From an uncultured Actinomycetes bacterium (GTDB lineage: Bacteria > Actinomycetota > Actinomycetes > Streptosporangiales > Streptosporangiaceae): DNA of 64,000 nt. The position numbers were made by a program, and so were the translations under genes. This document shows positions 1 to 64,000 of the stretch, one piece after another (position 1 is the first letter of the stretch; every line of letters begins with the position of its first letter). The notes under the pieces are model-generated. The model was given only the letters and a program-made list of their open reading frames with translations. It was not told the origin of the DNA and did not search any database. The stretch is taken from positions 249,242 to 313,241 of the forward strand of contig CAWINT010000011.1 of assembly GCA_963837515.1 (NCBI GenBank), read 5' to 3'.

Positions 1-1830
1 AACCCTGAGCTGATGCTGTTCAAGCGGAGTTCGGGTAACTGGGCCCAGCTGGGCGGGGTTTACAGCTCGGGGGCGCTGCCGGCGGGCACGCAGTTGCAGG
101 TCAAGGCGGTCGGGTCAACCATCTCGTTCCTGCAGAACGGTGTGCAGCGGCTGTCGGTGACCGACACCAGCATCACGGGCGGCGCGCCGGGGATCATGGC
201 GTACGGCACGACGTCGGCGGACAACTGGTCGGGTGGGTCGGCGGCCGGCAGCGCCACGTACACGGTGGGTGGCACGGTGTCGGGGCTGTCGGGGACGGTG
301 GTGCTGCAGGATAACGGCGGGGACAACCTGTCGCTGTCGGCGGCTGGGCCGTTCACGTTCGGCACGGCGCTGGCCGGCGGGACGGCGTACAGCGTGACGG
401 TCAAGACCAACCCGGCCGGGCAGACCTGCACCGTGTCCAACGGCTCAGGCACCATCGGGTCCGCCAACATCACCAACGTCACCGTCACCTGCACCGCCAG
501 TTCCACCACCTCGGGCGCCTCGGATGACTTCAACCGCGCCGATGGCAGTCTCGGCGCTAACTGGACCGACATCAGCGACGGCGGGCTGGCGATCTCCTCG
601 CAGCAGGTGACCGGGACGGTGGCCGGCGGGAATTCCGGGGACATCCGGACCGGCGAGTCCTATGACAGCAATCAGTATTCGCAGCTGGAAGTCTCCGCTA
701 CCCAGCTCACCGGCAGCCAGTGGATCGGGCCCGCGGTCCGGATCCAGTCCGGCGGCCAGGAAGCCTACGTTGGCATCTACACCTGGAACAACGGCAGCCC
801 CGACCTGATGCTGTTCGAGCGCAACGGCGGGAACTGGTCGCAGCTCGGCGGCACTTACAACTGCGGCCCGCTGCCCGCCGGGACCAAGCTCAAGCTGATG
901 GCGGTGGGGGATACGGTCGCGTTCCTGCAGGACGGGGTTGAGCGGATCGCGGCCGCGGCCACCGATCTGTCCGGTGGCGCGCCCGGCATCCTGGCCAACG
1001 GCACCGCAGAGGCTGACAACTGGTCCGGTGGCTCGGCTGGGTTCGAGGTGCACCAGCTGAGCACCGACGCCAACGGCGTGGTGTCCTACAACGTCATCTC
1101 AGCCAACAATGGGCCCGGTCCCCAGGCGCTGCGGGTCCTGCAGCCCACGCATCCGGCTGCCGGGGTGGCGCACAACTTCCTGTTCGTGCTCCCGGTGGAA
1201 GCCGGGCTCGGCAGTACGTTCGGCGACCCGTTGCAGGTCCTGGAGGGGCTCGACGCGCAGGACAAGTACAACCTGACGATCATCGAGCCCACCTTCTACA
1301 TCCAGCCCTGGTACGCGGACAACCCCACCAACGCGGATTACCAGGAGGAGACATTCCTGACCCAGGAACTGGCGCCCTGGGTCAAGAAGAACCTGGCGAC
1401 CACCGGCACCGAGCAGAACTGGCTGATCGGCTTCTCGAAATCCGGGATCGGCGGCCAGGACCTGATCCTGAAGCATCCGGACATATTCACGCTGGCCGCG
1501 TCCTGGGACTTCCCGGCGGACATCTCGTCCTACGACCAATACGGCAACTCCGCCGATTCGTACGGCACGGACGCGAATTTCCAGGCCAACTACCGCCTCA
1601 CCGCGTCATTCGTGGATGCGCACAAGGGGCCCTTCCTGAGCAACAACCGGATCTGGATCGGAGGGTACTCGCTCTACCAGCAGGACATATCGGATTACGG
1701 CTCGCTGCTGACGTCGGAAGGCATAGCCCACTCGACGGAACCGTCGCAGTACATGACCCACCGCTGGGATAGCGGGTGGGTCCCGCTGGCCCTGGCCGCG
1801 CTTTATGCGGACAGCACCAACCTGCATTGA
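1..1830 (+). CDS. Multidomain (probably secreted) protein, 5'-truncated by the window edge: two concanavalin/LamG-like lectin repeats, a beta-sandwich linker, and a C-terminal esterase-like alpha/beta-hydrolase domain
   Basis: Frame 1 is open from nt 1 (ORF track 13..1830). An internal ~170-aa duplication (ELMLFKRSSGNWAQLGG...ADNWSGGS vs DLMLFERNGGNWSQLGG...ADNWSGGS) shows the first repeat is cut by the window edge. The C-terminal part has FLFVLPVEAG and LIGFSKSG (nucleophile-elbow-like), as in esterase-family hydrolases. Confidence 0.6.
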   Translation, partial: NPELMLFKRSSGNWAQLGGVYSSGALPAGTQLQVKAVGSTISFLQNGVQRLSVTDTSITGGAPGIMAYGTTSADNWSGGSAAGSATYTVGGTVSGLSGTVVLQDNGGDNLSLSAAGPFTFGTALAGGTAYSVTVKTNPAGQTCTVSNGSGTIGSANITNVTVTCTASSTTSGASDDFNRADGSLGANWTDISDGGLAISSQQVTGTVAGGNSGDIRTGESYDSNQYSQLEVSATQLTGSQWIGPAVRIQSGGQEAYVGIYTWNNGSPDLMLFERNGGNWSQLGGTYNCGPLPAGTKLKLMAVGDTVAFLQDGVERIAAAATDLSGGAPGILANGTAEADNWSGGSAGFEVHQLSTDANGVVSYNVISANNGPGPQALRVLQPTHPAAGVAHNFLFVLPVEAGLGSTFGDPLQVLEGLDAQDKYNLTIIEPTFYIQPWYADNPTNADYQEETFLTQELAPWVKKNLATTGTEQNWLIGFSKSGIGGQDLILKHPDIFTLAASWDFPADISSYDQYGNSADSYGTDANFQANYRLTASFVDAHKGPFLSNNRIWIGGYSLYQQDISDYGSLLTSEGIAHSTEPSQYMTHRWDSGWVPLALAALYADSTNLH

Positions 1831-1832
1831 GG

Positions 1833-1851
1833 GGTGCTGGCTGACAGCACC
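1833..1851. terminator. Putative bidirectional stem-loop between convergent genes
   Basis: Perfect 7-bp stem GGTGCTG / CAGCACC with a 5-nt loop, lying between the stop at 1830 (+) and the stop at 1857 (-). No T-tract. Confidence 0.35.
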
Positions 1852-1856
1852 GCGAG

Positions 1857-3050
1857 TCAGACGAAGAACGCCAGGAACTGGCCACTGTTGGCGGCTTGGC
1901 CGCCGGGGCCGCCGTTGGTGGCGGCCGGGGTGACCTCGACGTCGACCCAGTAGCACGGCGCGCTGGCAGCGGCGTAGGTGTCCGCCCAGGCGAAGGCGGT
2001 CCCCTGGTGGTAGGAGCCCTGGCCCGGGCTGGTGGCCTGGGCCAGGTTGGGGGCCGAGAGGGGGCCGACGGAGATGCCCTGGCCGCCGGCGCCGGTGGAC
2101 CAGTAGTCGATCGTGGCCAGGTTCCACATCTGCGGGCTGCTGGCCGAGTTGCATACCGCGACCTTGTAATCCCCGGCGGGCAGGGTGATCGTGCTGTAGG
2201 GACAGGACACCCAGCCGGTGCCGGCCGGCCCCGACCATCCGGGCGCGGCGTTCTCGGTCCCGCTGACCAGGGACTCCGAGGAGACCTGCCAGATCCCGCA
2301 GGAGGTGGGCAGCTGCGCTGCCCCGGCAGGGGAGTAGAACCAGATGCTGTCCAGCGTGCAGGGGGCGGACAGCTTGAACTCAGTGGCCAGCGTGAAGTTC
2401 AGGGCGCTGTCCTCGATGCCGTACAGCGGCACCGGCATGCCGGGCCACAAACGATACGACGACCCGTCCGGGGGAACGTCGCTCACCTGGACGTCCATCC
2501 AGAAGTTGGCCGACCCGGAACCCTGGTTCGGCATCGCCTCCGTGGGGTCGGCACTCGCCACGCCGAAGCAGCCCTGGGCCAGCCAGTTGTGCGGCACCGG
2601 GTTCGCGGCGTCGCTGTCGGAGTAGGCCTGCAGGGGCCCGTTGGTGATGCCCGCGCGGTAAAGGTCACCGCTGCCGAACTGGCCGCCGGAGTTCGGGAAC
2701 CCGTTCGTGGCGTGCCAGCCGGTCGCCGCGACGTATGCGATGGTCGGGGTCAATGCGATCGACCTGGGCAGCGGCACGTAGTTCCACTGCCCGGCGGTCA
2801 GCGAGCCCGACATGACGGCACCGCCGGGGACCAGGTTCCCGGCGTCGGTGTTGGTGACCTGCCAGAGCGCGAACTTCTGCGGCCCGGTGTCACCATCGGT
2901 GGGCACCCACCACCAGAATCCGTCGAACCAGCAGCCGTTGCTGGTGACCTGAAAGGCGAGTCCGGCCAGGAAATTGCCGGTGTAATGGGTCACGCCCGGG
3001 CCCAGCCCGGGACGTCCCGCAGCACCGTCCATCAGCCGGTAGACAGTCAA
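1857..3050 (-). CDS. Double DUF4082-like domain protein with no signal peptide (orphan paralog 1)
   Basis: 397-aa ORF. Two tandem modules fit the DUF4082-type pattern (LAGLAFQVTSNGCWFDGFWWWV...KFALWQV...GQWNYVPLP...AYVAATG, then TLATEFKLSAPCTLDSIWFY...CGIWQV...GWVSCPY...YKVAV). Paralogous to 3142..4335 and to the C-terminal 2/3 of 5520..7247. Confidence 0.65.
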   Translation of the reverse strand: MTVYRLMDGAAGRPGLGPGVTHYTGNFLAGLAFQVTSNGCWFDGFWWWVPTDGDTGPQKFALWQVTNTDAGNLVPGGAVMSGSLTAGQWNYVPLPRSIALTPTIAYVAATGWHATNGFPNSGGQFGSGDLYRAGITNGPLQAYSDSDAANPVPHNWLAQGCFGVASADPTEAMPNQGSGSANFWMDVQVSDVPPDGSSYRLWPGMPVPLYGIEDSALNFTLATEFKLSAPCTLDSIWFYSPAGAAQLPTSCGIWQVSSESLVSGTENAAPGWSGPAGTGWVSCPYSTITLPAGDYKVAVCNSASSPQMWNLATIDYWSTGAGGQGISVGPLSAPNLAQATSPGQGSYHQGTAFAWADTYAAASAPCYWVDVEVTPAATNGGPGGQAANSGQFLAFFV

Positions 3051-3125
3051 CTAGTCCCCCTCGATACAACCGGCGTGCGCGGCCAGGCCCTGGCCAGGGC
3101 CGCCGGTCCTGGCTCGGCCACCACC

Positions 3126-3145
3126 CTGAGCGGTCGGCCGCTCAG
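3126..3145 (-). terminator. Putative stem-loop overlapping the stop codon of the DUF4082 paralog 2 gene
   Basis: Perfect 8-bp stem CTGAGCGG / CCGCTCAG with a 4-nt loop. Stop codon (tca, 3142-3144) lies inside the 3' arm. Confidence 0.3.
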
Positions 3146-4335
3146 GGGAAGAAAGTCAGGAAGGCTCCTGAGTTGGCCGGTCCGGGCGGGGCCGCAGCCG
3201 CACCCGGCGTCACCTCCACGTCGATCCAGCGGGTCTCGCCATTGTCCTTGGTGTCGAACGTGTTCGGGTACGCGAACGATCCGTCCTGGTAGGTGGAGTT
3301 CCCGGTGACAACCGCGCCATTGCTGTTCGCGATCGCCGGGGCCGCGTTGGCGACGTTCGGCGAACTGAGCGGCCCGGCGGTGATCCCGCTGGCACCCGCC
3401 CCGGTGCCGAAATAGTCAACGAGTTCGGTATAGAACTGCTGGCCGCCGCCGTAGTACACCGAGACCCGGTAATCCCCGGCGGGCAGGGTTACCCCGCTGT
3501 ACGGGCACGCCACCCAGCCGCTGCCCGGTCCGCCCGACCAGGCCGGTGCCGTGCTGTCCGTGCCGGCCACCACCGCGTGCGTGGCCACATCCCAGATGGC
3601 GCACCGTGACGGCAGCACGGAAACCCCGGGCGGGGTGTAGAACCAGATGTTGTTCAGCGTGCAGGCCTGGGCCAGCTTGAACTCGGTCGCCGACGTCTGC
3701 TGCCCGGTGTCGATGCTCAGCACATTCGGGGGGGCCGGATAGTTCGGCCACAGCCGGTAGGACGAGCCGTCGGGGGCGGTGTCGCTGACCTGGACGTCCA
3801 TCCAGAAGTTGCTCGATCCCGACCCGTACGCGGGCATGACCGCGGCCGGATCAGTACCGGCCACGCTGAACGGGCCCTGGTCGATCGAGAATGGCGCGGG
3901 CAGCGTCCCGGACTGGTCGGAGTAGGCGCTCAGCGGGCCGTTGACGATCCCAGCGCTGTAAGCCTCGCCGCTGCCGAACTGGCTGCTGGTGTCCGGGAAA
4001 CCGCCACTGAACCCGGTCGCGGCCACGTAGCCGACACCAATGGTCAGCGGGATCGGGGCCGGCAGCGGCACGTGGTTCCATTGCCCGGCGGTCAGCGGGC
4101 CGGAGGTGACCGTGGCGCTGCCGATGAGCGTTCCGGTGCCGTTGGTATAGGGCTGCCAGAGGGCGAACTTCTGCGGCGCGGTGGACTGGCCGGTGTCACA
4201 GACCCACCACCAGTATCCGTCGAACCACACGCCGCCGGTGGTGACCTTGAAGGCCAGGCCGGCGATGAACGGGCCGTTGTAGGAAACGGCGCCGGATGGC
4301 CCGCTGATCCCGGAATACAGCCGGTATGTGGCCAT
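3142..4335 (-). CDS. Double DUF4082-like domain protein with no signal peptide (paralog 2), translationally coupled to the upstream Tat-signal protein
   Basis: ORF track 3142..4371. The preferred start is the second ATG at 4335 (MATYRLYSG..., which aligns with MTVYRLMDG of paralog 1). This ATG overlaps the TGA of the upstream gene as TGATG. Confidence 0.7.
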   Translation of the reverse strand: MATYRLYSGISGPSGAVSYNGPFIAGLAFKVTTGGVWFDGYWWWVCDTGQSTAPQKFALWQPYTNGTGTLIGSATVTSGPLTAGQWNHVPLPAPIPLTIGVGYVAATGFSGGFPDTSSQFGSGEAYSAGIVNGPLSAYSDQSGTLPAPFSIDQGPFSVAGTDPAAVMPAYGSGSSNFWMDVQVSDTAPDGSSYRLWPNYPAPPNVLSIDTGQQTSATEFKLAQACTLNNIWFYTPPGVSVLPSRCAIWDVATHAVVAGTDSTAPAWSGGPGSGWVACPYSGVTLPAGDYRVSVYYGGGQQFYTELVDYFGTGAGASGITAGPLSSPNVANAAPAIANSNGAVVTGNSTYQDGSFAYPNTFDTKDNGETRWIDVEVTPGAAAAPPGPANSGAFLTFFP

Positions 4336-4904
4336 CAGCTGAACCCGTTCACGAAGGCGGCCAGTAGCCACTTGCCCTTGGCCGCGTTATAGATGAAGCC
4401 GAGCAGATCGGTCTGGCCGGCTGCGGTGCTCAGCGTGGGCTGCGGCAGCCCAGTGGAGAACTCGTAACCGCTGTCCCAGGTGAGGGCGGACGATCCGCCC
4501 GAGCCCTGGGTGACCTGAAAGATGATCTGCTGCCCGTTGGCCGGGTTGGCCGGGGCGCCCATCGTCCGGTTCCCGGCTATGGTGACCCGGAAATCATTGC
4601 CGAGGGAAGCGTTGACCGCGATCGTCCCCCCGTCAGCCAGCCGGACCACGCTGGGGGCGACGGCGCCCGGCTCGACTGCCGTGCTGGCCCGGGCCGCCTG
4701 CTGCCCGGCCAGCCCGCGGGCCTGCTGGGCCAGCACCGCGCGCCGGGCCGCCAGCGCCGGAACGGCCGGGAACAGCAGGGATCCGCCCGCGGCTCCGGCC
4801 GCGGCCGCCATCCAGGCGGCGTACCTGAAGATCTTCCGCCGGCTCAGCGCCCAGCCGGAGGTCTGCCCGGGCCGGGCGGCCGCGCCTTGTGTGTCCACTG
4901 CCAC
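4335..4904 (-). CDS. Small Tat-signal secreted protein, homologous to the N-terminal domain of the 5520..7247 fusion
   Basis: 189 aa. Twin-arginine motif SRRKIF followed by a hydrophobic h-region and ALA. GTG start preceded by GGGGGAG. About 60% identical by eye to residues ~40-225 of the fused paralog (IAVNASLGNDFRVTIAGNRTMG.. vs IAVDASLGNDFRVTIGSDRTMG..). Confidence 0.65.
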   Translation of the reverse strand: MAVDTQGAAARPGQTSGWALSRRKIFRYAAWMAAAAGAAGGSLLFPAVPALAARRAVLAQQARGLAGQQAARASTAVEPGAVAPSVVRLADGGTIAVNASLGNDFRVTIAGNRTMGAPANPANGQQIIFQVTQGSGGSSALTWDSGYEFSTGLPQPTLSTAAGQTDLLGFIYNAAKGKWLLAAFVNGFS

Positions 4905-4914
4905 CTCCCCCGCC

Positions 4915-5454
4915 TCAGAAGTTTTTCCAGCCGGCGCACAGGCCAGCTTTCCGTGCGGCGGCGATGTCGTCCGCCGCCGAGCCGTGGTGGTAGATGCTCA
5001 GGTCATTGGGTGAGTAGCCCCACCGGCCCTTTACGTAGCTGAATACCTCCTCGGCGCGGCGGTGCCGGGCTGAGCCGGCCGTGGCGGCCTCCGTGACGAT
5101 GGCCGCAGTGCCGAAGACGGTCACGGCCTTGATGGTCCTGGCCGTGGACGCCACGGCGGCAGCCCGGCAGCCCTGGTGCACCGTTACCCAGAGGTGCTGT
5201 GGGATCTGCTGCTGCATGGCTGGGACCAGCAGCTCCCAGGATTCCGCGTAGTGGCCAGCTTGGTAGAGGCGGTCGAACCGCTGGGCCGCCATCCGGGCGC
5301 CGCCCTGCGCGTGTGGTTCCGCCGGGCCGGTCTGATCCGGAGCGGCCCGCGCGGTGGCCGACTCGGCCGCGGTGCCCTTCGCCGCGCCCGGGGCACCGCA
5401 GCCGACCAGGCCTGCGGCGACCAGGCCGGCCAGGAAGATCTTCGTGAACCGCAT
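4915..5454 (-). CDS. Lipoprotein of unknown function
   Basis: 179 aa. N-terminus MRFTKIFLAGLVAAGLVGCG has a signal peptide with an L-V-G-C lipobox. Confidence 0.6.
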   Translation of the reverse strand: MRFTKIFLAGLVAAGLVGCGAPGAAKGTAAESATARAAPDQTGPAEPHAQGGARMAAQRFDRLYQAGHYAESWELLVPAMQQQIPQHLWVTVHQGCRAAAVASTARTIKAVTVFGTAAIVTEAATAGSARHRRAEEVFSYVKGRWGYSPNDLSIYHHGSAADDIAAARKAGLCAGWKNF

Positions 5455-5519
5455 GGTGGCGGGAGTCCTTTCGGTGCGGCGCGGGCCGGCCGGGCGCGGG
5501 TGTACCGGCGACGGCAGGC

Positions 5520-7247
5520 TCAGGCCGGGGTGACCTCGGCGTCAACCCAGTAGTTCTCGCCGTTGTTGCTGGAGTAGCTCTGCGGGTAGGCCCACGAACC
5601 CTGGTGGTAAGTGCCCTGGCCCGGGCCGGTGGCAGCCGACGAACTGGGCGCGGTGATCGGCCCCGCGGTGATCCCGCTGGCACCGGTGCCGCCGTTGTTC
5701 CAGTAACCAACGGTGGCCTGGTACCACTCGGATCCGCCGCCGTAGTACACCGCGACCTTGTAGTCCCCGGCAGGCAGCGTGACGCCGCTGTAGCTGCACG
5801 ACACCCAGCCTGAGCCGGCTGCCCCCGACCACGACGGCGAGGTGTTGTCCGTGGCCGCGACCACGGTCTGGGAGCTGACATCCCAGATGGCGCACCGGGT
5901 GGGCAGGGCGCCCGCGCCGGACGCGGAGTAGAACCAGATCTTGCCCAGCTGGCAAGAGGCCGACAGCTGGAACTCGGTGGCCAGCGTGTAGCCCGTGGTG
6001 TCGGAATCAAGATGGCCCGGGAGCGTCGGGTAACTCGGCCACAACCGGTAGCTCGCTCCGGTTGGCGGGTTCGTGTCGACCTGGAGATCCATCCAGAAGT
6101 TGCAGGCGTTGGACCCGTAGATCGGCATGGACGCGGTGGGATCGGCGGTCGCGACGGTGAACACGCTTTGAGCGCCGTTGAACGGGGACGGCTTGGAACC
6201 GGACGCGTCGGAGTAGGCGGTCAGTGGGCCGTTGACGATCCCGGCGCTGTAGGCGCCACCGCTGCCGAACTGGTTGTTGGTGTCCGGGAAGCTGCCGTTG
6301 AACCCGGTCGCGGCCACATAGGTGGCCCCGACGGCCAGCGGTACCGGGGCCGGCAGCTGCACGAAGTTCCACTGCCCGGCGGTCAGGGCTCCCGAGGTGA
6401 AGGTGGCCGCGGCGACCAGCGACCCGCTGTAACCCGGCCCGTAGACGCCCCAGAGGGCGAACTTCTGCGCGGCCGTGGACTGGCCGCTGTCACACACCCA
6501 CCACCAGAAGCCATCGAGCCAGCAACCGCCCTCGGTCACGGTGAAGACGACGCCACAGGTGAAGGGGCCGGAGTAGGAAACCGGGCTGGACGGCCCGTTG
6601 GTTGACGGGAACAGCCGGTAGGTGCCCTTGGGCTGGGTGGCCACGGTCGCGCTGAAGCCGAGCACGTAGGCGGCCAGCAGCCACTTGCCCTTGTCCGCGT
6701 TATAGATGAAGGCGAGCAGGTCGGTCTGGCCGGCCTGGGTGCTCAGGATGGGCTGGGGCAGGCCGGTGCCAAAGGCGTAGCCGCTGCCCCAGGTGATCGT
6801 GGCCGAGCCGGCCGAGCCCTGGGTGATCTGGAAGGTGATCTTCTGCCCGTCGGTTGGGTTGGTGGGGTTCCCCATCGTGCGGTCGCTCCCGATGGTCACC
6901 CGGAAATCGTTGCCGAGAGAGGCGTCGACAGCGATCGTGCCGGCATCGGCCAGGGGCACCACCGCAGGCGCCAGCGCGCCCTGCTGGACGGTGGTGCCGG
7001 CGGCCGCGGCCTGCTGCCCGGCCAGGCCGCTGACCTGCCTCGCCGCCACTGCGGCCCGGGCCGGCTCGGCGGCGGCCTGCGAGAGCACCGATCCGCCCGC
7101 CGCGCCCAGAGCGGCCAGGCCGGCGGCTCGCTTGAAGATTCTCCGGCGGCTCAGCGCCTGCCCGGCGCCCGGCCCCTCCTGGCGCACCGAGGATTGCTTG
7201 CCCACTGCAGCCCCTCCCTCGCGGGGATGTGTAGTCCCCGTCTGCAT
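5520..7247 (-). CDS. Fusion protein: Tat-signal domain + double DUF4082-like domains (paralog 3)
   Basis: ORF track 5520..7508. Start trimmed to the ATG at 7247 (MQTGTTHPREGG...) because the longer form overlaps the upstream gene's 3' end (to 7339) and precedes the SRRRIFKRAAGLAALGAAG Tat motif by >120 aa. The junction ...LLAAYVLGFSATVATQPKGTYRLFPS joins the two modules that are separate genes at 4335. Confidence 0.7.
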   Translation of the reverse strand: MQTGTTHPREGGAAVGKQSSVRQEGPGAGQALSRRRIFKRAAGLAALGAAGGSVLSQAAAEPARAAVAARQVSGLAGQQAAAAGTTVQQGALAPAVVPLADAGTIAVDASLGNDFRVTIGSDRTMGNPTNPTDGQKITFQITQGSAGSATITWGSGYAFGTGLPQPILSTQAGQTDLLAFIYNADKGKWLLAAYVLGFSATVATQPKGTYRLFPSTNGPSSPVSYSGPFTCGVVFTVTEGGCWLDGFWWWVCDSGQSTAAQKFALWGVYGPGYSGSLVAAATFTSGALTAGQWNFVQLPAPVPLAVGATYVAATGFNGSFPDTNNQFGSGGAYSAGIVNGPLTAYSDASGSKPSPFNGAQSVFTVATADPTASMPIYGSNACNFWMDLQVDTNPPTGASYRLWPSYPTLPGHLDSDTTGYTLATEFQLSASCQLGKIWFYSASGAGALPTRCAIWDVSSQTVVAATDNTSPSWSGAAGSGWVSCSYSGVTLPAGDYKVAVYYGGGSEWYQATVGYWNNGGTGASGITAGPITAPSSSAATGPGQGTYHQGSWAYPQSYSSNNGENYWVDAEVTPA

Positions 7248-7338
7248 GGACACAAGACGCCCAGCCGGACGAATAGGTTTACCCCTCGGATAGCCCCATT
7301 TGGCCGCCACGCCGGTGCGGGCGCGGGGTGCGAGCCGG

Positions 7339-8616
7339 CTAGCGGGCGTTGCGCCCAGCCTGGGCCACAGACGGTGCGCGGGCCGGGAAGAGCAGCGCGG
7401 ACAGCAGGGCGAACTGGTCGTCCAGGCTGGCCACCTTGGCCGCGTTCCGCTCGGCCACCATCTGCTGGAGTTCGCTGCGGCGCTTCTCCAGTTCGGTGAA
7501 CCGCTCAATCAGCAGGTCGACGTCGAACGAGGAAGCGGACTCGGTGAAGTCGGCCAGGCCCATATCCGCCATCAGCGGGCCGAATTTGTCCGAATAGCCC
7601 AGCGCTATGGTCGGCTTGCCGAGCTTGAGCGCGCAGATCACGTTGTGGTAGCGAGTGGCCACCACGCTGCCGACCGGGGCCAGCGCCTGCATAAGTTCCG
7701 TGTAGGAGGCGCCGGGCTCGATAACGATCGATCCCGGGTCCAGATCGGGCCGGTGCCGCCGCACCTCCGCGCGGATCTGCTCCGCGACGCTGACGTCGAA
7801 CTTGGTGTCCCCGCCGAACAGCAGGACCTGGTGGCCGCTGTCGACCAGCCACTCGGTGAACCGGGTCAGCTTCTCGAGGTAGCCGGAATGTATCGCGGCC
7901 GCATTGCGCCGGTCGTCGTTTCCCCCGTAGTAGTCCATCACGCCGACGCCGACGGTCTGGGGGTCGCCGGCGTCATGAGGCGGTGTGGGAATGCCGAACG
8001 CGAGGTCGGGATAGACGCGGTCCCGGGAGGTGTCGATGCCCCGTCGCTGCATCGCCGCCCGTGAGTAGGCGTCGCGGTAGGACCGGTAATAGGCCAGCCG
8101 CGCGGTCCGGTTGGACAGCGCGCGGGTGGCCCGCTGCTTGATGTCGTTGGCTCCCACGCTGACGAACGCGACCTTGGTCCGGAACAGCCTCCCTGACGCG
8201 CTGAGCACGAACAGCGTGTACGGGAAACCCCAGGGCCGGGTGGGCAGCGTGGCCTCCAGCGCGCCCGCCCCCGGGACGAACACCACATCGTGCCGGCGTA
8301 CCCAGGACGCGATCCGGGCCGCGTCGAGGCCCTTCCCCAGAACCTTGAGGAACGGCGCCGTCACCCCGGAGGCCCGGTCCTCGAACCGCTGATACCAGTA
8401 CAGCGGGATGGCCGGGAGGCCGTAGCGCGCCTGCAGCCGCTCCGATCCCCCCGACATGGCGTCCAGGGCGGCCTCGGGGTGGGCGTCGCGGAGGTAGCGG
8501 AGCATGGTCTCCATCGAGACGTCGTTGCCGGAATTGCCCGAGCCAAGCAGGCCGAACAGGCCCACCCGGGCCGGGCTCGCGGCGGGTGCACCGCCGGCCG
8601 GATCACGAGGGCTCAT
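7339..8616 (-). CDS. Polysaccharide pyruvyl transferase family protein (WcaK/CsaB-like)
   Basis: 425 aa. N-terminal [25 protein letters not shown] resembles the G-x-x-G-x-x-N-x-G-D motif of the PS_pyruv_trans family. 4-nt overlap with the upstream gene. Confidence 0.65.
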
Positions 8617-9647
8617 GAGTTGTCCGTCCGGCGCAGCATCTCGTCGACCACACCGGCCGAGAGGAGTTCCTGGATCCGGCGCAGGCGCACGTAACGCGAG
8701 GACGTGAAGTCGTCGTAGCTCATGCCGTGCTCGGTGTAGGCGGAGACGAGTTCCGCCACCCCGTCCCGCACGGTCCAGCGCAGTTTCAGGTCCGGGAAGG
8801 TGTCGTTCAGCTTGGCGAAGTCCACCTGGTAGTTCCGCAGGTCTGGCCCGGCTCCCTCGGCGAACGACACCTTGGACCCGGGCACCGCGTCGCGGACCAG
8901 TTCGGCTACGTCCCGGATCTGCACGTTGTCCTCGGGACGCCCGACGTTGAACGCCTCGTTGTGCACCCGCTCGCGGGGGGCCTCGAGCACGGCGAGGAAC
9001 GCCCGGCAGATGTCCTCCACGTGGACCAGCGGCCGCCAGGGCGAACCGTCACTCTCCATGCGCACCTCGCCGGCCGTCATGGCGACGGCGGTGAGGTTGT
9101 TCACCACGATGTCCAGCCGCAGCCGCGGTGAGGCGCCGTACGCCGTGGCGTTACGCAGGTAGGTTGGGCTGAAGTCGTCGCCGGCCAGCAGCGCGAGCTC
9201 ACGCTCCGCCCTGACCTTGGTCTCGCCGTAGGGCGTTACCGGGAAAAGCTCGGCGTCCTCGGCCACCGCACTGGACCCGGCCGCGCCGTACAGGCTGCAC
9301 GAGGAGGCGAAGGCGAACCGGTCGATGCCTGCATCCCGGGCGGCCCGCGCCAGTTGCAGCGTGCCGTCCAGGTTCACCGAGTAGGTGGCCGCCGGGTTGA
9401 GGTGGCCGAGCGGGTCGTTGGACAGCGCGGCGAGGCAGGCCACCGCGTCGTAGCCGGCCAGGCCGGGGGCGGCTGCGTCCCGCATGTCGCGCGGCGGCCG
9501 GGCGCCGATGTCTTCCGGCCCGGGTCCGAGGTCACAGCCCTCGTACAGACCGAGATCCAGCCCGTCAACCTGGTGCCCGGCCGCGCGCAGGAAGGGGACA
9601 AGAATCGCCCCGATGTAACCACGATCACCCGCAACAAGGATCCGCAT
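8613..9647 (-). CDS. NAD-dependent sugar epimerase/dehydratase (SDR family)
   Basis: 344 aa. Rossmann motif [13 protein letters not shown] and a catalytic Y-x3-K (PYGETK). Confidence 0.8.
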
Positions 9648-9753
9648 CGCTTGTCCCCCAAGAGTCTGGCGCGAACCTGACGGCGTGGCGAGGCGGCTGC
9701 CTGCCTCTCAAATGATCCGCGACGGCCTGGTCCTGATACATCACCGGGCCGGT

Positions 9754-10866
9754 TCAGCCGCCGAGCCTGTCAGCGTCCACCCACCGGCCACCGGAGGCCT
9801 CGACGTCCGGATACGCATCCCGGACTTCTTTCAGCAGGTCAGAAACGAACAGCAGGACAGAATCCGGCTGGTGGACAGCAAGCTGCTCCGGGCTGGCGAC
9901 GGGGATGCCGGTGCCCGGCATCCGCAGGCCCTGCTTGGCGGGCGAGGCATCCAGCACCACGGGCAGCAGCGCGGCGTCCACGCCCGCCCGGCGCAGCAGG
10001 GCGACCGCGCGGGAGGCGGCACCGTAGCCGACGACGGCCCGCCCGGCCATGCGCTCGGACACGAGCCAGTCGTGGATCGCCTTGGCCCGGGCCTCGGTGT
10101 CGCGCTGGAGCCCGGCGAGCACCGCAGGATCAGTGACTCCGGCCCGGGCCTCACTGGCCATGAGCGCGGCCACCGAGCCATCGTCGGCGCGGCCCGGGCG
10201 GCCATCCCGGCTGGCGGCCAGCAGCACCGTGCCACCGTAGAGCTCGAACTGCCAGGCCTGCTGCGGGCTGAAGCCGAATCGGGCCAGCATGGCGGCCAGG
10301 GCCGGAGTGGAGTAATAGGCGTAGTGCCCGTGCCGCAGCGCGTTCCACTGCCCGTAGCGGGTGATCGTAGCCAGTGAGTGGTACTGCAGCAGCAGCACGC
10401 CCCCGGGGCTGACCCGGGCGGTCCGCTCCGCGAGGGCCGCGTGCTGGTCGGCGGAGTGCATCAGCCCGAAGCAGTCGAGCACCACTTCCGCGGGCTCCCC
10501 GTCGCGGACCGGGGTGAGCCCGCGGCCGGCCAGCAGGCCCAGCCAGGAGCCACCGTGGGGGCTGCCGTACTCGGCGACGCGCGCTCCGGCCGGGAGCAGG
10601 CTGTCGGCGGCGACCCGGGCGACCGCGTCGGCGGCCTGCGCGACGAGCGCGGCCGGCTCGGCACCCCGGGGCTCCTCGGGCACCGTTGGGTCGGCTACCA
10701 GCTGAGCCAGGCCGCACCCGGCGCACAGCCACATCTGCAGCGGGTAGACCGGGTCGGGGCCAGGGTCATCGCGGCGCGGGAAATAGTCGCAGGCCGGCTG
10801 GTCACCGAGGTCAAGCACCACCGTGCCGGTCCGGCCGCGGCAGAAGCGGCAGGCGTGCTCAGTCAT
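9754..10866 (-). CDS. NDP-hexose C-methyltransferase-like protein (TylC3 type; Zn-ribbon + SAM MT + C-MT C-terminal domain)
   Basis: 370 aa. N-terminal CRFC...CAGC four-Cys zinc ribbon followed by a methyltransferase core, the architecture typical of sugar 3-C-methyltransferases. Confidence 0.65.
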   Translation of the reverse strand: MTEHACRFCRGRTGTVVLDLGDQPACDYFPRRDDPGPDPVYPLQMWLCAGCGLAQLVADPTVPEEPRGAEPAALVAQAADAVARVAADSLLPAGARVAEYGSPHGGSWLGLLAGRGLTPVRDGEPAEVVLDCFGLMHSADQHAALAERTARVSPGGVLLLQYHSLATITRYGQWNALRHGHYAYYSTPALAAMLARFGFSPQQAWQFELYGGTVLLAASRDGRPGRADDGSVAALMASEARAGVTDPAVLAGLQRDTEARAKAIHDWLVSERMAGRAVVGYGAASRAVALLRRAGVDAALLPVVLDASPAKQGLRMPGTGIPVASPEQLAVHQPDSVLLFVSDLLKEVRDAYPDVEASGGRWVDADRLGG

Positions 10867-11566
10867 GGGCGCCCCGCGGCGAGCAGATGAAGAAATACTC
10901 CACAGCCAGGCGCGGGCTGATGCCGGGGACGTTCACGTTCAGGTGCATGTTGGCGGCCTTGACCAGGCCTCGCCGGGGCTGGCCACCGTGCCAGTTGTGT
11001 GCGGTGGGGAAGCACTTCTCGATGGTGAAGTAGCGGCTCAGGCTGTCGCGGAAGGCGGCAAGAGACTGGACGTTACTGAAGGCCTCGAATACATACTTGT
11101 CGCGGTGGCCGAAGTTCGTGTAGGTCACCACGAACCTGCCGCCCTCGTTCAGCAGGTGCGCGATCTCGGCGAACTTCGCAGTCTGGAAGTCGCCGACATA
11201 CTCGAACAATCCCTGCGCCACAACGATGTCGAACCGCCGGTCGCCGAACTTGATGGGCGCCTGCAGAATGTCGGCCTCCAGCAGGTTCGGTGCCGGGTCG
11301 TGGATGGCGATGTCAATCCCGTAGTAGTGGACGTTTTCCGGCAGCAGGCGCATCAGCGTGGCCGGCCCGCAGCCGAGGTCGAGCACGTCACACTCCCGGC
11401 CGCCGGCGATCCTGGTGACGATCCGGGCCGTCTTCTGCAGCCGGTAGTGCGGGGTGGCGTGCTTGCGGTTTTCCTTGATCCAGAAGTCTCTTTTGTACGC
11501 CTCCGCGATACTTCCAGCGGGTCCGCCAGCCATGCCTACCTGGTTGTCGGCCGGGTCATTCGCCAT
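10859..11566 (-). CDS. Class I SAM-dependent methyltransferase
   Basis: 235 aa. Motif I is DVLDLGCGPATL. 8-nt overlap with the downstream C-MT gene. Confidence 0.7.
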   Translation of the reverse strand: MANDPADNQVGMAGGPAGSIAEAYKRDFWIKENRKHATPHYRLQKTARIVTRIAGGRECDVLDLGCGPATLMRLLPENVHYYGIDIAIHDPAPNLLEADILQAPIKFGDRRFDIVVAQGLFEYVGDFQTAKFAEIAHLLNEGGRFVVTYTNFGHRDKYVFEAFSNVQSLAAFRDSLSRYFTIEKCFPTAHNWHGGQPRRGLVKAANMHLNVNVPGISPRLAVEYFFICSPRGAHD

Positions 11567-11572
11567 TTTTTC

Positions 11573-12512
11573 CTACGCTTTCCTCTCCCGGCCGGCCACG
11601 AGAGCGTCAACCGGGATGTCGGGGAGGGTTCCGGAGACGGGCCCGGCGGGCTGATCCACCCCTGGTCGGGCCCGGGTTGCCAGCCACTGCGCCAGGTAGC
11701 GGTAGCACTCACGCCGGTCGGCGCGAGTCAGCGGCGCCCGGCGGATCGCCGCGATGTAGCCCCAGATGTACTCGCCGTACAGCCGCACGCCTGGGTGCCG
11801 CCACCGGCTGGCCCGCCGCGGGTCCATGTTGACACACCGGCTGCGCATGGTGGGGCACGCACGCTCCGCCCGGTCGTCGTGATCGCGCCGGAAGTACAGC
11901 CAGTCCGGGACCTGGTAGAACGGTCCATGCAGGACAAGCTCAGCGATGATCGTGTGGTCGGCGTGGTGATAGCTGTCCTTCTTCGCCGCCCGGCGGAGGA
12001 CCTCGGTCCTCATGATCCCGTAGTCGTCGTCGCCGCCGCTGTCGAACAGGACGCTCCGGAAGCGTTCCGGCGCGTGCGGCGAGGTTGTGCTCAGCGGGTA
12101 CTCGAAGGCCTGCGTTACGTTCCCCCGGCCGTCGATGTAGGCCGTCCAGGAGTGCGCCAGCACGGCGTGCGGATGCTGGTCGAGTGCGGCGACGCACCGT
12201 TCGAGCAGATCGCGCGAGTACAGGTCGTCGCCCGCGGCCCACTTGAAGAGCTCGCCCCTGGCCTGGTCGGCGACGAAGTTGTGGTTCGGGGCGAGCCCGA
12301 TGTTCCGCGGCTGGCGGAAGTAGCGGATCCGCGCGTCCACCGACTGGTAGTGACGGCAGATGTCGGCGGTCCCGTCGGTCGAACGCGTTGTCCGAGATGA
12401 TCAGCTCGAAATCGGGGTAGCTCTGCCCGAGCAGGGCCTCGATCGCCTCGGCGAGGTATCTCTCGCTGTTGTAGATCGGCAGCCCCACGCTAAGTTTGGG
12501 CGGCGCGCTCAT
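11573..12512 (-). pseudogene. Family-2 glycosyltransferase interrupted by a +1 frameshift
   Basis: The N-terminal GT2 signature (SVGLPIYNSERYLAEAIEALLGQSYPDFELIISDNA) is in ORF 11940..12512. The rest (DARIRYFRQPRNIGLAPNHN...GDDLY) is in ORF 11573..12340 in another frame. Removing one A at 12382-12383 gives ...ISDNASTDGTADICRHYQSVDARIRYF..., a contiguous 312-aa GT2. Confidence 0.75.
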
Positions 12513-12862
12513 CGGCCGCCGCCCCGGGGGCAGCTGGCCTGCGGCCAGGGATCCGCCGCCGGCCGACGGTAGCCATTGTCGCCTGCGATGAGCTTCCTCA
12601 CCGCTACCCCCAAGGTTGTCCAGACGCCGGAAAGGGGCGGCGTGGACCGCCAGCCCGCACCAGGAGAGCGGTGACGGAGCGGCCGTGATACATCAGCGCC
12701 GCAGTTCTCGTATCACTGCGCCCGGCGGCGTGCTCCTATGCTCGTCAATCCTGCAGCACTCGGAGCACGGCACGAGGCGGGTGGTCAAGGTCGCGGTGGT
12801 TGCGCTCGGCTACATCGGGGCGGTGACCCCGCTCCGCGACGGTTCTGGCTGGCGGAGGCCGG

Positions 12863-14131
12863 ATGAGCGATGAGGCACTGAATCTGCGCAGATCCACGCG
12901 GATCCTGCGGCGGCATATCGCCATCGTCGGCGTCGCCGCCGCGCTCGGACTGCTGGCGGGGGTCGCATTCGCCCTGCTGAAGCCGCCAATGCGGACGAGC
13001 AGCGCGCTCGTCCTGTTGCCTCCCGCCGTGGCGGGAGGCGGCGCTCAGCCAACTCGTTACCTCGCTACCCAGCTGGTCGTCGCGGTGAGCAGTCCGGTGC
13101 TGGCTGGGGCGGCCGACCAGCTGCATCCCGCGGTTCCGGTGCAGACGATGCGCCACCGGGTCACCGTCAGCAGCCCGAGCGCGGACCTCATCGCCTTCAC
13201 GGCCCAGGACCCGACCACCGCCCAGGCGGAAGACCTCGCGAATGCCATGGCTAACAGCTACATCGCTCATATCAGGACGCCGGGCAATCCCGACGTCCTG
13301 TTGCTGCAGCGGGCGGTGAGCGCCGTGGGCACGTCCCCGGCCACCCGGCTGGTGGTTGATGCCGGGCTGGGGGCCGTGCTGGGCGCGCTGGCTGGGTCAG
13401 TCCTCCTGCTCGCGACGCGCCGTGACGACCGCCGCCTGCAGCAGCGTGATGAGATCGCGGACGCCACAGGAGTTCCGGTGCTGGCGTCGATCCCCGTCCC
13501 GCACCCAGCCAACCCCGCAGGCTGGGCGAAGCTGCTCGATGACTATCAACCCGATGCCGTGCAGGCGTGGAGCCTGCGGAAGATCCTGCACCGGCTGGGG
13601 CTCGCCGACGGCCGGGAAGGAGATGGCGCGCGGCTGGCCATGGTTTCGCTGGCTTCCGACCACCGTGCGCTCGCGCTCGGCCCGCAGCTGGCCAGCTTTG
13701 CCGCCTCCCAGGGGATCCCCACGACGTTGGTCGTCAGCCAGGATCAGGATGCGCAGGCCATGGCCGCCCTGCGGGCCGCTTGCGCGTCGCGGGCGGCCCC
13801 GCACCCGGGCCGGCCGGGAGAGTTGCGCGTCCTCGTGGGGGCGGCCGAGCGGGCCGGCCAGCAGCTGGGCACGCCGCTGACCGTGATCGTCGATGTGGTC
13901 AGCGCCCAGGCCCCACGGCCCGCTGACCCGGCCCGGGCCACCGCGACGGTGCTGGGCGTCTCGGCTGGCGCGGCCACCGCCGAAGACCTGGCCCGGGTGG
14001 CGGTCAGCGCCGCAGGCGGCGGCCGGATCGCCGGCATCCTCCTGGCGGATGCTGACCCGGCCGACGAAACGACCGGCTGCCTTCCGCAGCCGGCGCGACC
14101 GAGGCCATTGACTCGCCCGAGCGCGCGATGA
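12863..14131 (+). CDS. Wzz/PCP-like protein A1: short extracytoplasmic loop, cytoplasmic BY-kinase-like domain lacking Walker A
   Basis: 422 aa with GGAGG before the ATG. TM1 (IAIVGVAAALGLLAGVAFALL), a Wzz-like loop, TM2, then RDEIADATGVPVLASIP and an ATPase-like fold in which SLASDHRAL replaces the GxxGxGK[ST] P-loop. Confidence 0.6.
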   Translation: MSDEALNLRRSTRILRRHIAIVGVAAALGLLAGVAFALLKPPMRTSSALVLLPPAVAGGGAQPTRYLATQLVVAVSSPVLAGAADQLHPAVPVQTMRHRVTVSSPSADLIAFTAQDPTTAQAEDLANAMANSYIAHIRTPGNPDVLLLQRAVSAVGTSPATRLVVDAGLGAVLGALAGSVLLLATRRDDRRLQQRDEIADATGVPVLASIPVPHPANPAGWAKLLDDYQPDAVQAWSLRKILHRLGLADGREGDGARLAMVSLASDHRALALGPQLASFAASQGIPTTLVVSQDQDAQAMAALRAACASRAAPHPGRPGELRVLVGAAERAGQQLGTPLTVIVDVVSAQAPRPADPARATATVLGVSAGAATAEDLARVAVSAAGGGRIAGILLADADPADETTGCLPQPARPRPLTRPSAR

Positions 14132-14141
14132 GGAAGAGCGG

Positions 14142-15785
14142 ATGGTGACGGTGCGGCGCGGGCCCAATGCGGACAGAGGCGAGCCGCAGTGGGCGAACGA
14201 TGGAGTCGTGGCGGGGGCTGAGCGTCCAGCCGGGCTGGCTCCAGCGGGCCTCCCGACCCTGCACTTCTTCCGGACGGCACTACGGCGAGGGGCCTGGCAG
14301 TGGGGGCTCATCGCCATGGCCGGGTTCCTGATCGGGCTCACCTTGAGCGTGCTGCTCCCGTCGGCCGACCAGGCGGCGACCTCGGTCTTGCTCACCCACA
14401 ACCCCAGCGAGGGGGCGGCCGACGCGATCCAGACCGACATGGCCATGGCCCGGAGCCGGCCGGTGGCTGAGCGCGCCATGAACCAGTTGGGACTGCGGCA
14501 GAGCGTCGGCAGCTTCATGGCGGCCTACTCGGTGACGCCCATCACCGACCGTATGATCCTCATCACGGTGGGCGCACCAACTATGTCCGAGGCGATGACC
14601 CGGGCCGATGCGGTGGCCAGGTCGTTCCTCCAGTTCCGCGCGCAGCAACTGCGGGCCCAGGTGCCGAGTGTCCTTAACGTCCTGGATCAGCGGATCAACG
14701 TGGCCTGGCGGCAGGCCGACGCGCTGGCCGTGCAGATCGCCAGGCAGTCCGGGCACGCCAAGTCGCGGGCCCAGAAGGCCGAGCTGAAGCGGCTGAAAGC
14801 CAGGGGCCGCCACGCGGGCAACGTGCTGAACGGGTGGCAACTCGCCGCCTCCGCGTACCAGTCGGGCACCGCCGCTGAGATCGCCGACAGCCGGATACTG
14901 GACTCCGCCGCGGCGGTCACGCACACGCAAGGATCCATGAGCCCGGGCATCCGCGACGCGGCCCTGTACGCCGTCACGGGACTCATCCCGGGCCTTGCGC
15001 TAGGCATGGGTTTCGTCATCGTCCGGGCGCTGGTTTCCAGGCGGCTGAGTCGCCGGGACGATGTCGCGGCCGCGCTCGGGGTTTCCATCGGGCTCAGCGT
15101 CGGTGCCGTACGCCGGGGCGGCCCGCTGCGCGGAGGGGCGGCCGCTGGGGGCCGCGATCCGCAGCGCATTGTGGTCCACCTGCGCAAGTCGGTCCCGCGA
15201 AGCTCGGCGAAGCCGGCCGCCCTGGCGGTCGTGGCCGTGGACGACTTGCGGGTACCCGCGCTGTCACTCACCTCACTGGCTGTCTCCTACGCAGAGCAGG
15301 GCAGCCGCGTTGTCCTGGCTGACCTGTGCCGCGGCGCGCCCGCGGCCCGGCGGTTGGGAGCCAGTGACCCCGGCGTGCACCAGGTGGACGGGGCGGGCGG
15401 GCACCTGATGGTAGCGATTCCCGGCCCCGGGAGCGTCGCTCCGGTCGGCCCGCTGCGCCGCGGGTCAGCGCTGGCCTGGGCACAGCCGTCCCCGGAACTG
15501 GCGATGGCCTGCCGCTCGGCGGATCTGCTGCTCACCCTGGTACAGCTCGATCCCGCACTGGGCGCGGACCACCTCGCCACGTGGGCCGGTGACGCCGTTG
15601 TCATGGTCACCGCCGGGCGGTCATCGGCCGTGAAGATACATGCGGTGGGCGAAATGGTGCGGCTCGCGGACGTCCGGTTCAGCCCCGCCGTACTCGTCGC
15701 GGCGGACAAGGCCGATGAGAGCCTTGGTGTCGCGCGCGAGACTGCCCTCAGCCCACCGGTCGCTTATGGCGTGGCCCCGGGATGA
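14142..15785 (+). CDS. Wzz/GumC-like PCP protein A2: long coiled-coil loop, cytoplasmic BY-kinase-like domain lacking Walker A
   Basis: 547 aa. Two TMs bracket a ~230-aa loop with coiled-coil character (FLQFRAQQLRAQ...KAELKRLKARG). The cytoplasmic domain ALAVVAVDDLRVPALSLTSLAVSYAEQGSRVVLADLCRG has no GK[ST]. Confidence 0.6.
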   Translation: MVTVRRGPNADRGEPQWANDGVVAGAERPAGLAPAGLPTLHFFRTALRRGAWQWGLIAMAGFLIGLTLSVLLPSADQAATSVLLTHNPSEGAADAIQTDMAMARSRPVAERAMNQLGLRQSVGSFMAAYSVTPITDRMILITVGAPTMSEAMTRADAVARSFLQFRAQQLRAQVPSVLNVLDQRINVAWRQADALAVQIARQSGHAKSRAQKAELKRLKARGRHAGNVLNGWQLAASAYQSGTAAEIADSRILDSAAAVTHTQGSMSPGIRDAALYAVTGLIPGLALGMGFVIVRALVSRRLSRRDDVAAALGVSIGLSVGAVRRGGPLRGGAAAGGRDPQRIVVHLRKSVPRSSAKPAALAVVAVDDLRVPALSLTSLAVSYAEQGSRVVLADLCRGAPAARRLGASDPGVHQVDGAGGHLMVAIPGPGSVAPVGPLRRGSALAWAQPSPELAMACRSADLLLTLVQLDPALGADHLATWAGDAVVMVTAGRSSAVKIHAVGEMVRLADVRFSPAVLVAADKADESLGVARETALSPPVAYGVAPG

Positions 15786-15844
15786 TGGTAAGGACCGCCG
15801 GTCGCTAGAGCTGGCTCCGTGGCCATGGGCACGTTGGCCTGAGG

Positions 15845-17803
15845 TCACGGCCGCGGCGGAGGGCTGGGCGATGGTGGCGAGGACAACGGCGCCCGGTGGT
15901 AACTGCTTCCGGAGTCCTGGCCGAACGGGCCGGTGCAGGCACCGCTCTGGCGGGCGCCAGCCGAGCTGCACCGGTCGCCAGCCGAAACCTTCCCGGTCCA
16001 CTGAGCCCAGCCCACCGGGTTCTTCCCGTTGCCCTGGTTCCAGGCGTAGAAAGTTGACGGGCCGTTGTAGACGTTGTCCGACCAGTTGTTGTGCTGGAAG
16101 AACGTGAGCTGGCTCAAGATCACCCAGCCGCCAGGGTGATTGTACGGATGGGCCACGCTGTACTCGGCGAACATGCCGCCGGCGCCGCAGGCGGGCCAAG
16201 CCGTTCGGTTGCAGTGCGGGACTGCGGCCGGGTCGAAATCGATGATGTTGTTGGTCACCTTTACGTTCGCCGTCCACCACAGGCAGCCATTCCACCAGTC
16301 CTCCGCGGGGGAACCGGTGCGATGCGGGGCGTACGTCGTTGTATCGATCGTGGCCGAGCGCAGGTTGGACTTGCAGGCGGGGATCGTGAACGGCCCGGAG
16401 GGGCCGCCGTTGGTGAGGGTGCAGGCGGCGTCGAAGCCGGCTGAGCAGAATCGGTCCGAGTTCTGCCACAACAGCACCGGCCCGCCGTTGTTCACCAGGG
16501 TGTTGCCGCTGATGACCGACTGGCGGGGATAGGAACCCTGCCGGGAGCACGACCGTTCCGGGCAGGCCGGAACTCCGCCGAAGGCCAGGTCGCTGCCGCT
16601 CTGGCTGACGTAAATGGCTGGTGTCGGGAACCCGGGGTTGTCCAGTCCCTCGGGCCAGCCGTTGTTGGCCAGGTAGTTGCCGGTGATGGAGAAGTTGTAG
16701 GAGATCTCTTCGGTGATCGCGGGCCCATCGTTATTCATGATCGTGTTACCGGCGTAGGTGGTGTTCGCGTTGTCCGTGTCGGTCCAGACGCCAGGGCCCC
16801 AGTTGTGGTGAATGTAATTTCCTTTGATGGTCACCCCATCGGTCTCCCAGAGCTTGAACCCCCCCTCATTGCCGTCCCCCACGACCTTGCCGCAGTGCGG
16901 ATTCCGGTATTGCGCAGGCACCGGGTTGTTCTTGGACCATCCGATCGCCCGGTTACTGAGCAGCCCCTCGAAGTCGCAGGTGTCGTTGTAGCTGATCTCG
17001 TTGTCTGCGACGGTGATGTTGTACGGACCACCGGTCAGCGAGTCGTGCCCCCAGGGTCCGGTCACCGACGACTGGAAGCCGTATTGGCCGTTCAGGGTCA
17101 TGCAATTGTGCTCGAGGACATTATCGGTGCTGGCGATCGCCCCGGCACCGGGTGCGTTGAGGGTGATCGTGTTGTACCGCAGGGTCCAGTCCGTGTTGGA
17201 ACTCTGGTTGATGGCCGCGGCATCGCCGTTGGGCTGAAACTTCTCGATGGTCAGGTACTCGATGATCACGCCCGGCTGGTTCCCGGATGAAAAGTTGGAG
17301 TCGATGGCCCAGGGATACCCTGAGTATTCTCCAGTGAGCACCGAGGGACGGCCGTGCCATAGTCCGCCGACAAAGACATCACCCTCATCGGCCTGGAACG
17401 CGCCGACGTGCGTGCCTGGCAGCAAATAATAAACGGTATGCGGGGCAAGCTGATAGGACATATAGCTATGCCGCCCAGCCGGGAGGACCACCCCGGCCGT
17501 CGCTTCCGGGAAATCCGAGCGGGGTGTGCCGAAGGTCGGCAGCCCGGGCCTGCCGCTGCGGTAGCGACCTGGACGGCCGTGGTAGTCGTACGGGGAGTCG
17601 AGGACTGCCTGCCCGCAGACTCTGGTGGACAGCGGGACGGAGACATCGGCGCTGTGCGTAGCTTTGGGCGACGGTTTGGGCGACAGTGGCGCCGGTCCGC
17701 TGGTGCAGCCGGCCAGGACCGCAACCGCGGCAAGAATCATGGCGAGCGCCCATCCGCCTACGGAGCGGGCCGCCGCCCGGGCAAGCTTCACGGTCATTGC
17801 CAT
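15845..17803 (-). CDS. Right-handed parallel beta-helix repeat lipoprotein (candidate glycan lyase/hydrolase/epimerase)
   Basis: ORF track 15845..17956. Start set to the ATG at 17803 (AAGGGG SD-like sequence upstream), giving MAMTVKLARAAARSVGGWALAMILAAVAVLAGC with an L-A-G-C lipobox. Repeated N-x-I/H-H-N beta-helix rungs (GNYIHHNWGPGVWTD..., GNTIMNNDGP..., GNYLANNGW..., GNTLVNNGGP...). Confidence 0.65.
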   Translation of the reverse strand: MAMTVKLARAAARSVGGWALAMILAAVAVLAGCTSGPAPLSPKPSPKATHSADVSVPLSTRVCGQAVLDSPYDYHGRPGRYRSGRPGLPTFGTPRSDFPEATAGVVLPAGRHSYMSYQLAPHTVYYLLPGTHVGAFQADEGDVFVGGLWHGRPSVLTGEYSGYPWAIDSNFSSGNQPGVIIEYLTIEKFQPNGDAAAINQSSNTDWTLRYNTITLNAPGAGAIASTDNVLEHNCMTLNGQYGFQSSVTGPWGHDSLTGGPYNITVADNEISYNDTCDFEGLLSNRAIGWSKNNPVPAQYRNPHCGKVVGDGNEGGFKLWETDGVTIKGNYIHHNWGPGVWTDTDNANTTYAGNTIMNNDGPAITEEISYNFSITGNYLANNGWPEGLDNPGFPTPAIYVSQSGSDLAFGGVPACPERSCSRQGSYPRQSVISGNTLVNNGGPVLLWQNSDRFCSAGFDAACTLTNGGPSGPFTIPACKSNLRSATIDTTTYAPHRTGSPAEDWWNGCLWWTANVKVTNNIIDFDPAAVPHCNRTAWPACGAGGMFAEYSVAHPYNHPGGWVILSQLTFFQHNNWSDNVYNGPSTFYAWNQGNGKNPVGWAQWTGKVSAGDRCSSAGARQSGACTGPFGQDSGSSYHRAPLSSPPSPSPPPRP

Positions 17804-17886
17804 CTGTCCCCTTTCCCGGGCGGGACGCGCTTTTCCCCGTGGCGGGACCCGCACCGGACGGTGAGCGGAGCTGACGCGTCCGCCGC

Positions 17887-18775
17887 CTACGGGGCCTGGC
17901 CGTTGCCGGTCACGGCGTGGTCCGCCCACGCGGCTCCAACGCCGTCCCCCGGCCACCAGTGGTCGAGCGGGCTCTCCCTGAAGAACAGGTAGTGGCGGCC
18001 GGTTCGCTCGGCCCAGTCGGAGAGCGCCGCCGAATCGTGGGCGTTGTCGGACAGCACGATCGCGCCGGGCCGCAGGCTGGCCTCAACCGCCTTCAGCTCG
18101 TTGCTCTCGTACTCGTAGGTGTGCAGGCTGTCGTGCAGGAAGATGTCCACGTCCCGCATCGCCGCCAGTGCGTCGAACGGAGCTGCCGGTGCGGCGGTCG
18201 ATGACGCGTGAATAGGGTTCGCCGATGAGGTGCCCGGCCGCTGGGTCGATGTCGATCGTGGTGAGCCGTCCGTGACCGTTACGGATGAGTGCGGCGGCTA
18301 TGACGCACGACCCGAGGCCGAGATGCGTACCCGTTTCGACGACGAGATCCGGCTGGGCAGCCCGGACGATGGCATACCAGCCGAACCGCCGGGCCCAGTG
18401 CGGTTCCGTGGCGCATATGTTCCGGCGCGGGTTGGATGCCAGCCGCCTGGTCAGGTGCTCGATGAGGTCTGTGTCGTGCTCCAGTTCCGTCCCCCACTCC
18501 CGCACCTGCCCGACCCCGGCCCCGGTGACCGTGGCGACGAACCAGCAGAGCTGGTCGCGGTTGAGCGGATCCAGGTCATAGGTGTAGTTCGTGGTTTCGC
18601 GGCTGTGCACGAGCCAGTTGAGCGAGCGCCCGATGACCCGGGCGTCGTAGCGTGCCACGGCCATGGTGCGCAACGGGAGAGCGGCGCCCCGGGCTACGGG
18701 CGAGGTCGCCAGGCGGCGCCGGATTCTGGTTTGCAGTGTCATGTATCCCCCCTCATCGGGACGGCCAGCCGTCAT
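17887..18775 (-). pseudogene. Class I SAM methyltransferase (Methyltransf_24/CmcI-like) interrupted by a frameshift
   Basis: The N-terminal part, with SAM motif LVVETGTHLGLGS...TTIDIDP, is in ORF 18083..18775. The conserved C-terminal part (DVDIFLHDSLHTYEYESNEL...) is in ORF 17887..18159 in another frame. That frame stays open upstream through ...STAAPAAPFDALAAM, so the frames switch within ~18160-18220. Confidence 0.6.
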
Positions 18776-20004
18776 GATGGTGTTTGCCAGGCCCGCGGCG
18801 CAGCGAGGTGCCGGGCGGGGTTGGCGATGGCGAAACGGTAGATCTCCAGTAGGTGGTCGAGGCTGCGCTGAGGGTCGAATCGCTGCTCATACGCCTTGCG
18901 AGCTTGATTCCCGTAGTCCTGGTACTGCTCCGGGCGCGCCTCGACGTCGGCGAGGGCTGCGGCGAGAGCCGCGGGGTCGCCGGGCCGGAACAGCACGCCG
19001 TCGATGCCGTCGCTGATCAGTTCGCCCAGCGAGCCGTGCCCGGCGGCAACGGCGGGTGTGCCCACCGCCATGGCCTCGACCACGACCAGGCCAAACGTTT
19101 CCTGCCACATGGAAGGAACGACGATCGCCCGCGCCGCCGCCATCAGTTCGGCACACCGGCTGGCTGGGACCTCCCCGGCCAGTTCGACGTCCGGGCGGGC
19201 CGCAGCCCAGGTGGCCACCTCATCCAGCAACGGGCCGGCGCCCGCGATGACCAGTCGCAAGCTGGAGCCAGCGGCGCTGCGGCGGTACTCATCCCAGGCG
19301 GCCATCAGCAAACGCACACCCTTGGCCTCGGCCAGACGGCCGGCGTAGAGGACGGTCGGCTCCCGCGCCACCGCTGGTGCGGCCCGCCGCGGTATCAGGT
19401 TGTGCCGGACGAAGACCCGATCCGGCGGGAGCCCGAGCCCGCCCAGCAGGTCGCGTTGTGCCGCGGAAATGAATATGTACGCGGAGACCAGCGATTTCCA
19501 GACCGGCCGGTGCACACTGACGGCCAGCGCGGCGGGGGCGCTGACCACACGCGAATCCTGGTAGCAGCCGTGCCGGACCGCCGGCAGGGGAAGGCCGTGG
19601 GCGCAGTCGTGGCAGATAGCGCCGTCCCGGAAGAAGGTACCGCTGGCGCACACCAGCCGGTAGTTATGCAAGGTAACCACGACGGGGACCGCTGCGGCCC
19701 GGCAGGCCCGGAGGATGACGGCCGGGCTCAGCAGCGGGAAGGTGTTGTGCACGTGGACGACATCAGGCTGGTTGGCCCGGAGGGAGGCGGACAGCTCCCG
19801 GTAGGTTGCGCCGCTCCAGAAGACCCGGGTGGGCAACGCGGCCTTCTTGGCCCGCGACCACCCGTCGATGTCGTCATTGTGCTTCTCGAAGCGGACCACC
19901 TCGTGTCCCGCTGCGGTGAGCGCCTCAGCCTCGGTGTCGACGACCCGGTTCTCGCCGCTCGGCATGTTCGAGCGGTACCGGTTGTGCACCAGCGCGATCC
20001 TCAT
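18772..20004 (-). CDS. Family-4 (GT-B) glycosyltransferase
   Basis: 410 aa. MRIALVHNRY... N-terminus and the E-x7-E region ETFGLVVVEAMAVGTP. ATGA overlaps at both ends. Confidence 0.8.
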   Translation of the reverse strand: MRIALVHNRYRSNMPSGENRVVDTEAEALTAAGHEVVRFEKHNDDIDGWSRAKKAALPTRVFWSGATYRELSASLRANQPDVVHVHNTFPLLSPAVILRACRAAAVPVVVTLHNYRLVCASGTFFRDGAICHDCAHGLPLPAVRHGCYQDSRVVSAPAALAVSVHRPVWKSLVSAYIFISAAQRDLLGGLGLPPDRVFVRHNLIPRRAAPAVAREPTVLYAGRLAEAKGVRLLMAAWDEYRRSAAGSSLRLVIAGAGPLLDEVATWAAARPDVELAGEVPASRCAELMAAARAIVVPSMWQETFGLVVVEAMAVGTPAVAAGHGSLGELISDGIDGVLFRPGDPAALAAALADVEARPEQYQDYGNQARKAYEQRFDPQRSLDHLLEIYRFAIANPARHLAAPRAWQTPS

Positions 20005-21248
20005 CCGGACCGCCAGTCGTCGATGGGCGGTACCAGCAGCGACGCGGCCAGGGCCAGGTCGAGCATGTACTCCGAGGCGTCGCCGAGCCCGGTCTCGGTG
20101 TACGAGGTGACCATGAGGTAGACGACGAGGAACAGGGCGAGAGCCCGCTGGACGTCGATGGGCTGGAAATACGCGCTCACGAACACGTACAGCAGCAGCG
20201 CCGCGGAGATCGCCACCCCGAGAAGCCCAAGATCCAGGTAGGTGGCCAGCCAGTTGCTATCGATCGGGAAGCCGTTGAAGGCCTTGTTCGACACCCCGTA
20301 GCCGAAGATCACCTGGAAGAGATCACGGGGGGCATTGACCACGCCCTCCCAGACCGCTGTCCGGCCCGTCAGGCTGTTCAGCTGCTGCGTACTCTCCCCC
20401 CGGGTCAGCCAGGCCGTGATCACGCCGGAGAAGGCGGTGATCCCCACCGACACCGCCAGGCCGACCGTCAGGAATGTCCGGCGCACCCGGGCTCTGGTCA
20501 GGAAGATGCTCAGCCCGCCGACGAGGACGCCGGCCAGCAGGGCGACCAGCTCAACCCGGGTGTGGGTCAGCAGCACCACGAGTATCGTGACCGCGATCGA
20601 CGGCGCGGCAACGCGGCCGCGCATGAGGCCGCAGAACCAGAGGATGATGAGGAGCCCGGCCAGAACGGCCGCCAGGTCCGCCACCCCGGCTGGCGCTATC
20701 GGCCAGAACTCGCCGGAAAGCCGGCCCTCGGCCATGGCCCGCCCCGGGGCTATCACCAAGCCCAGCAACACGGAGCCGACGACCACCGCGAGGGCCTTCA
20801 TCTGGCACCGGACCAGGAGCATGTCGCGCCGTCCCCACCAGGGAGTCAGCAGCCAGAGGGTGGCGACGAAGCCAGCGAGCCGGAAGGTGCGGTACAACGT
20901 GCCGATGACGTGTCCCTGCGGATGCAGCCCCGACATCAACGCCTCGATGACCAGCAGGCTCAGCAGGCACAGGAACACGTTGGGGCGGATGCGCAGCGGC
21001 CGGTTGATCACCATCGCCACCAGCAGGGCCGCGGGCAGGGATCCCTGGGTGATCAGCTTGCCGACCACAGACGGGATGTGAATGATCAACGGCAGGCCGT
21101 TCCAGGTGCCGGCCGCGAACGTCAGCACGTTCAGAAACAGCAGACCCCAGACCACGCCGACGCCGCGCCGCTCCCACCGTTCGCGGGCGGCTACGGGATC
21201 GGCCGCCGGGAGACCAGGGCGGAAGCTCGTGACGACGGACAGGCTCAT
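20001..21248 (-). CDS. O-antigen ligase/polymerase-like (Wzy_C family) integral membrane protein
   Basis: 415 aa, ~10-12 predicted TM helices, with a conserved LLTHTRVELVAL segment typical of Wzy_C proteins. ATGA overlap with the upstream PCP gene. Confidence 0.65.
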   Translation of the reverse strand: MSLSVVTSFRPGLPAADPVAARERWERRGVGVVWGLLFLNVLTFAAGTWNGLPLIIHIPSVVGKLITQGSLPAALLVAMVINRPLRIRPNVFLCLLSLLVIEALMSGLHPQGHVIGTLYRTFRLAGFVATLWLLTPWWGRRDMLLVRCQMKALAVVVGSVLLGLVIAPGRAMAEGRLSGEFWPIAPAGVADLAAVLAGLLIILWFCGLMRGRVAAPSIAVTILVVLLTHTRVELVALLAGVLVGGLSIFLTRARVRRTFLTVGLAVSVGITAFSGVITAWLTRGESTQQLNSLTGRTAVWEGVVNAPRDLFQVIFGYGVSNKAFNGFPIDSNWLATYLDLGLLGVAISAALLLYVFVSAYFQPIDVQRALALFLVVYLMVTSYTETGLGDASEYMLDLALAASLLVPPIDDWRSG

Positions 21249-23038
21249 CGCTGGGTGATCCGCCAGGCTTCATCCACCTGCGCCGGCGGCTCCGGTGCGG
21301 GCCGTGGGTCCGCTGGCTCCGGTGCGGGCCGTGGGTCCGCTGGCCCCGGTGCGGGGCGTGGGTCCGCTGGGCCCGGTGCGGGCCGTGGGTCGGCCATGCC
21401 GGATGGCGGCCCGGGCTGGGCCGGCGCGGTGGCTGGCCGGGCGGCACCGAGGCTCTCGTCGGTCGTGTCGGCGTCGAGCAGCACCGCCGAGACCGGCCTG
21501 GTGCCGGCGAGCCGGGTCATCTCCCCCACCGCATGGATCTTCGTCCACGACGACCGCCCGGCGGTCACCATGATCACGGCCGTCCGGGCCCAGGTCACCA
21601 GGTGCTCGCCGCCCAGGGACGGATCCAGCTGGACCAGGGTGAGCAGGATGTCCGCCGAGGCAGCGGCCCGGGCCAGTTCCGGGTCGGGCCGCTGGCCGGA
21701 TGGGACGGCCGGCCGCAGCGGCCCGGGGGCGGCCTCGTCACCCGGGACCGCGACCACCAGGTGCGCCCCGTCCACGGTGACCGTGCCGATTCCCGGCTGC
21801 CGGACGCCCAGCAGCCGCGCCGCCGAGGTGCCGTGGCTCAGGTCCGCCAGCATCACCTGCCGGCCCTGCTGGGCGTACGACAGCGCGAGCGATACCACTG
21901 ACAGGGCCGGTTCCTGCGTGTCGTTGACGGCCACGACGGCCAGGGCCGCGGGACGGGTTCCCCCGCGCGGCAATGCCTCCCGCAGGTGGGCCACGATGCG
22001 CTGCACCGGCGGGCGCTGCGCGGCAGCCAGCCCGCGCCCCCCCGGCCGCCAGCGCGGTCCCCGTACCCGGGTCACGCTCAGCCGTACCGGAACGCCCAGG
22101 GCGTGCGCCACATCGTCGCGCCGCCGCAACCGGTTCGACACCAGCGCCCGGACCACCACGATGACCAGGCCCAGCACCAGTCCGGCCAGCAGCCCGCCAG
22201 CGGCGTACTCGGCGACATGCTTGACCCGGCCGGGCGAGCCGGCCATGGCGGCGTCGAGTATCTGGCTGCCCTGGACCAACTGGGCCGTAGTCTGCCGCGT
22301 GGTCACCTGGCTGGTGGTCACCGCCTGCTGCAGCGCCGGCAGCTGGGTCTGTGCCTCGACGCGCTGGGCGCGCAGCGCGGTGAGCCTGGCCTGCTGTACC
22401 GGTGTGGCCGATTGCGCGGCCAGCTGGTTGATCTGCCTGGTCAGCGTATTGAGCTGCTGCTTGGCCTGAGTGACCTGCAGCTGCAGCGCGGTGAGCGCAT
22501 GCTGCTCCTCGGCCCGGAACTGCTCCGCGCGGTACTGCAGGAACGCAGCCGCCACGGCGTGCGCCGCTTTCACCGCCTCGCCGCTGGAGGATGCTTTCAG
22601 GCTGATCTGCAGCACCCGGTCGGTGACCGCGGTGACCTTGTAGGAGGCCAGGAAACTGCTGGGGCTCTCCGGCAGCCCGAGCTTCCGTACGGCCTGGGCG
22701 GCGACGGTGTGGCTCTGGGCCAGTGCGATGTCGGTCAGGATCGCGTCGGTGGGCAGCTCAACTGGATTGGGGACCAGGACCACGGACGTCGTGGCCTGGT
22801 AGGAGGCGTGCCGGGTGTAATAGCCGGCGCCGATGATCAGCCCGAGCACGGCCGTGGTGACCCACAACCAGGCGCCCCGCCGCGCGGCTGCGGTGATGAA
22901 TGGCCAGCCGGGCTGCCCGGTGGAGTACTCCTCGCCCGGTGGTTCAGCGGCGGGAAGGCCGTCGCCGCGAGGCGGGCTCTGCGCCGCGGCGTCGCGGGGC
23001 GCCACGGAAGCCGTTACCGTCCGTTCGCCGTCACTCAC
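21245..23038 (-). CDS. Wzz/GumC-like PCP protein B2 (paralog of A2) with a C-terminal nonapeptide repeat tail
   Basis: 597 aa. Collinear with A2 (RRGAWLWV.. / FLQYRAEQFRAE.. / ALAVVAVNDTQEPALSVVSLALSYAQQGRQVMLADLSHG). No GK[ST] P-loop. GTGA overlap with B1. Confidence 0.6.
   Translation of the reverse strand: MSDGERTVTASVAPRDAAAQSPPRGDGLPAAEPPGEEYSTGQPGWPFITAAARRGAWLWVTTAVLGLIIGAGYYTRHASYQATTSVVLVPNPVELPTDAILTDIALAQSHTVAAQAVRKLGLPESPSSFLASYKVTAVTDRVLQISLKASSSGEAVKAAHAVAAAFLQYRAEQFRAEEQHALTALQLQVTQAKQQLNTLTRQINQLAAQSATPVQQARLTALRAQRVEAQTQLPALQQAVTTSQVTTRQTTAQLVQGSQILDAAMAGSPGRVKHVAEYAAGGLLAGLVLGLVIVVVRALVSNRLRRRDDVAHALGVPVRLSVTRVRGPRWRPGGRGLAAAQRPPVQRIVAHLREALPRGGTRPAALAVVAVNDTQEPALSVVSLALSYAQQGRQVMLADLSHGTSAARLLGVRQPGIGTVTVDGAHLVVAVPGDEAAPGPLRPAVPSGQRPDPELARAAASADILLTLVQLDPSLGGEHLVTWARTAVIMVTAGRSSWTKIHAVGEMTRLAGTRPVSAVLLDADTTDESLGAARPATAPAQPGPPSGMADPRPAPGPADPRPAPGPADPRPAPEPADPRPAPEPPAQVDEAWRITQR
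21288..21395. repeat. 27-bp tandem repeat, 4 copies, in-frame inside the B2 3' end
   Basis: Copies at 21288-21314 and 21315-21341 are identical (ggctccggtgcgggccgtgggtccgct). Copy 3 has 2 mismatches and copy 4 is more diverged. It encodes (ADPRPAPGP/EP)x4 on the minus strand. Confidence 0.9.
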
Positions 23039-24324
23039 GATGAAGTCTCCGATGTGCTGCCGGCCAAGCGGGTCGGCCGTCGCTGGCGCCGGGACGGCAC
23101 CGGGTCGGGCATTCGGCCGGTGGTGTGGTCCGCCGGGTCGGGGTTGGCGACCAGGATCCCGGCGATCTGGCGGCCGTCACTGGCCGCGCTGACCGCGACC
23201 CGGGCCAGTTGCTCCGCGGTGGCCGCTCCGGCCGACACGCCCAGGACGGTAACGGCTGTGCGCATCGTCTCGGCCACCTGCGGGTCCTGTGCGTCCACCA
23301 CCGAGGTGACCACCGCCAGCGGTGCCTCCAGCGGCTGACGCGCACTGCGCCGGTCTCGCACCTCGATCCACAGCCGGCCCAGCCGCCGGGACGGCTCGGA
23401 TGCCGCCGCCGCGCACGCGGTGCGCAACGTCGCGGTCGCGTTTTCATCCTGCTCGGGACCCAGGACGAAGGCTGTGGAGATGCCCAGGGAGGCGGCATAA
23501 GCAGCCAGTTGCGGGCCGAGCGCGAGTGCCTTCGGGTCGGAAGACAGGGACAGGACAGCCAATGAGGTGCCATGCCCGTCCCGGGTGTCGGCGAGGCCCA
23601 GGTGGTAGAGGGCCTTGCGCAGGCCCCATGCCTGGACCGGCCCGGGTTCGTACCCCTCGAGAAGCCGGGCCCAGCCCGCGGCGTCGCCGGGGTGCGAGGT
23701 GGGCAGCGCGGCCAGGACCGGAGTCCCGATCGCGTCGGCTATCTCGTCGCGCCGGCGCAGCCGCCGGTCACCGCGCCCGATCACCAGCGCGATGATGGCT
23801 CCGGCCAGCAGCCCAACCACCGCCCCCAGCAGGCCCGTGGTCAGGAAGCGGACCGCCGCCGGAGACTGGCTGGCGGTCGTGGCGGGCTGCAGCATCCGGG
23901 CCGGCACCCGCACGATCGGGTCGGCGGCAGAACTGACGTAGCTGAGATAGCTGCGGGCGACGGTGTTCGCAGCGTCCTCGGCCTGCGCGGCGGTCTTGCC
24001 CTGGGCGCTGATGAAGATGATCTGCGGACTCACCTTGCCCGCCTGCACCCGGTCCTGCAGCGTCTGCAGCGGTACCGGTGGATGCACCTGGCGCGCGGCG
24101 GCCGACAGAACCGGGTAACTGTGTGCGACGACTACCTGGGTGCCGATCGTCCGGCTCGCCGCCGCTGGCAGCACCACCTGCGCCGTACTGGTGAACAGCG
24201 GCGGGCGGAGCACGGCGTACGCCACGCCGGCCAGGAGGCCCAGCCCGGCGGCGATGCCGAGCAGCAGCTTGTACCGCCACACGATCCGCATGGCCCGGCG
24301 CAGGTCCAGGGCCTGCTCGTTCAT
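23035..24324 (-). CDS. Wzz/PCP-like protein B1 (paralog of A1)
   Basis: ORF track 23035..24879. Start set to the ATG at 24324 (GGAGG upstream), giving MNEQALDLRRAMRIV..., which aligns with MSDEALNLRRSTRIL of A1. The longer form would overlap the upstream gene. Confidence 0.6.
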   Translation of the reverse strand: MNEQALDLRRAMRIVWRYKLLLGIAAGLGLLAGVAYAVLRPPLFTSTAQVVLPAAASRTIGTQVVVAHSYPVLSAAARQVHPPVPLQTLQDRVQAGKVSPQIIFISAQGKTAAQAEDAANTVARSYLSYVSSAADPIVRVPARMLQPATTASQSPAAVRFLTTGLLGAVVGLLAGAIIALVIGRGDRRLRRRDEIADAIGTPVLAALPTSHPGDAAGWARLLEGYEPGPVQAWGLRKALYHLGLADTRDGHGTSLAVLSLSSDPKALALGPQLAAYAASLGISTAFVLGPEQDENATATLRTACAAAASEPSRRLGRLWIEVRDRRSARQPLEAPLAVVTSVVDAQDPQVAETMRTAVTVLGVSAGAATAEQLARVAVSAASDGRQIAGILVANPDPADHTTGRMPDPVPSRRQRRPTRLAGSTSETSS

Positions 24325-24341
24325 CCGGCCTCCGCTCGACG

Positions 24342-26420
24342 TCACGGCAGTTCCCGCATTCCGGCCCGGGATGCCGCCCATGATACGACTGGCCTGGTCA
24401 AAACGGACTCCGTTGCCGGGTCGGCTTCGGTGAATTCGAGCCGCGTGGCCAGGGCCTCGCCGGGCGCCGCGCGCCCGCTGCCGAGCAGCGTGACCGCGGG
24501 GACGCGGCGCCCCAGGCCGCCGGAATACCAGCCGAGGATCGGGTCCGTCGAACCGCGGTGCAGGCTCCACCGCAGCCCAGCCGGCAGCACCAGCCGGGCC
24601 GCGCCCGGTACCCCCGCGGCTGGCCAGCGCAGGACCGCGCCGCCGGCATCGAGCTGGGCTTCCACCTCGGGACCGAGGTGGAAGCCCAGCCGCACATCGT
24701 GATTCCCGCCGACCTCGTCGATGATCTCGATACGGCGGGCGCCCCGGTCCAGCCGGACCGTGCGGCGGTGCCGGGCAGGCGGATCGAGCCGGGTGTAGCC
24801 GTCGTGTTCTCCCGTCCAGCTGGCGCTGCTGCCGGTGTCCCGGACCTCGGTTTCCCGGGCGGTGGCGTGCCGCAGCCACAGGAACGGGCCGCCCTCGGTG
24901 GACTGGTTCCGGCCGCCGAGTTCTACGGTGTTGTGCGCGATGGTGGACCGGAAGTAGGAGCGCCAGGCAGGCTCGCCGTGATAACAGTAGGTGCCCGGGT
25001 CGGCGAGGATGTCAACGCCGCCGTACCGGACCTCCACGGCGAGGGCATCGGCATGGGCGTGCGCCGCGATACTGAGGTATCCGTGCGGCCCGCCGTCGCA
25101 CCGGCACCAGATCTCCGGGCCCTCGCCCGGGGCCGTGCGCAGCAGGGTGATCCCCGCATCGGGGAAGCGCCACGGCCGCTCCGCCGGGCGGCCCGCCACC
25201 GCCCGGGGGCCGCCGGCCAGCGCCCCGACGAATGCGCTGCCCGCATCGGCCCCGGCGTCCGGCCACCAGCCCAGCCGGCCGAACACGGCCTCACCCGCCG
25301 CCAGCAGCGATCGCCAGCCGCCCCGGTCCGGGGCATCCAGCAGCAGCGCACGGCCCTCATCGCCGTCCCCCTGGCGGGGCGGTCGCAGCGCCTGGTCGAG
25401 CAGCGCCGCGGCGCTGTCCACCATGGCACACAGCCGCGCCCAGGCGGCCGGGGCGAGCGGGAAGCCGCTGGCCCCGGCCTCGACCGCCGCGACCACACCA
25501 AGTTCGGCGACGAAGCACTGGTAATCCGAAGCGAGCTCCCGGCCGATGCCGGACGGGAACGTGTTGCGGATCAGCTCGCGTTCGAGCAGCCGGGCCGCGG
25601 ACCGGCGCCACCGTCCGGTCTCCGGGAACCAGGGGAAGGCGCAGCTCGCCACGAGCTGCCCGGCCGCCTCGGCGATGACGTGATTGTTGGCGGACGAGCC
25701 GCGGCTGCGGAACGCCGCCAGGTACTGCTGATGCCAGCGGATCTGCCGGACCGCGAGATCGTTGCGCTCGAACAGGCTGGCCACGCCCGGCCAGTCCGCC
25801 AGCAGGCGGCGGATCCAGGCCATGCTGATCAGCCGGACCCCGGCTTCGATGCCGCTCGTCCAGTGCACCCCGGAGAGGAACGGGTTGGCCCGCCACCATG
25901 AGTCCAGCTGGGCCGCCACCCGCTCGGCGTAGCGCTCGTCGTGGCTGAGGAACCACGCGGTGGCCAGCAGCGTCAGGTGGTGCAGCCGGGAGATCTCCCA
26001 CACCTGCTTGACGTTGCCGGTCTGCTCTTCGGAACGATGGTTGATCCGGAAGGCGTATGTGTCCGCCGGTGACCGGCGGCCGGTGACCGGGTCGCGGAAC
26101 CAGTCCGGCTGGGCCAGGTCGGTCCGCGGGACGCCGAGCACTTCCCACTCGCCGGCCAGCAGCTGATCCGCGGCGGCCAGGATGGCCGCGCGGGCCCCGG
26201 CCGGCACGTTCCCGGCCGCCCCCGGCGGCAGGGTGGCGGTGAACCGCCGGTCGCCGGGGGGCAGCGGGGGCAGCCCGGCGAGCTGGCCGGGGCGCACCTG
26301 CCGCCGTGACCAGGCCGCGTACCTGGCCTGGTCACGGGCCCGCCACGCCACCTCGGCCGGTGACATCCGGGCTGCCCGCCGGGCATACCAGCCGAGTCGT
26401 GATCCGCTACCGCTGCTCAT
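24342..26420 (-). CDS. Heparinase II/III-like protein, no signal peptide (alginate-lyase-like N-domain + Hepar_II_III C-domain)
   Basis: 692 aa. The region DGGPHGYLSIAAHAHADALAVEVRYGGVDILADPGTYCYHG...TIAHNTVELGG matches the heparinase II/III family signature. The N-terminus MSSGSGSRLGWYARRAARMSPAEV has no hydrophobic h-region. Confidence 0.65.
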   Translation of the reverse strand: MSSGSGSRLGWYARRAARMSPAEVAWRARDQARYAAWSRRQVRPGQLAGLPPLPPGDRRFTATLPPGAAGNVPAGARAAILAAADQLLAGEWEVLGVPRTDLAQPDWFRDPVTGRRSPADTYAFRINHRSEEQTGNVKQVWEISRLHHLTLLATAWFLSHDERYAERVAAQLDSWWRANPFLSGVHWTSGIEAGVRLISMAWIRRLLADWPGVASLFERNDLAVRQIRWHQQYLAAFRSRGSSANNHVIAEAAGQLVASCAFPWFPETGRWRRSAARLLERELIRNTFPSGIGRELASDYQCFVAELGVVAAVEAGASGFPLAPAAWARLCAMVDSAAALLDQALRPPRQGDGDEGRALLLDAPDRGGWRSLLAAGEAVFGRLGWWPDAGADAGSAFVGALAGGPRAVAGRPAERPWRFPDAGITLLRTAPGEGPEIWCRCDGGPHGYLSIAAHAHADALAVEVRYGGVDILADPGTYCYHGEPAWRSYFRSTIAHNTVELGGRNQSTEGGPFLWLRHATARETEVRDTGSSASWTGEHDGYTRLDPPARHRRTVRLDRGARRIEIIDEVGGNHDVRLGFHLGPEVEAQLDAGGAVLRWPAAGVPGAARLVLPAGLRWSLHRGSTDPILGWYSGGLGRRVPAVTLLGSGRAAPGEALATRLEFTEADPATESVLTRPVVSWAASRAGMRELP

Positions 26421-28582
26421 ACCTGCTCCGGGCGGCCACTGGCCCGGCTTTCCGCGACGGCGATCGTCGCCTTGGTCGTGGCGATCAGCGAGTCGAGCGG
26501 GATCGGCAGCGCGGTGCCGGCCCGGCAGGACTCGATGAACCGCTGGAGTTCCGTCCGCTGCCCCTTGTCCTGGCCGCCACGCGCCTTGCTGCTGCTCCGC
26601 TTCCGGCCGGCCCAGACACTCGCCTCGGTGAAGTTGTCCAGCCGGGCGCTGCAGCCGCCTGCCCCGGCGTCCAGCGTCTCCTTGGGGAACCGCCCGTTAC
26701 CGGTCGTCAGGTAGCTGATGGTCCCGGTGGCGCCGTTGCCGAACCGGACGATGGCCTGGACGTCTTCGGGGTCGGCGCCGGAGACCGCGTACACCTCCTC
26801 GGGGAGGCTGTCCGCCCACCAGCTGAGCGTGTCGATGAAATGGCCGCCCTCGCCGGTGAACCGCGATCCTTCCAGCTCCTCGTTCAGGTACCAGCTGCCG
26901 GTGTCCAGCCGACCCGCGTTCACCAGGTACCGCGTGCTCGCGGTGGCGGCCGCGGGGCCGAACCGGGTCCGCAGCTCGGTCAGCAGCGGCGCGAACCGGC
27001 GGTTGAACCCGACCATGAGCCGGTCGTTGCCGGTCTTCTCCACCACGTCGAGGATGCGTTCCGTTTCCTCCCTGGTCAGCGCCAGGGGCTTTTCCACGAA
27101 GACCGCCTTGCCGGTTTCCAGTGCCCGGCAGACCAGTTCGGCGTGGGTGTGATGGCGGGTCACGACGAAGATCACGTCAAGCGACGAGTCCTCCAGCACG
27201 GCGTCCGCGCGGGTGGAGGCGACGGCGAAGCCGAACCGCTGCTGCGCGTTCACCGCGGACAGCGACCGGTTGGTGGCGACGTGGGCGAGCCGGACAGCGG
27301 AGTCCTTGGCCAGGTGGGGCAGCAGCATCGAGGTGGCGTAGCTGCCCGCGCCGATGAACCCGACCGCCAGCTGGCCCGCTTTGGCCTGCGCCGCGGACGG
27401 GGTGCGGGCCAGCAGCCGGGTGGTGGCGGGCGGCCCGGTGCGCGTCTCCGGCTTCGGGTACTCCAGCAGCACCCCGACCGCCTGCAGCGCACCCGAACCC
27501 AGGTCCTCGTACGCCGAGGCCGCCTTCTCGATCGGGAAAGTGCCGCTGATCAGGGATTCGACCTCGATGTCCTTGCGGGCCAGCAGGTCGAGGAAGCATT
27601 CCAGGTTGCGCCGCTCGGTCCAGCGGACGTAGCCGGCCGGGTAGTCGACGCCCTCCAGCTCGTAGCGGTCGTCATAGCGGCCCGGGCCGTAGGACCGGGA
27701 GAACCGGACGTCGAGTTCTTTGTCGTAGTAGGCGTTCCAGGGCAGGTCCAGCCGGGTCTTGCCGATGTCCACCACCCGGGCCCGGTCCCGGGCCAGCTTG
27801 GCGGCGATCTCGGCCGGGCCGTTGGAGTGCCCGCCCGCGGTGATCAGCACGTGGTCGGCGCCGCGGCCGCCGGTCAGCCCGGCCAGCGCCTGCTCCACGG
27901 CGGCCAGTCCCGCACCGCTGGGGGCGCCGCAGCGTACCGCGCCCGCCTGCTCAGCGAGCTGGCAACGGTCGGCGTTCAGGTCCAGGCCGACCACCCGGAC
28001 CCCGGCCGCGAGCAGCAGCCGGACGGCCAGCTGGCCGACCAGGCCCAGGCCGATGACGCAGGCCGTCTCGCCCAGCTGGACCTCGGCCTGCCGCACCCCC
28101 TGCATGGCGATGGCCCCGACCGTGGCGAAGGCGGCATGCTCGGGCGCCACGTCCGGCGGCACGGGGACACACATATTGACCGGGATCCAGTTGTACTCCG
28201 CGTGCAGCGCGTACTCATTGCCGGCCGCGGCGACCAGCTGGCCCACCTGGAACTCGGCGGCCCCGCGGCCAACCTCGGTGACCACGCCGCACAGCGAGTA
28301 CCCCAGCGGGGTATAGGAGTCCAGCTTGGTCATGGCCTTCTTGTACGTGGTCACCAGGCCCTGCTGGGACACCGAGTCCATCACCTTGCGGACCTGGTCG
28401 GGACGCGCCCGGGCCATGCCGACCAGCGACATCTTGGCCTCGGTCACCTTCATCATCTCGGTGCCGGTCGAGATGAGCGAGAAAAATGACTGGACGAGGA
28501 CGCCGCCCGGCCGGCCCGTCGGAGCCGGCACGTCCAGGACGGCGAGTTCCCCGGACTTGTAATTCTGTGCTATCTGCTTCAT
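26417..28582 (-). CDS. Bi-domain oxidoreductase: N-terminal Zn-type alcohol dehydrogenase (MDR) + C-terminal Gfo/Idh/MocA
   Basis: 721 aa. Two Rossmann motifs (VIGLGLVGQLAV and GFIGAGSYA) and a GroES-like N-terminus (LVQSFFSLISTGTE). Confidence 0.7.
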   Translation of the reverse strand: MKQIAQNYKSGELAVLDVPAPTGRPGGVLVQSFFSLISTGTEMMKVTEAKMSLVGMARARPDQVRKVMDSVSQQGLVTTYKKAMTKLDSYTPLGYSLCGVVTEVGRGAAEFQVGQLVAAAGNEYALHAEYNWIPVNMCVPVPPDVAPEHAAFATVGAIAMQGVRQAEVQLGETACVIGLGLVGQLAVRLLLAAGVRVVGLDLNADRCQLAEQAGAVRCGAPSGAGLAAVEQALAGLTGGRGADHVLITAGGHSNGPAEIAAKLARDRARVVDIGKTRLDLPWNAYYDKELDVRFSRSYGPGRYDDRYELEGVDYPAGYVRWTERRNLECFLDLLARKDIEVESLISGTFPIEKAASAYEDLGSGALQAVGVLLEYPKPETRTGPPATTRLLARTPSAAQAKAGQLAVGFIGAGSYATSMLLPHLAKDSAVRLAHVATNRSLSAVNAQQRFGFAVASTRADAVLEDSSLDVIFVVTRHHTHAELVCRALETGKAVFVEKPLALTREETERILDVVEKTGNDRLMVGFNRRFAPLLTELRTRFGPAAATASTRYLVNAGRLDTGSWYLNEELEGSRFTGEGGHFIDTLSWWADSLPEEVYAVSGADPEDVQAIVRFGNGATGTISYLTTGNGRFPKETLDAGAGGCSARLDNFTEASVWAGRKRSSSKARGGQDKGQRTELQRFIESCRAGTALPIPLDSLIATTKATIAVAESRASGRPEQV

Positions 28583-28616
28583 CCCGTCCCCTGGTCACGG
28601 GTCCTCAGGTCATCCG

Positions 28617-30524
28617 TCATGCCGCCACGCCCATGGACTGGGCGTGGCGGTACCACAGCTCCAGCGAGAGCAGCTGCCAGATCTGTTTGGACCGGTCCTC
28701 GCGGCCGGCCTGGTCGTCAGCGATGAGCCGCCGCAGTGCGTCCCGGCGGAGCATCCCGGATTCGACCAGCTCGCCGCCGACGAGCACGTCCTGGATGACC
28801 TCGCGCAGGTCCTCGCGCACCCAGGCGCGCAGCGGCGCGCTGAACGAGGCCTTGGGCCGGTAGACGATCTCCTTCGGCAGCCACGCTTCGGCGGCCCGCT
28901 TGAGCGCCACCTTGCCCTGCCGCCCGCGGATCTTGTCGCCGCCGGGAATCGAAAACGCCGCGCGAGCCACCACCGGGTCCACGAACGGGACGCGCACCTC
29001 CACCGAGGCCGCCATGCTGGCCCGGTCCGTATAGGCAAGGTTCAGGCCAGGCAGGAAGAGCCGGGAATCGGCCAGGCACATCCGGTTGACCTCGTCGCCC
29101 AGGTCGTTGTCCTGGTAGATCTCGGCGTGCTCAGCCAGCACCGCGTTGACGTGCCGGGCCAGGTCCGGGCTGAGCAGGGCGGTGAGCTCGTCCGGGTCGT
29201 AAAGCGTATAGCTGCGCCGGAAGCGCGGCTCCTCGGGCAGGTCGGCGAAGGTCAGAAAGCGCTTGGCCCACCGGGCGTAGCGCAGGCCGCGGCCGGCCGC
29301 GACCACCGGCAGCCGGCCGGTCGTGGCCGACACGGCCGCCCGGGCCGGGCCCGGCACCCGGCTGTACTTGCTGGCCAGGACGCAGGCCAGGTGCTTGCGG
29401 TAGCCGCCGAACAGCTCATCGGCGCCCATCCCGGACAGCACGACCTTCACCCCGCGCTCCCGGGCTGCCTCGCACATCAGCAGCGTGTTGATGGCGGCCG
29501 GATCACCGATCGGCTCGTCCAGGACGTCCACGATCTGGGGCAGCATCCCGGCGATGTCCGGGGATATCTCGATCTCGTGCAGCGAGATGCCGTACTGTGC
29601 CGCGACCTTCCGGGCGTACACCGCGTCATCGGGCATCGCCTCCAGCCGCTGGTCCTGGGCACGGAAGGCGATCGTGTACGCGTCGATCTCCGGGTTGGCC
29701 CGGTGGGCCAGGACGGTGACGATGCTGGAGTCCAGGCCACCGGACAGGAAGCTGGACACGGGGACGTCCGAGACCAGGTGAGCGTTGACCGACTCCTCGA
29801 TCACCGCGCCCAGATCCTCGGCGGGCCCGGCGGCGGCCGCGGCGGCCACGTCCGCCACCCGCCAGTAGTGCTGCACGGAGGACCGGCCATCCGCGGTGAA
29901 CCGGCCCCATGACCCGGGGGGCAGCTTACGCACGCCGTCGATGGCGCAGCGCTGCTCGGGCAGCCAGTAGTACAGCATCGACGCCACCAGGGCGCCGGGC
30001 TCCATGCGCAGTTCCGCGCCCGCGGCGGCCACGAGTGCCTTCAGCTCGGAGGAGAAAACCACGCCGCTGCCGCGGGGCAGGTAGTACAGCGGCTTGATGC
30101 CCAGCGGGTCACGAGCCAGCACCAGGTCGCCGGTGCCCTCGTCGAACAGCGCGAAGGCGTACATGCCGCGGAACCGTTGCAGCGCGCCCGGGCCCCAGCG
30201 GCGCCAGGCCTCCAGCACCACCTCGGTGTCCGAGCTGGTGGTGAAGCGGACCCCGTGAGCGGTCAGTTCGGCGCGCAGATCCTGGTAGTTGTACAGCTCA
30301 CCGTTGTAGATGAGGGTCAGGCCGTCGCGGTGCAGCGGCTGGTCGGCCAGGGCGCTGAGGTCGATGATCGACAGTCGCCGGAAGCCGAACTGCACGGCCG
30401 GGCCGGGCCCCGTGTTGCTCCAGGTCCCGCTGGAGTCCGGCCCGCGGTGCGCGATCCGGTCGCTCATGATGTCCACGAGCTTGGCGCCGTCCGCCTGCTG
30501 GTAGCACCCGGCGATGCCGCACAT
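28617..30524 (-). CDS. asnB: Asparagine synthase (glutamine-hydrolysing)-family amidotransferase
   Basis: 635 aa. MCGIAG N-terminal nucleophile Cys and the SGGLDSS PP-loop motif. Confidence 0.85.
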   Translation of the reverse strand: MCGIAGCYQQADGAKLVDIMSDRIAHRGPDSSGTWSNTGPGPAVQFGFRRLSIIDLSALADQPLHRDGLTLIYNGELYNYQDLRAELTAHGVRFTTSSDTEVVLEAWRRWGPGALQRFRGMYAFALFDEGTGDLVLARDPLGIKPLYYLPRGSGVVFSSELKALVAAAGAELRMEPGALVASMLYYWLPEQRCAIDGVRKLPPGSWGRFTADGRSSVQHYWRVADVAAAAAAGPAEDLGAVIEESVNAHLVSDVPVSSFLSGGLDSSIVTVLAHRANPEIDAYTIAFRAQDQRLEAMPDDAVYARKVAAQYGISLHEIEISPDIAGMLPQIVDVLDEPIGDPAAINTLLMCEAARERGVKVVLSGMGADELFGGYRKHLACVLASKYSRVPGPARAAVSATTGRLPVVAAGRGLRYARWAKRFLTFADLPEEPRFRRSYTLYDPDELTALLSPDLARHVNAVLAEHAEIYQDNDLGDEVNRMCLADSRLFLPGLNLAYTDRASMAASVEVRVPFVDPVVARAAFSIPGGDKIRGRQGKVALKRAAEAWLPKEIVYRPKASFSAPLRAWVREDLREVIQDVLVGGELVESGMLRRDALRRLIADDQAGREDRSKQIWQLLSLELWYRHAQSMGVAA

Positions 30525-30525
30525 G

Positions 30526-31758
30526 TCAGCTCCCCGCCCGGCCGGTCAGCCGGCGGTACACGTCGAGATAGGCCCGCCGCTGGTGGCTCCAGGCCAGGTG
30601 CTGCTCGACCCGGGCCCGGCCCAGCTTGCCGAGGCGCGCCCGCCGCGGCTCGTCGTCCATGAGGGCGACCAGGGCGGTGGCGTACTCCTCGACGTCGTTG
30701 GGGGTGACGTACACCCCCGCCTCACCGGCCGAGATCCGCGTCTCCCGCAGGTCGAACGCGAGCACGGGCAGCTCGAACGCCATGTACTCCATGGTCTTGT
30801 TCATCGTGGACACGTCGTTGAGCGGGTTCTTCGGGTCGGGCGAGAGCCCGACGTGGGCGGTTGACATGACGCGCCGGACCAGATCGTCCGGGGCGCGGCC
30901 GGTGAACTCGACGTAATCGCCCAGGTCCAGCTCATCGCGCAGCGCGACCAGTTCGTCGAAGGAGTCGCCCTTGCCGATCAGCGTGAAGGCGATGTCGGCC
31001 CGGCCGAGCTTGTGCACCACGATGTCGGCGGCCCGCAGCACGATGTCGACCCCGTCCTGCGGCCCCATGACGCCGATGTAGGCGGCCAGGTACGGCCGCC
31101 CGCGGCGCAGCTCCGGGTGCTCCGCGCCGCGGCGCAGGAAGTCGGGGTCAGGCCCGGTCCGGACGACGGTGACGTCGGCGGGGGCCTTCCCGCTCCGCCG
31201 GATCGCGATCTCCCGGTAGGAGTCGTTGGTGGCGATCACCTGATCCGCGGCCCGGTGGGTCCGGCGCTCAAGTGCCCGCAGCCCCCGGTAGGGGAGTCTC
31301 GGGCCGTCCGGGAAACGGGACTCGAAGAGCTCCGGGCACAGGTCGTGGTGGTCGAACACGAACCGGGTGCGGTCGAAGGCCCGCAGCGCCTGCGCGATAG
31401 GCCAGAAGATGTCCGGCGGGTTGCAGGCCTGGAACACCGCGAACCGGCCGTGCCGGCGCGCCCGTAGGGTGCCCCACGCCGTAGCCGCGAACGAGTAGGC
31501 GTACTCCGCGATGAAGCTGGCCTTGCTGCCGCCTGGTGCGTACGGCCGGTACTTGTACAACTCCACCGTGTCCAGGACGGCGTACCCCGGATCCCCGGGC
31601 CCCTTCGGGCACACGACGGCGACCTGGTACCCGTCGGCCACGAGCGCCTGGCATTCGAGCCACACCCGCCGGTCGAAGGGCACCGGAAGGTTCTGGACGA
31701 TGATGAGGACACGAGCCGCCCGTCCGGCCGCTCGCGGGCGGTCGTGCTGCCGCCTCAC
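30526..31758 (-). CDS. Family-4 glycosyltransferase
   Basis: ORF track 30526..31896 has an Arg/Cys-rich N-terminal extension that looks atypical. The probable start is the GTG at 31758 (VRRQHD...RVLIIVQNLPVPFDRRV). E-x7-E-like EYMAFELPVLAF near the C-terminus. The start is uncertain. Confidence 0.65.
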   Translation of the reverse strand: MRRQHDRPRAAGRAARVLIIVQNLPVPFDRRVWLECQALVADGYQVAVVCPKGPGDPGYAVLDTVELYKYRPYAPGGSKASFIAEYAYSFAATAWGTLRARRHGRFAVFQACNPPDIFWPIAQALRAFDRTRFVFDHHDLCPELFESRFPDGPRLPYRGLRALERRTHRAADQVIATNDSYREIAIRRSGKAPADVTVVRTGPDPDFLRRGAEHPELRRGRPYLAAYIGVMGPQDGVDIVLRAADIVVHKLGRADIAFTLIGKGDSFDELVALRDELDLGDYVEFTGRAPDDLVRRVMSTAHVGLSPDPKNPLNDVSTMNKTMEYMAFELPVLAFDLRETRISAGEAGVYVTPNDVEEYATALVALMDDEPRRARLGKLGRARVEQHLAWSHQRRAYLDVYRRLTGRAGS

Positions 31759-31896
31759 GGCGCAACCGTGCTCAGCGCGGCCACCGCAACCTCCATCGCG
31801 CCACCCCCTAGAAATCCGGTCGCCAAAGTAATGGGCACATACGTGCTGACTCCCATAGGAGCGCCGCCGGGCGGCGGTGATACGGCGAAATTGCAC

Positions 31897-32165
31897 CCGG
31901 CTGGCGATCCGGAGGGCACGGGGTCCAATTACTTACGCTTAGTAGTTGAGAGAATGCTCTATGTATTCAATGGTCGGCCGGCGCTTGACCCCTGGGGGCA
32001 GGCCGCTGCGCCCGGTTAGGCGGCCAGGCGGCCGGGGATGTATCAGGGCGCGGCCGCCAAGGTTCCTCTAGCCTGCGGGGGTGTAGCTGTCTGGTGGCGG
32101 GGCCACGTCATTTCCGGGAGTCATGGGGTGGGCTTGAGATGAGGATCATGGTTACGTCGGCGTGA
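31897..32165. promoter_or_regulatory. Divergent intergenic (promoter) region with an AT-rich island
   Basis: 269 bp between divergently oriented operons. nt ~31926-31975 (ccaattacttacgcttagtagttgagagaatgctctatgtattcaatgg) is far more AT-rich than anything else in the window. No convincing -35/-10 pair could be assigned by eye. Confidence 0.4.
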
Positions 32166-34415
32166 TTGGTTTCCCGAGCACGGCGAAGAATGGAGCAGGT
32201 GAGCTCGGCCGGCAGGCCCGCCAGCACCCCCCGGCCGCCAGCGTGCCCCCGCTGTATCCTGGGCCGGGCGCGGCCCGGCCGGTCCGCGCGACGGCCCGCA
32301 GATCCGGTGGTGCACGTGGCCGCTGAGGCGAGTTCCCGGCCGGGCGCCGGGCTGGGCCGGTCCTGGGCGGCGGTGCGGCAGCGGCTGCCGCGGCAGGGGG
32401 TCCGGCGGCTCGGCTGGGGGGTCGCGGACCAGGCGGTCTCCAGCGTCACCAACTTCGCCATCACCCTGTACGTCGCCCGCGCCCTCGGGGCCACGCAGCT
32501 CGGTGCGTTCAGCCTGGCGTACGTGACCTACTCCTTCGTGCTGACCGCGTCCCGCGGCCTGTCCACCGACCCGCTCATGGTCAGGTTCAGCAGCAGTGAC
32601 CTGCCGGCCTGGCGGCGGGCCGTGGCCAGCTGCACGGGCACCGCGACGGTGGTGGGGCTGGTCTCCGGGGCCGCCGTGCTCGGCGTGGCCGCGCTGCTGG
32701 ACGGTACCGCCCAGGCCGGCTTCCTGGCCCTGGGACTGACGCTGCCCGGGCTGATGCTCCAGGACAGCTGGCGCTACTCGTTCTTCGCGCTCGGCCGCGG
32801 CAGCCAGGCCTTCCTCAACGACCTGGTCTGGGCGGTGACGATGGTCCCCGGCCTGCTCTACCTGCGGGTGACGGGCCACGAGAACGTGTTCTGGTTCGTA
32901 CTCGTCTGGGGGGCAGCGGCGGCCGTGGCCGCCGCGATCGGACCGCTGCAGGCGCGGGTCATGCCGCGGCCGGGCCAGCTCCTGGCCTGGCTGGCGGACC
33001 ACCGCGACCTCGGGTTCCGCTACCTGGCCGAGAACACGGCCAACAGCGGCGCGGGCCAGCTGCGGCTGACCGGCATCGGCCTCCTCGCGGGACTGGCCGC
33101 AGTCGGCTACGTCCAGGCGGCCTTCACCCTGATGGGGCCGTTCCTCGTCATCTACATGGGGCTGTCCCTGGTCACCGTGCCAGAGGCGGCCCGGGTGCTG
33201 CGCCGGTCCGCCCGGCACCTGTGGCTGTTCAGCCTCGGCGTCGGCGTGACGCTGATGATCATGGGCCTGGCCTGGGGAGCGGTGTTGCTGGTGGCGCTGC
33301 CCCGCGGGCTGGGCCAGCTGCTGCTGGGCGGGATCTGGCGGCCGGCTTATCCGCTGGTGTTGCCGCTCACGATCTCCGTGGGGGGCGCGTGCGTCTCGGC
33401 CGGTGCCACCGCGGGCCTGCACGCCCTGGGGGCGGCCCGGCGGAGCCTGCGCGCCATGCTGCTGGCCTCGGCCGTCTACCTGGGCGGTGCCCTGCTGGGC
33501 GCGTACCTGGGAGGCGCGATCGGGTCGGTTCGGGGCATCGCCGTAGCGACCTGGATCGGCGCGGCGGCCTGGTGGTGGCAGATGCACGCGGGCCTTAAGG
33601 AGCATGGCCGGGCGCCCGCGGTGGCCGCGGTACAGCCCGCCCCGTCGCCCGGGCGGCATCGGCACGTCCCGGTGCCATCCCTCATCCCGTCGCTGGACGA
33701 CACCGTGCCGCTCGTCCCGATTCCCCGGGCGGCCGCCGCTGGCCCAGGGACCGGGCGCCGTGCCCAGCCCGTGGCCCGGCACCGGATGCCCGGGCGGACC
33801 AGGGCGCTGATCGCGACCGGCAGCCTGGTCGCGATGACGGCGGTGGCGGCGACCGGCTGGATGCTGGTGCACGGGCCGGCCAGGGCGCACCAGAACGCCG
33901 CTGCCCCGGGCCGGGCCCGCCCCCAGGCCCCGGACGTGGTCAAGGTCGCCCCAGCGTCCGCCGCCCACGAACTGCTGCCGGTGCGCGCGGCGTCGTTCGA
34001 CCCGTACGGTCAGGGCCAGAGCGAGAACAGCTCGCTCGCGTTCTTCGCCATCGACGGCCGCCCGGCCACCGCGTGGCGCAGCGAGTGGTACATGACCCCG
34101 CACCTGGGCGGCCTCAAGCCGGGCACCGGCCTGCTCCTCGACCTGGGCCGGAAAGCCTCCATCAGCAGCGTCCAGGTTCGCCTCGGCCCGGCCCGGGGCG
34201 CCACGTTCCAGCTCAGAATCGGTAACCGCAGCGCTGCGCTGCACGACCTCCGGGTCGTTGCGCGCGCCGTGGACGCCGGCGGGCAGGTACGGCTCCGGCT
34301 GGCCCAGCCGTTGCGGGGCCGTTACGTCCTCATCTGGTTCACTGCCCTGCCGCCCGACCCGTCCGGTACCTTCCAGGCAAGCGTCTTCAGCGTCCGGCTC
34401 AGGGGATGGTCATGA
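32166..34415 (+). CDS. Wzx/RfbX-like polysaccharide flippase fused to an extra TM helix and a C-terminal extracytoplasmic carbohydrate-binding-like domain
   Basis: 749 aa (TTG at 32166; an alternative ATG at 32190). GWGVADQAVSSVTNFAITLYVARALG... begins a multi-TM polysaccharide-export domain. After a ~60-aa linker comes a further TM (ALIATGSLVAMTAVAATGWMLV), then a ~190-aa domain with FDPYGQGQSENSSLAFFAIDGRPATAWRSEWY...LKPGTGLLLDLG. Confidence 0.6.
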   Translation: MVSRARRRMEQVSSAGRPASTPRPPACPRCILGRARPGRSARRPADPVVHVAAEASSRPGAGLGRSWAAVRQRLPRQGVRRLGWGVADQAVSSVTNFAITLYVARALGATQLGAFSLAYVTYSFVLTASRGLSTDPLMVRFSSSDLPAWRRAVASCTGTATVVGLVSGAAVLGVAALLDGTAQAGFLALGLTLPGLMLQDSWRYSFFALGRGSQAFLNDLVWAVTMVPGLLYLRVTGHENVFWFVLVWGAAAAVAAAIGPLQARVMPRPGQLLAWLADHRDLGFRYLAENTANSGAGQLRLTGIGLLAGLAAVGYVQAAFTLMGPFLVIYMGLSLVTVPEAARVLRRSARHLWLFSLGVGVTLMIMGLAWGAVLLVALPRGLGQLLLGGIWRPAYPLVLPLTISVGGACVSAGATAGLHALGAARRSLRAMLLASAVYLGGALLGAYLGGAIGSVRGIAVATWIGAAAWWWQMHAGLKEHGRAPAVAAVQPAPSPGRHRHVPVPSLIPSLDDTVPLVPIPRAAAAGPGTGRRAQPVARHRMPGRTRALIATGSLVAMTAVAATGWMLVHGPARAHQNAAAPGRARPQAPDVVKVAPASAAHELLPVRAASFDPYGQGQSENSSLAFFAIDGRPATAWRSEWYMTPHLGGLKPGTGLLLDLGRKASISSVQVRLGPARGATFQLRIGNRSAALHDLRVVARAVDAGGQVRLRLAQPLRGRYVLIWFTALPPDPSGTFQASVFSVRLRGWS

Positions 34416-34960
34416 TCGTCAGCCCGGTTCCCCGCATCGCCGGGGCCCTGCTGTTCACGCCCGCGCCGCATGTGGATGAGCGTGGCTTCTTCAGCCGTAC
34501 CTTCGATGCGCAGGTGGCCAGGTCGGCCGGGCTCGACCCGGCCGCCTTCGTCCAGGACAGCCTGTCCCGGTCGGCCCGGGGGGTGGTCCGGGGCCTGCAC
34601 CTGCGCCGCGGGGATGGCGAGGCCAAGCTGGTGCGGTGTTCGTACGGCGCGGTCTTCGACGTCATCGTGGACCTGCGGCCCGCCTCCCCGACGTACCGGA
34701 ACTGGGAAAGCTTCGAGCTACGCGACGACGAGCAGGTCTCGCTCTACGTCCCAGCCGGCTGCGCGCATGGTTTCCAGGCGCTGACCGGCCCGGCGGATGT
34801 CGCCTACCGCATCGACCGGGCGCACGACCCGTCCGAGGATGTCTCGATCGCCTTCGACGATCCCGAACTCGCCATCCCGTGGCCGCTGCCGGCCGCCCTG
34901 ATGTCGCCACGGGACCGGGCCGCCCCGTCGCTTGCCGCCGCGCTGAGCGAGCTGGGCTGA
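34406..34960 (+). CDS. rmlC: dTDP-4-dehydrorhamnose 3,5-epimerase-like (cupin)
   Basis: 184 aa. DERGFFSRTF, VRGLHLRRG, KLVRCSYGAVFDVIVDLR and GCAHGF motifs. An alternative ATG at 34412 forms an ATGA overlap with the flippase stop. Confidence 0.8.
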   Translation: MVMIVSPVPRIAGALLFTPAPHVDERGFFSRTFDAQVARSAGLDPAAFVQDSLSRSARGVVRGLHLRRGDGEAKLVRCSYGAVFDVIVDLRPASPTYRNWESFELRDDEQVSLYVPAGCAHGFQALTGPADVAYRIDRAHDPSEDVSIAFDDPELAIPWPLPAALMSPRDRAAPSLAAALSELG

Positions 34961-35038
34961 GCGAGCTGGGCTGAGCGAGCTGGGCTGAGCGAGCTGGGCT
35001 GAGCGAGCTGGGCTGAGCGAGCTGGGCTGAGCGAGCTG
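34941..35038. repeat. 14-bp perfect tandem repeat (GCTGAGCGAGCTGG) x7
   Basis: Copies start at 34941, 34955, 34969, 34983, 34997, 35011 and 35025. The first copy encodes the last residues (LSELG) of RmlC, and the TGA stop (34958-34960) spans the copy 1/copy 2 junction. Confidence 0.95.
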
Positions 35039-35055
35039 GCGGCCGGGCGCCACGG

Positions 35056-35739
35056 TCAGCACGCCCGCTGGATGACGAGCGCCTTGGCCAGCGCCCCCCA
35101 CTCGTAGGCGATCTGGTACGGCCAGTCGTACCAGGGCGGGGACACCGCCACGACGTACAGCTGCCCGGGGAAGCAGCGGCCGGCCCGGATCCGGGCGCGG
35201 GTGTCCTGCGCCCGCGAGGTCACCAGGACCACGGACCGCCAGTGGTACCGCTGCGCCAGGCGGCCCACGGCCTGCGCTTCGCCCTGGGTGGTGGCCGGGT
35301 CCGGCTCGAAGCAGATCAGCCTGGCCCCGGGCGGCCCGGACGGGCAGGGACCGCCGTAGCCGTCATGGCCGCGGGAGACGACGAGTACCGGCGCCCGGTG
35401 CGCCCGGGCCAGCCGCTCCGCGGCCGGGAGCCGGTCGCCGGGCCCGGCCAGCATCACGATCGCGCTGACCCGCGGCGGCATGCCCTGGGCGGGCCACACC
35501 AGCAGCCGCGCGGTCGCCACGCCGAACAGGGCCGCCATCGCCAGAGCCGCCGCCGTCAGCCGCCGTGCCCAGCGGGGCAGCCGCCGTCCCCGGATGGCCG
35601 TCGCCCCCGCGGCCCGGCCCGTACCCGTACTTGTGCCGATCGGCACGCCTCCCCCAGCGTTCTCCGGTACCCGACCGACACGGTACCAGCGGGACCTGGA
35701 GGCACCGGCCGGGCGGCCGCGGTCCCGGGCCGTGCTCAC
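35056..35739 (-). CDS. YdcF/DUF218 family protein (SanA-like), membrane-anchored
   Basis: 227 aa. An N-terminal TM (LTAAALAMAALFGVATARLLVW) is followed by IVMLAGPGDRL...VLVVSRG...TTQGEA...VVLVTSRAQ, typical of DUF218. The true start may be internal. Confidence 0.55.
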   Translation of the reverse strand: MSTARDRGRPAGASRSRWYRVGRVPENAGGGVPIGTSTGTGRAAGATAIRGRRLPRWARRLTAAALAMAALFGVATARLLVWPAQGMPPRVSAIVMLAGPGDRLPAAERLARAHRAPVLVVSRGHDGYGGPCPSGPPGARLICFEPDPATTQGEAQAVGRLAQRYHWRSVVLVTSRAQDTRARIRAGRCFPGQLYVVAVSPPWYDWPYQIAYEWGALAKALVIQRAC

Positions 35740-35934
35740 CCCGGATGATCGCCCGCTAGCTCAGCGTGAATAGGCCGTCAAGTGGCTCGGCGGCGAGGAA
35801 ATTATGTCCGGCCTGGTCGTATTGTGCGCCCATGTGGTCGTGAACTAGCGTACTTGAGCACGCGTCTCCTTTATGTACCCGCCGGTCACGGGGCAGGTAC
35901 GGGGGCCGGGAGCGCGTATCGGGGGGTGGGAACC

Positions 35935-37395
35935 GTGTCTACTAACACGGCTGTCAGGGCGGGCCGGCGAGGCGGTTTGGCCTGGCGGGACGCCATGGCA
36001 CCGGTCGTGTGGACGGCCAACTACCGGCGGGCCGCGGCCGGCCTGGACGTCATCTCTGCCCTGGCGGCGGGGTTCATCGCGTTCGAGGTCCGCTTCGACC
36101 GCCAGGGCTCCCGGCCGGCCGAGTACCTGGCGCTCAGCGCGCTGCTGCCGGTCCTGTGGATCGCGTCGGTCGCCCTGGCCGGGGGCTACGACCCGCGGTT
36201 CATCGGGGTCGGCTCGGATGAGTTCCGCAAGATCCTCAACGCGGCGGTGAGCCTGACCGCGGGCATCGCCATCGCGTCCTACGCGGTCAAGTTCGACGTG
36301 GCCCGGGGCTACGTGGTGCTGGCCCTGCCGATTCTCGCGGCGTTCGATCTCACCGGCCGCTACCTGCTCCGCAAAGAGCTGCACAAGCGGCGGCGCCGGG
36401 GCCGGTACATGCGGCGGACGGTGGTGGCCGGCCACCAGCCGGCGGTGGCGGACCTGGTCACCCAGCTGCGCCGGGACAGCCACCACGGCATGTCCGTGGT
36501 GGCCGTGTGCGTGGCCGGGCCGCGCAGCGAGGACGAAGTGGCCGGGGTCCCGGTGGCCGGCGGGCTGGACAGCGTGGCCGCCACGGTGACCGAGGTGCAG
36601 GCGGACACGGTGGCCGTGCTGGCCTGCCCGGAGATGAACGGCCGCCGGCTCCGGGAGCTCGCCTGGAACCTGGAGAAGAGCAGCACCGACATGTGCGTCG
36701 CATCGGCCCTGCTCGATGTCGCCGGGCCGCGCACGACCATCCGCCCCGTGGCCGGGCTCCCGCTGCTGCACGTCAACCACCCGGAACTGGCCGGGGCCAG
36801 GCAGGTGGTCAAAGGGGTGTTCGACCGGGTGCTGGCCGGGCTGGTTCTCATCCTCGTCGCGCCCCTGTTCGCGGCCATCGCGCTGACCATCAAGCTGGCG
36901 GATCGCGGGCCGGTCTTCTTCCGGCAGACCCGGGTGGGCCGGGACGGGCACACCTTCCGGGTGTGGAAGTTCCGCACCATGGTGGTGGACGCGGAAGCCC
37001 GCAAGGCGGAACTCATGGCGCGTAACGAGGCCGACGGGGCGCTGTTCAAGATGCGCCGGGATCCGCGGGTGACGCGGATCGGGACCGTGCTGCGCCGCTG
37101 GTCACTCGATGAGCTCCCGCAGCTGCTCAACGTGCTTCTGGGGGAGATGTCCCTGGTGGGGCCCAGGCCGGCGCTGCCGGCCGAGGCGGCGAAGTACGGG
37201 GATCACATGCGGCGCCGGCTCGCGGTCAAGCCGGGCATCACCGGGCTGTGGCAGGTGAGCGGCCGGTCCGACCTGTCCTGGGACGAGGCCGAGCGGCTGG
37301 ATGTCCGCTATGTGGAGAACTGGTCCCTGGCGCTCGACGTCCAGGTCCTGTGGAAGACCCTGTCCGCCGTGCTGCACGGTTCCGGCGCCTACTGA
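35935..37395 (+). CDS. Exopolysaccharide polyprenyl-phosphate glycosyl-phosphotransferase (large WbaP-type PGT), copy 1
   Basis: ORF track 35782..37395. Start set to the in-frame GTG at 35935 (GGGGGTGGGA upstream), which matches the length of paralog 2. C-terminal sugar-transferase motifs GPVFFRQTRVGRDGHTFRVWKFRTM, DELPQLLNVLLGEMSLVGPRP, PGITGLWQVSGRSD. Confidence 0.75.
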   Translation: MSTNTAVRAGRRGGLAWRDAMAPVVWTANYRRAAAGLDVISALAAGFIAFEVRFDRQGSRPAEYLALSALLPVLWIASVALAGGYDPRFIGVGSDEFRKILNAAVSLTAGIAIASYAVKFDVARGYVVLALPILAAFDLTGRYLLRKELHKRRRRGRYMRRTVVAGHQPAVADLVTQLRRDSHHGMSVVAVCVAGPRSEDEVAGVPVAGGLDSVAATVTEVQADTVAVLACPEMNGRRLRELAWNLEKSSTDMCVASALLDVAGPRTTIRPVAGLPLLHVNHPELAGARQVVKGVFDRVLAGLVLILVAPLFAAIALTIKLADRGPVFFRQTRVGRDGHTFRVWKFRTMVVDAEARKAELMARNEADGALFKMRRDPRVTRIGTVLRRWSLDELPQLLNVLLGEMSLVGPRPALPAEAAKYGDHMRRRLAVKPGITGLWQVSGRSDLSWDEAERLDVRYVENWSLALDVQVLWKTLSAVLHGSGAY

Positions 37396-37537
37396 CGGTT
37401 CCGGCCGCGGGCCGTTGTCTGTGATTGTCGCGACATCAGTGCTGAGCTGACGGTATGACGTGAACCATCCGGCCCGGCTGGGAGTCCTGTTTATGCGGCC
37501 TTTGGGGTGAGGGGGGGCCGTCAGGCGGGGCCGATGG

Positions 37538-39004
37538 GTGGTGGGGAACGTGCTGGGTGACGTGGCCGTCACGACGAGACGCAGAGTGCAGGTGCGCAGC
37601 GCACCGGAGGCGGTGACGTGGACGCGGGCCTACCTGCGCCGCGCTGCGCTGGGGGACGCGGTCTGCGCCGCGGCGACGGGGCTCGTCGCCTTCCAGGTGC
37701 GCTTCGGGGACGAGCACTACCGGGTGGGCGCCTACCTCCTGTTCAGCCTGCTGCTGCCGGTGCTGTGGCACGGGTTCCTGCGGATGGCCGGCGGCTACGA
37801 CCCCCGGTTCATCGGGGTCGGCTCGGATGAGTTCCGTAAGGTGCTGAACGCGGCGGCGGCGCTCACCTCGTGCCTCGCCATCGCCTCCTACGCGGTCAAG
37901 TTCGAGTTCGCCCGCGGCTACGTCCTCGTCGCCCTGCCGGTCATGACCGTGGCCGATCTCGGGGTCCGGTACCGGCTCCGCAAGCGGCTGCACCGGATGC
38001 GCGCCGACGGCGCCTGCATGCGCAAGGTGCTGGCCGTCGGGCACGCCGCGGCCGTCGCCGACCTCGTCGCTGAGCTGCGCCGTGACACCTTTCACGGCCT
38101 GGCCGTGGTGGGAGCCTGCCTGCCGGACGGCAGCATGCTGAACCAGATCGCCGGCGTGCCCGTCGTCGGCGGGCTGCGCAACGTGCCGGACGGGGTGGCC
38201 CACGCCGGGGCGGACACGGTCGCGGTGCTCTCCTGCCCCGAGATGAACGGCACCCGGCTCCGCCAGCTGGCCTGGGACCTGGAGAAGACCGGCACGGACA
38301 TGTGCGTCGCGCCGGCCCTGCTCGACGTGTCCGGCCCGCGGACCACCATCCGCCCGGTGGCCGGGCTGACCCTGCTGCACATCGACCACCCGGAGCTGAC
38401 CGGCAGCAAGCAGGTGCTCAAGGGGATCTTCGACAAGGCCGTCGCGACGACCGCGCTGCTGGTCCTCGCCCCCTTGTTCGCGGTCGTCATGCTGGCCATC
38501 AGGCTGGATGACCGCGGGCCGGTCTTCTTCCGGCAGACCCGGGTCGGCCAGGACGGCCACACCTTCTCGCTGTGGAAGTTCCGGACCATGGTGGTGGACG
38601 CCGAGCAGCGCAAGGCCGAACTGGCCGCCCTGAACGAAGGGGCCGGAGTGCTGTTCAAGCTGCGCAAGGACCCCCGGGTAACCAAGGCCGGCAGCTGGCT
38701 GCGCCGTTACTCCCTGGACGAGCTGCCGCAGTTGCTCAACGTGCTGACGGGAGACATGTCCCTGGTCGGGCCGCGGCCGGTGCTGCCGGACGAGGCGGCC
38801 CAGTACGGCAACAGCATGCGCCGGCGGCTGGTGGTGAAGCCCGGGATCACCGGGCTCTGGCAGGTCAATGGCCGGTCCGACCTGCCCTGGGACGAAGCAG
38901 TGCGCCTCGACCTGCGTTATGTGGAAAACTGGTCGCTCGCGCTGGACCTGCAGATCTTGTGGAAGACCTGGTCCGCGGTCGTCGGCGCGCACGGGGCGTA
39001 CTAG
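37538..39004 (+). CDS. Exopolysaccharide polyprenyl-phosphate glycosyl-phosphotransferase (large WbaP-type PGT), copy 2
   Basis: 488 aa, collinear with copy 1 along its whole length (GGYDPRFIGVGSDEFRK..., GPVFFRQTRVGQDGHTFSLWKFRTM, PGITGLWQVNGRSD). Confidence 0.75.
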   Translation: MVGNVLGDVAVTTRRRVQVRSAPEAVTWTRAYLRRAALGDAVCAAATGLVAFQVRFGDEHYRVGAYLLFSLLLPVLWHGFLRMAGGYDPRFIGVGSDEFRKVLNAAAALTSCLAIASYAVKFEFARGYVLVALPVMTVADLGVRYRLRKRLHRMRADGACMRKVLAVGHAAAVADLVAELRRDTFHGLAVVGACLPDGSMLNQIAGVPVVGGLRNVPDGVAHAGADTVAVLSCPEMNGTRLRQLAWDLEKTGTDMCVAPALLDVSGPRTTIRPVAGLTLLHIDHPELTGSKQVLKGIFDKAVATTALLVLAPLFAVVMLAIRLDDRGPVFFRQTRVGQDGHTFSLWKFRTMVVDAEQRKAELAALNEGAGVLFKLRKDPRVTKAGSWLRRYSLDELPQLLNVLTGDMSLVGPRPVLPDEAAQYGNSMRRRLVVKPGITGLWQVNGRSDLPWDEAVRLDLRYVENWSLALDLQILWKTWSAVVGAHGAY

Positions 39005-39048
39005 CCTGTTATTTCCGGCGCTCCGGCCGGAGGAGGAGCGCCTGCCTG

Positions 39049-39810
39049 ATGCTCAGCGATGACCACCGCCTGGCTGCCCGCCTGGCCGCCGAGGCCGGGG
39101 AACTGCTGCTCGCGCTGCGCGCCAGCAGCGGGGACCCGGACGAGCTGCGCAAAGCCGGTGACCGGCGGTCGCACGAGTTCCTCGCCGCCGAGCTGGCCCG
39201 GCACCGCCCGGACGACGCGGTGCTCTCCGAGGAGGGCCGGGACGACCCGGCCCGCCGCCGGGCCGGCCGGGTGTGGATCGTCGACCCGCTGGACGGCACC
39301 CGGGAGTTCGGCGAGCCGGGCCGCACGGACTGGGCCGTGCACGTGGCGCTGTGGGAGCGGGGCGCGCTGACCGCGGGGGCGGTCGCGCTGCCCGCCCAGG
39401 GCCAGGTGCTCAGCACCGCTGAGCCGCCACCGGCGCCCCCGGAGCCGGCCCCGGACCGCCCGGTGCGGGTGCTGGTCAGCCGGACCCGGCCACCTGCCTT
39501 CCTCACCCAGCTGGCGACATACGTGCCGCTGGAGTTCGTCCCGCTCGGCTCGGCCGGGGCCAAGGCGGCCGCGGTGATCCGCGGGGACGCCGACGCCTAC
39601 CTGCACAGTGGCGGGCAGTACGAGTGGGACTCGGCCGCCCCGGTGGCGGTGGCACAGGCCGCCGGCCTGCACGCATCCCGGCTGGACGGCTCGGCCCTGG
39701 CGTACAACCAGCCGGACCCCTGGCTGCCGGATATCCTTATCTGCCCGCCGGGTCTCGCCACCCGGCTGCTGGCCGGGCTGCGCGCCACCGGCTGCCCAGC
39801 TGCCCAGTAG
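39049..39810 (+). CDS. cysQ: 3'(2'),5'-bisphosphate nucleotidase (PAP phosphatase)
   Basis: Real start is the ATG at 39049 inside ORF 38572..39810 (MLSDDHRLAARLAAEAGELL...). Inositol-monophosphatase-family motifs VLSEEG and WIVDPLDGTREF. Confidence 0.75.
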   Translation: MLSDDHRLAARLAAEAGELLLALRASSGDPDELRKAGDRRSHEFLAAELARHRPDDAVLSEEGRDDPARRRAGRVWIVDPLDGTREFGEPGRTDWAVHVALWERGALTAGAVALPAQGQVLSTAEPPPAPPEPAPDRPVRVLVSRTRPPAFLTQLATYVPLEFVPLGSAGAKAAAVIRGDADAYLHSGGQYEWDSAAPVAVAQAAGLHASRLDGSALAYNQPDPWLPDILICPPGLATRLLAGLRATGCPAAQ

Positions 39811-39867
39811 TAGGTCCGACGGCCGGGCCGTGAGCCCGCCGGTGCCCGACAACCCGGAGTCTGCCCG

Positions 39868-40788
39868 ATGGCTGTGACGCGTTCTGACTACTCGCTATCC
39901 CAGCTCGAAGTGCTGGAGGCGGAGTCGATCCACGTGATGCGGGAGGTCGCCGCCGAGTTCGAGCGGCCGGTGCTGCTGTTCTCCGGTGGCAAGGATTCGA
40001 TCGTCATGCTGGCTCTGGCCGAACGGGCCTTCTGGCCGGCCCGGATCCCGTTCCCGGTCATGCACGTGGACACCGGGCACAACTTTCCCGAGGTGATCGG
40101 CTACCGGGACCGGCGCGTCGCCGAGGCCGGCGTGCAGCTGGTGGTGGCCTCGGTCCAGGATTCCATCGACGCCGGGCGGGTGAGCGAGGAGACCGGCCGG
40201 TGGGCCAGCCGGAACCGGCTGCAGACCACCACGCTGCTGGACGCGATCGAGGAGCACCGGTTCGACGCGGTGTTCGGCGGCGCCCGGCGCGATGAGGAGA
40301 AGGCCCGGGCCAAGGAGCGGGTGTTCTCGTTCCGGGATGAGTTCGGCCAGTGGGACCCGAAGAACCAGCGCCCCGAGCTGTGGAACGTCTACAACACCCG
40401 GATCCGGATGGGCGAGCACATCCGGGTGTTCCCGCTGTCCAACTGGACCGAGCTGGACGTGTGGCAGTACATCTCGCGGGAGAAGCTGGAGATCCCGTCG
40501 ATCTACTTCGCGCACCGGCGCCGGGTGTTCGAGCGGGACGGCATCCTGCTCGCCGAGAGTGAGCACACCCCGCGGGGCGAGGAGGAGCCGGTGTTCGAGA
40601 CCACCGTCCGGTACCGCACCGTGGGCGACATGACCTGCACGGGCGCGGTCGAGTCCACGGCCGCGGCGGTCGAGGACGTGATCGCCGAGATAGCCGCGAC
40701 CCGGATCACCGAACGCGGCCAGACCCGGGCCGACGACCGGACCAGCGAGGCGGCCATGGAAGACCGCAAGCGGGAGGGGTACTTCTGA
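39868..40788 (+). CDS. cysD: Sulfate adenylyltransferase subunit 2
   Basis: 306 aa. PAPS-reductase-fold motif LLFSGGKDS and a conserved C-terminus ...AAMEDRKREGYF. Confidence 0.9.
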   Translation: MAVTRSDYSLSQLEVLEAESIHVMREVAAEFERPVLLFSGGKDSIVMLALAERAFWPARIPFPVMHVDTGHNFPEVIGYRDRRVAEAGVQLVVASVQDSIDAGRVSEETGRWASRNRLQTTTLLDAIEEHRFDAVFGGARRDEEKARAKERVFSFRDEFGQWDPKNQRPELWNVYNTRIRMGEHIRVFPLSNWTELDVWQYISREKLEIPSIYFAHRRRVFERDGILLAESEHTPRGEEEPVFETTVRYRTVGDMTCTGAVESTAAAVEDVIAEIAATRITERGQTRADDRTSEAAMEDRKREGYF

Positions 40789-42098
40789 TGACGGCGACGG
40801 TGGAAGACGTCATCTCCCCGGAGGGAAACAGGTCGATGGACATCCTGCGGCTGGCCACGGCCGGCTCGGTGGACGACGGCAAGAGCACGCTGATCGGGCG
40901 GCTGCTGTACGACTCGAAGGCCATCTTCGAGGACCAGCTGGCGGCGGTGGAGCGGACCAGCAAGGCGCGCGGCGAGGGCTACACCAACCTCGCGCTGCTC
41001 ACCGACGGGCTGCGGGCCGAGCGGGAGCAGGGCATCACCATCGACGTGGCCTACCGGTACTTCGCCACGCCGCGGCGCAAGTTCATCATCGCGGACACCC
41101 CGGGCCACATCCAGTACACCCGCAACATGGTCACCGGCGCGTCCACCGCCGACCTGGCCGTCGTGCTGGTGGACGCGCGCAACGGGCTGACCGAGCAGAG
41201 TCGGCGGCACGCCTTCCTGGCTACCCTGCTGCGGGTGCCGCACCTGGTGCTGGCGGTCAACAAGATGGACCTGGTCGACTACGACCAGGGCGTCTTCGAG
41301 CGGATCAGCGAGGAGTTCGCCGCGTTCGCCACCAAGCTGGAGATCGGCGACCTCAGCTTCATCCCGCTGTCGGCGCTGCACGGCGACAACGTGGTCCGGC
41401 GGTCGGACAAGATGCCCTGGTACGACGGCCCCTCCCTGCTGCACCACCTGGAGCACGTGCACATCGCCTCGGACCGCAACCTGATCGACGTGCGGTTCCC
41501 GGTGCAGTACGTGATCCGCCCGCACCAGGCCACCGACCCGCAGCTGCACGACTACCGGGGCTACGCCGGCCAGGTGGCGGGCGGGGTACTCAAGCCGGGC
41601 GACGAGGTGATGCACCTGCCGTCCGGGCTGACGACGAGGATCAGCCGGATCGACACCGCCCGCGGCCCGGCCCCGGAGGCGTTCCAGCCCATGTCGGTGA
41701 CCCTGGTGCTGGAGGACGACCTGGACATCTCCCGCGGCGACATGATCTGTCGGCCGCACAACCAGCCGCTGGTCACCCAGGACGTCGAGGTGATGGTCTG
41801 CTGGATGTCGGAGAGCCGGGCGCTGGCCCCCCGGGACCGGCTGGTGGTCAAGCACACCTCGCGCACCGTCAAGGCCATCGTCCGCGACCTGCACTACCGG
41901 CTGGACGTCAATACCCTGCACCGGGACGAAAGCGCGCCGCGCCTGTCGCTGAACGAGGTCGGCCGGGTGACGCTGCGGCTGACCCAGCCGCTGTTCTGCG
42001 ACCCGTACAACCGGAACCGGCTGACCGGCGGGCTGATCCTGATCGACGAGGCGACCAACAGCACGATCGGCGCCGGGATGATCACCGAGGCTCGCTGA
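40788..42098 (+). CDS. cysN: Sulfate adenylyltransferase subunit 1 (GTPase), without an APS-kinase domain
   Basis: 436 aa. G1 GSVDDGKST, G3 DTPGH, G4 NKMD. The protein ends after the EF-Tu-like beta-barrel domains. ATGA overlap with cysD. Confidence 0.9.
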   Translation: MTATVEDVISPEGNRSMDILRLATAGSVDDGKSTLIGRLLYDSKAIFEDQLAAVERTSKARGEGYTNLALLTDGLRAEREQGITIDVAYRYFATPRRKFIIADTPGHIQYTRNMVTGASTADLAVVLVDARNGLTEQSRRHAFLATLLRVPHLVLAVNKMDLVDYDQGVFERISEEFAAFATKLEIGDLSFIPLSALHGDNVVRRSDKMPWYDGPSLLHHLEHVHIASDRNLIDVRFPVQYVIRPHQATDPQLHDYRGYAGQVAGGVLKPGDEVMHLPSGLTTRISRIDTARGPAPEAFQPMSVTLVLEDDLDISRGDMICRPHNQPLVTQDVEVMVCWMSESRALAPRDRLVVKHTSRTVKAIVRDLHYRLDVNTLHRDESAPRLSLNEVGRVTLRLTQPLFCDPYNRNRLTGGLILIDEATNSTIGAGMITEAR

Positions 42099-42148
42099 CC
42101 GGGCGCAGCCATCCGCGGGGGGGCCATCACAGCCGCGGAGGCGGACTA

Positions 42149-44326
42149 TTGCTGACACCCTTTCATGACCTGGACGACTACATGGCGCTGCCCCGGCTCA
42201 CCGGGCTGCGGCTGGCGCCGGACGGCAGCTGGCTGGCGGTCACCGTGTCCGCCCTCAGCCCGGACCGGCGCACGTTCAAGCCGAGCATCTGGCGGCTGGA
42301 CACCGGGGCGGGTCCCGGTGGGCACCGGCCCGCGGCCCGGCTGACCCGGTCCGCCGAGGGCGAGGACAGCCCGGCCTTCCTGCCCGACGGCGGCCTGCTG
42401 TTCCTGTCCGCCCGCCCGGCCACCCCGGCGTCCCGCCCGGCGCCGTCCGCACCCCCCGGGGCCCCGGCGCGGGCCGGGGCGGCCGGCGGTGGCCCGGCGC
42501 CGGGCGAGCCGGCCGGCCCGCGGGCGCTGTGGCTGCTGCCCGCGGCCGGCGGCGAGCCGTGCCTGGTCAGTTCCGCGCCCGGCGGGATCAGCCAGGTGGC
42601 GGCCGCGGCCACCGCCCCGGTGGCCGCGTTCACCGCCCCGATGCTGCCCGGCTCGGCTGGCCCGGCCGACGACGCGGACCGGCGCAAGGCCCGGGCGGAC
42701 ACGGGCGTGACCGCGATCTTGCACGAGACGCCCCTGGTCCGGTACTGGGACCATGATCTGGGCCCGGACGAGCTGCGGCTGCTGGTGACCACCGCCGGAG
42801 ACCCGGCGCCGGGGGCGGCTCCGCCGCCGGGGACGGCGGCGGAGCCGAGGGACCTGACCAGCGAACCGGGACGGGCCCTGGACGAGCACTCCTTCGAGCT
42901 GACCCCGGACGGCCATCAGGCGGTGGCCGGGTGGTCGGTGCTGGACGGCACCGGCGACGTCCGCAAGGAGGTGGCCGTGCTGGAGGTGGCCACCGGCGCC
43001 CGCCGGGTGCTGCTGTCCGCCCCGGGCACCGATTTCACTGCGCCGCGGGTGTCACCGGACGGCACCCGGGTGCTGGCCCTGGCCGAGCGGCACGAGACGT
43101 ACCACGAGCCGGCCACGGTGACCGTGGTAGTGGTGCCGCTGCACGGCGGGGACCCGGCCGACCTGCTGCCCGGCTGGGACCGCTGGCCGGTGGAGGCGGC
43201 CTGGTCAGCGGACGGGGCCAGCGTCTTCGTCACCGCCGCGGACCACGGCCGCGGCCCGGTGTTCCGCGCCCCGGTACCGGGCGTGGTGCCGGGCCCGGGC
43301 GCCGCGCCCGGTACCGGGGCGGACGCCGGGCCGACCCGGCTGACCACCGACGACGGTGCCTACTCCGGGCTGTGCCCGGCGCCGGACGGACGGTCGGTGT
43401 ACGCGCTGCGCTCGGCGGTCGACAGCCCGCCCGCCGTGGTCCGGATCGACGCCACCCGGCCCGGGCCGGCTGAGCCGCTGCCCGGGCTCGCCGGGGCCCC
43501 GGCGCTGCCCGGCCGGCTGACCGAGATCGAGGCGCAGGCCGCCGACGGCACCCCGGTCCGTGGCTGGCTGGTACTGCCGGACGGGGCCGGCCCGCAGCAG
43601 CCGGCGCCGCTGCTGCTGTGGGTGCACGGCGGCCCCTACTCGAGCTGGAACGCGTGGTCCTGGCGGTGGAACCCGTGGCTGATGGCGGCCGCGGGTTACG
43701 CGGTGCTGCTGCCGGACCCCGGGCTGTCCACCGGCTACGGGCAGCGGTTCATCGCCCGCGGGCACGGCGCCTGGGGCGGGCTGCCGTTCACCGACCTGAT
43801 GACGGTCACCGACGCGGCCACGGCCCGGGAGGACGTCGACGCGGACCGGATCGCGGCCATGGGCGGGTCGTTCGGCGGCTACATGGCGAACTGGATCGCC
43901 GGGCACACCAGCCGGTTCCGGGCCATCGTCAGCCATGCCAGCCTGTGGGCGCTGGACCAGATGTTCGGCACGACGGACCTGCCCGCGGCGTGGCGCCGCC
44001 AGCTCGGCCGCCCCGGGGACGACCGGTACTCCGACGACCGGTACGCGGCCAACTCGCCGCACCGGCACGCCGCCGCGATCAGCACTCCCATGCTGGTCAT
44101 CCACGGCGGCAAGGACTACCGGGTGCCGGTCGGCGAGGCGCTGCGGCTCTGGACGGACCTGGCCGCCCGCCCCACCCCGCTGGCCGGGGCGCGGTTCCTG
44201 TACTTCCCGGACGAGAACCACTGGGTGCTCACCCCGGGCAACGCCACCGTGTGGTACCAGACCGTGCTGGCGTTCCTGGCCGAACACGTGCTGGGCGAGA
44301 AGTGGCACCGCCCGGCGCTGCTGTGA
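42149..44326 (+). CDS. S9 family serine peptidase (beta-propeller + prolyl-oligopeptidase-type alpha/beta hydrolase)
   Basis: 725 aa (TTG start). Catalytic-serine motif GGSFGGYM and a C-terminal HGGKDYRVP...ENHW, consistent with an Asp/His triad. Contains a Pro/Ala-rich low-complexity insert (aa ~85-125). Confidence 0.8.
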
Positions 44327-44405
44327 GCGCCCGGGGCGGCACGGTGAACGCGGTGACCAGGCCGCCGGGACCGGGCACGGGGCGGCGTATGCCAGGCTTG
44401 GCGGC

Positions 44406-45152
44406 ATGACGCGCCCGAACCTGGACAAGCGGCCCGGCGAGGTGTCCGCGATGTTCGACAAGGTCGCCGACCGCTACGACCTGCTCAACGACGTGCTGTC
44501 ACTAGGCCAGGACCGCTGGTGGCGCCGGGTGGTGGCCCGGGCGGTGGCGGCCCGGCCGGGCGAGCGGGTGCTCGACCTCGCGGCCGGCACCGGCACGTCG
44601 TCGCGGACCTTCACCACCGGCGGCGCGGACTGCGTGGCGTGTGATTTCTCGCTGGGCATGCTGCAGGCCGGCGTGCGCCGGCTCCGGTCCGCCGGGACAA
44701 CCAGCCGCCCCAACGCAACCGCGTCCCCGGCTGCCCCGCGCGGCCCGGTCTGGTTCGTGGCCGGTGACGCCACGGCCCTGCCGTTCCGCGACGCGGCCTT
44801 CGACGCGGTGACGATCTCCTTCGGGCTGCGCAACGTGACCGATGCGGGCGCCGCCCTGGCCGAGATGTTCCGGGTCACCCGCCCGGGCGGCCGCCTGGTC
44901 ATCTGCGAGTTCGGCCACCTTCCCTGGCCCGGGCTGGACCGGGCGTACGAGGCGTACCTGGCCCGGGCGCTGCCGGCCGTGGCCGGGCGGCTGTCGCCCA
45001 ACCCGGCGGCGTACCAGTACCTGGCCGAGTCCATCAAGGACTGGCCGCCGCAGGCCGACCTGGCCCGGCGGATCACCGCGGCCGGCTGGTCCGGCGTACG
45101 CTGGCAGAACCTGAGTCTCGGCATCGTCGCCGTGCACACCGCGTGGCGTTAG
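44406..45152 (+). CDS. menG: Demethylmenaquinone methyltransferase
   Basis: Start is the ATG at 44406 inside ORF 43935..45152 ([41 protein letters not shown]). SAM motif VLDLAAGTG. UbiE/MenG family. Confidence 0.85.
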
Positions 45153-45159
45153 CTGTGGT

Positions 45160-45181
45160 GCCCGGGGGGCGGCCCCCGGGC
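45160..45181 (+). terminator. Putative GC-rich stem-loop downstream of menG
   Basis: 9-bp perfect stem GCCCGGGGG / CCCCCGGGC with a 4-nt loop, 8 nt after the menG stop. No U-tract. Confidence 0.35.
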
Positions 45182-45234
45182 TGACGGCCTGGTTCGACCG
45201 CTCACCACGGCTGGGTCTAGACTTCGGAAAGAGC

Positions 45235-45254
45235 CTTGTGAAGCGGTTCACAAG
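45235..45254. promoter_or_regulatory. Perfect 8-4-8 palindrome CTTGTGAA-gcgg-TTCACAAG upstream of the geranylgeranyl reductase gene
   Basis: Read directly. It ends 16 nt before the GTG at 45271 and lies in a locally AT-richer stretch. Either an operator-like site or a 5'-UTR hairpin. Confidence 0.3.
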
Positions 45255-45270
45255 ATAGTCAGGAATCTCT

Positions 45271-46656
45271 GTGCCCCAGGAACCCTCTCAAGCCGCCGCC
45301 GCGCCCCGGGCCGCGGCCGCGAGCGCTGCGATCGCCGCTCCCACCGACGCCGACGTCATCGTGGTCGGGGCCGGGCCGGGCGGTTCGGCCACCGCGAGCT
45401 ACCTGGCCCGCGCCGGGCTGGACGTGCTGCTGCTGGAGAAGGCCACCTTCCCGCGGGAGAAGGTGTGCGGCGACGGGCTGACGCCCCGCGCGGTCAAGGC
45501 CCTGGTCGGGATGGGCGTGCCGGTCGGCGAGCAGGACGGCTGGGTGCGCAACCAGGGGCTGCGGATCATCGGCGGCGGGGTCCGGCTGGAACTGCCGTGG
45601 CCCGAGCTGACCAGCTACCCGGGCTACGGCCTGGTGCGCAGCCGGCTGGACTTCGACGAGATCCTGGCCCGGACCGCGGAGAAGGCGGGCGCCCGGCTGA
45701 TGGAGGGCGTGACCGTCACCGGCCCGGTGCTGGACGACACCGGCCGGATCGTTGGAGTAGCAGCGCGCCCCACAGAACCGGCTGAGCCGGCTTCGCCGGC
45801 CTCGGCGCGGAGCGGCGAACGGGGGGCTCCGGGGGGTCGCCCCCCCGGGCCGACACAGACGTACCGCGCGCGGGTTGTCGTGGCGGCGGACGGGAACTCC
45901 TCGCGGCTGTCGCTGGCCATGGGGCTGCGCAAGCGGGACGACCGGCCGCTCGGGGTGGCGGTGCGGACCTACTACACCAGCCCCCGGCACGACGACGACT
46001 ACCTCGAATCGTGGCTGGACCTGTGGGACGGGGACCGGCTGCTGCCCGGCTACGGCTGGATCTTCGGCATGGGCGACGGCACCAGCAACGTCGGTCTCGG
46101 CCTGCTCAACACCTCCAGCGCGTTCGGCAACGTGGACTACCGCGACCTGCTCCGCCGGTGGCTGGCCGGGATGCCGCCGGAGTGGGGGTACGTCGAGGAG
46201 AACCGGACCGAGCCGGTCCGCGGGGCCGCGCTGCCGATGGGCTTCAACCGCACCCCGCACTACACTCGCGGCCTGCTGCTGGTCGGGGACGCGGGCGGGA
46301 TGGTGAACCCGTTCAACGGCGAGGGCATCGCCTACGCGATCGAGTCCGGCGAGCTGGCGGCGGCGGTCATCGCGCAGGCCCTGGCCCGGCCCGGGCCGCT
46401 GGGCGCCGAGCGGGTGCTGCAGGCTTACCCCCGCGCCCTCAAAGAGTCCTACGGTGGCTATTACACTCTCGGGCGCAGGTTCGTTCAGGCGATCGGCAAC
46501 CCGAAGGTCATGCAGTTCGCGACCAAGCACGGGATGCCCCGCCCAGCGCTCATGCGGTTCACCCTCAAGCTGCTCGCCAACCTCACCGAGACGCGGGGCG
46601 GTGACGCGGCGGACCGGGTGATCCACGCACTGTCTAAGATGACGCCGGCGGCGTAG
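45271..46656 (+). CDS. Geranylgeranyl reductase family flavoprotein (MenJ-like menaquinone reductase)
   Basis: 461 aa. FAD motif VIVVGAGPGGSATA, then KVCGDGLTPRAV and VGDAGGMVNPFNGEGI. Confidence 0.8.
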   Translation: MPQEPSQAAAAPRAAAASAAIAAPTDADVIVVGAGPGGSATASYLARAGLDVLLLEKATFPREKVCGDGLTPRAVKALVGMGVPVGEQDGWVRNQGLRIIGGGVRLELPWPELTSYPGYGLVRSRLDFDEILARTAEKAGARLMEGVTVTGPVLDDTGRIVGVAARPTEPAEPASPASARSGERGAPGGRPPGPTQTYRARVVVAADGNSSRLSLAMGLRKRDDRPLGVAVRTYYTSPRHDDDYLESWLDLWDGDRLLPGYGWIFGMGDGTSNVGLGLLNTSSAFGNVDYRDLLRRWLAGMPPEWGYVEENRTEPVRGAALPMGFNRTPHYTRGLLLVGDAGGMVNPFNGEGIAYAIESGELAAAVIAQALARPGPLGAERVLQAYPRALKESYGGYYTLGRRFVQAIGNPKVMQFATKHGMPRPALMRFTLKLLANLTETRGGDAADRVIHALSKMTPAA

Positions 46657-46701
46657 GCCAGGGCCCTGGCGCCGTCAGGAGAAGCGGAAAGGAGGCATGT
46701 C

Positions 46702-47061
46702 GTGCTGGGCTTGTACGTCCCGCTCCTGATTCTCGCCGGGCTGGCCGCGTTCTTCGCGATCTTCTCGCTCCTCATGGGCTCGCTGAGCGGCCCCAAGCGG
46801 TGGAACCGCGCCAAGCTGGACGCCTACGAAAGCGGGATCGAGCCGACGCCGCAGCCGGCCGGCAGCCGGTTCCCGGTCAAGTACTACCTGACGGCGATGC
46901 TGTTCATCCTGTTCGACATCGAGATCGTGTTCCTCTACCCGTGGGCGGTGTCGTTCGACGCCCTGGGGGCGTTCGGTCTGGTCGAGATGGTGCTGTTCAT
47001 CGTCACGGTGCTGGTCGCGTACGCCTACGTGTGGCGGCGCGGCGGTCTGGAATGGGACTAG
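46702..47061 (+). CDS. nuoA: NADH-quinone oxidoreductase subunit A
   Basis: 119 aa, 3 TM. GGAAAGGAGG SD upstream, and a conserved ESGIEP...FDIEIVFLYPWA. Confidence 0.9.
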   Translation: MLGLYVPLLILAGLAAFFAIFSLLMGSLSGPKRWNRAKLDAYESGIEPTPQPAGSRFPVKYYLTAMLFILFDIEIVFLYPWAVSFDALGAFGLVEMVLFIVTVLVAYAYVWRRGGLEWD

Positions 47062-47064
47062 CCG

Positions 47065-47721
47065 ATGGGACTTGAGGAAAGCCTGCCGAGCGGGATCCTG
47101 CTCAGCACGGTCGAGAAGCTGGCCGGGTACGCCCGCAAGGCGTCCGTGTGGCCGGCCACGTTCGGCCTGGCCTGCTGCGCCATGGAACTGATATCCACCG
47201 GCGGGCCGCGGCACGACCTGGCCCGGTTCGGCATGGAGCGGGCGTCGAACACGCCGCGCCAGGCCGACCTGATGATCGTGGCGGGCCGGGTCAGCCAGAA
47301 GATGGCCCCGGTGCTGCGGCAGATCTACGACCAGATGTCCGAGCCCAAGTGGGTCATCTCCATGGGGGTGTGCGCCTCCAGCGGCGGCATGTTCAACAAC
47401 TACGCGATCGTCCAGGGGGTGGACCACGTCGTGCCGGTGGACATCTACCTGCCCGGCTGCCCGCCGCGCCCGGAGATGCTGCTGGACGCCATCGTGAAGC
47501 TGCACGACAAGATCCAGAACATGAAACTGGGCGTGGACCGGGAGGTGGAGGTGGCTGAGCTGGAAGAGGCCCGGCTGCGCCGCCTGCCGCTCGCCGCCGA
47601 CCTGGGCGGCTACCCGCGCCGCGGCCCGGCGCTGCTGGGTGATGCGGCCGGCGCCCCGGTGACCGCGGTGGCACCGCCCGAGGCCGCGCCGACCCTGCGC
47701 GAGCGGGGAGGCAGCCAGTGA
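47065..47721 (+). CDS. nuoB: NADH-quinone oxidoreductase subunit B
   Basis: 218 aa. N2-cluster cysteines in [17 protein letters not shown] and PGCPP. Pro/Ala-rich C-terminal tail. Confidence 0.95.
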
Positions 47722-48449
47722 GCGAGGTCTCTCCCGGCGCCGCGGGCCCGGATCAGCCGGACCCAGCGGCGCGGGCCGGCCAGCGGCGGCTGGGTGAGCA
47801 GGTCGTCCGGACCGGCATGTTCGGCACCCAGGGCACCGGCGACACCTCCGGGTACGGCGGCCTGCAGGTCCGCCGGGCCCCGGCGCCCTCATCGCCGCGC
47901 CCGTACGGCTCGTACTTCGACGAGATCGCCGACACCCTGGCCAGCCGGCTGCAGGATGACGGCACCGGCTTCACCGAGGCGGTGGAGCGGGTCATCGTGG
48001 ACCGCGGCGAGCTCACCCTGCACGTGCGGCGGGACTACCTGGTGCCGGTGGCCCGGGCGCTGCGGGACGAGCCGTCGCTCGCCTTCGAGCTGTGCGGCGG
48101 GGTGTCCGGGGCGCACTACCCGGCCGACCTCGGCCGCGAGTTGCACGCCGTCTACCACCTGCTGTCCATCACGCACAACCGCCGGCTGCGGCTGGAGGTC
48201 AGCGTGCCCGACGCCGACCCGCACCTCCCGTCGCTGGTCGGCGTCTACCCGACCTGCAACTGGCATGAGCGCGAGACCTGGGACTTCTTCGGGATGATCT
48301 TCGACGGGCACCCCGGGCTGACCCGGATCGAGATGCCGGACGACTGGAAGGGCCACCCGCAGCGGAAGGACTACCCGCTCGGCGGCATCCCGGTCGAGTA
48401 CCGCGGTGCCACCGTGCCGCCACCGGACGAGCGGAGATCGTACACATGA
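47718..48449 (+). CDS. nuoC: NADH-quinone oxidoreductase subunit C
   Basis: 243 aa. Conserved [18 protein letters not shown]. Confidence 0.9.
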
Positions 48450-49765
48450 CAGCCGAGACCGAGGGCCGGGTCTATAACGTCGGCGGTGAGGACTGGGACG
48501 AGGTGGTCCGGGCCGCCCAGGAGGCAGGCGGCCGCTCGGACACCGAGCACCTCATCGTCAACATGGGGCCGCAGCATCCGTCCACGCACGGGGTCCTGCG
48601 GCTGGTGCTGACCCTGGACGGGGAGACCGTCACCGAGCTGCGGCCGGTGATCGGCTACCTGCACACCGGCATCGAGAAGAACATGGAGTTCCGCACCTGG
48701 ACGCAGGGCGTGACGTTCTGCACCCGGATGGACTACCTGTCGCCGATCTTCAACGAGACCGCTTACTGCCTGGCGACCGAGCGGCTGCTCGGCATCGAGG
48801 CGGAGATCCCGGAGCGGGCCAGCGTGCTGCGGGTGCTGATGATGGAACTGAACCGGATCTCCTCGCACATGATGGCCATCGGCACCTTCGGTCTCGAGCT
48901 CGGCGCGACGTCGGTGCTGCTCTACGGCCTGCGCGAGCGGGAGAAGGTCCTCGACCTGTTCGAGCTGATCAGCGGGCTGCGGATGAACCACGCCTACGTC
49001 CGGCCCGGCGGGGTCGCGCAGGATCTGCCGGCCGGGGCGCTGGAGGCGATCCGTGAGTTCCTGGCGGTCATGCCGCACCAGGTCGGCGAGATCCGCGCGC
49101 TGCTCGACGCGAACCCGCTCTACCTGGGGCGGACGAAGAACGTCGCCTACCTCGACCTGGCCGGCTGCATGGCACTGGGGGTGACCGGCCCGATGCTCCG
49201 GGCCTGCGGGCTGCCCTGGGACCTGCGCAAGAGCCAGCCGTACTGCGGCTACGAGAGTTACGAGTTCGACGTGCCGACCCAGGACACCTGTGACGGCTTC
49301 GGCCGGTACCTGGTCCGGATGGACGAGGTCGACCAGTCGCTGCGGATCATCGAACAGTGCGCGGACCGGCTGTCCGGCACGCCCGGCCCGGTGATGATCC
49401 AGGACAAGAAGGTCGGCTGGCCGGCCCGGCTGGCGCTGGGGCCGGACGGCCTGGGTAACTCGCCCGACCACATCGCGCACATCATGGGGCAGTCCATGGA
49501 GGCGCTGATCCACCACTTCAAGCTGGTGACCGAGGGTTTCCGGGTGCCGGCCGGGCAGGTGTACGCGGCGGTCGAGTCGCCCCGCGGCGAACTCGGCTGC
49601 CACGCGGTCAGCGACGGCGGCACCCGGCCCTACCGGGTGCACTTCCGTGACCCGTCGTTCACCAACTTGCAGGCTCTCCCGGCGATGGCCGAGGGCGGCA
49701 TGGTCGCCGACGTCATCGTCGCCGTGGCGAGCACGGACCCCGTGATGGGAGGCGTGGACCGGTAA
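48446..49765 (+). CDS. nuoD: NADH-quinone oxidoreductase subunit D
   Basis: 439 aa. [15 protein letters not shown] and a C-terminal [18 protein letters not shown]. Confidence 0.95.
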
Positions 49766-50439
49766 TGGCGCTCTCGCAGGAGGTGCGCGACCGGCTGGAG
49801 CCGGACGCGGCGCGGATCATCGGGCGCTATCCGCACTCGCGGTCGGCGCTGCTGCCGCTGCTGCACCTGGTGCAGTCCGAGCAGGGCTACCTCACCGAGG
49901 ACGGCATCGAGTACTGCGCCGGGCAGCTCGGGCTGACCACCGCGGAGGTCACCGCGGTGGCGTCGTTCTACACCATGTACAAGCATCACCCGGTGGGCGA
50001 GTACCACGTCGGGGTGTGCACCAACTCGCTGTGCGCGGTGATGGGCGGCGACGCGATCTTCGCAGAGCTGCGGGAGCACCTGGGCGTTGGCAACGATGAG
50101 ACCACGGCCGACGGCCAGGTCAGCCTCGAGCACCTGGAGTGTAACGCGGCCTGCGACTACGCCCCGGTGGTCATGGTCAACTGGGAGTTCTTCGACAACA
50201 TGACCCCGCAGCAGGCGCGGGACCTGGTGGACGGGCTGCGCAGCGGGGCAGCCGTCGCGCCGACCCGCGGTGCGCCGCGGTTGTGCACCTGGAAGCAGGC
50301 GTCCCGGATCCTGGCCGGCTTCCCCGACGGCCAGGCCACCGGCGGGCACACCGCGGGCGAGCCCAGCCTGGCCGGCCTGCGCATCGCCAAGGGTCACGGG
50401 TGGACGCCCGGTGACGACGACGGGAAGGAAACGCGCTAG
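49765..50439 (+). CDS. nuoE: NADH-quinone oxidoreductase subunit E
   Basis: 224 aa. 2Fe-2S ligands in VCTNSLCAV...ECNAACDYAP. Confidence 0.9.
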   Translation: MALSQEVRDRLEPDAARIIGRYPHSRSALLPLLHLVQSEQGYLTEDGIEYCAGQLGLTTAEVTAVASFYTMYKHHPVGEYHVGVCTNSLCAVMGGDAIFAELREHLGVGNDETTADGQVSLEHLECNAACDYAPVVMVNWEFFDNMTPQQARDLVDGLRSGAAVAPTRGAPRLCTWKQASRILAGFPDGQATGGHTAGEPSLAGLRIAKGHGWTPGDDDGKETR

Positions 50440-51743
50440 TGGCCTCGCTGCTGACGCCCCAGCTCACCGCGCACTGGGACGAGCCCGACTCCTTCGCGCT
50501 CGACGCGTACCGCCGCAACGGCGGTTACACCGCCCTGCCCCGCGCGCTGGCGATGGAACCGGACCAGATCATCCAGACGCTGAAGGACTCGGCGCTGCGC
50601 GGCCGCGGCGGCGCGGGCTTCCCCACCGGGCTCAAGTGGGGATTCATTCCGAAGGGCGGCGACAAGCGGCACTACCTGGTGGTGAACGCGGACGAGTCCG
50701 AGCCCGGCGCGTGCAAGGACATGCCCGCGCTGCTGGCCAACCCGCAGGCGCTCATCGAGGGCATCGTCATCACCTGCTTCGCGATCGACGCGCACCAGGC
50801 CTTCATCTACGTGCGCGGCGAGGTGCTGCACGTGATCCGCCGGCTGCACCACGCGGTGGCCGAGGCCTACCAGGCCGGCTACCTCGGGACGGACATCCTC
50901 GGCTCGGGCTTCGACCTGGACGTCGTGGTGCACGCCGGGGCGGGCGCCTATATCTGCGGCGAGGAGACCGCGCTGCTGGACTCGCTCGAGGGCTACCGCG
51001 GCCAGCCCCGGCTCAAGCCGCCGTTCCCGGCCGTGGCCGGGCTGTACGCCAGCCCCACCGTGGTCAACAACGTGGAGTCCATCTCCACCGTGCCCTACAT
51101 CCTGGGCCACGGCGCCGCCGACTTCGCCGCCTTCGGCACCGAGAAGTCCAAGGGGTTCGGCATCTTCTCACTGTCCGGGCACGTCACCATCCCCGGGCAG
51201 TACGAGGCGCCGCTCGGCACCACGCTGCGCCAGCTGCTGGAGCTGGCGGGCGGGATCCGGGCCGGGCACCGGCTGAAGTTCTGGACCCCGGGCGGCTCCT
51301 CCACCCCGCTGTTCACCGACGAGCACCTCGACGTGCCACTGGACTATGAATCGGTGGCGGCCGCCGGGTCCATGCTCGGCACCCGGTCGCTGCAGCTGTT
51401 CGACGAGACCACCTGCGTGGTCCGGGTGGTGCTCCGCTGGTGCGAGTTCTACCAGCACGAGTCGTGCGGCAAGTGCACTCCCTGCCGGGAAGGCAGCTGG
51501 TGGGTGGTCCAGCTCCTGGAGAAGCTGGAGCGCGGTACGGGCAGCGAGGCGGACCTGGACAAGCTGCTCGACATCTGCTCCAACATCACCGGCCGGGCGT
51601 TCTGCGCCCTCGGCGACTCGATCGAGTCGCCGGTGAAGTCCTCCATCCGGTACTTCCGCGAGGAGTACCTGGACCACCTGCGCCGTGGCGGCTGCCCGTT
51701 CGACCCGGCCGCTTCGACCCTCTTCGCCATGGAGTCCGCCTGA
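50439..51743 (+). CDS. nuoF: NADH-quinone oxidoreductase subunit F
   Basis: 434 aa. [13 protein letters not shown] (FMN/NADH site) and [12 protein letters not shown] (4Fe-4S). Confidence 0.95.
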
Positions 51744-54196
51744 TGACCGTAACCACGAGCGGGGCTGCGGGCGGCGAGGTCGCCCGGCCGGCCGACGGCG
51801 TCACCGTCACCATCGACGGGTTCGAGATCACCGTGCCCAAGGGCACGCTGGTGATCCGCGCCGCCGAACTGCTCGGCATCCAGATCCCCCGGTTCTGTGA
51901 CCACCCGCTGCTCGACCCGGTCGGCGCCTGCCGGCAGTGCCTGGTGCAGATCGAGGGGCAGCCCAAGCCGCCCGCTTCCTGCACCACCACCTGCACCGAC
52001 GGCATGGTGGTGCACACCCAGCTCACCTCGCCGGTGGCCGAGAAGGCGCAGCGCGGGATGATGGAGCTGCTGCTCATCAACCACCCACTCGACTGCCCGA
52101 TGTGCGACAAGGGCGGCGAGTGCCCGCTGCAGAACCAGGCCATGTCCACCGGCCAGGGAGAGACCCGGTTCGGCCTGGTCAAACGGACCTTCCCCAAGCC
52201 GGTCGCGCTGTCGGCGGAAGTGCTGCTGGACCGGGAGCGCTGCGTGCAGTGCGCCCGGTGCACCCGGTTCGCCGAGCAGATCGCCGGTGACCCGCTCATC
52301 GAACTGCTGGAGCGTGGCCCGCAGGAGCAGGTGGGCATTGCCGAGGGTGCTCCGTTCGACTCCTACTTCTCCGGCAACACGGTGCAGATCTGCCCGGTGG
52401 GCGCGCTCACCGGCGCCGCCTACCGGTTCCGGGCCCGGCCGTTCGACCTGGTGTCCACGCCCAGTGTGTGCGAGCACTGCGCGTCCGGCTGCCGGCAGCG
52501 CACCGACCACCGCCGCGGCGTCGTCACCCGGCGGCTGGCCGGCAACGCCCCCGAGGTGAACGAGGAGTGGAACTGCGACAAGGGCCGCTGGGCGTTCACC
52601 TACGCCACCGAGCCGGACCGGCTGTCCGGCCCGCTGGTCCGCGGCGCGGACGGGGCGCTGGCCCTTGCCTCCTGGCCGGAGGCGTTCGCCGCCGCCGCCC
52701 GCGGGCTGACGGCGGCGCGGGGCCGGGCCGGCGTGCTCACCGGCGGGCGGCTCACCGTGGAGGACGCCTACGCCTACGCCAAGTTCGCCCGGGTCGCGCT
52801 CGGCACCAACAACGTGGACATGCGGGCCCGCGCGCACTCGGCCGAGGAGGCGGAGTTCCTGGCCGCCCGGGTGGCCGGGCGGTCGCTCGACGTGAGCTAC
52901 GCCAGCCTGGAGCGCGCTCCCGCGGTGCTGCTGGCCGGGTTCGAGCCGAACGACGAGTCCCCCATCGTGTTCCTCCGGCTGCGCAAGGCGGCCCGCCGTC
53001 ACGGGCTGGCCGTCTACGCCATCGCCCCGCTGGCCGGCCGCGGACTGGAGCGGATGTCCGGCACGCTACTGCCCACCGTCCCCGGCGGGGAGGCCACCAC
53101 GCTGGGCAGCCTGATCAGCGGTACCGGCCTGGACGAGGCCGGCCGCGCCGCGGCCGAGGCGCTGACCGCCCCGGGCGCGATCATCATGGTCGGCGAGCGG
53201 CTGGCCGAGGTCCCCGGCGCGCTGTCCGCGGCTGACCGGCTGGCCCGGGCGACCGGGGCCCGGCTGGCCTGGATACCACGGCGGGCCGGTGAGCGCGGCG
53301 CGATCGAGGCCGGCGCGCTGCCGAACCTGCTCCCGGGCGGCCGGCTGGCCGCCAGCTCGCAGGCCCGGGTGGAGGTGGCCCGCGCCTGGGGGGTGGCCTC
53401 GCTGCCGCTGCACCCGGGCCGGGATACGGCCGGCATCCTGGCCGGCACCGAGCGCGACATCGATGCCCTGGTGGTCGCCGGGGTCGACCTCGACGACCTG
53501 CCCGACCCGGTGGCCGCGCGGGCCGCGCTGGCGGCGGCGCGGTTCGTGGTCAGCCTGGAACTGCGGCCCAGCGCGGTCACCGACCGCGCCGACGTGGTGC
53601 TGCCGGTGGCCGCGGTGGCCGAGAAGGACGGCACGTTCGTGAACTGGGAAGGCCGTCCCGGCACCTTCGCCACCGCGCTGGACGTGCCCGGCATCGAATC
53701 CGACCTGCACGTGCTGCGCCGGATCGCCGACGAGATGGACGTGCACCTGGGCCTGCCGGACGCGGCCGCCGCCCGGGCCGAGCTGGCCGCCCTCGGGGTG
53801 GCGGCCGAGGTGGCCACGGGCGAGACCACCATGGGCGCCCCCGTGCGCAACGTCCCCGAAACCCGGCCGGCCCAGCCGGAGGCGGGCGAGGCACTGCTGG
53901 CCACCTGGAACCAGCTGCTGGACGCCGGGCGGATGCAGGACGGCGAGCCGTTCCTGGCCGGCACCGCCCGGCCGGTCGTGGCCCGCATGTCGGCAGCGAC
54001 CGCGGCCGAGGCGGGCACCGCGGACGGCGGTAAGGTCTGTGTCGCCACCGACCGCGGCAGCGTGACCGTGCCGGTGGAGGTGGCCGCCATGCCGGACCGG
54101 GTGGTCTGGCTGCCAGCCCATTCCGGCGGGTGTGACGTCCGGCGCGATCTCGGCGCCGGCCATGGCGCCCTGGTAACGCTGAGGAGTGCGCAATGA
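51743..54196 (+). CDS. nuoG: NADH-quinone oxidoreductase subunit G
   Basis: Start is the ATG at 51743 (TGATG overlap with the nuoF stop) inside ORF 51440..54196. Motifs are [17 protein letters not shown] and [17 protein letters not shown]. 817 aa. Confidence 0.9.
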
Positions 54197-55641
54197 CGGG
54201 TGGGGCCAGCGCGGCCGCGGCCGGGCACGGCCGGCTGCTGGCCGCGGCGGAGCCGACCCTGGCCAGCTTCTACCACCAGCCCTGGTGGCTGATCATCATC
54301 AAGGCCCTGTTCATCTTCGTGTTCCTGCTGGTGATGACGCTGTTCGCGATCTGGGCGGAACGCCGGGTGATCGGCCGGATGCAGCAGCGCCCCGGGCCGA
54401 ACCGGGCCGGGAAGTTCGGCCTGCTGCAGTCGCTGATGGACGGCATCAAGCTGGCCCTCAAGGAAGACATCGTGCCGCGGCGGGTGGACAAGCTGCTGTT
54501 CTGGCTGGCCCCGGCGATCGCGATGATCCCGGCCTTCGTCAGCTTCGCGATCATCCCGTTCGGGCCGATGGTGTCCATCTTCGGGGTGCAGACCCCGCTC
54601 CAGCTGACCGACCTGCCGGTGGCGGTGCTGCTGGTGCTGGCGATGAGCTCGATGGCGGTCTACGGGATCGTGCTGGCCGGGTGGTCCTCGGAGTCGCCGT
54701 ACCCGCTGCTCGGTGGCCTGCGCTCATCAGCCCAGGTGATCAGCTACGAGATCGCGATGGGGCTGTCCTTCGTCGCGGTGTTCCTGTACTCGCGGTCGCT
54801 GTCCACCACGGCCATCGTGTCCGCCCAGTCGGGCGGCAACACCGAGTTCCACCTCTTCGGGGCGATCCTGCACTGGCCGTCCTGGTACGCGGTGCTGCTG
54901 TTCCCCTCGTTCGTGATCTACCTGATCACCATGGTCGGCGAGACCAACCGGCTGCCGTTCGACCTGCCCGAAGGCGAGGGCGAGCTGGTCGGCGGGTTCC
55001 ACACCGAGTACTCCTCGCTGAAGTTCGCGTTGTTCTACCTGGCCGAGTACATCAACATGGTCACGGTCAGCGGGCTGGCCACCACGCTGTTCCTTGGTGG
55101 CTGGATGGCGCCCTGGCCGATCAGCGTCTGGCCCGGCGCCAACAGTGGCTGGTACCCGATGCTGTGGTTCCTGGCCAAGGTGCTGATCCTGATGTTCTGC
55201 TTCGTCTGGCTGCGCGGCACGCTGCCCCGGATCCGCTACGACCAGCTGATGCGGTTTGGCTGGAAGGTGCTGATCCCGCTGTCGCTGGCGTGGATCCTGG
55301 TCATCGCGACGATCCGGGTCTGGCGCCAGCACGGTGGCAGCCCGGCGGTGTACATCGTGGCCGGGCTGCTGGTGGTGGCGCTGATGGCGCTGCTGTTCCT
55401 GGGCGACCTGGCCGCGCAGCGGCGCCAGGCCGCGGCCGAGGAGGCCGCCGCCGAGCTGGCCCCGCCGGCCGCCGGGGCCGCCGGCGACCAGCCCGCCTTC
55501 CCGGTGCCACCGATGGACCTCCCGCACTACCACGGCATCGGGATCTCCGTGTCGCCGGGCGGGGGGGACGGCCCACCTGGCCCTGCCGACCCCAGGGCTG
55601 CCGCCAACGGCACCACCAAGAAGGAGGTGACCGGTGCCTGA
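54193..55641 (+). CDS. nuoH: NADH-quinone oxidoreductase subunit H
   Basis: 482 aa. [17 protein letters not shown]...[12 protein letters not shown]. Long Ala/Pro-rich C-terminal extension. Confidence 0.9.
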
Positions 55642-56269
55642 GTTCCTGGGGCCCGTCAAGGGCTTCGGTGTCACCTTCCGGCAGATGTTCAAGAAGGTCG
55701 ACACCGTCCAGTACCCGGAGGAGAAGAAGCCCACGGCTCCCCGGTTCCACGGCCGCCATCAGCTGAACCGCTGGCCGGACGGGCTGGAGAAGTGCATCGG
55801 CTGCGAGCTGTGCGCCTGGGCCTGCCCGGCCGACGCGATCTACGTGGAGGGTGCGGACAACACCCCCGAGGACCGGTACTCGCCCGGGGAGCGCTACGGC
55901 GCCGTGTACCAGATCAACTACCTGCGGTGCATCCTGTGCGGGCTGTGCGTGGAGGCGTGCCCGACCCGGGCGCTCACCATGACCAACGAGTACGAGCTGG
56001 CCGACGACAACCGGGAGAGCCTGATCTGGACCAAGGAGCAGCTGCTCGCGCCGCTGCTGCCGGGGATGGAGCAACCACCACACGACATGCGGCTGGGCCG
56101 GACCGAGAAGGACTACTACAACCTCCGCTCGGCCGGGGTGGCCGCGCCCGAGGACGCGGCCGGGGCGCCCGCCGCGGGTGAGACCGGTGAGGCGGCCCGG
56201 GCCCCGGAGACCGCCGCCGCCTGGGTGCCGGCGGCCGGCGTCGGCGACGAGGATCCGGGAGACCAGTGA
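55634..56269 (+). CDS. nuoI: NADH-quinone oxidoreductase subunit I
   Basis: 211 aa. Two ferredoxin motifs [12 protein letters not shown] and [12 protein letters not shown]. Confidence 0.95.
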
Positions 56270-57099
56270 TGCACGGTGGGATGGCCAGCGGCGTGCTGGC
56301 CGAGAGCGGGGTGGCGGCCTGGACCCAGCAGGCGACGTTCTGGCTGCTGGCCGTCCTCTCGGTCGGGGCCGCGCTCGGCATGATCCTGGTGCGCCGGGCC
56401 GTGTACTGCGCGCTGCTGCTGGCCGTGGTGATGCTCTCGCTGGCGGTGCTGTACGCGCTGCAGGGCGCCCCGTTCCTGGCCTTCGTGCAGGTGATCGTGT
56501 ACACCGGCGCGGTGCTGATGCTGTTCCTGTTCGTTCTCATGATCGTCGGCGTGCGGGCCCGGGACTCCCTCGTGGAGACCATCCGCGGCCAGCGGCTCTG
56601 GGCCGGGCTGGCCGGGATCGGCCTGCTGGTGCTGCTGGTGCTCACCGTCGGGCACGCCACGCTGGGCACTGCCGCGCCGGCCGCGTCGGGGCCGGCCTAC
56701 GGGCCGGCCTTCGGGTCGGGCAACCTGGACGGCATCGCCCGGCTCATCTTCACCACCTACGTGTTCCCGTTCGAGATCACCAGCGCGCTGCTGATAACCG
56801 CGGCGCTCGGCGCCATGCTGCTGGCCCACCGGGAGCGCACCACGCCCAAGCCCACCCAGCGCGACCTGGCCCGGATCCGGGTGGCCAGCGGCGATCCCGC
56901 GCCGCTGCCCGGCCCGGGCACCTACGCCCGGCACAACGCGGCGGACACGCCCGCCCTGCTCCCGGACGGCAGCCCCGCGCCGACCTCGGTCAGCCAGTTC
57001 ATCGGCCAGCCGCTCGAACCGCCGGTCGAGCCCGGGCTCGGGCCGGGCGGCGCCCCCGAGCTGGAGCCGGCCCGCAGCCAGGAAGGTGACCCGTCATGA
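56266..57099 (+). CDS. nuoJ: NADH-quinone oxidoreductase subunit J
   Basis: 277 aa. TM protein in the conserved operon position. Conserved [21 protein letters not shown]. Confidence 0.85.
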
Positions 57100-57395
57100 C
57101 CCCCGGCAGCTTTGTCGCGCTGGCCGTCATCCTGTTCGTCATCGGCGCGGTCGGCGTACTGGTCCGGCGCAACGCCATGGTCATCTTCATGTGCGTCGAG
57201 CTGATGCTGAACGCGGTCAACCTGGCGTTCGTCGCCTTCTCCCGGCTGCACGGCAACCTCAATGGCCAGGTCATCGCGTTTTTCGTGATGGTGGTCGCGG
57301 CGGCTGAGGTCGTGGTCGGGCTGGCCGTCCTGATGGCCATCTTCCGCGCCCGCAAGTCGGCGTCGGTGGACGACGCCAGCCTGCTCAAGTACTAG
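57096..57395 (+). CDS. nuoK: NADH-quinone oxidoreductase subunit K
   Basis: 99 aa, 3 [18 protein letters not shown] and [12 protein letters not shown]. Confidence 0.9.
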
Positions 57396-57439
57396 ATCCG
57401 CTGGAGCAGCCAGGCCTGCCGCCGGCGGCCTGGCCAGGC

Positions 57440-59398
57440 ATGAGGAGTGACGCAGTGACAGGCTCACTTGCGGCCGCCCAGGTGGCCGCGGCGCACGCGG
57501 AGAGCACCCTGCCCGCGGCCGGCGCGCAGCGCCTGGCCTGGCTGCTGCTCGTGTTCCCGCTGTTCGGCGCCGCGGTCCTGCTGCTCGGCGGAAAGCGGAC
57601 CGACCGCTGGGGGCACCTGCTCGGCGTGGCCATGCCGCTGGCCGCGTTCGCGTACGGGCTGGTCGCGTTCGCGCAGATGCTCGGGTACCCCGGCTATCAG
57701 CGCAGCCGCAGTGTGCAGCTGTACCAGTGGATCGCGGCGGGCAGTTTCAAGGTCAACCTCGGGCTGCAGCTGGACCAGCTGTCGATCTGCTTCGTGCTGT
57801 TGATCACCGGGGTCGGCTCGCTGATCCACATCTTCTCGGTCGGGTACATGGCCCACGACCCCGGGCGGCGCCGCTTCTTCGGCTTCATGAACCTGTTCCT
57901 GGCCGCGATGCTGCTGCTCGTGCTGGCCAGCAACTACCTGGTGCTGTACGCCGGCTGGGAGGGCGTCGGCCTCGCGTCCTACCTGCTGATCGGGTTCTGG
58001 CAGTACAAGCCGTCCGCGGCGGTCGCGGCCAAGAAGGCGTTCATCGCCAACCGGGTCGGTGACGCCGGGCTGTCGCTGGCCATCATGCTCATGTTCGCCG
58101 TGTTCGGCACGGTCACCTTCACCGGGGTGTTCTCCCACCCGGGCGCGGCCAGCCCGGGCGTGCTCACCGCGATGGGCCTGCTGCTGCTGCTCGGCGCCTG
58201 CGGCAAGTCCGCGCAGCTGCCGCTGCAGTCCTGGCTGCTGGACGCGATGGAGGGCCCGACCCCGGTGTCCGCGCTGATCCACGCGGCGACCATGGTGACC
58301 GCCGGGGTCTACCTGATCGTCCGGTCCGGCCCGATCTTCGACCTGTCCGCCGACGCCCGGCTGGCCGTGGCCATCGTCGGCGCGGCCACGCTGCTGTTCG
58401 GCGGGATCATCGGCTCGGCCAAGGACGACATCAAGAAGGCGCTGGCCGGCTCGACCATGAGCCAGATCGGTTACATGATGCTGGCCGCCGGGGTGGGGCC
58501 GGCCGGCTACCCGTTCGCGATCGCGCTGCTCCTCGCGCACGGGTTCTACAAGGCCGGGCTGTTCCTCGAAGCCGGCTCGATCATGCACGGCATGAACGAC
58601 GAAGTGAACATGCGCCGCTTCGGCGGCCTGTTCTCGGTCCTGCCGATCACCTTCGGCGCGTTCGCGGCGTGCTACCTGGCGATCATCGGCATCCCCCCGT
58701 TCTCGGGGTTCTTCGCCAAGGACACCGTGATCGACGCCGCCTACCACGACGGCGGCACCACCGGCGCGATCGTCGGCACCGCGGCGCTGATCGGCGCGGG
58801 CATCACCTCCTTCTACATGACCCGGATCCTGTTCATGACCTTCTTCGGGAAGCGGCGCTGGGCGGACGACGCGCATCCGCACGAGGCGCCCCCGGTGATG
58901 ACCTGGCCGGTGATCGTGCTGGCCATCGGCGCGCTGGGGTTCGGTGCGTTCGAGATCCTCGGCGACCGGCTGGCCCGGTTCCTCGGCCCGGTGACCGGCT
59001 TCACGCCACCCCAGCCCGCCCTGTTCACCCTGGCCGGCGGGGTGGCCCTGGTCCTAGTCGTGATCTTCGGGGTGATCGCGTGGCTGACGGTCGGGCGGCG
59101 CCCGGTGCCGGAGACGGCCCCGGCCGCCGGGCTCGCGGTCACCGCCGCGCGCAAGGACCTGTACGGCGACGCGATCAACGAGTCGCTGCTGATGCGCCCG
59201 GGCCAGTGGCTGACCCGGCTGTCGGTGTACTTCGACAACCGGGGCGTCAACGGGCTGGTGAACACGATCGCCGCGGCCATCGGCGGCACGTCCGGGCGGA
59301 TGCGCCGGATCCAGACCGGGTTCGTCCGGTCCTACGCGCTGTCCATGCTCGTGGGCGGGGCGCTGCTGGTCGGCGCCCTCCTGCTGGCGAGAATCTAG
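57440..59398 (+). CDS. nuoL: NADH-quinone oxidoreductase subunit L
   Basis: 652 aa, antiporter-like. [16 protein letters not shown] and [15 protein letters not shown]. Confidence 0.9.
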
Positions 59399-59411
59399 GA
59401 GAGGCCGGCTG

Positions 59412-61091
59412 ATGAGCACGTTTCCCTGGCTGACCGTGATCGGGGCGGTCCCGCTGGCCGGCGCGCTGGTCATCGCGGTCACGCCCGGCCAGTCCGCCCC
59501 GGGCGGCGAGGCCGACCGGCGGGCGCGCCATCGGCTGGTCAAGCAGCTGGCGCTGGTGTTCTCGCTGATCACGCTGGCGCTGACGATCGCGATGATGGCC
59601 AGCTTCAAGCCGAACGGGGCGCGCTTCCAGTTCAACCAGAGCTACCAGTGGATCCCGCAGTTCGGCGTGCACTACGCGGTCGGGGCGGACGGCATCGCGC
59701 TGGTGCTGATCGCGATGACCGCCGTGCTCATGCCGGTGGTCATCCTGGCGTCGTGGAACGACGCGGACCCGCCCCCGGAGGGGGCGGATGAGCAGCCCGC
59801 GCTGGGCCGCCCGCGGCGCAGCGTGAAGAGTTACTTCGCGCTGCTGCTGGTGCTGGAGACCATGATGGTCGGGGTGTTCGCCGCCACCGACGTGTTCCTG
59901 TTCTACGTGTTCTTCGAGGCCATGCTGGTGCCGATGTACTTCCTCATCGGCAGCTACGGGGTCGGCCAGCGGCAGTACGCCGCGGTCAAGTTCCTGCTGT
60001 ACAGCCTGTTCGGCGGGCTGCTCATGCTGGTCGCGGTGATCGCGCTGTACGTGTACTCGGCGCGGGGCGGCCACGCCGGCACGTTCCTGTTCCAGCCGCT
60101 GACCCAGGTGGTGCTCAGCCCCACCACCCAGAAGTGGCTGTTCCTCGGGTTCTTCATCGCCTTCGCCATCAAGGCCCCGCTGTGGCCGTTCCACACCTGG
60201 CTGCCGGACGCCGCCACCGCCGCGCAGCCCGGCTCGGCCGTGCTGCTGGTCGGCGTCATGGACAAGGTCGGCACGTTCGGGATGATCCGCTACTGCCTGG
60301 ACCTGTTCCCGTCCGCGTCGCGGTACTTCACCCCGCTGATCATCGTGCTGTCGGTGATCGCGATCCTGTACGGCGCGATCGTGGCCATCGGCCAGCGCGA
60401 CCTCAAGCGGCTCATCGCCTACACCTCGATCTCCCACTTCGGCTTCATCGTGCTCGGCATCTTCGTGCTGACCACCCAGGGCCAGTCGGGCGCCACCCTC
60501 TACATGGTCAACCACGCGTTCGCCACCGGGGCGCTGTTCCTGATCGCGGGATTCATGATCACGCGGCGCCGGTCGCAGCGGATCGCCGACTACGGCGGGG
60601 TGGTGCAGGTCGCACCGGTCATGGCCGGGCTCTTCCTGCTGGCCGGCCTGGCCAGCCTGGCGCTGCCCGGGCTGTCCACCTTCGTCAGCGAGTTCCTCGT
60701 GCTGATCGGCACGTTCACCCGGTACAAGGTGGCCGCCTCGTTCGCCACCGCGGGCATCATCCTGGCCGCCATCTACATCCTGTGGATGTACCAGCGCACG
60801 ATGACCGGCCCGGTCCGCGAGGGGATCGCCGGCATGCCCGACCTGAGGCCCCGCGAGCTGTGGGCGGTCGGGCCGCTGATCGCGCTGCTCATCGTGTTCG
60901 GCGTGTACCCGAAGCCGCTGCTGGACGTGATCAACCCGGCGGTGCATGACACGCTGTCCCAGGTGCACGTGCACGATCCGCGGCCGCAGCACCCCAGCGG
61001 GCCGGGAACCGTCGCCTACTTCAGCAAGTCCGGCACGCTCACCCTCGTCAGCGCCGGAGGCGCCCAGATCCAGAAGGGAAGCACCCCGTGA
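59412..61091 (+). CDS. nuoM: NADH-quinone oxidoreductase subunit M
   Basis: 559 aa, antiporter-like. FYVFFEAMLVPMYFLIG and KAPLWPFHTWLPDA. Confidence 0.9.
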   Translation: MSTFPWLTVIGAVPLAGALVIAVTPGQSAPGGEADRRARHRLVKQLALVFSLITLALTIAMMASFKPNGARFQFNQSYQWIPQFGVHYAVGADGIALVLIAMTAVLMPVVILASWNDADPPPEGADEQPALGRPRRSVKSYFALLLVLETMMVGVFAATDVFLFYVFFEAMLVPMYFLIGSYGVGQRQYAAVKFLLYSLFGGLLMLVAVIALYVYSARGGHAGTFLFQPLTQVVLSPTTQKWLFLGFFIAFAIKAPLWPFHTWLPDAATAAQPGSAVLLVGVMDKVGTFGMIRYCLDLFPSASRYFTPLIIVLSVIAILYGAIVAIGQRDLKRLIAYTSISHFGFIVLGIFVLTTQGQSGATLYMVNHAFATGALFLIAGFMITRRRSQRIADYGGVVQVAPVMAGLFLLAGLASLALPGLSTFVSEFLVLIGTFTRYKVAASFATAGIILAAIYILWMYQRTMTGPVREGIAGMPDLRPRELWAVGPLIALLIVFGVYPKPLLDVINPAVHDTLSQVHVHDPRPQHPSGPGTVAYFSKSGTLTLVSAGGAQIQKGSTP

Positions 61092-62668
61092 CCGGGTCCC
61101 TCGCGGCGGCGACGATACCGACGCCGCACATCGACTACGCCCAGCTGTCGCCGATGCTGGTGGTGTTCGGGCTGGCGGTGGTGGGGGTGCTGGCCGAGGC
61201 GTTCCTGCCGCGCAGCCAGCGCCGCGCCGCCCAGCTGGCGATCACCCTCGGCGGGCTGGCCGCGGCGTTCATTCTCACCATCCTGGTGGGCGCCACCTCC
61301 AACCTCTTCGCCCAGGGCAGCCACGGGAACGTGACCGCGGTCGGCGCGGTCGCCGTGGACGGCCCCACGCTGTTCATCTGGGGCACGATCTGCGTGCTCG
61401 CCTTCATCAGCGTGCTGCTCATCGCCGACTCCTCCCGCGAGGAGGAGACCTTCGTGGCCCAGGCCGCGACCACGCCGGGCAGCGCCGAGGAACGCGCCGC
61501 CCAGCTGGCCGGGGTGGTGCACACCGAGATCTACCCGCTGACCCTGTTCGCGGTCGGCGGCATGCTGCTGTTCCCCGCGGCGAACGACCTGCTCACCATG
61601 TTCGTCGCGCTGGAGGTGCTGTCCCTGCCGCTGTACCTGCTGTGCGGCCTGGCCCGGCGGCGCCGGCTGCTGTCGCAGGAAGCGTCCATGAAGTACTTCC
61701 TGCTGGGCGCGTTCTCCTCGGCGTTCTTCCTGTTCGGGGTGGCCATGCTGTACGGCTACGCCGGGTCGGTGTCGCTGGGCGCGATCGCCACCGCGGCCAC
61801 CAGCCACGTGGCCAACTTGACGCTGCTGTACGCGGGGATGGCGCTGCTCGGCGTCGGGCTGCTGTTCAAGATCGGCGCGGTGCCGTTCCAGAGCTGGAAG
61901 CCGGACGTGTACCAGGGGGCGCCGACCCCGGTCACCGCGCTGATGGCGTCCTGCACGCTGGTGTCGGCGTTCGGCGCGCTGCTGCGCGTGTTCTACGTGG
62001 CGTTCGGCAAGCTCAGCTGGGACTGGCGGCCGGCCATGTGGGCGGTGGCCATCCTGACCATGATCATCGGCGCGATCATCGCCATCACCCAGACCGACGT
62101 TAAGCGGCTGCTGGCCTACTCCTCCATCGCGCACGGCGGTTTCGTGCTGACCGGGGTGCTCGCGGCCAGCGTGGCCGGCCTGTCCAGCAGCCTGTTCTAC
62201 CTGGCGGTGTACGGGTTCACCACGATCGGTGCGTTCGCCGTGGTCACCCTGGTCCGGGACCAGACCGGCGAGGCCGCGCACCTGTCCAGCTGGGCCGGGC
62301 TGGGCAAGCGCTCGCCGCTGGTGGCCGGGGTCTTCGCCTTCTTCCTGCTGGCCTTCGCCGGGATCCCGCTGACCAGCGGGTTCACCGGGAAGTTCGCGGT
62401 GTTCCAGGCGGCCATCGCGGGTGGCGCGCTGCCGCTGGTCATCGTGGGCGTGGTGGCCAGCGCGGTGGCCGCGTTCTTCTACGTGCGGGTCATCGTGCTC
62501 ATGTTCTTCTCCGACCCCGCCCCCGGCGGCCCGGCCGTGGTCACGCCGGGCATGTTCACCGGCGCCGCGGTGGGCGTCGGCGTGCTGGCCACCCTCGTGT
62601 TCGGCATCGTCCCCGGGCCCCTGCTCAGCCTCGCGAACCATGCGGCATCTCATCTGTTCGTCCGCTGA
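61088..62668 (+). CDS. nuoN: NADH-quinone oxidoreductase subunit N
   Basis: 526 aa, antiporter-like. LEVLSLPLYLL, KIGAVPFQSWKPDVYQGAPTPVTA. Last gene of the operon. Confidence 0.9.
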   Translation: MTGSLAAATIPTPHIDYAQLSPMLVVFGLAVVGVLAEAFLPRSQRRAAQLAITLGGLAAAFILTILVGATSNLFAQGSHGNVTAVGAVAVDGPTLFIWGTICVLAFISVLLIADSSREEETFVAQAATTPGSAEERAAQLAGVVHTEIYPLTLFAVGGMLLFPAANDLLTMFVALEVLSLPLYLLCGLARRRRLLSQEASMKYFLLGAFSSAFFLFGVAMLYGYAGSVSLGAIATAATSHVANLTLLYAGMALLGVGLLFKIGAVPFQSWKPDVYQGAPTPVTALMASCTLVSAFGALLRVFYVAFGKLSWDWRPAMWAVAILTMIIGAIIAITQTDVKRLLAYSSIAHGGFVLTGVLAASVAGLSSSLFYLAVYGFTTIGAFAVVTLVRDQTGEAAHLSSWAGLGKRSPLVAGVFAFFLLAFAGIPLTSGFTGKFAVFQAAIAGGALPLVIVGVVASAVAAFFYVRVIVLMFFSDPAPGGPAVVTPGMFTGAAVGVGVLATLVFGIVPGPLLSLANHAASHLFVR

Positions 62669-62845
62669 CGTGCCGGGGGCGCCCGCCCGTTCCCGGCATG
62701 CCGGCGGAGTGTCCGGGTATGGGTTGCGGGGCATACCCGGGGAGGCGATGGCCCGGCCACGGTCCGGGGCGAACCCGGTCACCGGGGCCGTCGCCGGCCT
62801 GCGGCGGTTCCCCGCCGCCCCGCCGACCGAGCACCAGGAGCCCGT

Positions 62846-63841
62846 GTGATGACCGCCGTCCCTGTCGATCTGCCCGACGCCGCCCGCACCGCGGACGTGC
62901 AGCAGGGGCTGGCGCTCGTCGAGGAGCAGCTGGCGGCCGCCTCCCAGGCTGAGGAGGGACTGCTCGCCGAGGCGTCCACCCACCTCATCGACGCCGGTGG
63001 CAAGCGGTTCCGGGCCACCCTGGTCCTGCTGGCCAGCCAGTTCGGCAACCCGCGGGACGAGCGGGTGATCACCGCGGCCGCCGCGATCGAGCTCACCCAC
63101 CTGGCCACGCTGTACCACGACGACGTGATGGACGAGGCGCCGCTGCGCCGCGGGCACCCCAGCGCCAACTCGCGGTGGACCAATACGATCGCCATCCTGA
63201 CCGGTGACTACCTGTTCGCCCGGGCGTCCCACCTGCTCGCCCAGCTCGGCGCGGACGCGGTCCGGATCCAGGCCGAGACCTTCACCCGCCTGGTGAGCGG
63301 GCAGATCGCCGAGACCCTCGGCCCGCAGCCGGGCCAGGACCCGCTGGAGCACTACCTGCGGGTGGTGAAGGAGAAGACGGCGTCCCTGGTGGCCACGGCG
63401 GGCCGGTTCGGGGCCATGTACTCCGGGGCGCCGGAGGAGGTCGTCCGCCGGATGGAGTCGGCCTGCGAGGCGATCGGGGTGGCCTTCCAGCTGTCCGACG
63501 ACATCCTGGACGTGGCCAGCGAGACCGCCGAGTCGGGCAAGACTCCCGGCACCGACCTGCGGGAAGGGGTCCGCAGCCTGCCGGTGCTTTACGCGCTGGC
63601 GTCGGCCCGCCCGGCGGACGCCCGGCTGCGGGAACTGCTGGACGGCGCCGACCTCACCGACCAGGCGCTGCACGCCGAGGCGCTCGCGCTGCTCCGCGAG
63701 CACCCGGCCATCGAGCAGGCCCGGGCCGACCTGCGGCGCTGGGCCGCGGTCGCCCGGGAACAGATCACCGGGCTGCCGGACCGGCCGGTCCGCGCCGCGT
63801 TCGAGGGGCTGTGCGACTACGTGGTGGAGCGCACCGGCTAG
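62846..63841 (+). CDS. Polyprenyl diphosphate synthase (trans-IPPS; heptaprenyl/long-chain type for the menaquinone side chain)
   Basis: 331 aa (GTG at 62846 or ATG at 62849). First DDxxD in LYHDDVMDEA and second in FQLSDDILD. Confidence 0.85.
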   Translation: MMTAVPVDLPDAARTADVQQGLALVEEQLAAASQAEEGLLAEASTHLIDAGGKRFRATLVLLASQFGNPRDERVITAAAAIELTHLATLYHDDVMDEAPLRRGHPSANSRWTNTIAILTGDYLFARASHLLAQLGADAVRIQAETFTRLVSGQIAETLGPQPGQDPLEHYLRVVKEKTASLVATAGRFGAMYSGAPEEVVRRMESACEAIGVAFQLSDDILDVASETAESGKTPGTDLREGVRSLPVLYALASARPADARLRELLDGADLTDQALHAEALALLREHPAIEQARADLRRWAAVAREQITGLPDRPVRAAFEGLCDYVVERTG

Positions 63842-64000
63842 TGCTGGTCCGGGGGGACGGCCCCCGTGTCGGCTGGGTGCTCATCGTTCAGCCGGAGCCA
63901 GTAGCCGACGGGGAACAGCCGCACGTTCACGTGCGTGTCCACCAGGCCCCACAGCCCGCGCCGCGCGAACAGGGCCACGGCGATCGCCACCAGGCCCAGG
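63838..64000 (-). CDS. 3' end of an unidentified (probably membrane) protein gene, truncated by the window edge
   Basis: My own translation of the minus strand from 63999: LGLVAIAVALFARRGLWGLVDTHVNVRLFPVGYWLRLNDEHPADTGAVPPDQH*. Its stop shares the palindrome CTAG with the synthase stop. Too short to appear in the ORF track, and no family can be assigned. Confidence 0.3.
   Translation of the reverse strand, partial: LGLVAIAVALFARRGLWGLVDTHVNVRLFPVGYWLRLNDEHPADTGAVPPDQH

Follow-up and report, generated by a model that had tools for sequence, protein, structure and literature searches.

A conserved cassette downstream of polysaccharide genes

The window, a 64,000-nucleotide stretch from an uncultured Streptosporangiaceae bacterium, was analysed for its open reading frames and homologues. 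All four ORFs of the original prediction were found on the minus strand as described, but a conserved lipoprotein gene among them (D) had been overlooked. The three proposed paralogous double DUF4082-like modules are present (fused in E, split in B, orphan in A) and lie, as claimed, at the distal end of an array of polysaccharide genes. The features are as follows:

1857..3050, minus: gene A, 397 aa; orphan signal-less double DUF4082-like paralog with tail
1889..1860, minus: tail of A, NSGQFLAFFV
3142..4335, minus: gene B, 397 aa; signal-less double DUF4082-like module, linker and tail
3145..3204, minus: linker and tail of B, Pro/Ala linker GAAAAPPGPA plus NSGAFLTFFP
4333..4337, minus: TGATG stop/start overlap of C and B, translational coupling
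4335..4904, minus: gene C, 189 aa; Tat-type signal, linker and a domain here called N-dom
4915..5454, minus: gene D, 179 aa; predicted lipoprotein, lipobox LVGC, MRFTKIFLAGLVAAGLVGC...
5520..7205, minus: gene E, 561 aa; Tat-type signal, then N-dom and a pair of DUF4082-like beta-sandwich domains
5523..6632, minus: double DUF4082-like module of E, an internal duplication
6648..7007, minus: N-dom of E, ~105 aa, seven-strand beta-sandwich
7053..7205, minus: predicted twin-arginine signal of E (n-region, SRRRIFK, h-region, c-region)
7339..12512, minus: polysaccharide genes, co-directional and directly upstream of the cassette

The upstream set encodes a pyruvyl transferase, an NAD epimerase, a C-methyltransferase, a methyltransferase and a GT2. 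The GT2 gene shows an apparent 1-nt frameshift; the window holds at least one such. Neighbours of the cassette are polysaccharide genes and an esterase, with no phage structural or lysis genes beside it. The order pyruvyl transferase-E-D-C-B-A is kept in several MAG genomes, which is more than chance would give, and the actinobacterial cassette E-D-C-B-A is a conserved gene set. Gene D has a weak, below-cut-off match to DUF4019 (NTF2-like), and related loci also have it between E and C; both this lipoprotein within the cassette and the conserved RR motif described below point to an extracytoplasmic site.

Gene E had been delimited as 5520..7247. The fusion stands, but the ATG at 7247 is probably not its start, the most likely one being the GTG at 7205 behind the Shine-Dalgarno sequence GGGAGGGG. 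Public gene calls hold the exact 561-aa product, and fused full-length orthologues number more than 120. The twin-arginine motifs claimed for E and C are both present, each leading into an h-region rich in Ala/Gly and then an AxA site: SRRRIFK at 7151..7131 in E (h-region AAGLAALGAAGGSVL, c-region ...PARA/AV) and SRRKIFR at 4844..4824 in C (...PALA/AR). The RR motif is kept in 109 of 120 listed small homologues and in 102/120 fused ones. The Tat HMM suggested in the original prediction, TIGR01409, gave no match even at E <= 10, and a Pfam scan returned no Tat-signal family at E <= 0.1. With motif and layout fitting and HMMs negative, we treat the RR peptides as predicted Tat signals.

Pairwise alignment, as originally proposed, matched C to the ~200 N-terminal residues of E (67% identity); identity to the rest of E is 60% for B and 53% for A. 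The N-dom of C (4694..4338) runs to the end of the protein, which stops exactly at the domain boundary (...FVNGFS). Among 120 listed standalone C homologues the median length is 169 aa, and the commonest endings, FVNGF plus S, D, G or A, account for 99. Both A and B are indeed signal-less: their starts coincide with the domain boundary (MTVYRL and MATYRL, respectively), and neither sequence shows any other export signal. The TTG start of A is preceded by the Shine-Dalgarno sequence GAGGGGGA; since 3050 is the first start to follow a stop codon, the gene cannot reach further upstream. Purifying selection acts on both genes (dN/dS about 0.19 for B and 0.23-0.30 for A).

The double-domain architecture is real, as hhalign aligned half 1 with half 2 (probability 94%, E 1e-7, 30% identity); in E the halves end in NFWMDxQV and NYWVDxEVT. 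Assignment to DUF4082 is marginal. A (33.0 bits) and B (30.5 bits) pass the PF13313 gathering cut-off of 28.4 bits, but E has no match in the local scan, although many of its orthologues carry PF13313 in precomputed tables. The present proteins share a likeness with DUF4082 at marginal scores (30-33 bits), but make up a separate subfamily, marked by the tandem duplication, an N-terminal MxxYRL start and a C-terminal tail. Most members of the wider double-DUF4082 family are signal-less, with the module beginning at residue 1, and homologues 53-57% identical to A lie on ~160-kb phage-like contigs beside GH25 endolysins. For the double-DUF4082 proteins there was no match among PHROG families or cultured phages. 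A full-text literature search turned up DUF4082 in only two papers, in neither case in the title or abstract.

The C/B split and a conserved C-terminal tail

The proposed TGATG junction was confirmed at 4337..4333 (...TTC AGC TGATG GCC). The split is present in 8/8 related genomes, as TGATG in six and TAAATG in two. A survey of orthologous loci, which the original prediction had called for, found both forms to be abundant: 78 metagenome loci yielded 53 instances of the split form and 33 of the fused one. The small Tat protein and the DUF4082-like module do have the proposed Rosetta-stone link. Metagenome split junctions are nearly all TGATG, the rest being TAATG or other variants. The split point is constant (GF[SDG]-stop, then M..YRL), with stop and start overlapping, almost always by 1 nt, or adjacent; this constancy fits coupled, equimolar synthesis of C and B. 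An assembly error at TGATG is refuted by the recurrence of the split in these genomes and metagenomes. The C/B split is ancient and precise.

Unfused paralogs all end in a Pro/Ser/Ala-rich linker and a conserved tail, ANSGAFLxFFP-COOH. Across 69 distinct tails the consensus is P-x-[AVT]-N-[SP]-G-A-F-L-x-F-F-P-COOH, preceded by a linker of 12 to 39 aa (81% P/S/A/T), the final 10 residues being nearly invariant, which gives the tail the look of a linear motif on a tether. At split loci it was found on 29 of the 32 readable downstream genes. Modules starting at residue 1 carry the strict motif in 28 cases and variant hydrophobic tails in many more. No F[LM]xFF tail occurs in 150 complete N-dom-fused modules; E itself ends in ...VDAEVTPA, and a variant with the Tat signal directly on the module (P0292) also has no tail. 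Tail and covalent N-dom fusion are mutually exclusive.

Two further arrangements bear on the role of the tail. A natural Tat-N-dom-linker-tail protein (P0212), from an E-D-C(tail) locus, carries a Tat signal itself but lacks a DUF4082 module; a tail on an already exported protein may act after export. Tail-bearing B-like/A-like pairs also occur between chromosomal housekeeping genes at two loci (L009 and L010), and no N-dom gene lies within 8-10 kb of them.

A phage tail-fibre tip domain and its gene pairs

The N-dom is homologous to the tip domain found at the C-terminus of phage tail fibres. It matches PHROG tail-fibre families; AF2 models it in E at pLDDT 85-93, and Foldseek gave structural matches in BFVD at E 1e-10 and rmsd 1.5-3 A.

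In phages, an N-dom-ending tail protein can be directly followed by a gene with a related aromatic tail. Streptomyces phage Kromp gp21 ends in an N-dom (40% identity, E 5e-16; profile E 1e-24), and gp22, which starts 1 nt after it, ends in ...AAFFALF. Mycobacteriophage Charlie gp20 likewise ends in an N-dom (profile E 3.6e-5) and is overlapped (TAGTG) by gp21, whose ending, ...PANAGNFFAFF, matches PANSGAFLTFF of B at 7/11 positions. Three IMG/VR loci have an N-dom immediately upstream of such an ending: L172 (...AAFLAFL, with a TGATG junction), L145 (...GGFAPFL) and L183 (...NSGSFFTHFF). Covalently fused phage cargo (Ponzi gp58, Hiyaa gp13) has no tail, as in the bacterial fusions. None of ~70 tail-less loci of the phage cargo family has an N-dom match, in keeping with the pairing. 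On the other side, a tail-bearing neighbour is absent beside the N-dom-ending fibres of Jinkies, S2B and MEP301, and the phage counts involve few independent lineages.

The phage pairs differ from the cassette in several respects. The phage N-dom lies at the end of a fibre shaft, whereas the bacterial one is N-terminal behind an RR signal; phage cargo is a LamG-like domain unrelated to the double DUF4082 module; and the bacterial cassette is chromosomal, within a polysaccharide cluster and with a lipoprotein. The phage tail-bearing proteins are annotated as 'hypothetical' or 'minor tail protein'. Tail-fibre/Tfa or gp37/gp38 pairs offer a general analogy to phage fibre and accessory-protein modules.

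A docking model for export and its alternatives

We propose, with a probability of about 0.5, that N-dom and tail dock on each other non-covalently, a pairing co-opted to bring cargo without a signal out through Tat. The acceptor would be the N-dom and the plug the ...AN[SP]GAFLxFFP-COOH peptide on its flexible Pro/Ser/Ala/Thr tether. C would bring the Tat signal and N-dom, and B the cargo and tail; made 1:1 via termination-reinitiation at TGATG, the two would fold and then dock in the cytoplasm, and cross the membrane via Tat on the signal of C. E would be the covalent version, in which the tail is neither needed nor present, and orphan A could be carried by the N-dom of E or of C. The docking pair may be portable, inherited from, or common to, phage tail fibres. 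Outside the cell, in the same compartment as lipoprotein D, the W-rich double beta-sandwich modules would meet their glycan; judging from context and fold class, they most likely bind or process that of the upstream operon, and the cassette would be an extracytoplasmic, lectin-like protein set. Observed are the architecture, the conservation of fused and split forms, the mutual exclusion of tail and covalent fusion, the phage homology of N-dom and the phage N-dom/tail gene pairs, which add independent modular evidence; from this comparative genomics we infer physical docking, Tat dependence, co-export and glycan binding. Against the model stand the negative Tat HMMs, the tail of P0212 (on an exported protein, and with no confident dock in AF2), the orphan pairs at L009 and L010 and the phage fibres whose neighbours bear no tail. 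The tail/N-dom pair would provide a concrete candidate interface, beyond the original prediction; if the proposal is true, this would be an unusual form of piggy-back secretion that can be tested directly.

It is well established that a small subunit with a Tat signal can take a signal-less partner along as a hitchhiker (PMC6719666, PMC4273604). As in those complexes, the RR signal here is on one subunit only, the genes are adjacent, and the complex is proposed to assemble and fold before its export; the FAD-GDH gamma subunit, also small, is known mainly as the carrier of its partner. Established cases are, however, all cofactor-containing redox enzymes with extensive subunit interfaces, whereas the cassette has no cofactor signature, its cargo is a lectin-like beta-sandwich pair, its proposed interface would be a tethered C-terminal peptide inserted into a phage-type domain, and fused, split and orphan versions coexist within one operon.

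The model also recalls cohesin-dockerin pairs, a functional analogy only, to the modular assembly of extracellular glycan-active proteins. There too, each cargo bears a small docking element, the acceptor module sits on a secreted or anchored scaffold, and several cargoes are possible, including ones encoded elsewhere. There is no sequence or fold relationship to N-dom or tail. A dockerin is a folded domain that binds Ca, and cellulosomal subunits each carry a Sec signal of their own, whereas the cassette plug would be a ~10-residue peptide on cargo without a signal.

An unlikely alternative is that the tail serves in anchoring or assembly after export (directed at lipoprotein D, the membrane or cell-wall glycan, or serving head-to-tail assembly), with B and A exported by another route. 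This would suit the conservation of D inside the cassette and the retention of a tail by P0212, in whose AF2 model the tail is a short helix (pLDDT ~60) that does not dock confidently on the N-dom. The same tail, however, is borne by phage virion-associated proteins encoded after N-dom genes, where a cell-envelope sorting role makes no sense; its 5-6 hydrophobic residues are too short to span a membrane, and neither A nor B offers another export signal.

Slightly more doubtful is the view that B and A stay in the cytoplasm or are released by lysis only, with no use of Tat at any stage, and that fused and split forms reflect shuffling of a phage-derived module without co-export. Because signal-less proteins make up most of the wider family, and phages encode part of that family, absence of a signal alone does not imply hitchhiking; the endolysin-linked homologues of A and the orphan chromosomal pairs with no nearby Tat partner also fit this view. 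It sits poorly with E and P0292, which place the same module behind an RR signal, with a C/B overlap conserved in >50 loci, with the lipoprotein and the preceding surface-polysaccharide genes, and with the mutual exclusion of tail and covalent signal.

We regard it as very improbable that the cassette is what remains of the tail-fibre genes of a prophage or tailocin rather than a cellular secretion system. The homology of N-dom to tail-fibre tips and the module homologues on phage-like contigs would favour a remnant, but RR signal peptides and a lipoprotein are present, other phage structural or lysis genes do not adjoin it, the double DUF4082 proteins match neither PHROG families nor cultured phages, and synteny with the pyruvyl transferase extends over several genomes at 52-83% protein identity.

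That C and B are one protein, through assembly error, programmed frameshifting or readthrough at TGATG, is scarcely credible. In its favour, B lies in the -1 frame relative to C, with 12 open codons upstream, and the GT2 gene has its own apparent frameshift. Against it, the same break recurs in 8/8 genomes and at 53/53 split junctions in metagenomes that differ in sample and assembler, no conserved X XXY YYZ slippery site precedes the stop, no frameshift could fuse the in-frame TAA-ATG of two genomes, and a tail on split but not fused copies marks them as distinct evolved forms.

Gene models and conservation of the cassette

The window has a G+C content of 70% and is most closely related to MAGs from uncultured Actinomycetes and Streptosporangiaceae of soil. 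Five minus-strand genes, E, D, C, B and A, lie downstream of a co-directional polysaccharide array:

Genes of the cassette and the array that precedes it.
Before E, minus strand: polysaccharide array of GT2, two methyltransferases, NAD epimerase and polysaccharide pyruvyl transferase
5520-7205 (or 7247), minus strand: gene E, the fusion
4915-5454, minus strand: gene D, predicted lipoprotein
4335-4904, minus strand: gene C, small protein with a predicted Tat signal
3142-4335, minus strand: gene B, signal-less DUF4082-like paralog
1857-3050, minus strand: gene A, signal-less DUF4082-like paralog

Multiple alignment gave 67% identity between C and the first ~200 residues of E, whilst the rest of E is 60% identical to B and 53% identical to A; the stop codon of C and the start codon of B overlap as TGATG. 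The description of these genes as fused, split and orphan paralogs in the original prediction is therefore correct, and its gene list stands for E, C, B and A, having left out only the lipoprotein gene D between E and C. The start that it proposed for E (ATG 7247) gives way to GTG 7205, preceded by GGGAGGGG, which is almost certainly the true start and yields a 561-aa product contained in public gene calls. The 179-aa product of D carries a lipobox that by inspection (MRFTKIFLAGLVAAGLVG-C, i.e. LVGC) fits [LVI][ASTVI][GAS]C, with a weak sub-threshold DUF4019/NTF2-like match. D keeps its place between E and the C/B pair in the related loci L001, L002, L003, L005, L006, L008, L015/L016 and L076, and could act as an anchor or chaperone.

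Mapping of the modules by tblastn recovered the order pyruvyl transferase-E-D-C-B-A, complete or partial, in eight related genomes. A and B are under purifying selection (dN/dS 0.19-0.30 against two orthologous loci) and both start at the first domain residue, with no upstream extension possible for A. At the junction of C and B, all eight genomes have a C ending in ...NGF[SDG]* followed by a gene starting M..YRL, joined by TGATG in six and by TAAATG in two. We then searched JGI metagenomes with an N-dom alignment, N-dom being the ~105-aa domain behind the signal in E and C, and obtained 78 loci. Across every N-dom with a readable end in these loci, 33 were fused to the double DUF4082-like module, 53 were split with the module gene directly downstream, and 4 were standalone; split junctions were TGATG nearly always, otherwise TAATG or other variants. 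Both fused and split forms are abundant in these loci, and fused and standalone forms have hundreds of homologues each.

Signal-bearing C and signal-less B are encoded together, and this pairing is kept in 8/8 genomes and in the 53 metagenome instances. Two other accounts of the junction were considered. A programmed frameshift, by which C and B would be read as one product, is rejected because the stop and the ATG share a frame in the two genomes with TAA-ATG and no slippery site is conserved. An assembly error at TGATG, the alternative that the original prediction had named, is ruled out by recurrence of the same break in all of these genomes and metagenome instances.

Predicted Tat signal, tip-domain homologue and double module

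E and C share the layout of a twin-arginine signal: a long n-region, S-R-R-[RK]-I-F-[KR] at the n/h boundary (SRRRIFK in E, SRRKIFR in C; S/T-R-R-x-F-L-K-like), a weakly hydrophobic, Ala/Gly-rich h-region and an AxA site followed by Arg. By inspection, the h/c-region reads AAGLAALGAAGGSVL...PARA before AV in E and AAWMAAAAGAAGGSLLFPAVPALA before ARR in C. Among the matches listed, the RR motif is kept in 102/120 fused and 109/120 small standalone homologues, most commonly as SRRKIF. The HMM check suggested in the original prediction did not recognise the signal: TIGR01409 gave no match in NCBIfam at E <= 0.1 with whole proteins, nor even at E <= 10 with the first ~50 residues, and Pfam gave no Tat-signal family (including PF10518) with whole proteins at E <= 0.1. 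Short N-terminal segments returned faint matches only, two of them to the N-termini of Tat-related models (TIGR02811 and TIGR01412; E ~0.25-0.28). E and C are consequently predicted to be Tat substrates on the basis of motif, layout and conservation, and not of a model or predictor.

Directly behind this signal, the AlphaFold model of N-dom is a seven-strand beta-sandwich (pLDDT 85-95), and the precomputed Pfam family on the domain is PF26209. In PHROGs, N-dom matches tail-fibre families (E 1e-5 to 1e-2) as well as tail-assembly families at their C-termini. By tblastn, 97% of it aligned at 40% identity (E 5e-16) with the last ~104 residues, i.e. the extreme C-terminus, of gp21, a minor tail protein of the Streptomyces phage Kromp; other tblastn matches were tail-fibre proteins of Caulobacter, Pseudomonas, Erwinia and Salmonella phages. 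An N-dom profile matched Kromp gp21 (1e-24), Jinkies gp36 (4e-10) and Charlie gp20 (4e-5; all at Z=1000). Foldseek against BFVD returned 240 matches at E <= 1e-3, the top ones aligning N-dom alone over 108-134 columns (rmsd 1.5-3 A, 25-35% identity) and annotated as tail fiber or 'phage tail fibre C-terminal domain'; matches in the PDB were weak (E ~1e-3) and fell on phage spike and tailspike domains. Judged by these sequence and model comparisons, N-dom is homologous to the tip domain of tail fibres and in this cassette follows an RR signal directly.

The DUF4082 assignment of the original prediction held for A and B, marginally above the gathering threshold of PF13313 (33.0 and 30.5 bits against 28.4), whilst E went unscored in the local scan; precomputed tables nevertheless list PF13313 for P0001, which represents the cluster of E, and for many orthologues. 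The claim of a double domain was borne out by hhalign, which aligned half 1 with half 2 over 134 columns (probability 94%, E 1e-7, 30% identity), and Pfam finds two DUF4082 stretches in A; by sequence comparison, the tandem duplication is real. An exhaustive search gave 673 representatives of the wider double-module family, mostly signal-less from residue 1 and with diverse C-terminal extensions. Absence of a signal is therefore, on this survey, the family default and by itself no mark of hitchhiking. Two members of 988-1399 aa (P0241 and P0243) carry several double modules in tandem, signal-less and ending in LLVLFP or LLALFP.

A sequence search of solved structures with E gave no match at E <= 1, and Foldseek with the whole E model against the PDB returned generic tandem beta-sandwiches only (PHM, CBM32, XepA and the CBA120 TSP4 N-terminus; TM < 0.25), which carry no specific information on the DUF4082 module. 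The double-module proteins had no match in PHROGs, none by tblastn in cultured phages, and one partial match in IMG/VR. A full-text literature search found DUF4082 mentioned in no more than two papers, outside their titles and abstracts. Homologues 53-57% identical to A occur near an endolysin at L012 (10001-11545) and L013 (10001-11233), on ~160-kb contigs with the phage hallmarks GH25 endolysin, phrog_240, Prim-Pol/D5 and FtsK-like; they are without the FLxFF tail described below, and an N-dom gene was not found within 10 kb.

A conserved C-terminal tail and its phage counterparts

B and A end in a conserved peptide, a feature absent from the original prediction. B terminates in ...VEVTPGAAAAPPGPANSGAFLTFFP and A in ...VEVTPAATNGGPGGQAANSGQFLAFFV; E terminates in ...VEVTPA, without the tail. 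The tail is present in 8/8 B orthologues and also in A orthologues, and is absent from all 120 fused homologues among the matches listed. Across all sequences collected, F[LM]xFF occurs in 0/150 complete modules fused to N-dom, and in its strict form in 28/134 signal-less modules starting at residue 1; many other signal-less modules end in a divergent hydrophobic stretch (LLMASFP, LLALFP...) or are extended at the C-terminus. From 69 distinct tails we derived the consensus P-x-[AVT]-N-[SP]-G-A-F-L-x-F-F-P-COOH, preceded by a linker 12-39 residues long, 81% of it Pro/Ser/Ala/Thr. As a sequence pattern, such a linker with a conserved tail is characteristic of a short linear motif on a tether. 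In one homologue, P0292, the module directly follows the RR signal in a single protein and the tail is lacking.

Gene pairs of the same kind were found in phages, with a LamG-like domain as cargo. In Kromp, gp21 is followed by a gene whose start lies one base past the gp21 stop and which encodes a 207-aa LamG-like protein ending in ...VTPPAGNAKRAAFFALF. Mycobacteriophage Charlie has an N-dom at the C-terminal end of its minor tail protein gp20 (residues 559-659 of 664; profile E 3.6e-5, Z=1000), and gp20 is overlapped (TAGTG) by gp21, whose end, ...APTPPIPANAGNFFAFF, is identical to PANSGAFLTFF of B at 7/11 residues. Ponzi gp58 and Hiyaa gp13 have the LamG-like domain within a long tail protein, with linker and tail absent. 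We surveyed 80 IMG/VR loci containing the LamG-like domain: N-dom lay directly upstream of every short standalone cargo gene with an aromatic/hydrophobic tail, these being cluster-N mycobacteriophages, L172 (TGATG junction; ...AAFLAFL), L145 (...VGGFAPFL; 52% GC) and L183 (...NSGSFFTHFF; 48% GC), and it was not found in the ~70 tail-less loci of this survey. Two unrelated cargo domains thus carry the same type of tail exactly when the upstream gene ends in N-dom, and the tail is lost on fusion. This is the strongest comparative evidence for N-dom and the tail as a docking pair. The phage evidence comes from few independent lineages, with an N-dom profile built from bacterial proteins, and tblastn with the Kromp N-dom to enlarge the sample returned only three records.

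N-dom-ending fibres without a tail-bearing neighbour occur in Jinkies, S2B and MEP301. In Pseudomonas phage Epa19 (L186, 2811-3059), an 82-aa gene lies 2 nt past a fibre gene ending in N-dom and ends in ...PLRANFMILLAM; this end (...ANFMILLAM) may be a distant tail variant, reminiscent of the LLMASFP-type ends of the wider double-module family. The tail-bearing LamG-like protein of L183 (~2640-3273) opens with an apparent Sec-type signal peptide (MKKILFTILMIVALLFPLGAFGA), which is odd for a virion protein. When IMG/VR was scanned for the precise codons of a B-type tail (GxFhxFFP-TGA), six matches came up, all chance short ORFs. The window also holds a large protein, F (1-1830, plus strand), which converges on gene A and whose frame is still open at the edge of the window; it combines recurring units of ~180 aa (DDFNRADGSLGANW...), with extra tandem units in L001 and L002, and a C-terminal esterase domain (PF00756). 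Its repeats look LamG-like, and homology to the phage cargo was not detected.

Proposed docking and export through Tat

Fused paralogs, the mutual exclusivity of tail and fusion, and the phage pairs of N-dom and tail favour binding of partners such as C and B before export; the model of P0212 described below is neutral or speaks against it. We propose that N-dom and the tail form a docking pair, with a probability of roughly 0.65. C and B would be made stoichiometrically via termination-reinitiation, fold and then dock in the cytoplasm, the tail being bound by N-dom, and be exported jointly by Tat on the signal of C. E would be the covalent equivalent of C plus B and, having N-dom and lacking a tail, would present a free socket able to take A. 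Export of B, and perhaps of A, through such hitchhiking is close to an even proposition. The Rosetta-stone and hitchhiker interpretation of the original prediction is accordingly supported in part, by the fused and split forms, the exclusivity and the phage pairs; the signal-less state, a family default, carries no weight by itself.

To our knowledge, established Tat carriers of signal-less partners serve redox enzymes only. Small Tat-signal subunits are known to carry signal-less partners in FAD-glucose dehydrogenase and in PaoABC (PMC6719666, PMC4273604). As in these systems, the cassette encodes a protein with a (predicted) signal next to one that lacks a signal, but its cargo is lectin-like and shows no cofactor signature.

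A natural protein combines signal, N-dom and tail: P0212 (190 aa; L015 8001-8573, L016 4352-4924; 12 member sequences) begins with an RR signal, continues through N-dom and a linker of 12 residues, and ends in the tail NSAAFLSFFP, with no double DUF4082-like module. It belongs to an E-D-C(tail) locus within a different polysaccharide cluster. In an AF2 single-chain model of P0212 the tail forms a short helix (pLDDT ~60) with no confident dock. This protein suggests that the tail may function after export. Tail-bearing, signal-less A-like/B-like pairs also stand among housekeeping genes at L009 (7899-9095, plus strand; 9244-10401, minus strand) and L010 (8761-9924, minus strand; 10001-11185, plus strand), flanked by dprA/glmS-xerC and glnA/glnA2, respectively, with no N-dom gene within 8-10 kb; an N-dom partner may be encoded elsewhere in the genome.

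A broader generalisation, which we consider rather unlikely, is that the tail (...AN[SP]GxF[LF]xFF) and the tip domain make up a portable plug and socket. Phages would hang interchangeable distal adhesins on their tail fibres by means of it, and these soil Actinomycetota would have turned it into a tag for piggy-back export by Tat. Every signal-less tail-bearer, including the distant L009 and L010 pairs, would then leave the cell on the N-dom of either C or E, and non-redox Tat hitchhikers would form a new class that can be predicted from sequence.

If the main proposal is true, Tat hitchhiking would extend past cofactor-bearing redox enzymes to lectin-like surface proteins, and a short recognisable tag would predict secreted signal-less proteins, filling a gap in secretome prediction for Actinomycetota. 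The docking pair thereby identified would be one that phages apparently use for mounting exchangeable distal modules on their fibres, an unexpected link to tail-fibre modularity; it would help in understanding host-range modularity and could serve in engineering, for example as a small tag with a 105-aa acceptor.

Outside the cell, the cassette proteins would bind, and possibly process, glycans; we infer this from the W-rich tandem beta-sandwich, the surface-glycan genes before most loci, the cassette lipoprotein and the phage relatives, which are on tail fibres or encoded beside endolysins. Such a role would give a first functional handle on this DUF4082 subfamily and tie it to a locus for a cell-surface glycan, pyruvylated or methylated, in soil actinobacteria that are abundant but uncultured. 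Within the polysaccharide genes, the GT2 gene (11573-12512, minus strand) has an apparent 1-nt frameshift at ~12340-12385, right after ...ELIISDNA, leaving its N-terminal part (from 12512) and the remainder (STDGTADICRHYQSVDARIRYF...) in different frames, either as a pseudogene or through an assembly indel error. The cluster also encodes a 703-aa right-handed beta-helix protein (15845-17956, minus strand; PF13229/NosD-like), a candidate glycan lyase or hydrolase acting on the cluster's polymer.

Follow-up and report, generated by a model that had tools for sequence, protein, structure and literature searches.

Co-polymerases of the PCP-2 class that carry a pseudokinase and act independently of phosphorylation have already been published (PMC12004946, PMC9800525, PMC4182512). 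The fused examples are Gram-negative: GumC of Xanthomonas, PssP2 of Rhizobium leguminosarum and SMc01795 of S. meliloti, with Mlr8439 of M. japonicum and VV1_2305 of V. vulnificus as further cases (PMC12004946, PMC9800525, PMC4182512). PssP2 associates with another PCP in heterocomplexes and also binds Wzy (PMC12004946, PMC9800525, PMC4182512), and PssP and PssP2 affect polymer length in opposite ways (PMC4182512). Fused (P-type) proteins are usual in Actinomycetota, accounting for 1,588 of 1,901 (Table 1, PMC9800525). A literature search for actinobacterial precedents found nothing relevant.

The 64-kb stretch of actinobacterial DNA analyzed here, referred to as the window, encodes four proteins that are probably of this kind. 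A preliminary description of the locus regarded them as a mode of chain-length control different from the phosphorylation cycle; in view of the published proteins such a claim is not new. Our preferred reading, to which we give a probability of roughly 0.7, is that the four are fused PCP-2a-type co-polymerases that serve as kinase-dead scaffolds in a Wzy-dependent pathway, a short-loop (S) and a long-loop (L) type acting jointly.

Two pairs of short-loop and long-loop proteins

The first pair lies on the + strand. A1 (12863-14131) is an S-type PCP-2a-like protein of 422 aa, with TM1 at about residues 14-39, an outer loop at about 40-158, TM2 at about 159-190 and a cytoplasmic pseudokinase domain at 193-422. 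A2 (14142-15785) is an L-type protein of 547 aa with a coiled-coil hairpin at 148-249 and the pseudokinase domain at 303-547; a spacer of 10 nt separates its gene from the A1 stop, and the ribosome-binding site GGAAGAG lies in front of it. The second pair is on the - strand and consists of B1 (23035-24324; 429 aa), a paralogue of A1 with 52% identity, and B2 (21245-23038; 597 aa), a paralogue of A2 with 49% identity. B1 in fact begins with the Met at 24324, which leaves 18 nt between it and the stop of the upstream gene, and the GTG start of B2 overlaps the B1 stop (GTGA). S and L types are homologous from end to end (hhalign probability 98.7%). The preliminary description listed the same four reading frames, and all the motifs it quoted could be located and mapped to nucleotides. 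Current annotations of such proteins go no further than 'hypothetical' or 'Wzz N-terminal domain'.

In a hydropathy scan A1, A2 and B1 each show two TM segments, while TM1 of B2 is slightly under the threshold. In AlphaFold models the outer loop of A1 has about 120 aa and no hairpin, whereas that of A2 has about 195 aa and includes two long helices (148-203 and 209-249). The two TM helices thus enclose a Wzz-like extracytoplasmic domain, as expected of PCP-2a, and Foldseek matched the models to Wzc, WzzE and KpsE. TM2 is followed by 230-245 aa, or about 295 in B2, which has an additional Pro-rich repeat tail; such a sizeable cytoplasmic domain sets the proteins apart from PCP-1 (Wzz). The layout proposed previously (TM, Wzz-like loop, TM, cytoplasmic domain) is therefore correct; the domain size of about 220 aa given with it needs to be corrected, to 230-245.

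The 3′ end of B2 is overlapped by a gene for a Wzy-like polymerase (20001-21248, - strand) with at least seven TM segments and a weak Wzy_C match. Upstream of B1 lies a conserved part of the operon (24342-31896, - strand) comprising four genes, which encode a GT4 (30526-31896), an AsnB-like amidotransferase (28617-30524), an ADH/GFO fusion oxidoreductase (26417-28582) and a heparinase II/III-like protein (24342-26420). The window also encodes GTs and two Bac_transf phosphoglycosyltransferases, which together with the Wzy-like gene identify a Wzx/Wzy-dependent cluster; none of the genes in the 64 kb was recognised as a Wzx flippase.

The pairing of a short-loop with a long-loop member, pointed out before for this locus, proved to be a conserved module. 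Of 76 related loci, all of them from soil MAGs and the named ones mostly Streptosporangiales, 65 have an S gene immediately ahead of an L gene, and in 49 of the 76 the Wzy-like gene follows the pair downstream as its conserved partner. S and L identities correlate (r = 0.77, mirror-tree style); since this is expected from shared phylogeny, we draw no conclusion on physical contact from it.

In the preferred reading the cytoplasmic domain would be a non-catalytic oligomerisation scaffold beneath the membrane, as analogy to the octamers of Wzc and CapAB and to GumC, PssP2 and EcpK suggests, and would hold a co-polymerase ring that acts with the neighbouring Wzy polymerase. S and L, whose translation is coupled, would cooperate, probably as a mixed ring, for which PCP heterocomplexes that bind Wzy provide a precedent (PMC12004946, PMC9800525, PMC4182512). 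With such a scaffold, and by the same analogy, control of chain length and polymerisation would dispense with a cycle of Tyr phosphorylation and dephosphorylation.

Alternatively, S and L could form separate homo-oligomers that set two chain-length modes on one Wzy, in the manner of Wzz1/Wzz2 or PssP/PssP2; the pseudokinase domains would remain scaffolds in this case too. The very unequal outer loops (about 120 aa in S, about 195 aa including a coiled coil in L) are consistent with this, as are the additional L genes without an adjacent S in some related loci (L031, L037 and L038) and the opposite effects of PssP and PssP2 on polymer length (PMC4182512). However, adjacency is near-universal, and the 4-nt overlap observed in 43 of the 68 S-to-L pairs at the 65 loci suggests co-translation in a fixed proportion. 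In addition, the pair duplicates as a unit, and PssP and PssP2 themselves form heterocomplexes. We therefore regard separate homo-oligomers as a real but rather doubtful option.

Loss of the P-loop and of the tyrosine cluster

The Walker A Lys and Thr, the glycine-rich loop and the Tyr cluster have been lost in all four cytoplasmic domains. The segments equivalent to the P-loop are LAMVSLASDHRAL in A1 (13634-13672, + strand), where A269 occupies the position of the Walker A Lys, LAVVAVDDLRVPA in A2 (15222-15260, + strand), the stretch at 21905-21943 (- strand) in B2 and LAVLSLSSDPKAL in B1 (23524-23562, - strand). The A2 segment aligns with Wzc LMMTGVSPSIGKT: both Gly are gone, and Pro and Ala stand in place of Lys and Thr, respectively. 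In this register Wzc G533-VSPSI-G539-K540-T541 is matched by A-VDDLR-V-P-A in A2 and by S-LASDH-R-A-L in A1, and the residues aligned to the end of Walker A in the four proteins are VPA, EPA, RAL or KAL. Three independent alignments agree on it, namely an ungapped manual one, BLASTP of B2 against Wzc, and hhalign, which puts Pro/Ala at the Walker A lysine.

Neither GK[ST] nor [AG]x4[AG]K[ST] was found in the four cytoplasmic domains, so that the Walker A of a catalytic BY-kinase is missing from them. The sole GKT is, as had been reported, in the outer loop of B1 (residues 109-111; 23992-24000, - strand); A1 has DPT there. Among 240 homologues there are few GK[ST] strings, all at non-homologous positions, and analysis of column conservation detected no conserved Lys or Gly-rich loop in the domain core of either family. 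A further 146 cluster representatives, nearly all of them L-type and taken from the best 150 of 1,527 matches, contain no G-x4-GK[ST]; this was the only P-loop pattern applied to them, as also to the related loci, and it misses canonical BY-kinases (Wzc has G-x5-GKT). The absence of the P-loop consequently rests on the GK[ST] test of the four proteins and 240 homologues, on column conservation and on a BY-kinase HMM search. More than one Tyr in the last 30 residues was found in none of the four proteins and none of the 240 homologues, and none of the 146 representatives is Tyr-rich in its last 25. The proposed lack of a P-loop and of a Tyr-rich tail is thus borne out by motif searches and by family-wide columns. 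Since the motifs are lost throughout the relatives, the loss is a property of the lineage and not a matter of chance. Judged from sequence, domains without a glycine-rich loop, its Lys/Thr or a Tyr cluster would be unable to bind ATP canonically or to autophosphorylate a Tyr tail.

The tail of each protein carries a conserved motif instead. It reads DADPADETTG in A1 (14048-14077, + strand; family consensus DPDPADHTTGR), NPDPADHTTG in B1 (23116-23145, - strand), ADKADESLG in A2 (15702-15728, + strand), where D525 and G529 are 100% conserved, and ADTTDESLG in B2 (21446-21472, - strand). The A2 motif is located at the start of the Tyr cluster of canonical kinases. The motifs, D-x-x-D-E-S-L-G in L and D-P-A-D-H-T-T-G-R in S, are invariant although they lie in flexible segments modelled at low confidence (pLDDT <50, also for A2). 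The S motif DPADHTTGR includes a conserved Arg.

Such a tail may take the place of the Tyr tail by docking on the acidic former nucleotide pocket of a neighbouring subunit. An elaboration of this idea makes S and L an obligate alternating hetero-octamer, in which the tail of one subunit plugs the acidified ATP pocket of the next as a substitute for the phosphotyrosine switch, either hard-wired or gated by Ser/Thr phosphorylation, and in which the short and long outer domains jointly form a chamber whose shape would be new for a Gram-positive envelope. We consider this elaborate version unlikely.

The Walker A′ motif is also incomplete. The Walker A′-like strand of A2, VVLADLCRG (15309-15335, + strand), retains only the first Asp of hhhhDxDxR: D394 aligns with Wzc D562, and the second Asp (Wzc D564) is replaced in L by Cys or Ser (ADLC/S). 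The S type has Asp at neither aligned position; D296 sits 4-5 residues further on. In the Walker B (hhhhDxxP) region L has LDP, in A2 within the strand LLLTLVQLDP (15525-15554, + strand), and S has VVDxxxP, with an Asp that is 95% conserved and is Ser in A1. Both Asp are within 2-4 residues of the one aligned, and in A2 the register relative to Wzc D642 is uncertain by this margin.

The Walker A′ Asp and the Asp-Pro near Walker B conserved in L make binding of a ligand or metal possible. It could accordingly be proposed that the domains still act as switches that bind a nucleotide or another ligand at a non-canonical site, the retained Asp residues perhaps accommodating Mg-nucleotide, dinucleotide or sugar nucleotide, or that a kinase encoded elsewhere phosphorylates Ser/Thr in the tails. 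Conservation of D394 (100%), D470 (95%) and P471 (99%) in L and of D266 in the P-loop-equivalent segment of S (100%; numbering of A1) is in line with a switch, and so are the conserved S527 or T403-T404 in the tails; the part of this genome seen is 64 kb, and a BY-kinase, PHP phosphatase or Hanks kinase encoded at a distance might act on these proteins. Against it, the core has no conserved Lys or Gly-rich loop, and the two acidic residues carried by the former P-loop should repel phosphates. Moreover, neither a stand-alone or canonical BY-kinase nor an LMW phosphatase was found in the 64-kb window or within 10 kb of the 76 related loci (0/76), neither a Wzb homologue nor a CxGNxCRS signature is present in 77 loci, and a Pfam scan of the ORFs of the window detected no PHP-type phosphatase. 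A switch of either kind is therefore improbable.

Evidence for a BY-kinase fold

Descent of the cytoplasmic domains from the BY-kinase (MinD-like P-loop) fold is well supported by the predicted structures, in which the C-domain has a pLDDT mostly of 70-90. Foldseek matched full-length Wzc with both the A2 model (E 1.5e-16) and the A1 model (E 5.8e-12). A1 matched CapA1B1 (4jlv) with E 5.5e-5 and TM 0.57, A2 matched CapAB (2ved/3bfv) with TM 0.57-0.59, and for the two models together kinase-only CapAB and Etk structures were matched with E 5e-5 to 2e-3 and TM 0.46-0.59. No other NTPase families were present among the top 50. The profile alignment proposed in the preliminary description was performed against a profile of 16 canonical BY-kinases compiled from plasmid records: hhalign of the C-domain gave probabilities of 79% for L (E 1.6e-5) and 55% for S (E 1.2e-4), collinear across 149-201 columns for both types and with the Walker A Lys lost. 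Together with the Foldseek matches and the P-loop register this supports the pseudokinase reading given there. Alignment to the single Wzc sequence was weak (L 11.7%; S aligned in the outer-domain region only).

Sequence searches were less informative. Among 5,324 ORFs the BY-kinase HMM matched S and L ORFs only, mostly through TM2 and the juxtamembrane motif; the latter is RDEIADATGVPVLASIP in A1 (13445-13495, + strand; domain i-E 2.6e-6), and its counterpart in Wzc is PQVLEEHGISVYASIP, in the alpha1/beta1 part of the kinase domain. Searches of the PDB with single proteins, full-length family profiles and the C-domain profile returned no kinase; they gave a weak match to the periplasmic/TM2 part of Wzc (E 0.25) and one to FleN (E ~1), a MinD-class ATPase. 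Pfam and NCBIfam on whole proteins and Pfam on 37 isolated C-domains detected no P-loop family, one of the 37 giving a CbiA match at E 0.059, and HMMER did not detect homology of the catalytic core. The fold assignment thus stands on predicted structures and moderate hhalign probabilities. These put a BY-kinase fold (CapAB, Etk) on the same polypeptide as the co-polymerase, as in PCP-2a, and fold and motif loss together define a BY pseudokinase in the sense of PMC12004946. That the domain is instead a generic Rossmann-like alpha/beta unit unrelated to BY-kinases, with Foldseek driven by the TM and Wzz parts, would agree with the HMMER and Pfam results and with the origin of the HMM signal, but is very improbable given that kinase-only crystal structures without TM or Wzz still match at TM 0.56-0.59, that the C-domain alone is collinear in hhalign (149-201 columns, E 1e-4 to 1e-5), that BLASTP gives the same register and that the marginal FleN match runs through the same strands.

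The C-domain profile for both types matched 1,527 clusters at 50% identity among 1.84 billion representatives searched; the weakest of these matches may grade into canonical kinases. Mean identity is higher in the core (58-62%) than in the outer loop (46-52%), which indicates purifying selection on a domain that is functional and not decaying. This conservation and the synteny of the loci lend indirect support to a role of the domain in polysaccharide synthesis, exerted through contacts between proteins.

Comparison with known co-polymerases and pseudokinases

Wzz1/Wzz2 of Pseudomonas aeruginosa (PCP-1) likewise combine two co-polymerases of unequal outer-domain size with one polymerase, but PCP-1 Wzz pairs have no cytoplasmic domain and, unlike S and L, their genes are not tandem-coupled. 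The present proteins resemble Wzc/Etk (PCP-2a) and CapAB/CpsCD (PCP-2b) in architecture, have the juxtamembrane alpha1/beta1 motif (xxGVxVLASIP) in common with them, and arrange the strands and helices of the kinase fold in the same order. In contrast to them, the present proteins lack GK[S/T], DxD and the Tyr cluster, do not conserve the EX2RX2R oligomerisation motif, and are accompanied by no cognate phosphatase gene (LMW: window and related loci; PHP: window).

EcpK/EpsV of Myxococcus xanthus and HfsB/HfsA of Caulobacter are alike in having a BY-kinase fold without Walker A, A′, B or a Tyr tail. There the pseudokinase is essential for a Wzy-dependent polysaccharide and is proposed to be a scaffold. 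EcpK and HfsB, however, are separate soluble proteins, whereas the present domain is fused to the co-polymerase, and EcpK is truncated to a five-stranded sheet, whereas the AF2 C-domain models have more strands.

The closest relatives in design are GumC, PssP2, SMc01795, Mlr8439 and VV1_2305. Like the present proteins, they unite in one polypeptide a Wzz-like outer domain, a pair of TM helices and a cytoplasmic BY-kinase-like domain, lack Walker motifs and/or the Tyr cluster, belong to a Wzx/Wzy-type pathway and are proposed to work without phosphorylation. The present proteins differ in being Gram-positive actinobacterial ones without an outer-membrane OPX partner, in a core without detectable sequence similarity to existing family models, and in forming a translationally coupled pair, one short and one long, of two pseudokinases with a conserved acidic tail motif. 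New here are the coupled pair, the acidic tail motif in place of the Tyr cluster, and the actinobacterial lineage of pseudokinase co-polymerases, which no Pfam model covers. Motif-based catalogues of BY-kinases will miss such proteins, so that a family model would improve the annotation of polysaccharide loci of soil actinobacteria. A coupled pair with both partners kinase-dead is also a natural system for the non-phosphorylation roles of the BY-kinase fold, candidates for which are ring assembly, contact with Wzy and docking of the tail. Overall, the finding adds to the few Gram-negative cases of phosphorylation-independent PCP-2 co-polymerases a large family from actinobacteria with at least about 1,500 sequence clusters, whose cytoplasmic core is recognised by no domain model.

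The four proteins and their relatives

The four open reading frames described earlier were found as A1 (12863-14131, + strand) and A2 (14142-15785, +), forming the A pair, and B2 (21245-23038, - strand) and B1 (23035-24324, -), forming the B pair; all motifs quoted for them were located and mapped to nucleotides. A1 and B1 are of the short-loop type, A2 and B2 of the long coiled-coil-loop type. The end of B1 and the start of B2 have GTGA in common, and the A1 stop codon is followed after 10 nt by the A2 start, which is preceded by GGAAGAG. A hydropathy scan gave two transmembrane segments each in A1, A2 and B1, the first segment of B2 being slightly below threshold. Searches of Pfam and NCBIfam recognised the outer part alone, and weakly (Wzz PF02706, GNVR and the TIGR01006 CpsC family), and found nothing in the last 230-245 residues of the four proteins. 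The two types are homologous end to end, cytoplasmic domain included (hhalign, 98.7%). A1 is 52% identical to B1, and A2 47-49% identical to B2; the two pairs within the window are old copies.

Scanning a single genome per species yielded 76 related loci, all in MAGs from soil or peat. MAGs with a family or genus label belong mostly to Streptosporangiaceae or Trebonia (order Streptosporangiales), with one Nocardiopsis and two Nocardioidaceae; the remainder are unclassified Actinomycetes/Actinomycetota. The pairing of a short-loop with a long-loop member, proposed from the window alone, recurs: the short-type gene lies directly upstream of the long-type gene in 65 of the 76 loci (68 pairs), and the genes overlap by 4 nt in 43 of these pairs. 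The recurrent operon reads GT4, AsnB-like, ADH/GFO, heparinase II/III-like, short, long, followed by Wzy-like, GT4, in some cases a methyltransferase, and a beta-helix protein. The B operon of the window (24342-31896 and 18772-21248, both -) has this arrangement, which recurs in loci L004-L041. The heparinase-like gene, always immediately upstream of the short-type gene in this operon, might encode a lyase working at the level of the polymer, or an enzyme resembling C5-epimerases.

The convergent two-pair arrangement of the window was seen again in L002, L003 and L020, and pairs duplicate as units. Copies within some genomes are homogenised, short-type copies being 94% and 98% identical in L003 and L006 and long-type copies 69% and 85%, which suggests that the two types have been affected unequally by recent duplication or gene conversion. 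A few loci contain an extra long-type gene with no short-type partner, adjoining a heparinase-like gene. None of the loci showed a canonical BY-kinase or an LMW-PTP within 10 kb.

Fold and residues of the cytoplasmic domain

Searching the PDB with individual sequences or with profiles of the families retrieved no kinase; the best matches were the periplasmic/TM2 part of Wzc, the canonical E. coli BY-kinase co-polymerase (E 0.25), and FleN, a MinD-class ATPase (E about 1). None of 37 isolated cytoplasmic domains matched a P-loop Pfam family. AF2 models of A2 and A1, built from 60-sequence alignments without templates, had mean pLDDT of 77 and 73, with mostly 70-90 in the cytoplasmic domain. The top Foldseek match in the PDB was full-length Wzc (E 1.5e-16 for A2 and 5.8e-12 for A1), followed, over the outer part, by WzzE and KpsE. 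Crystal structures of the kinase part alone were matched too: the CapAB chimeras 3BFV, 2VED, 4JLV and 4JMP at E 5e-5 to 2e-3, with a target-normalised TM of 0.51-0.59, and, with the A1 model, Etk 3CIO. The top 50 contained no other NTPase family.

The profile alignment proposed in the preliminary description was performed with hhalign against Wzc plus 15 diverse proteins annotated as tyrosine autokinases in plasmid records. It was collinear for the cytoplasmic domains of both types: 149 columns for the long (79% probability, E 1.6e-5) and 201 columns for the short (55%, E 1.2e-4). When 5,324 ORFs of the window and the 76 related loci were searched with an HMM of these kinases, all 147 matches were short- or long-type ORFs, the four window proteins scoring E 7e-7 to 2e-5. 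TM2 and the juxtamembrane motif xxGVPVLASIP, which corresponds to HGISVYASIP in Wzc, contribute most of the signal. Overall, predicted structures and profiles support a BY-kinase fold well, and it is unlikely that the domain is not homologous to BY-kinases.

The same register, in which Wzc L529-D562 corresponds to A2 L361-D394, came from a manual alignment without gaps, from BLASTP between B2 and Wzc (collinear across 258 residues, E 0.086) and from hhalign. The Walker A of Wzc, G533-VSPSI-G539-K540-T541, therefore reads A-VDDLR-V-P372-A373 in A2 (long-type consensus AVDDxxVAA); its A1 counterpart is S262-LASDH-R-A269-L270. Both glycines, the lysine (now P372 or A269) and the Mg-binding hydroxyl are lost, and acidic residues are present in the loop; D266 and A269 are conserved in 100% and 99% of the short family. 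Of the Walker A' residues, long-type proteins keep just the first Asp (D394, 100%), the second being Cys or Ser, and short-type proteins have neither at the aligned positions. A Walker B-like Asp-Pro in the long type (D470 95%, P471 99%) and Asp in the short type (95%) persist, in a register uncertain by 2-4 residues. The EX2RX2R oligomerisation motif is not conserved.

As claimed earlier, no GK[S/T] and no match to a loose P-loop pattern occurs in the four cytoplasmic domains, the sole GKT lies in the outer loop of B1 (residues 109-111; DPT in A1), and the tails have zero or one Tyr. Neither a P-loop nor a Tyr-rich tail was found in 240 homologues retrieved with A2 and A1, nor was a Tyr-rich tail or the G-x4-GK[ST] form (Wzc itself reads G-x5-GKT) in 146 further cluster representatives. 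Column statistics (n = 240 and n = 189) showed no conserved Lys in the core of either family. Judged from these sequences, the missing P-loop and Tyr tail are a lineage trait and not chance. The domain is not a relic: the cytoplasmic core has higher mean pairwise identity (57.6% long, 61.5% short) than the outer loop (45.9% and 52.1%), and the juxtamembrane segment is highest, at about 78%. A profile search with the domain matched 1,527 clusters at 50% identity (E <= 1e-3), 1,133 of them at E <= 1e-10.

The Tyr cluster is replaced in both families by an invariant short motif 3-8 residues past the last strand, A-D-K/x-x-D(100%)-E-S-L-G(100%) in the long type and D-P-x-D(99%)-x-T-T-G-R in the short, within tails of pLDDT below 50. 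Beyond this motif the C-terminal part of B2 is a Pro-rich tandem repeat (21287-21394, -; four ADPRPAP(G/E)P units), absent from A2 and most family members. A1 has Ala in the tail motif where 98% of short-type proteins have Pro, and Ser at the Walker B-like Asp position (13877-13915, +), where B1 keeps Asp. The A pair is the more derived copy.

The polysaccharide locus

The locus occupies roughly 1.8-39 kb of the window (G+C ~70%), with a nuo operon beyond it from 46.7 kb. It encodes a pyruvyl transferase, an epimerase, methyltransferases, GT2/GT4 glycosyltransferases, a Wzy-like multi-TM protein, heparinase II/III-like, ADH/GFO fusion oxidoreductase and AsnB-like amidotransferase proteins, RmlC and two tandem Bac_transf phosphoglycosyltransferases (35782-37395 and 37538-39004, both +). 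Two Bac_transf genes and two co-polymerase pairs stand against a single recognisable Wzy-like gene; two polymers, or two variants of one, may be made. CysD-/CysN-like sulfate adenylyltransferase genes directly after the polysaccharide genes (39868-42098, +) hint at a sulfated product; no sulfotransferase was identified.

Nothing in the locus was recognised as a Wzx flippase, which makes a 749-aa protein (32166-34415, +) a candidate for the missing membrane function. It has at least five predicted TM segments, no Pfam/NCBIfam match, and counterparts in 25 of the 76 related loci. A gene convergent with A2 (15845-17956, -; G+C 0.65, below its surroundings) encodes a right-handed beta-helix protein of 703 aa with a single TM segment at its N terminus; this protein is conserved in 35 of the 76 loci and may be an enzyme that modifies or degrades polysaccharide. 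At the locus edge three DUF4082-containing proteins (1857-3050, 3142-4371 and 5520-7508, -) are encoded together with two small proteins without family matches (4335-4904 and 4915-5454, -); this block (1857-7508) is syntenic in L002, L003, L020, L024 and L028.

Co-polymerase control and known systems

The data show or strongly support that both types are fused PCP-2a-type co-polymerases whose kinase-fold domain has neither the canonical ATP-binding residues nor a Tyr tail for phosphorylation, as the pseudokinase interpretation had it. By analogy with Wzc and CapAB rings and published pseudokinase systems, this domain would be a scaffold organising the oligomer that works with Wzy, giving control without a phosphotyrosine cycle. 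Because of their tight coupling and shared tail motif, short and long proteins would work jointly, perhaps in a mixed ring in which tails insert into pockets. Separate short and long homo-oligomers setting two chain-length modes are a minority possibility. A bolder reading, of low probability, is a hetero-ring in which the two types must alternate and a tail latch takes the place of the phosphotyrosine switch. It is improbable that the domain binds a ligand in a residual or novel way, or that the tail is phosphorylated on Ser/Thr.

A control mode different from that of Wzc/CapAB gains support, but not its novelty in kind, since kinase-dead BY-kinase domains in co-polymerases are already published. 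GumC has been termed a 'pseudo-BY-kinase' (PMC9800525), and PssP2, which is without Walker A, A', B and Y cluster, forms heterocomplexes with PssP and also binds the polymerase PssT (PMC4182512). The kinase-dead systems HfsB/HfsA and EcpK/EpsV are bipartite, whereas the proteins described here are fused. They differ from the published pseudokinase systems, further, in coming from a Gram-positive actinobacterial lineage, in having diverged past the reach of existing family models, in forming a conserved coupled short/long pair of which both members are pseudokinases, and in carrying a conserved acidic tail motif.
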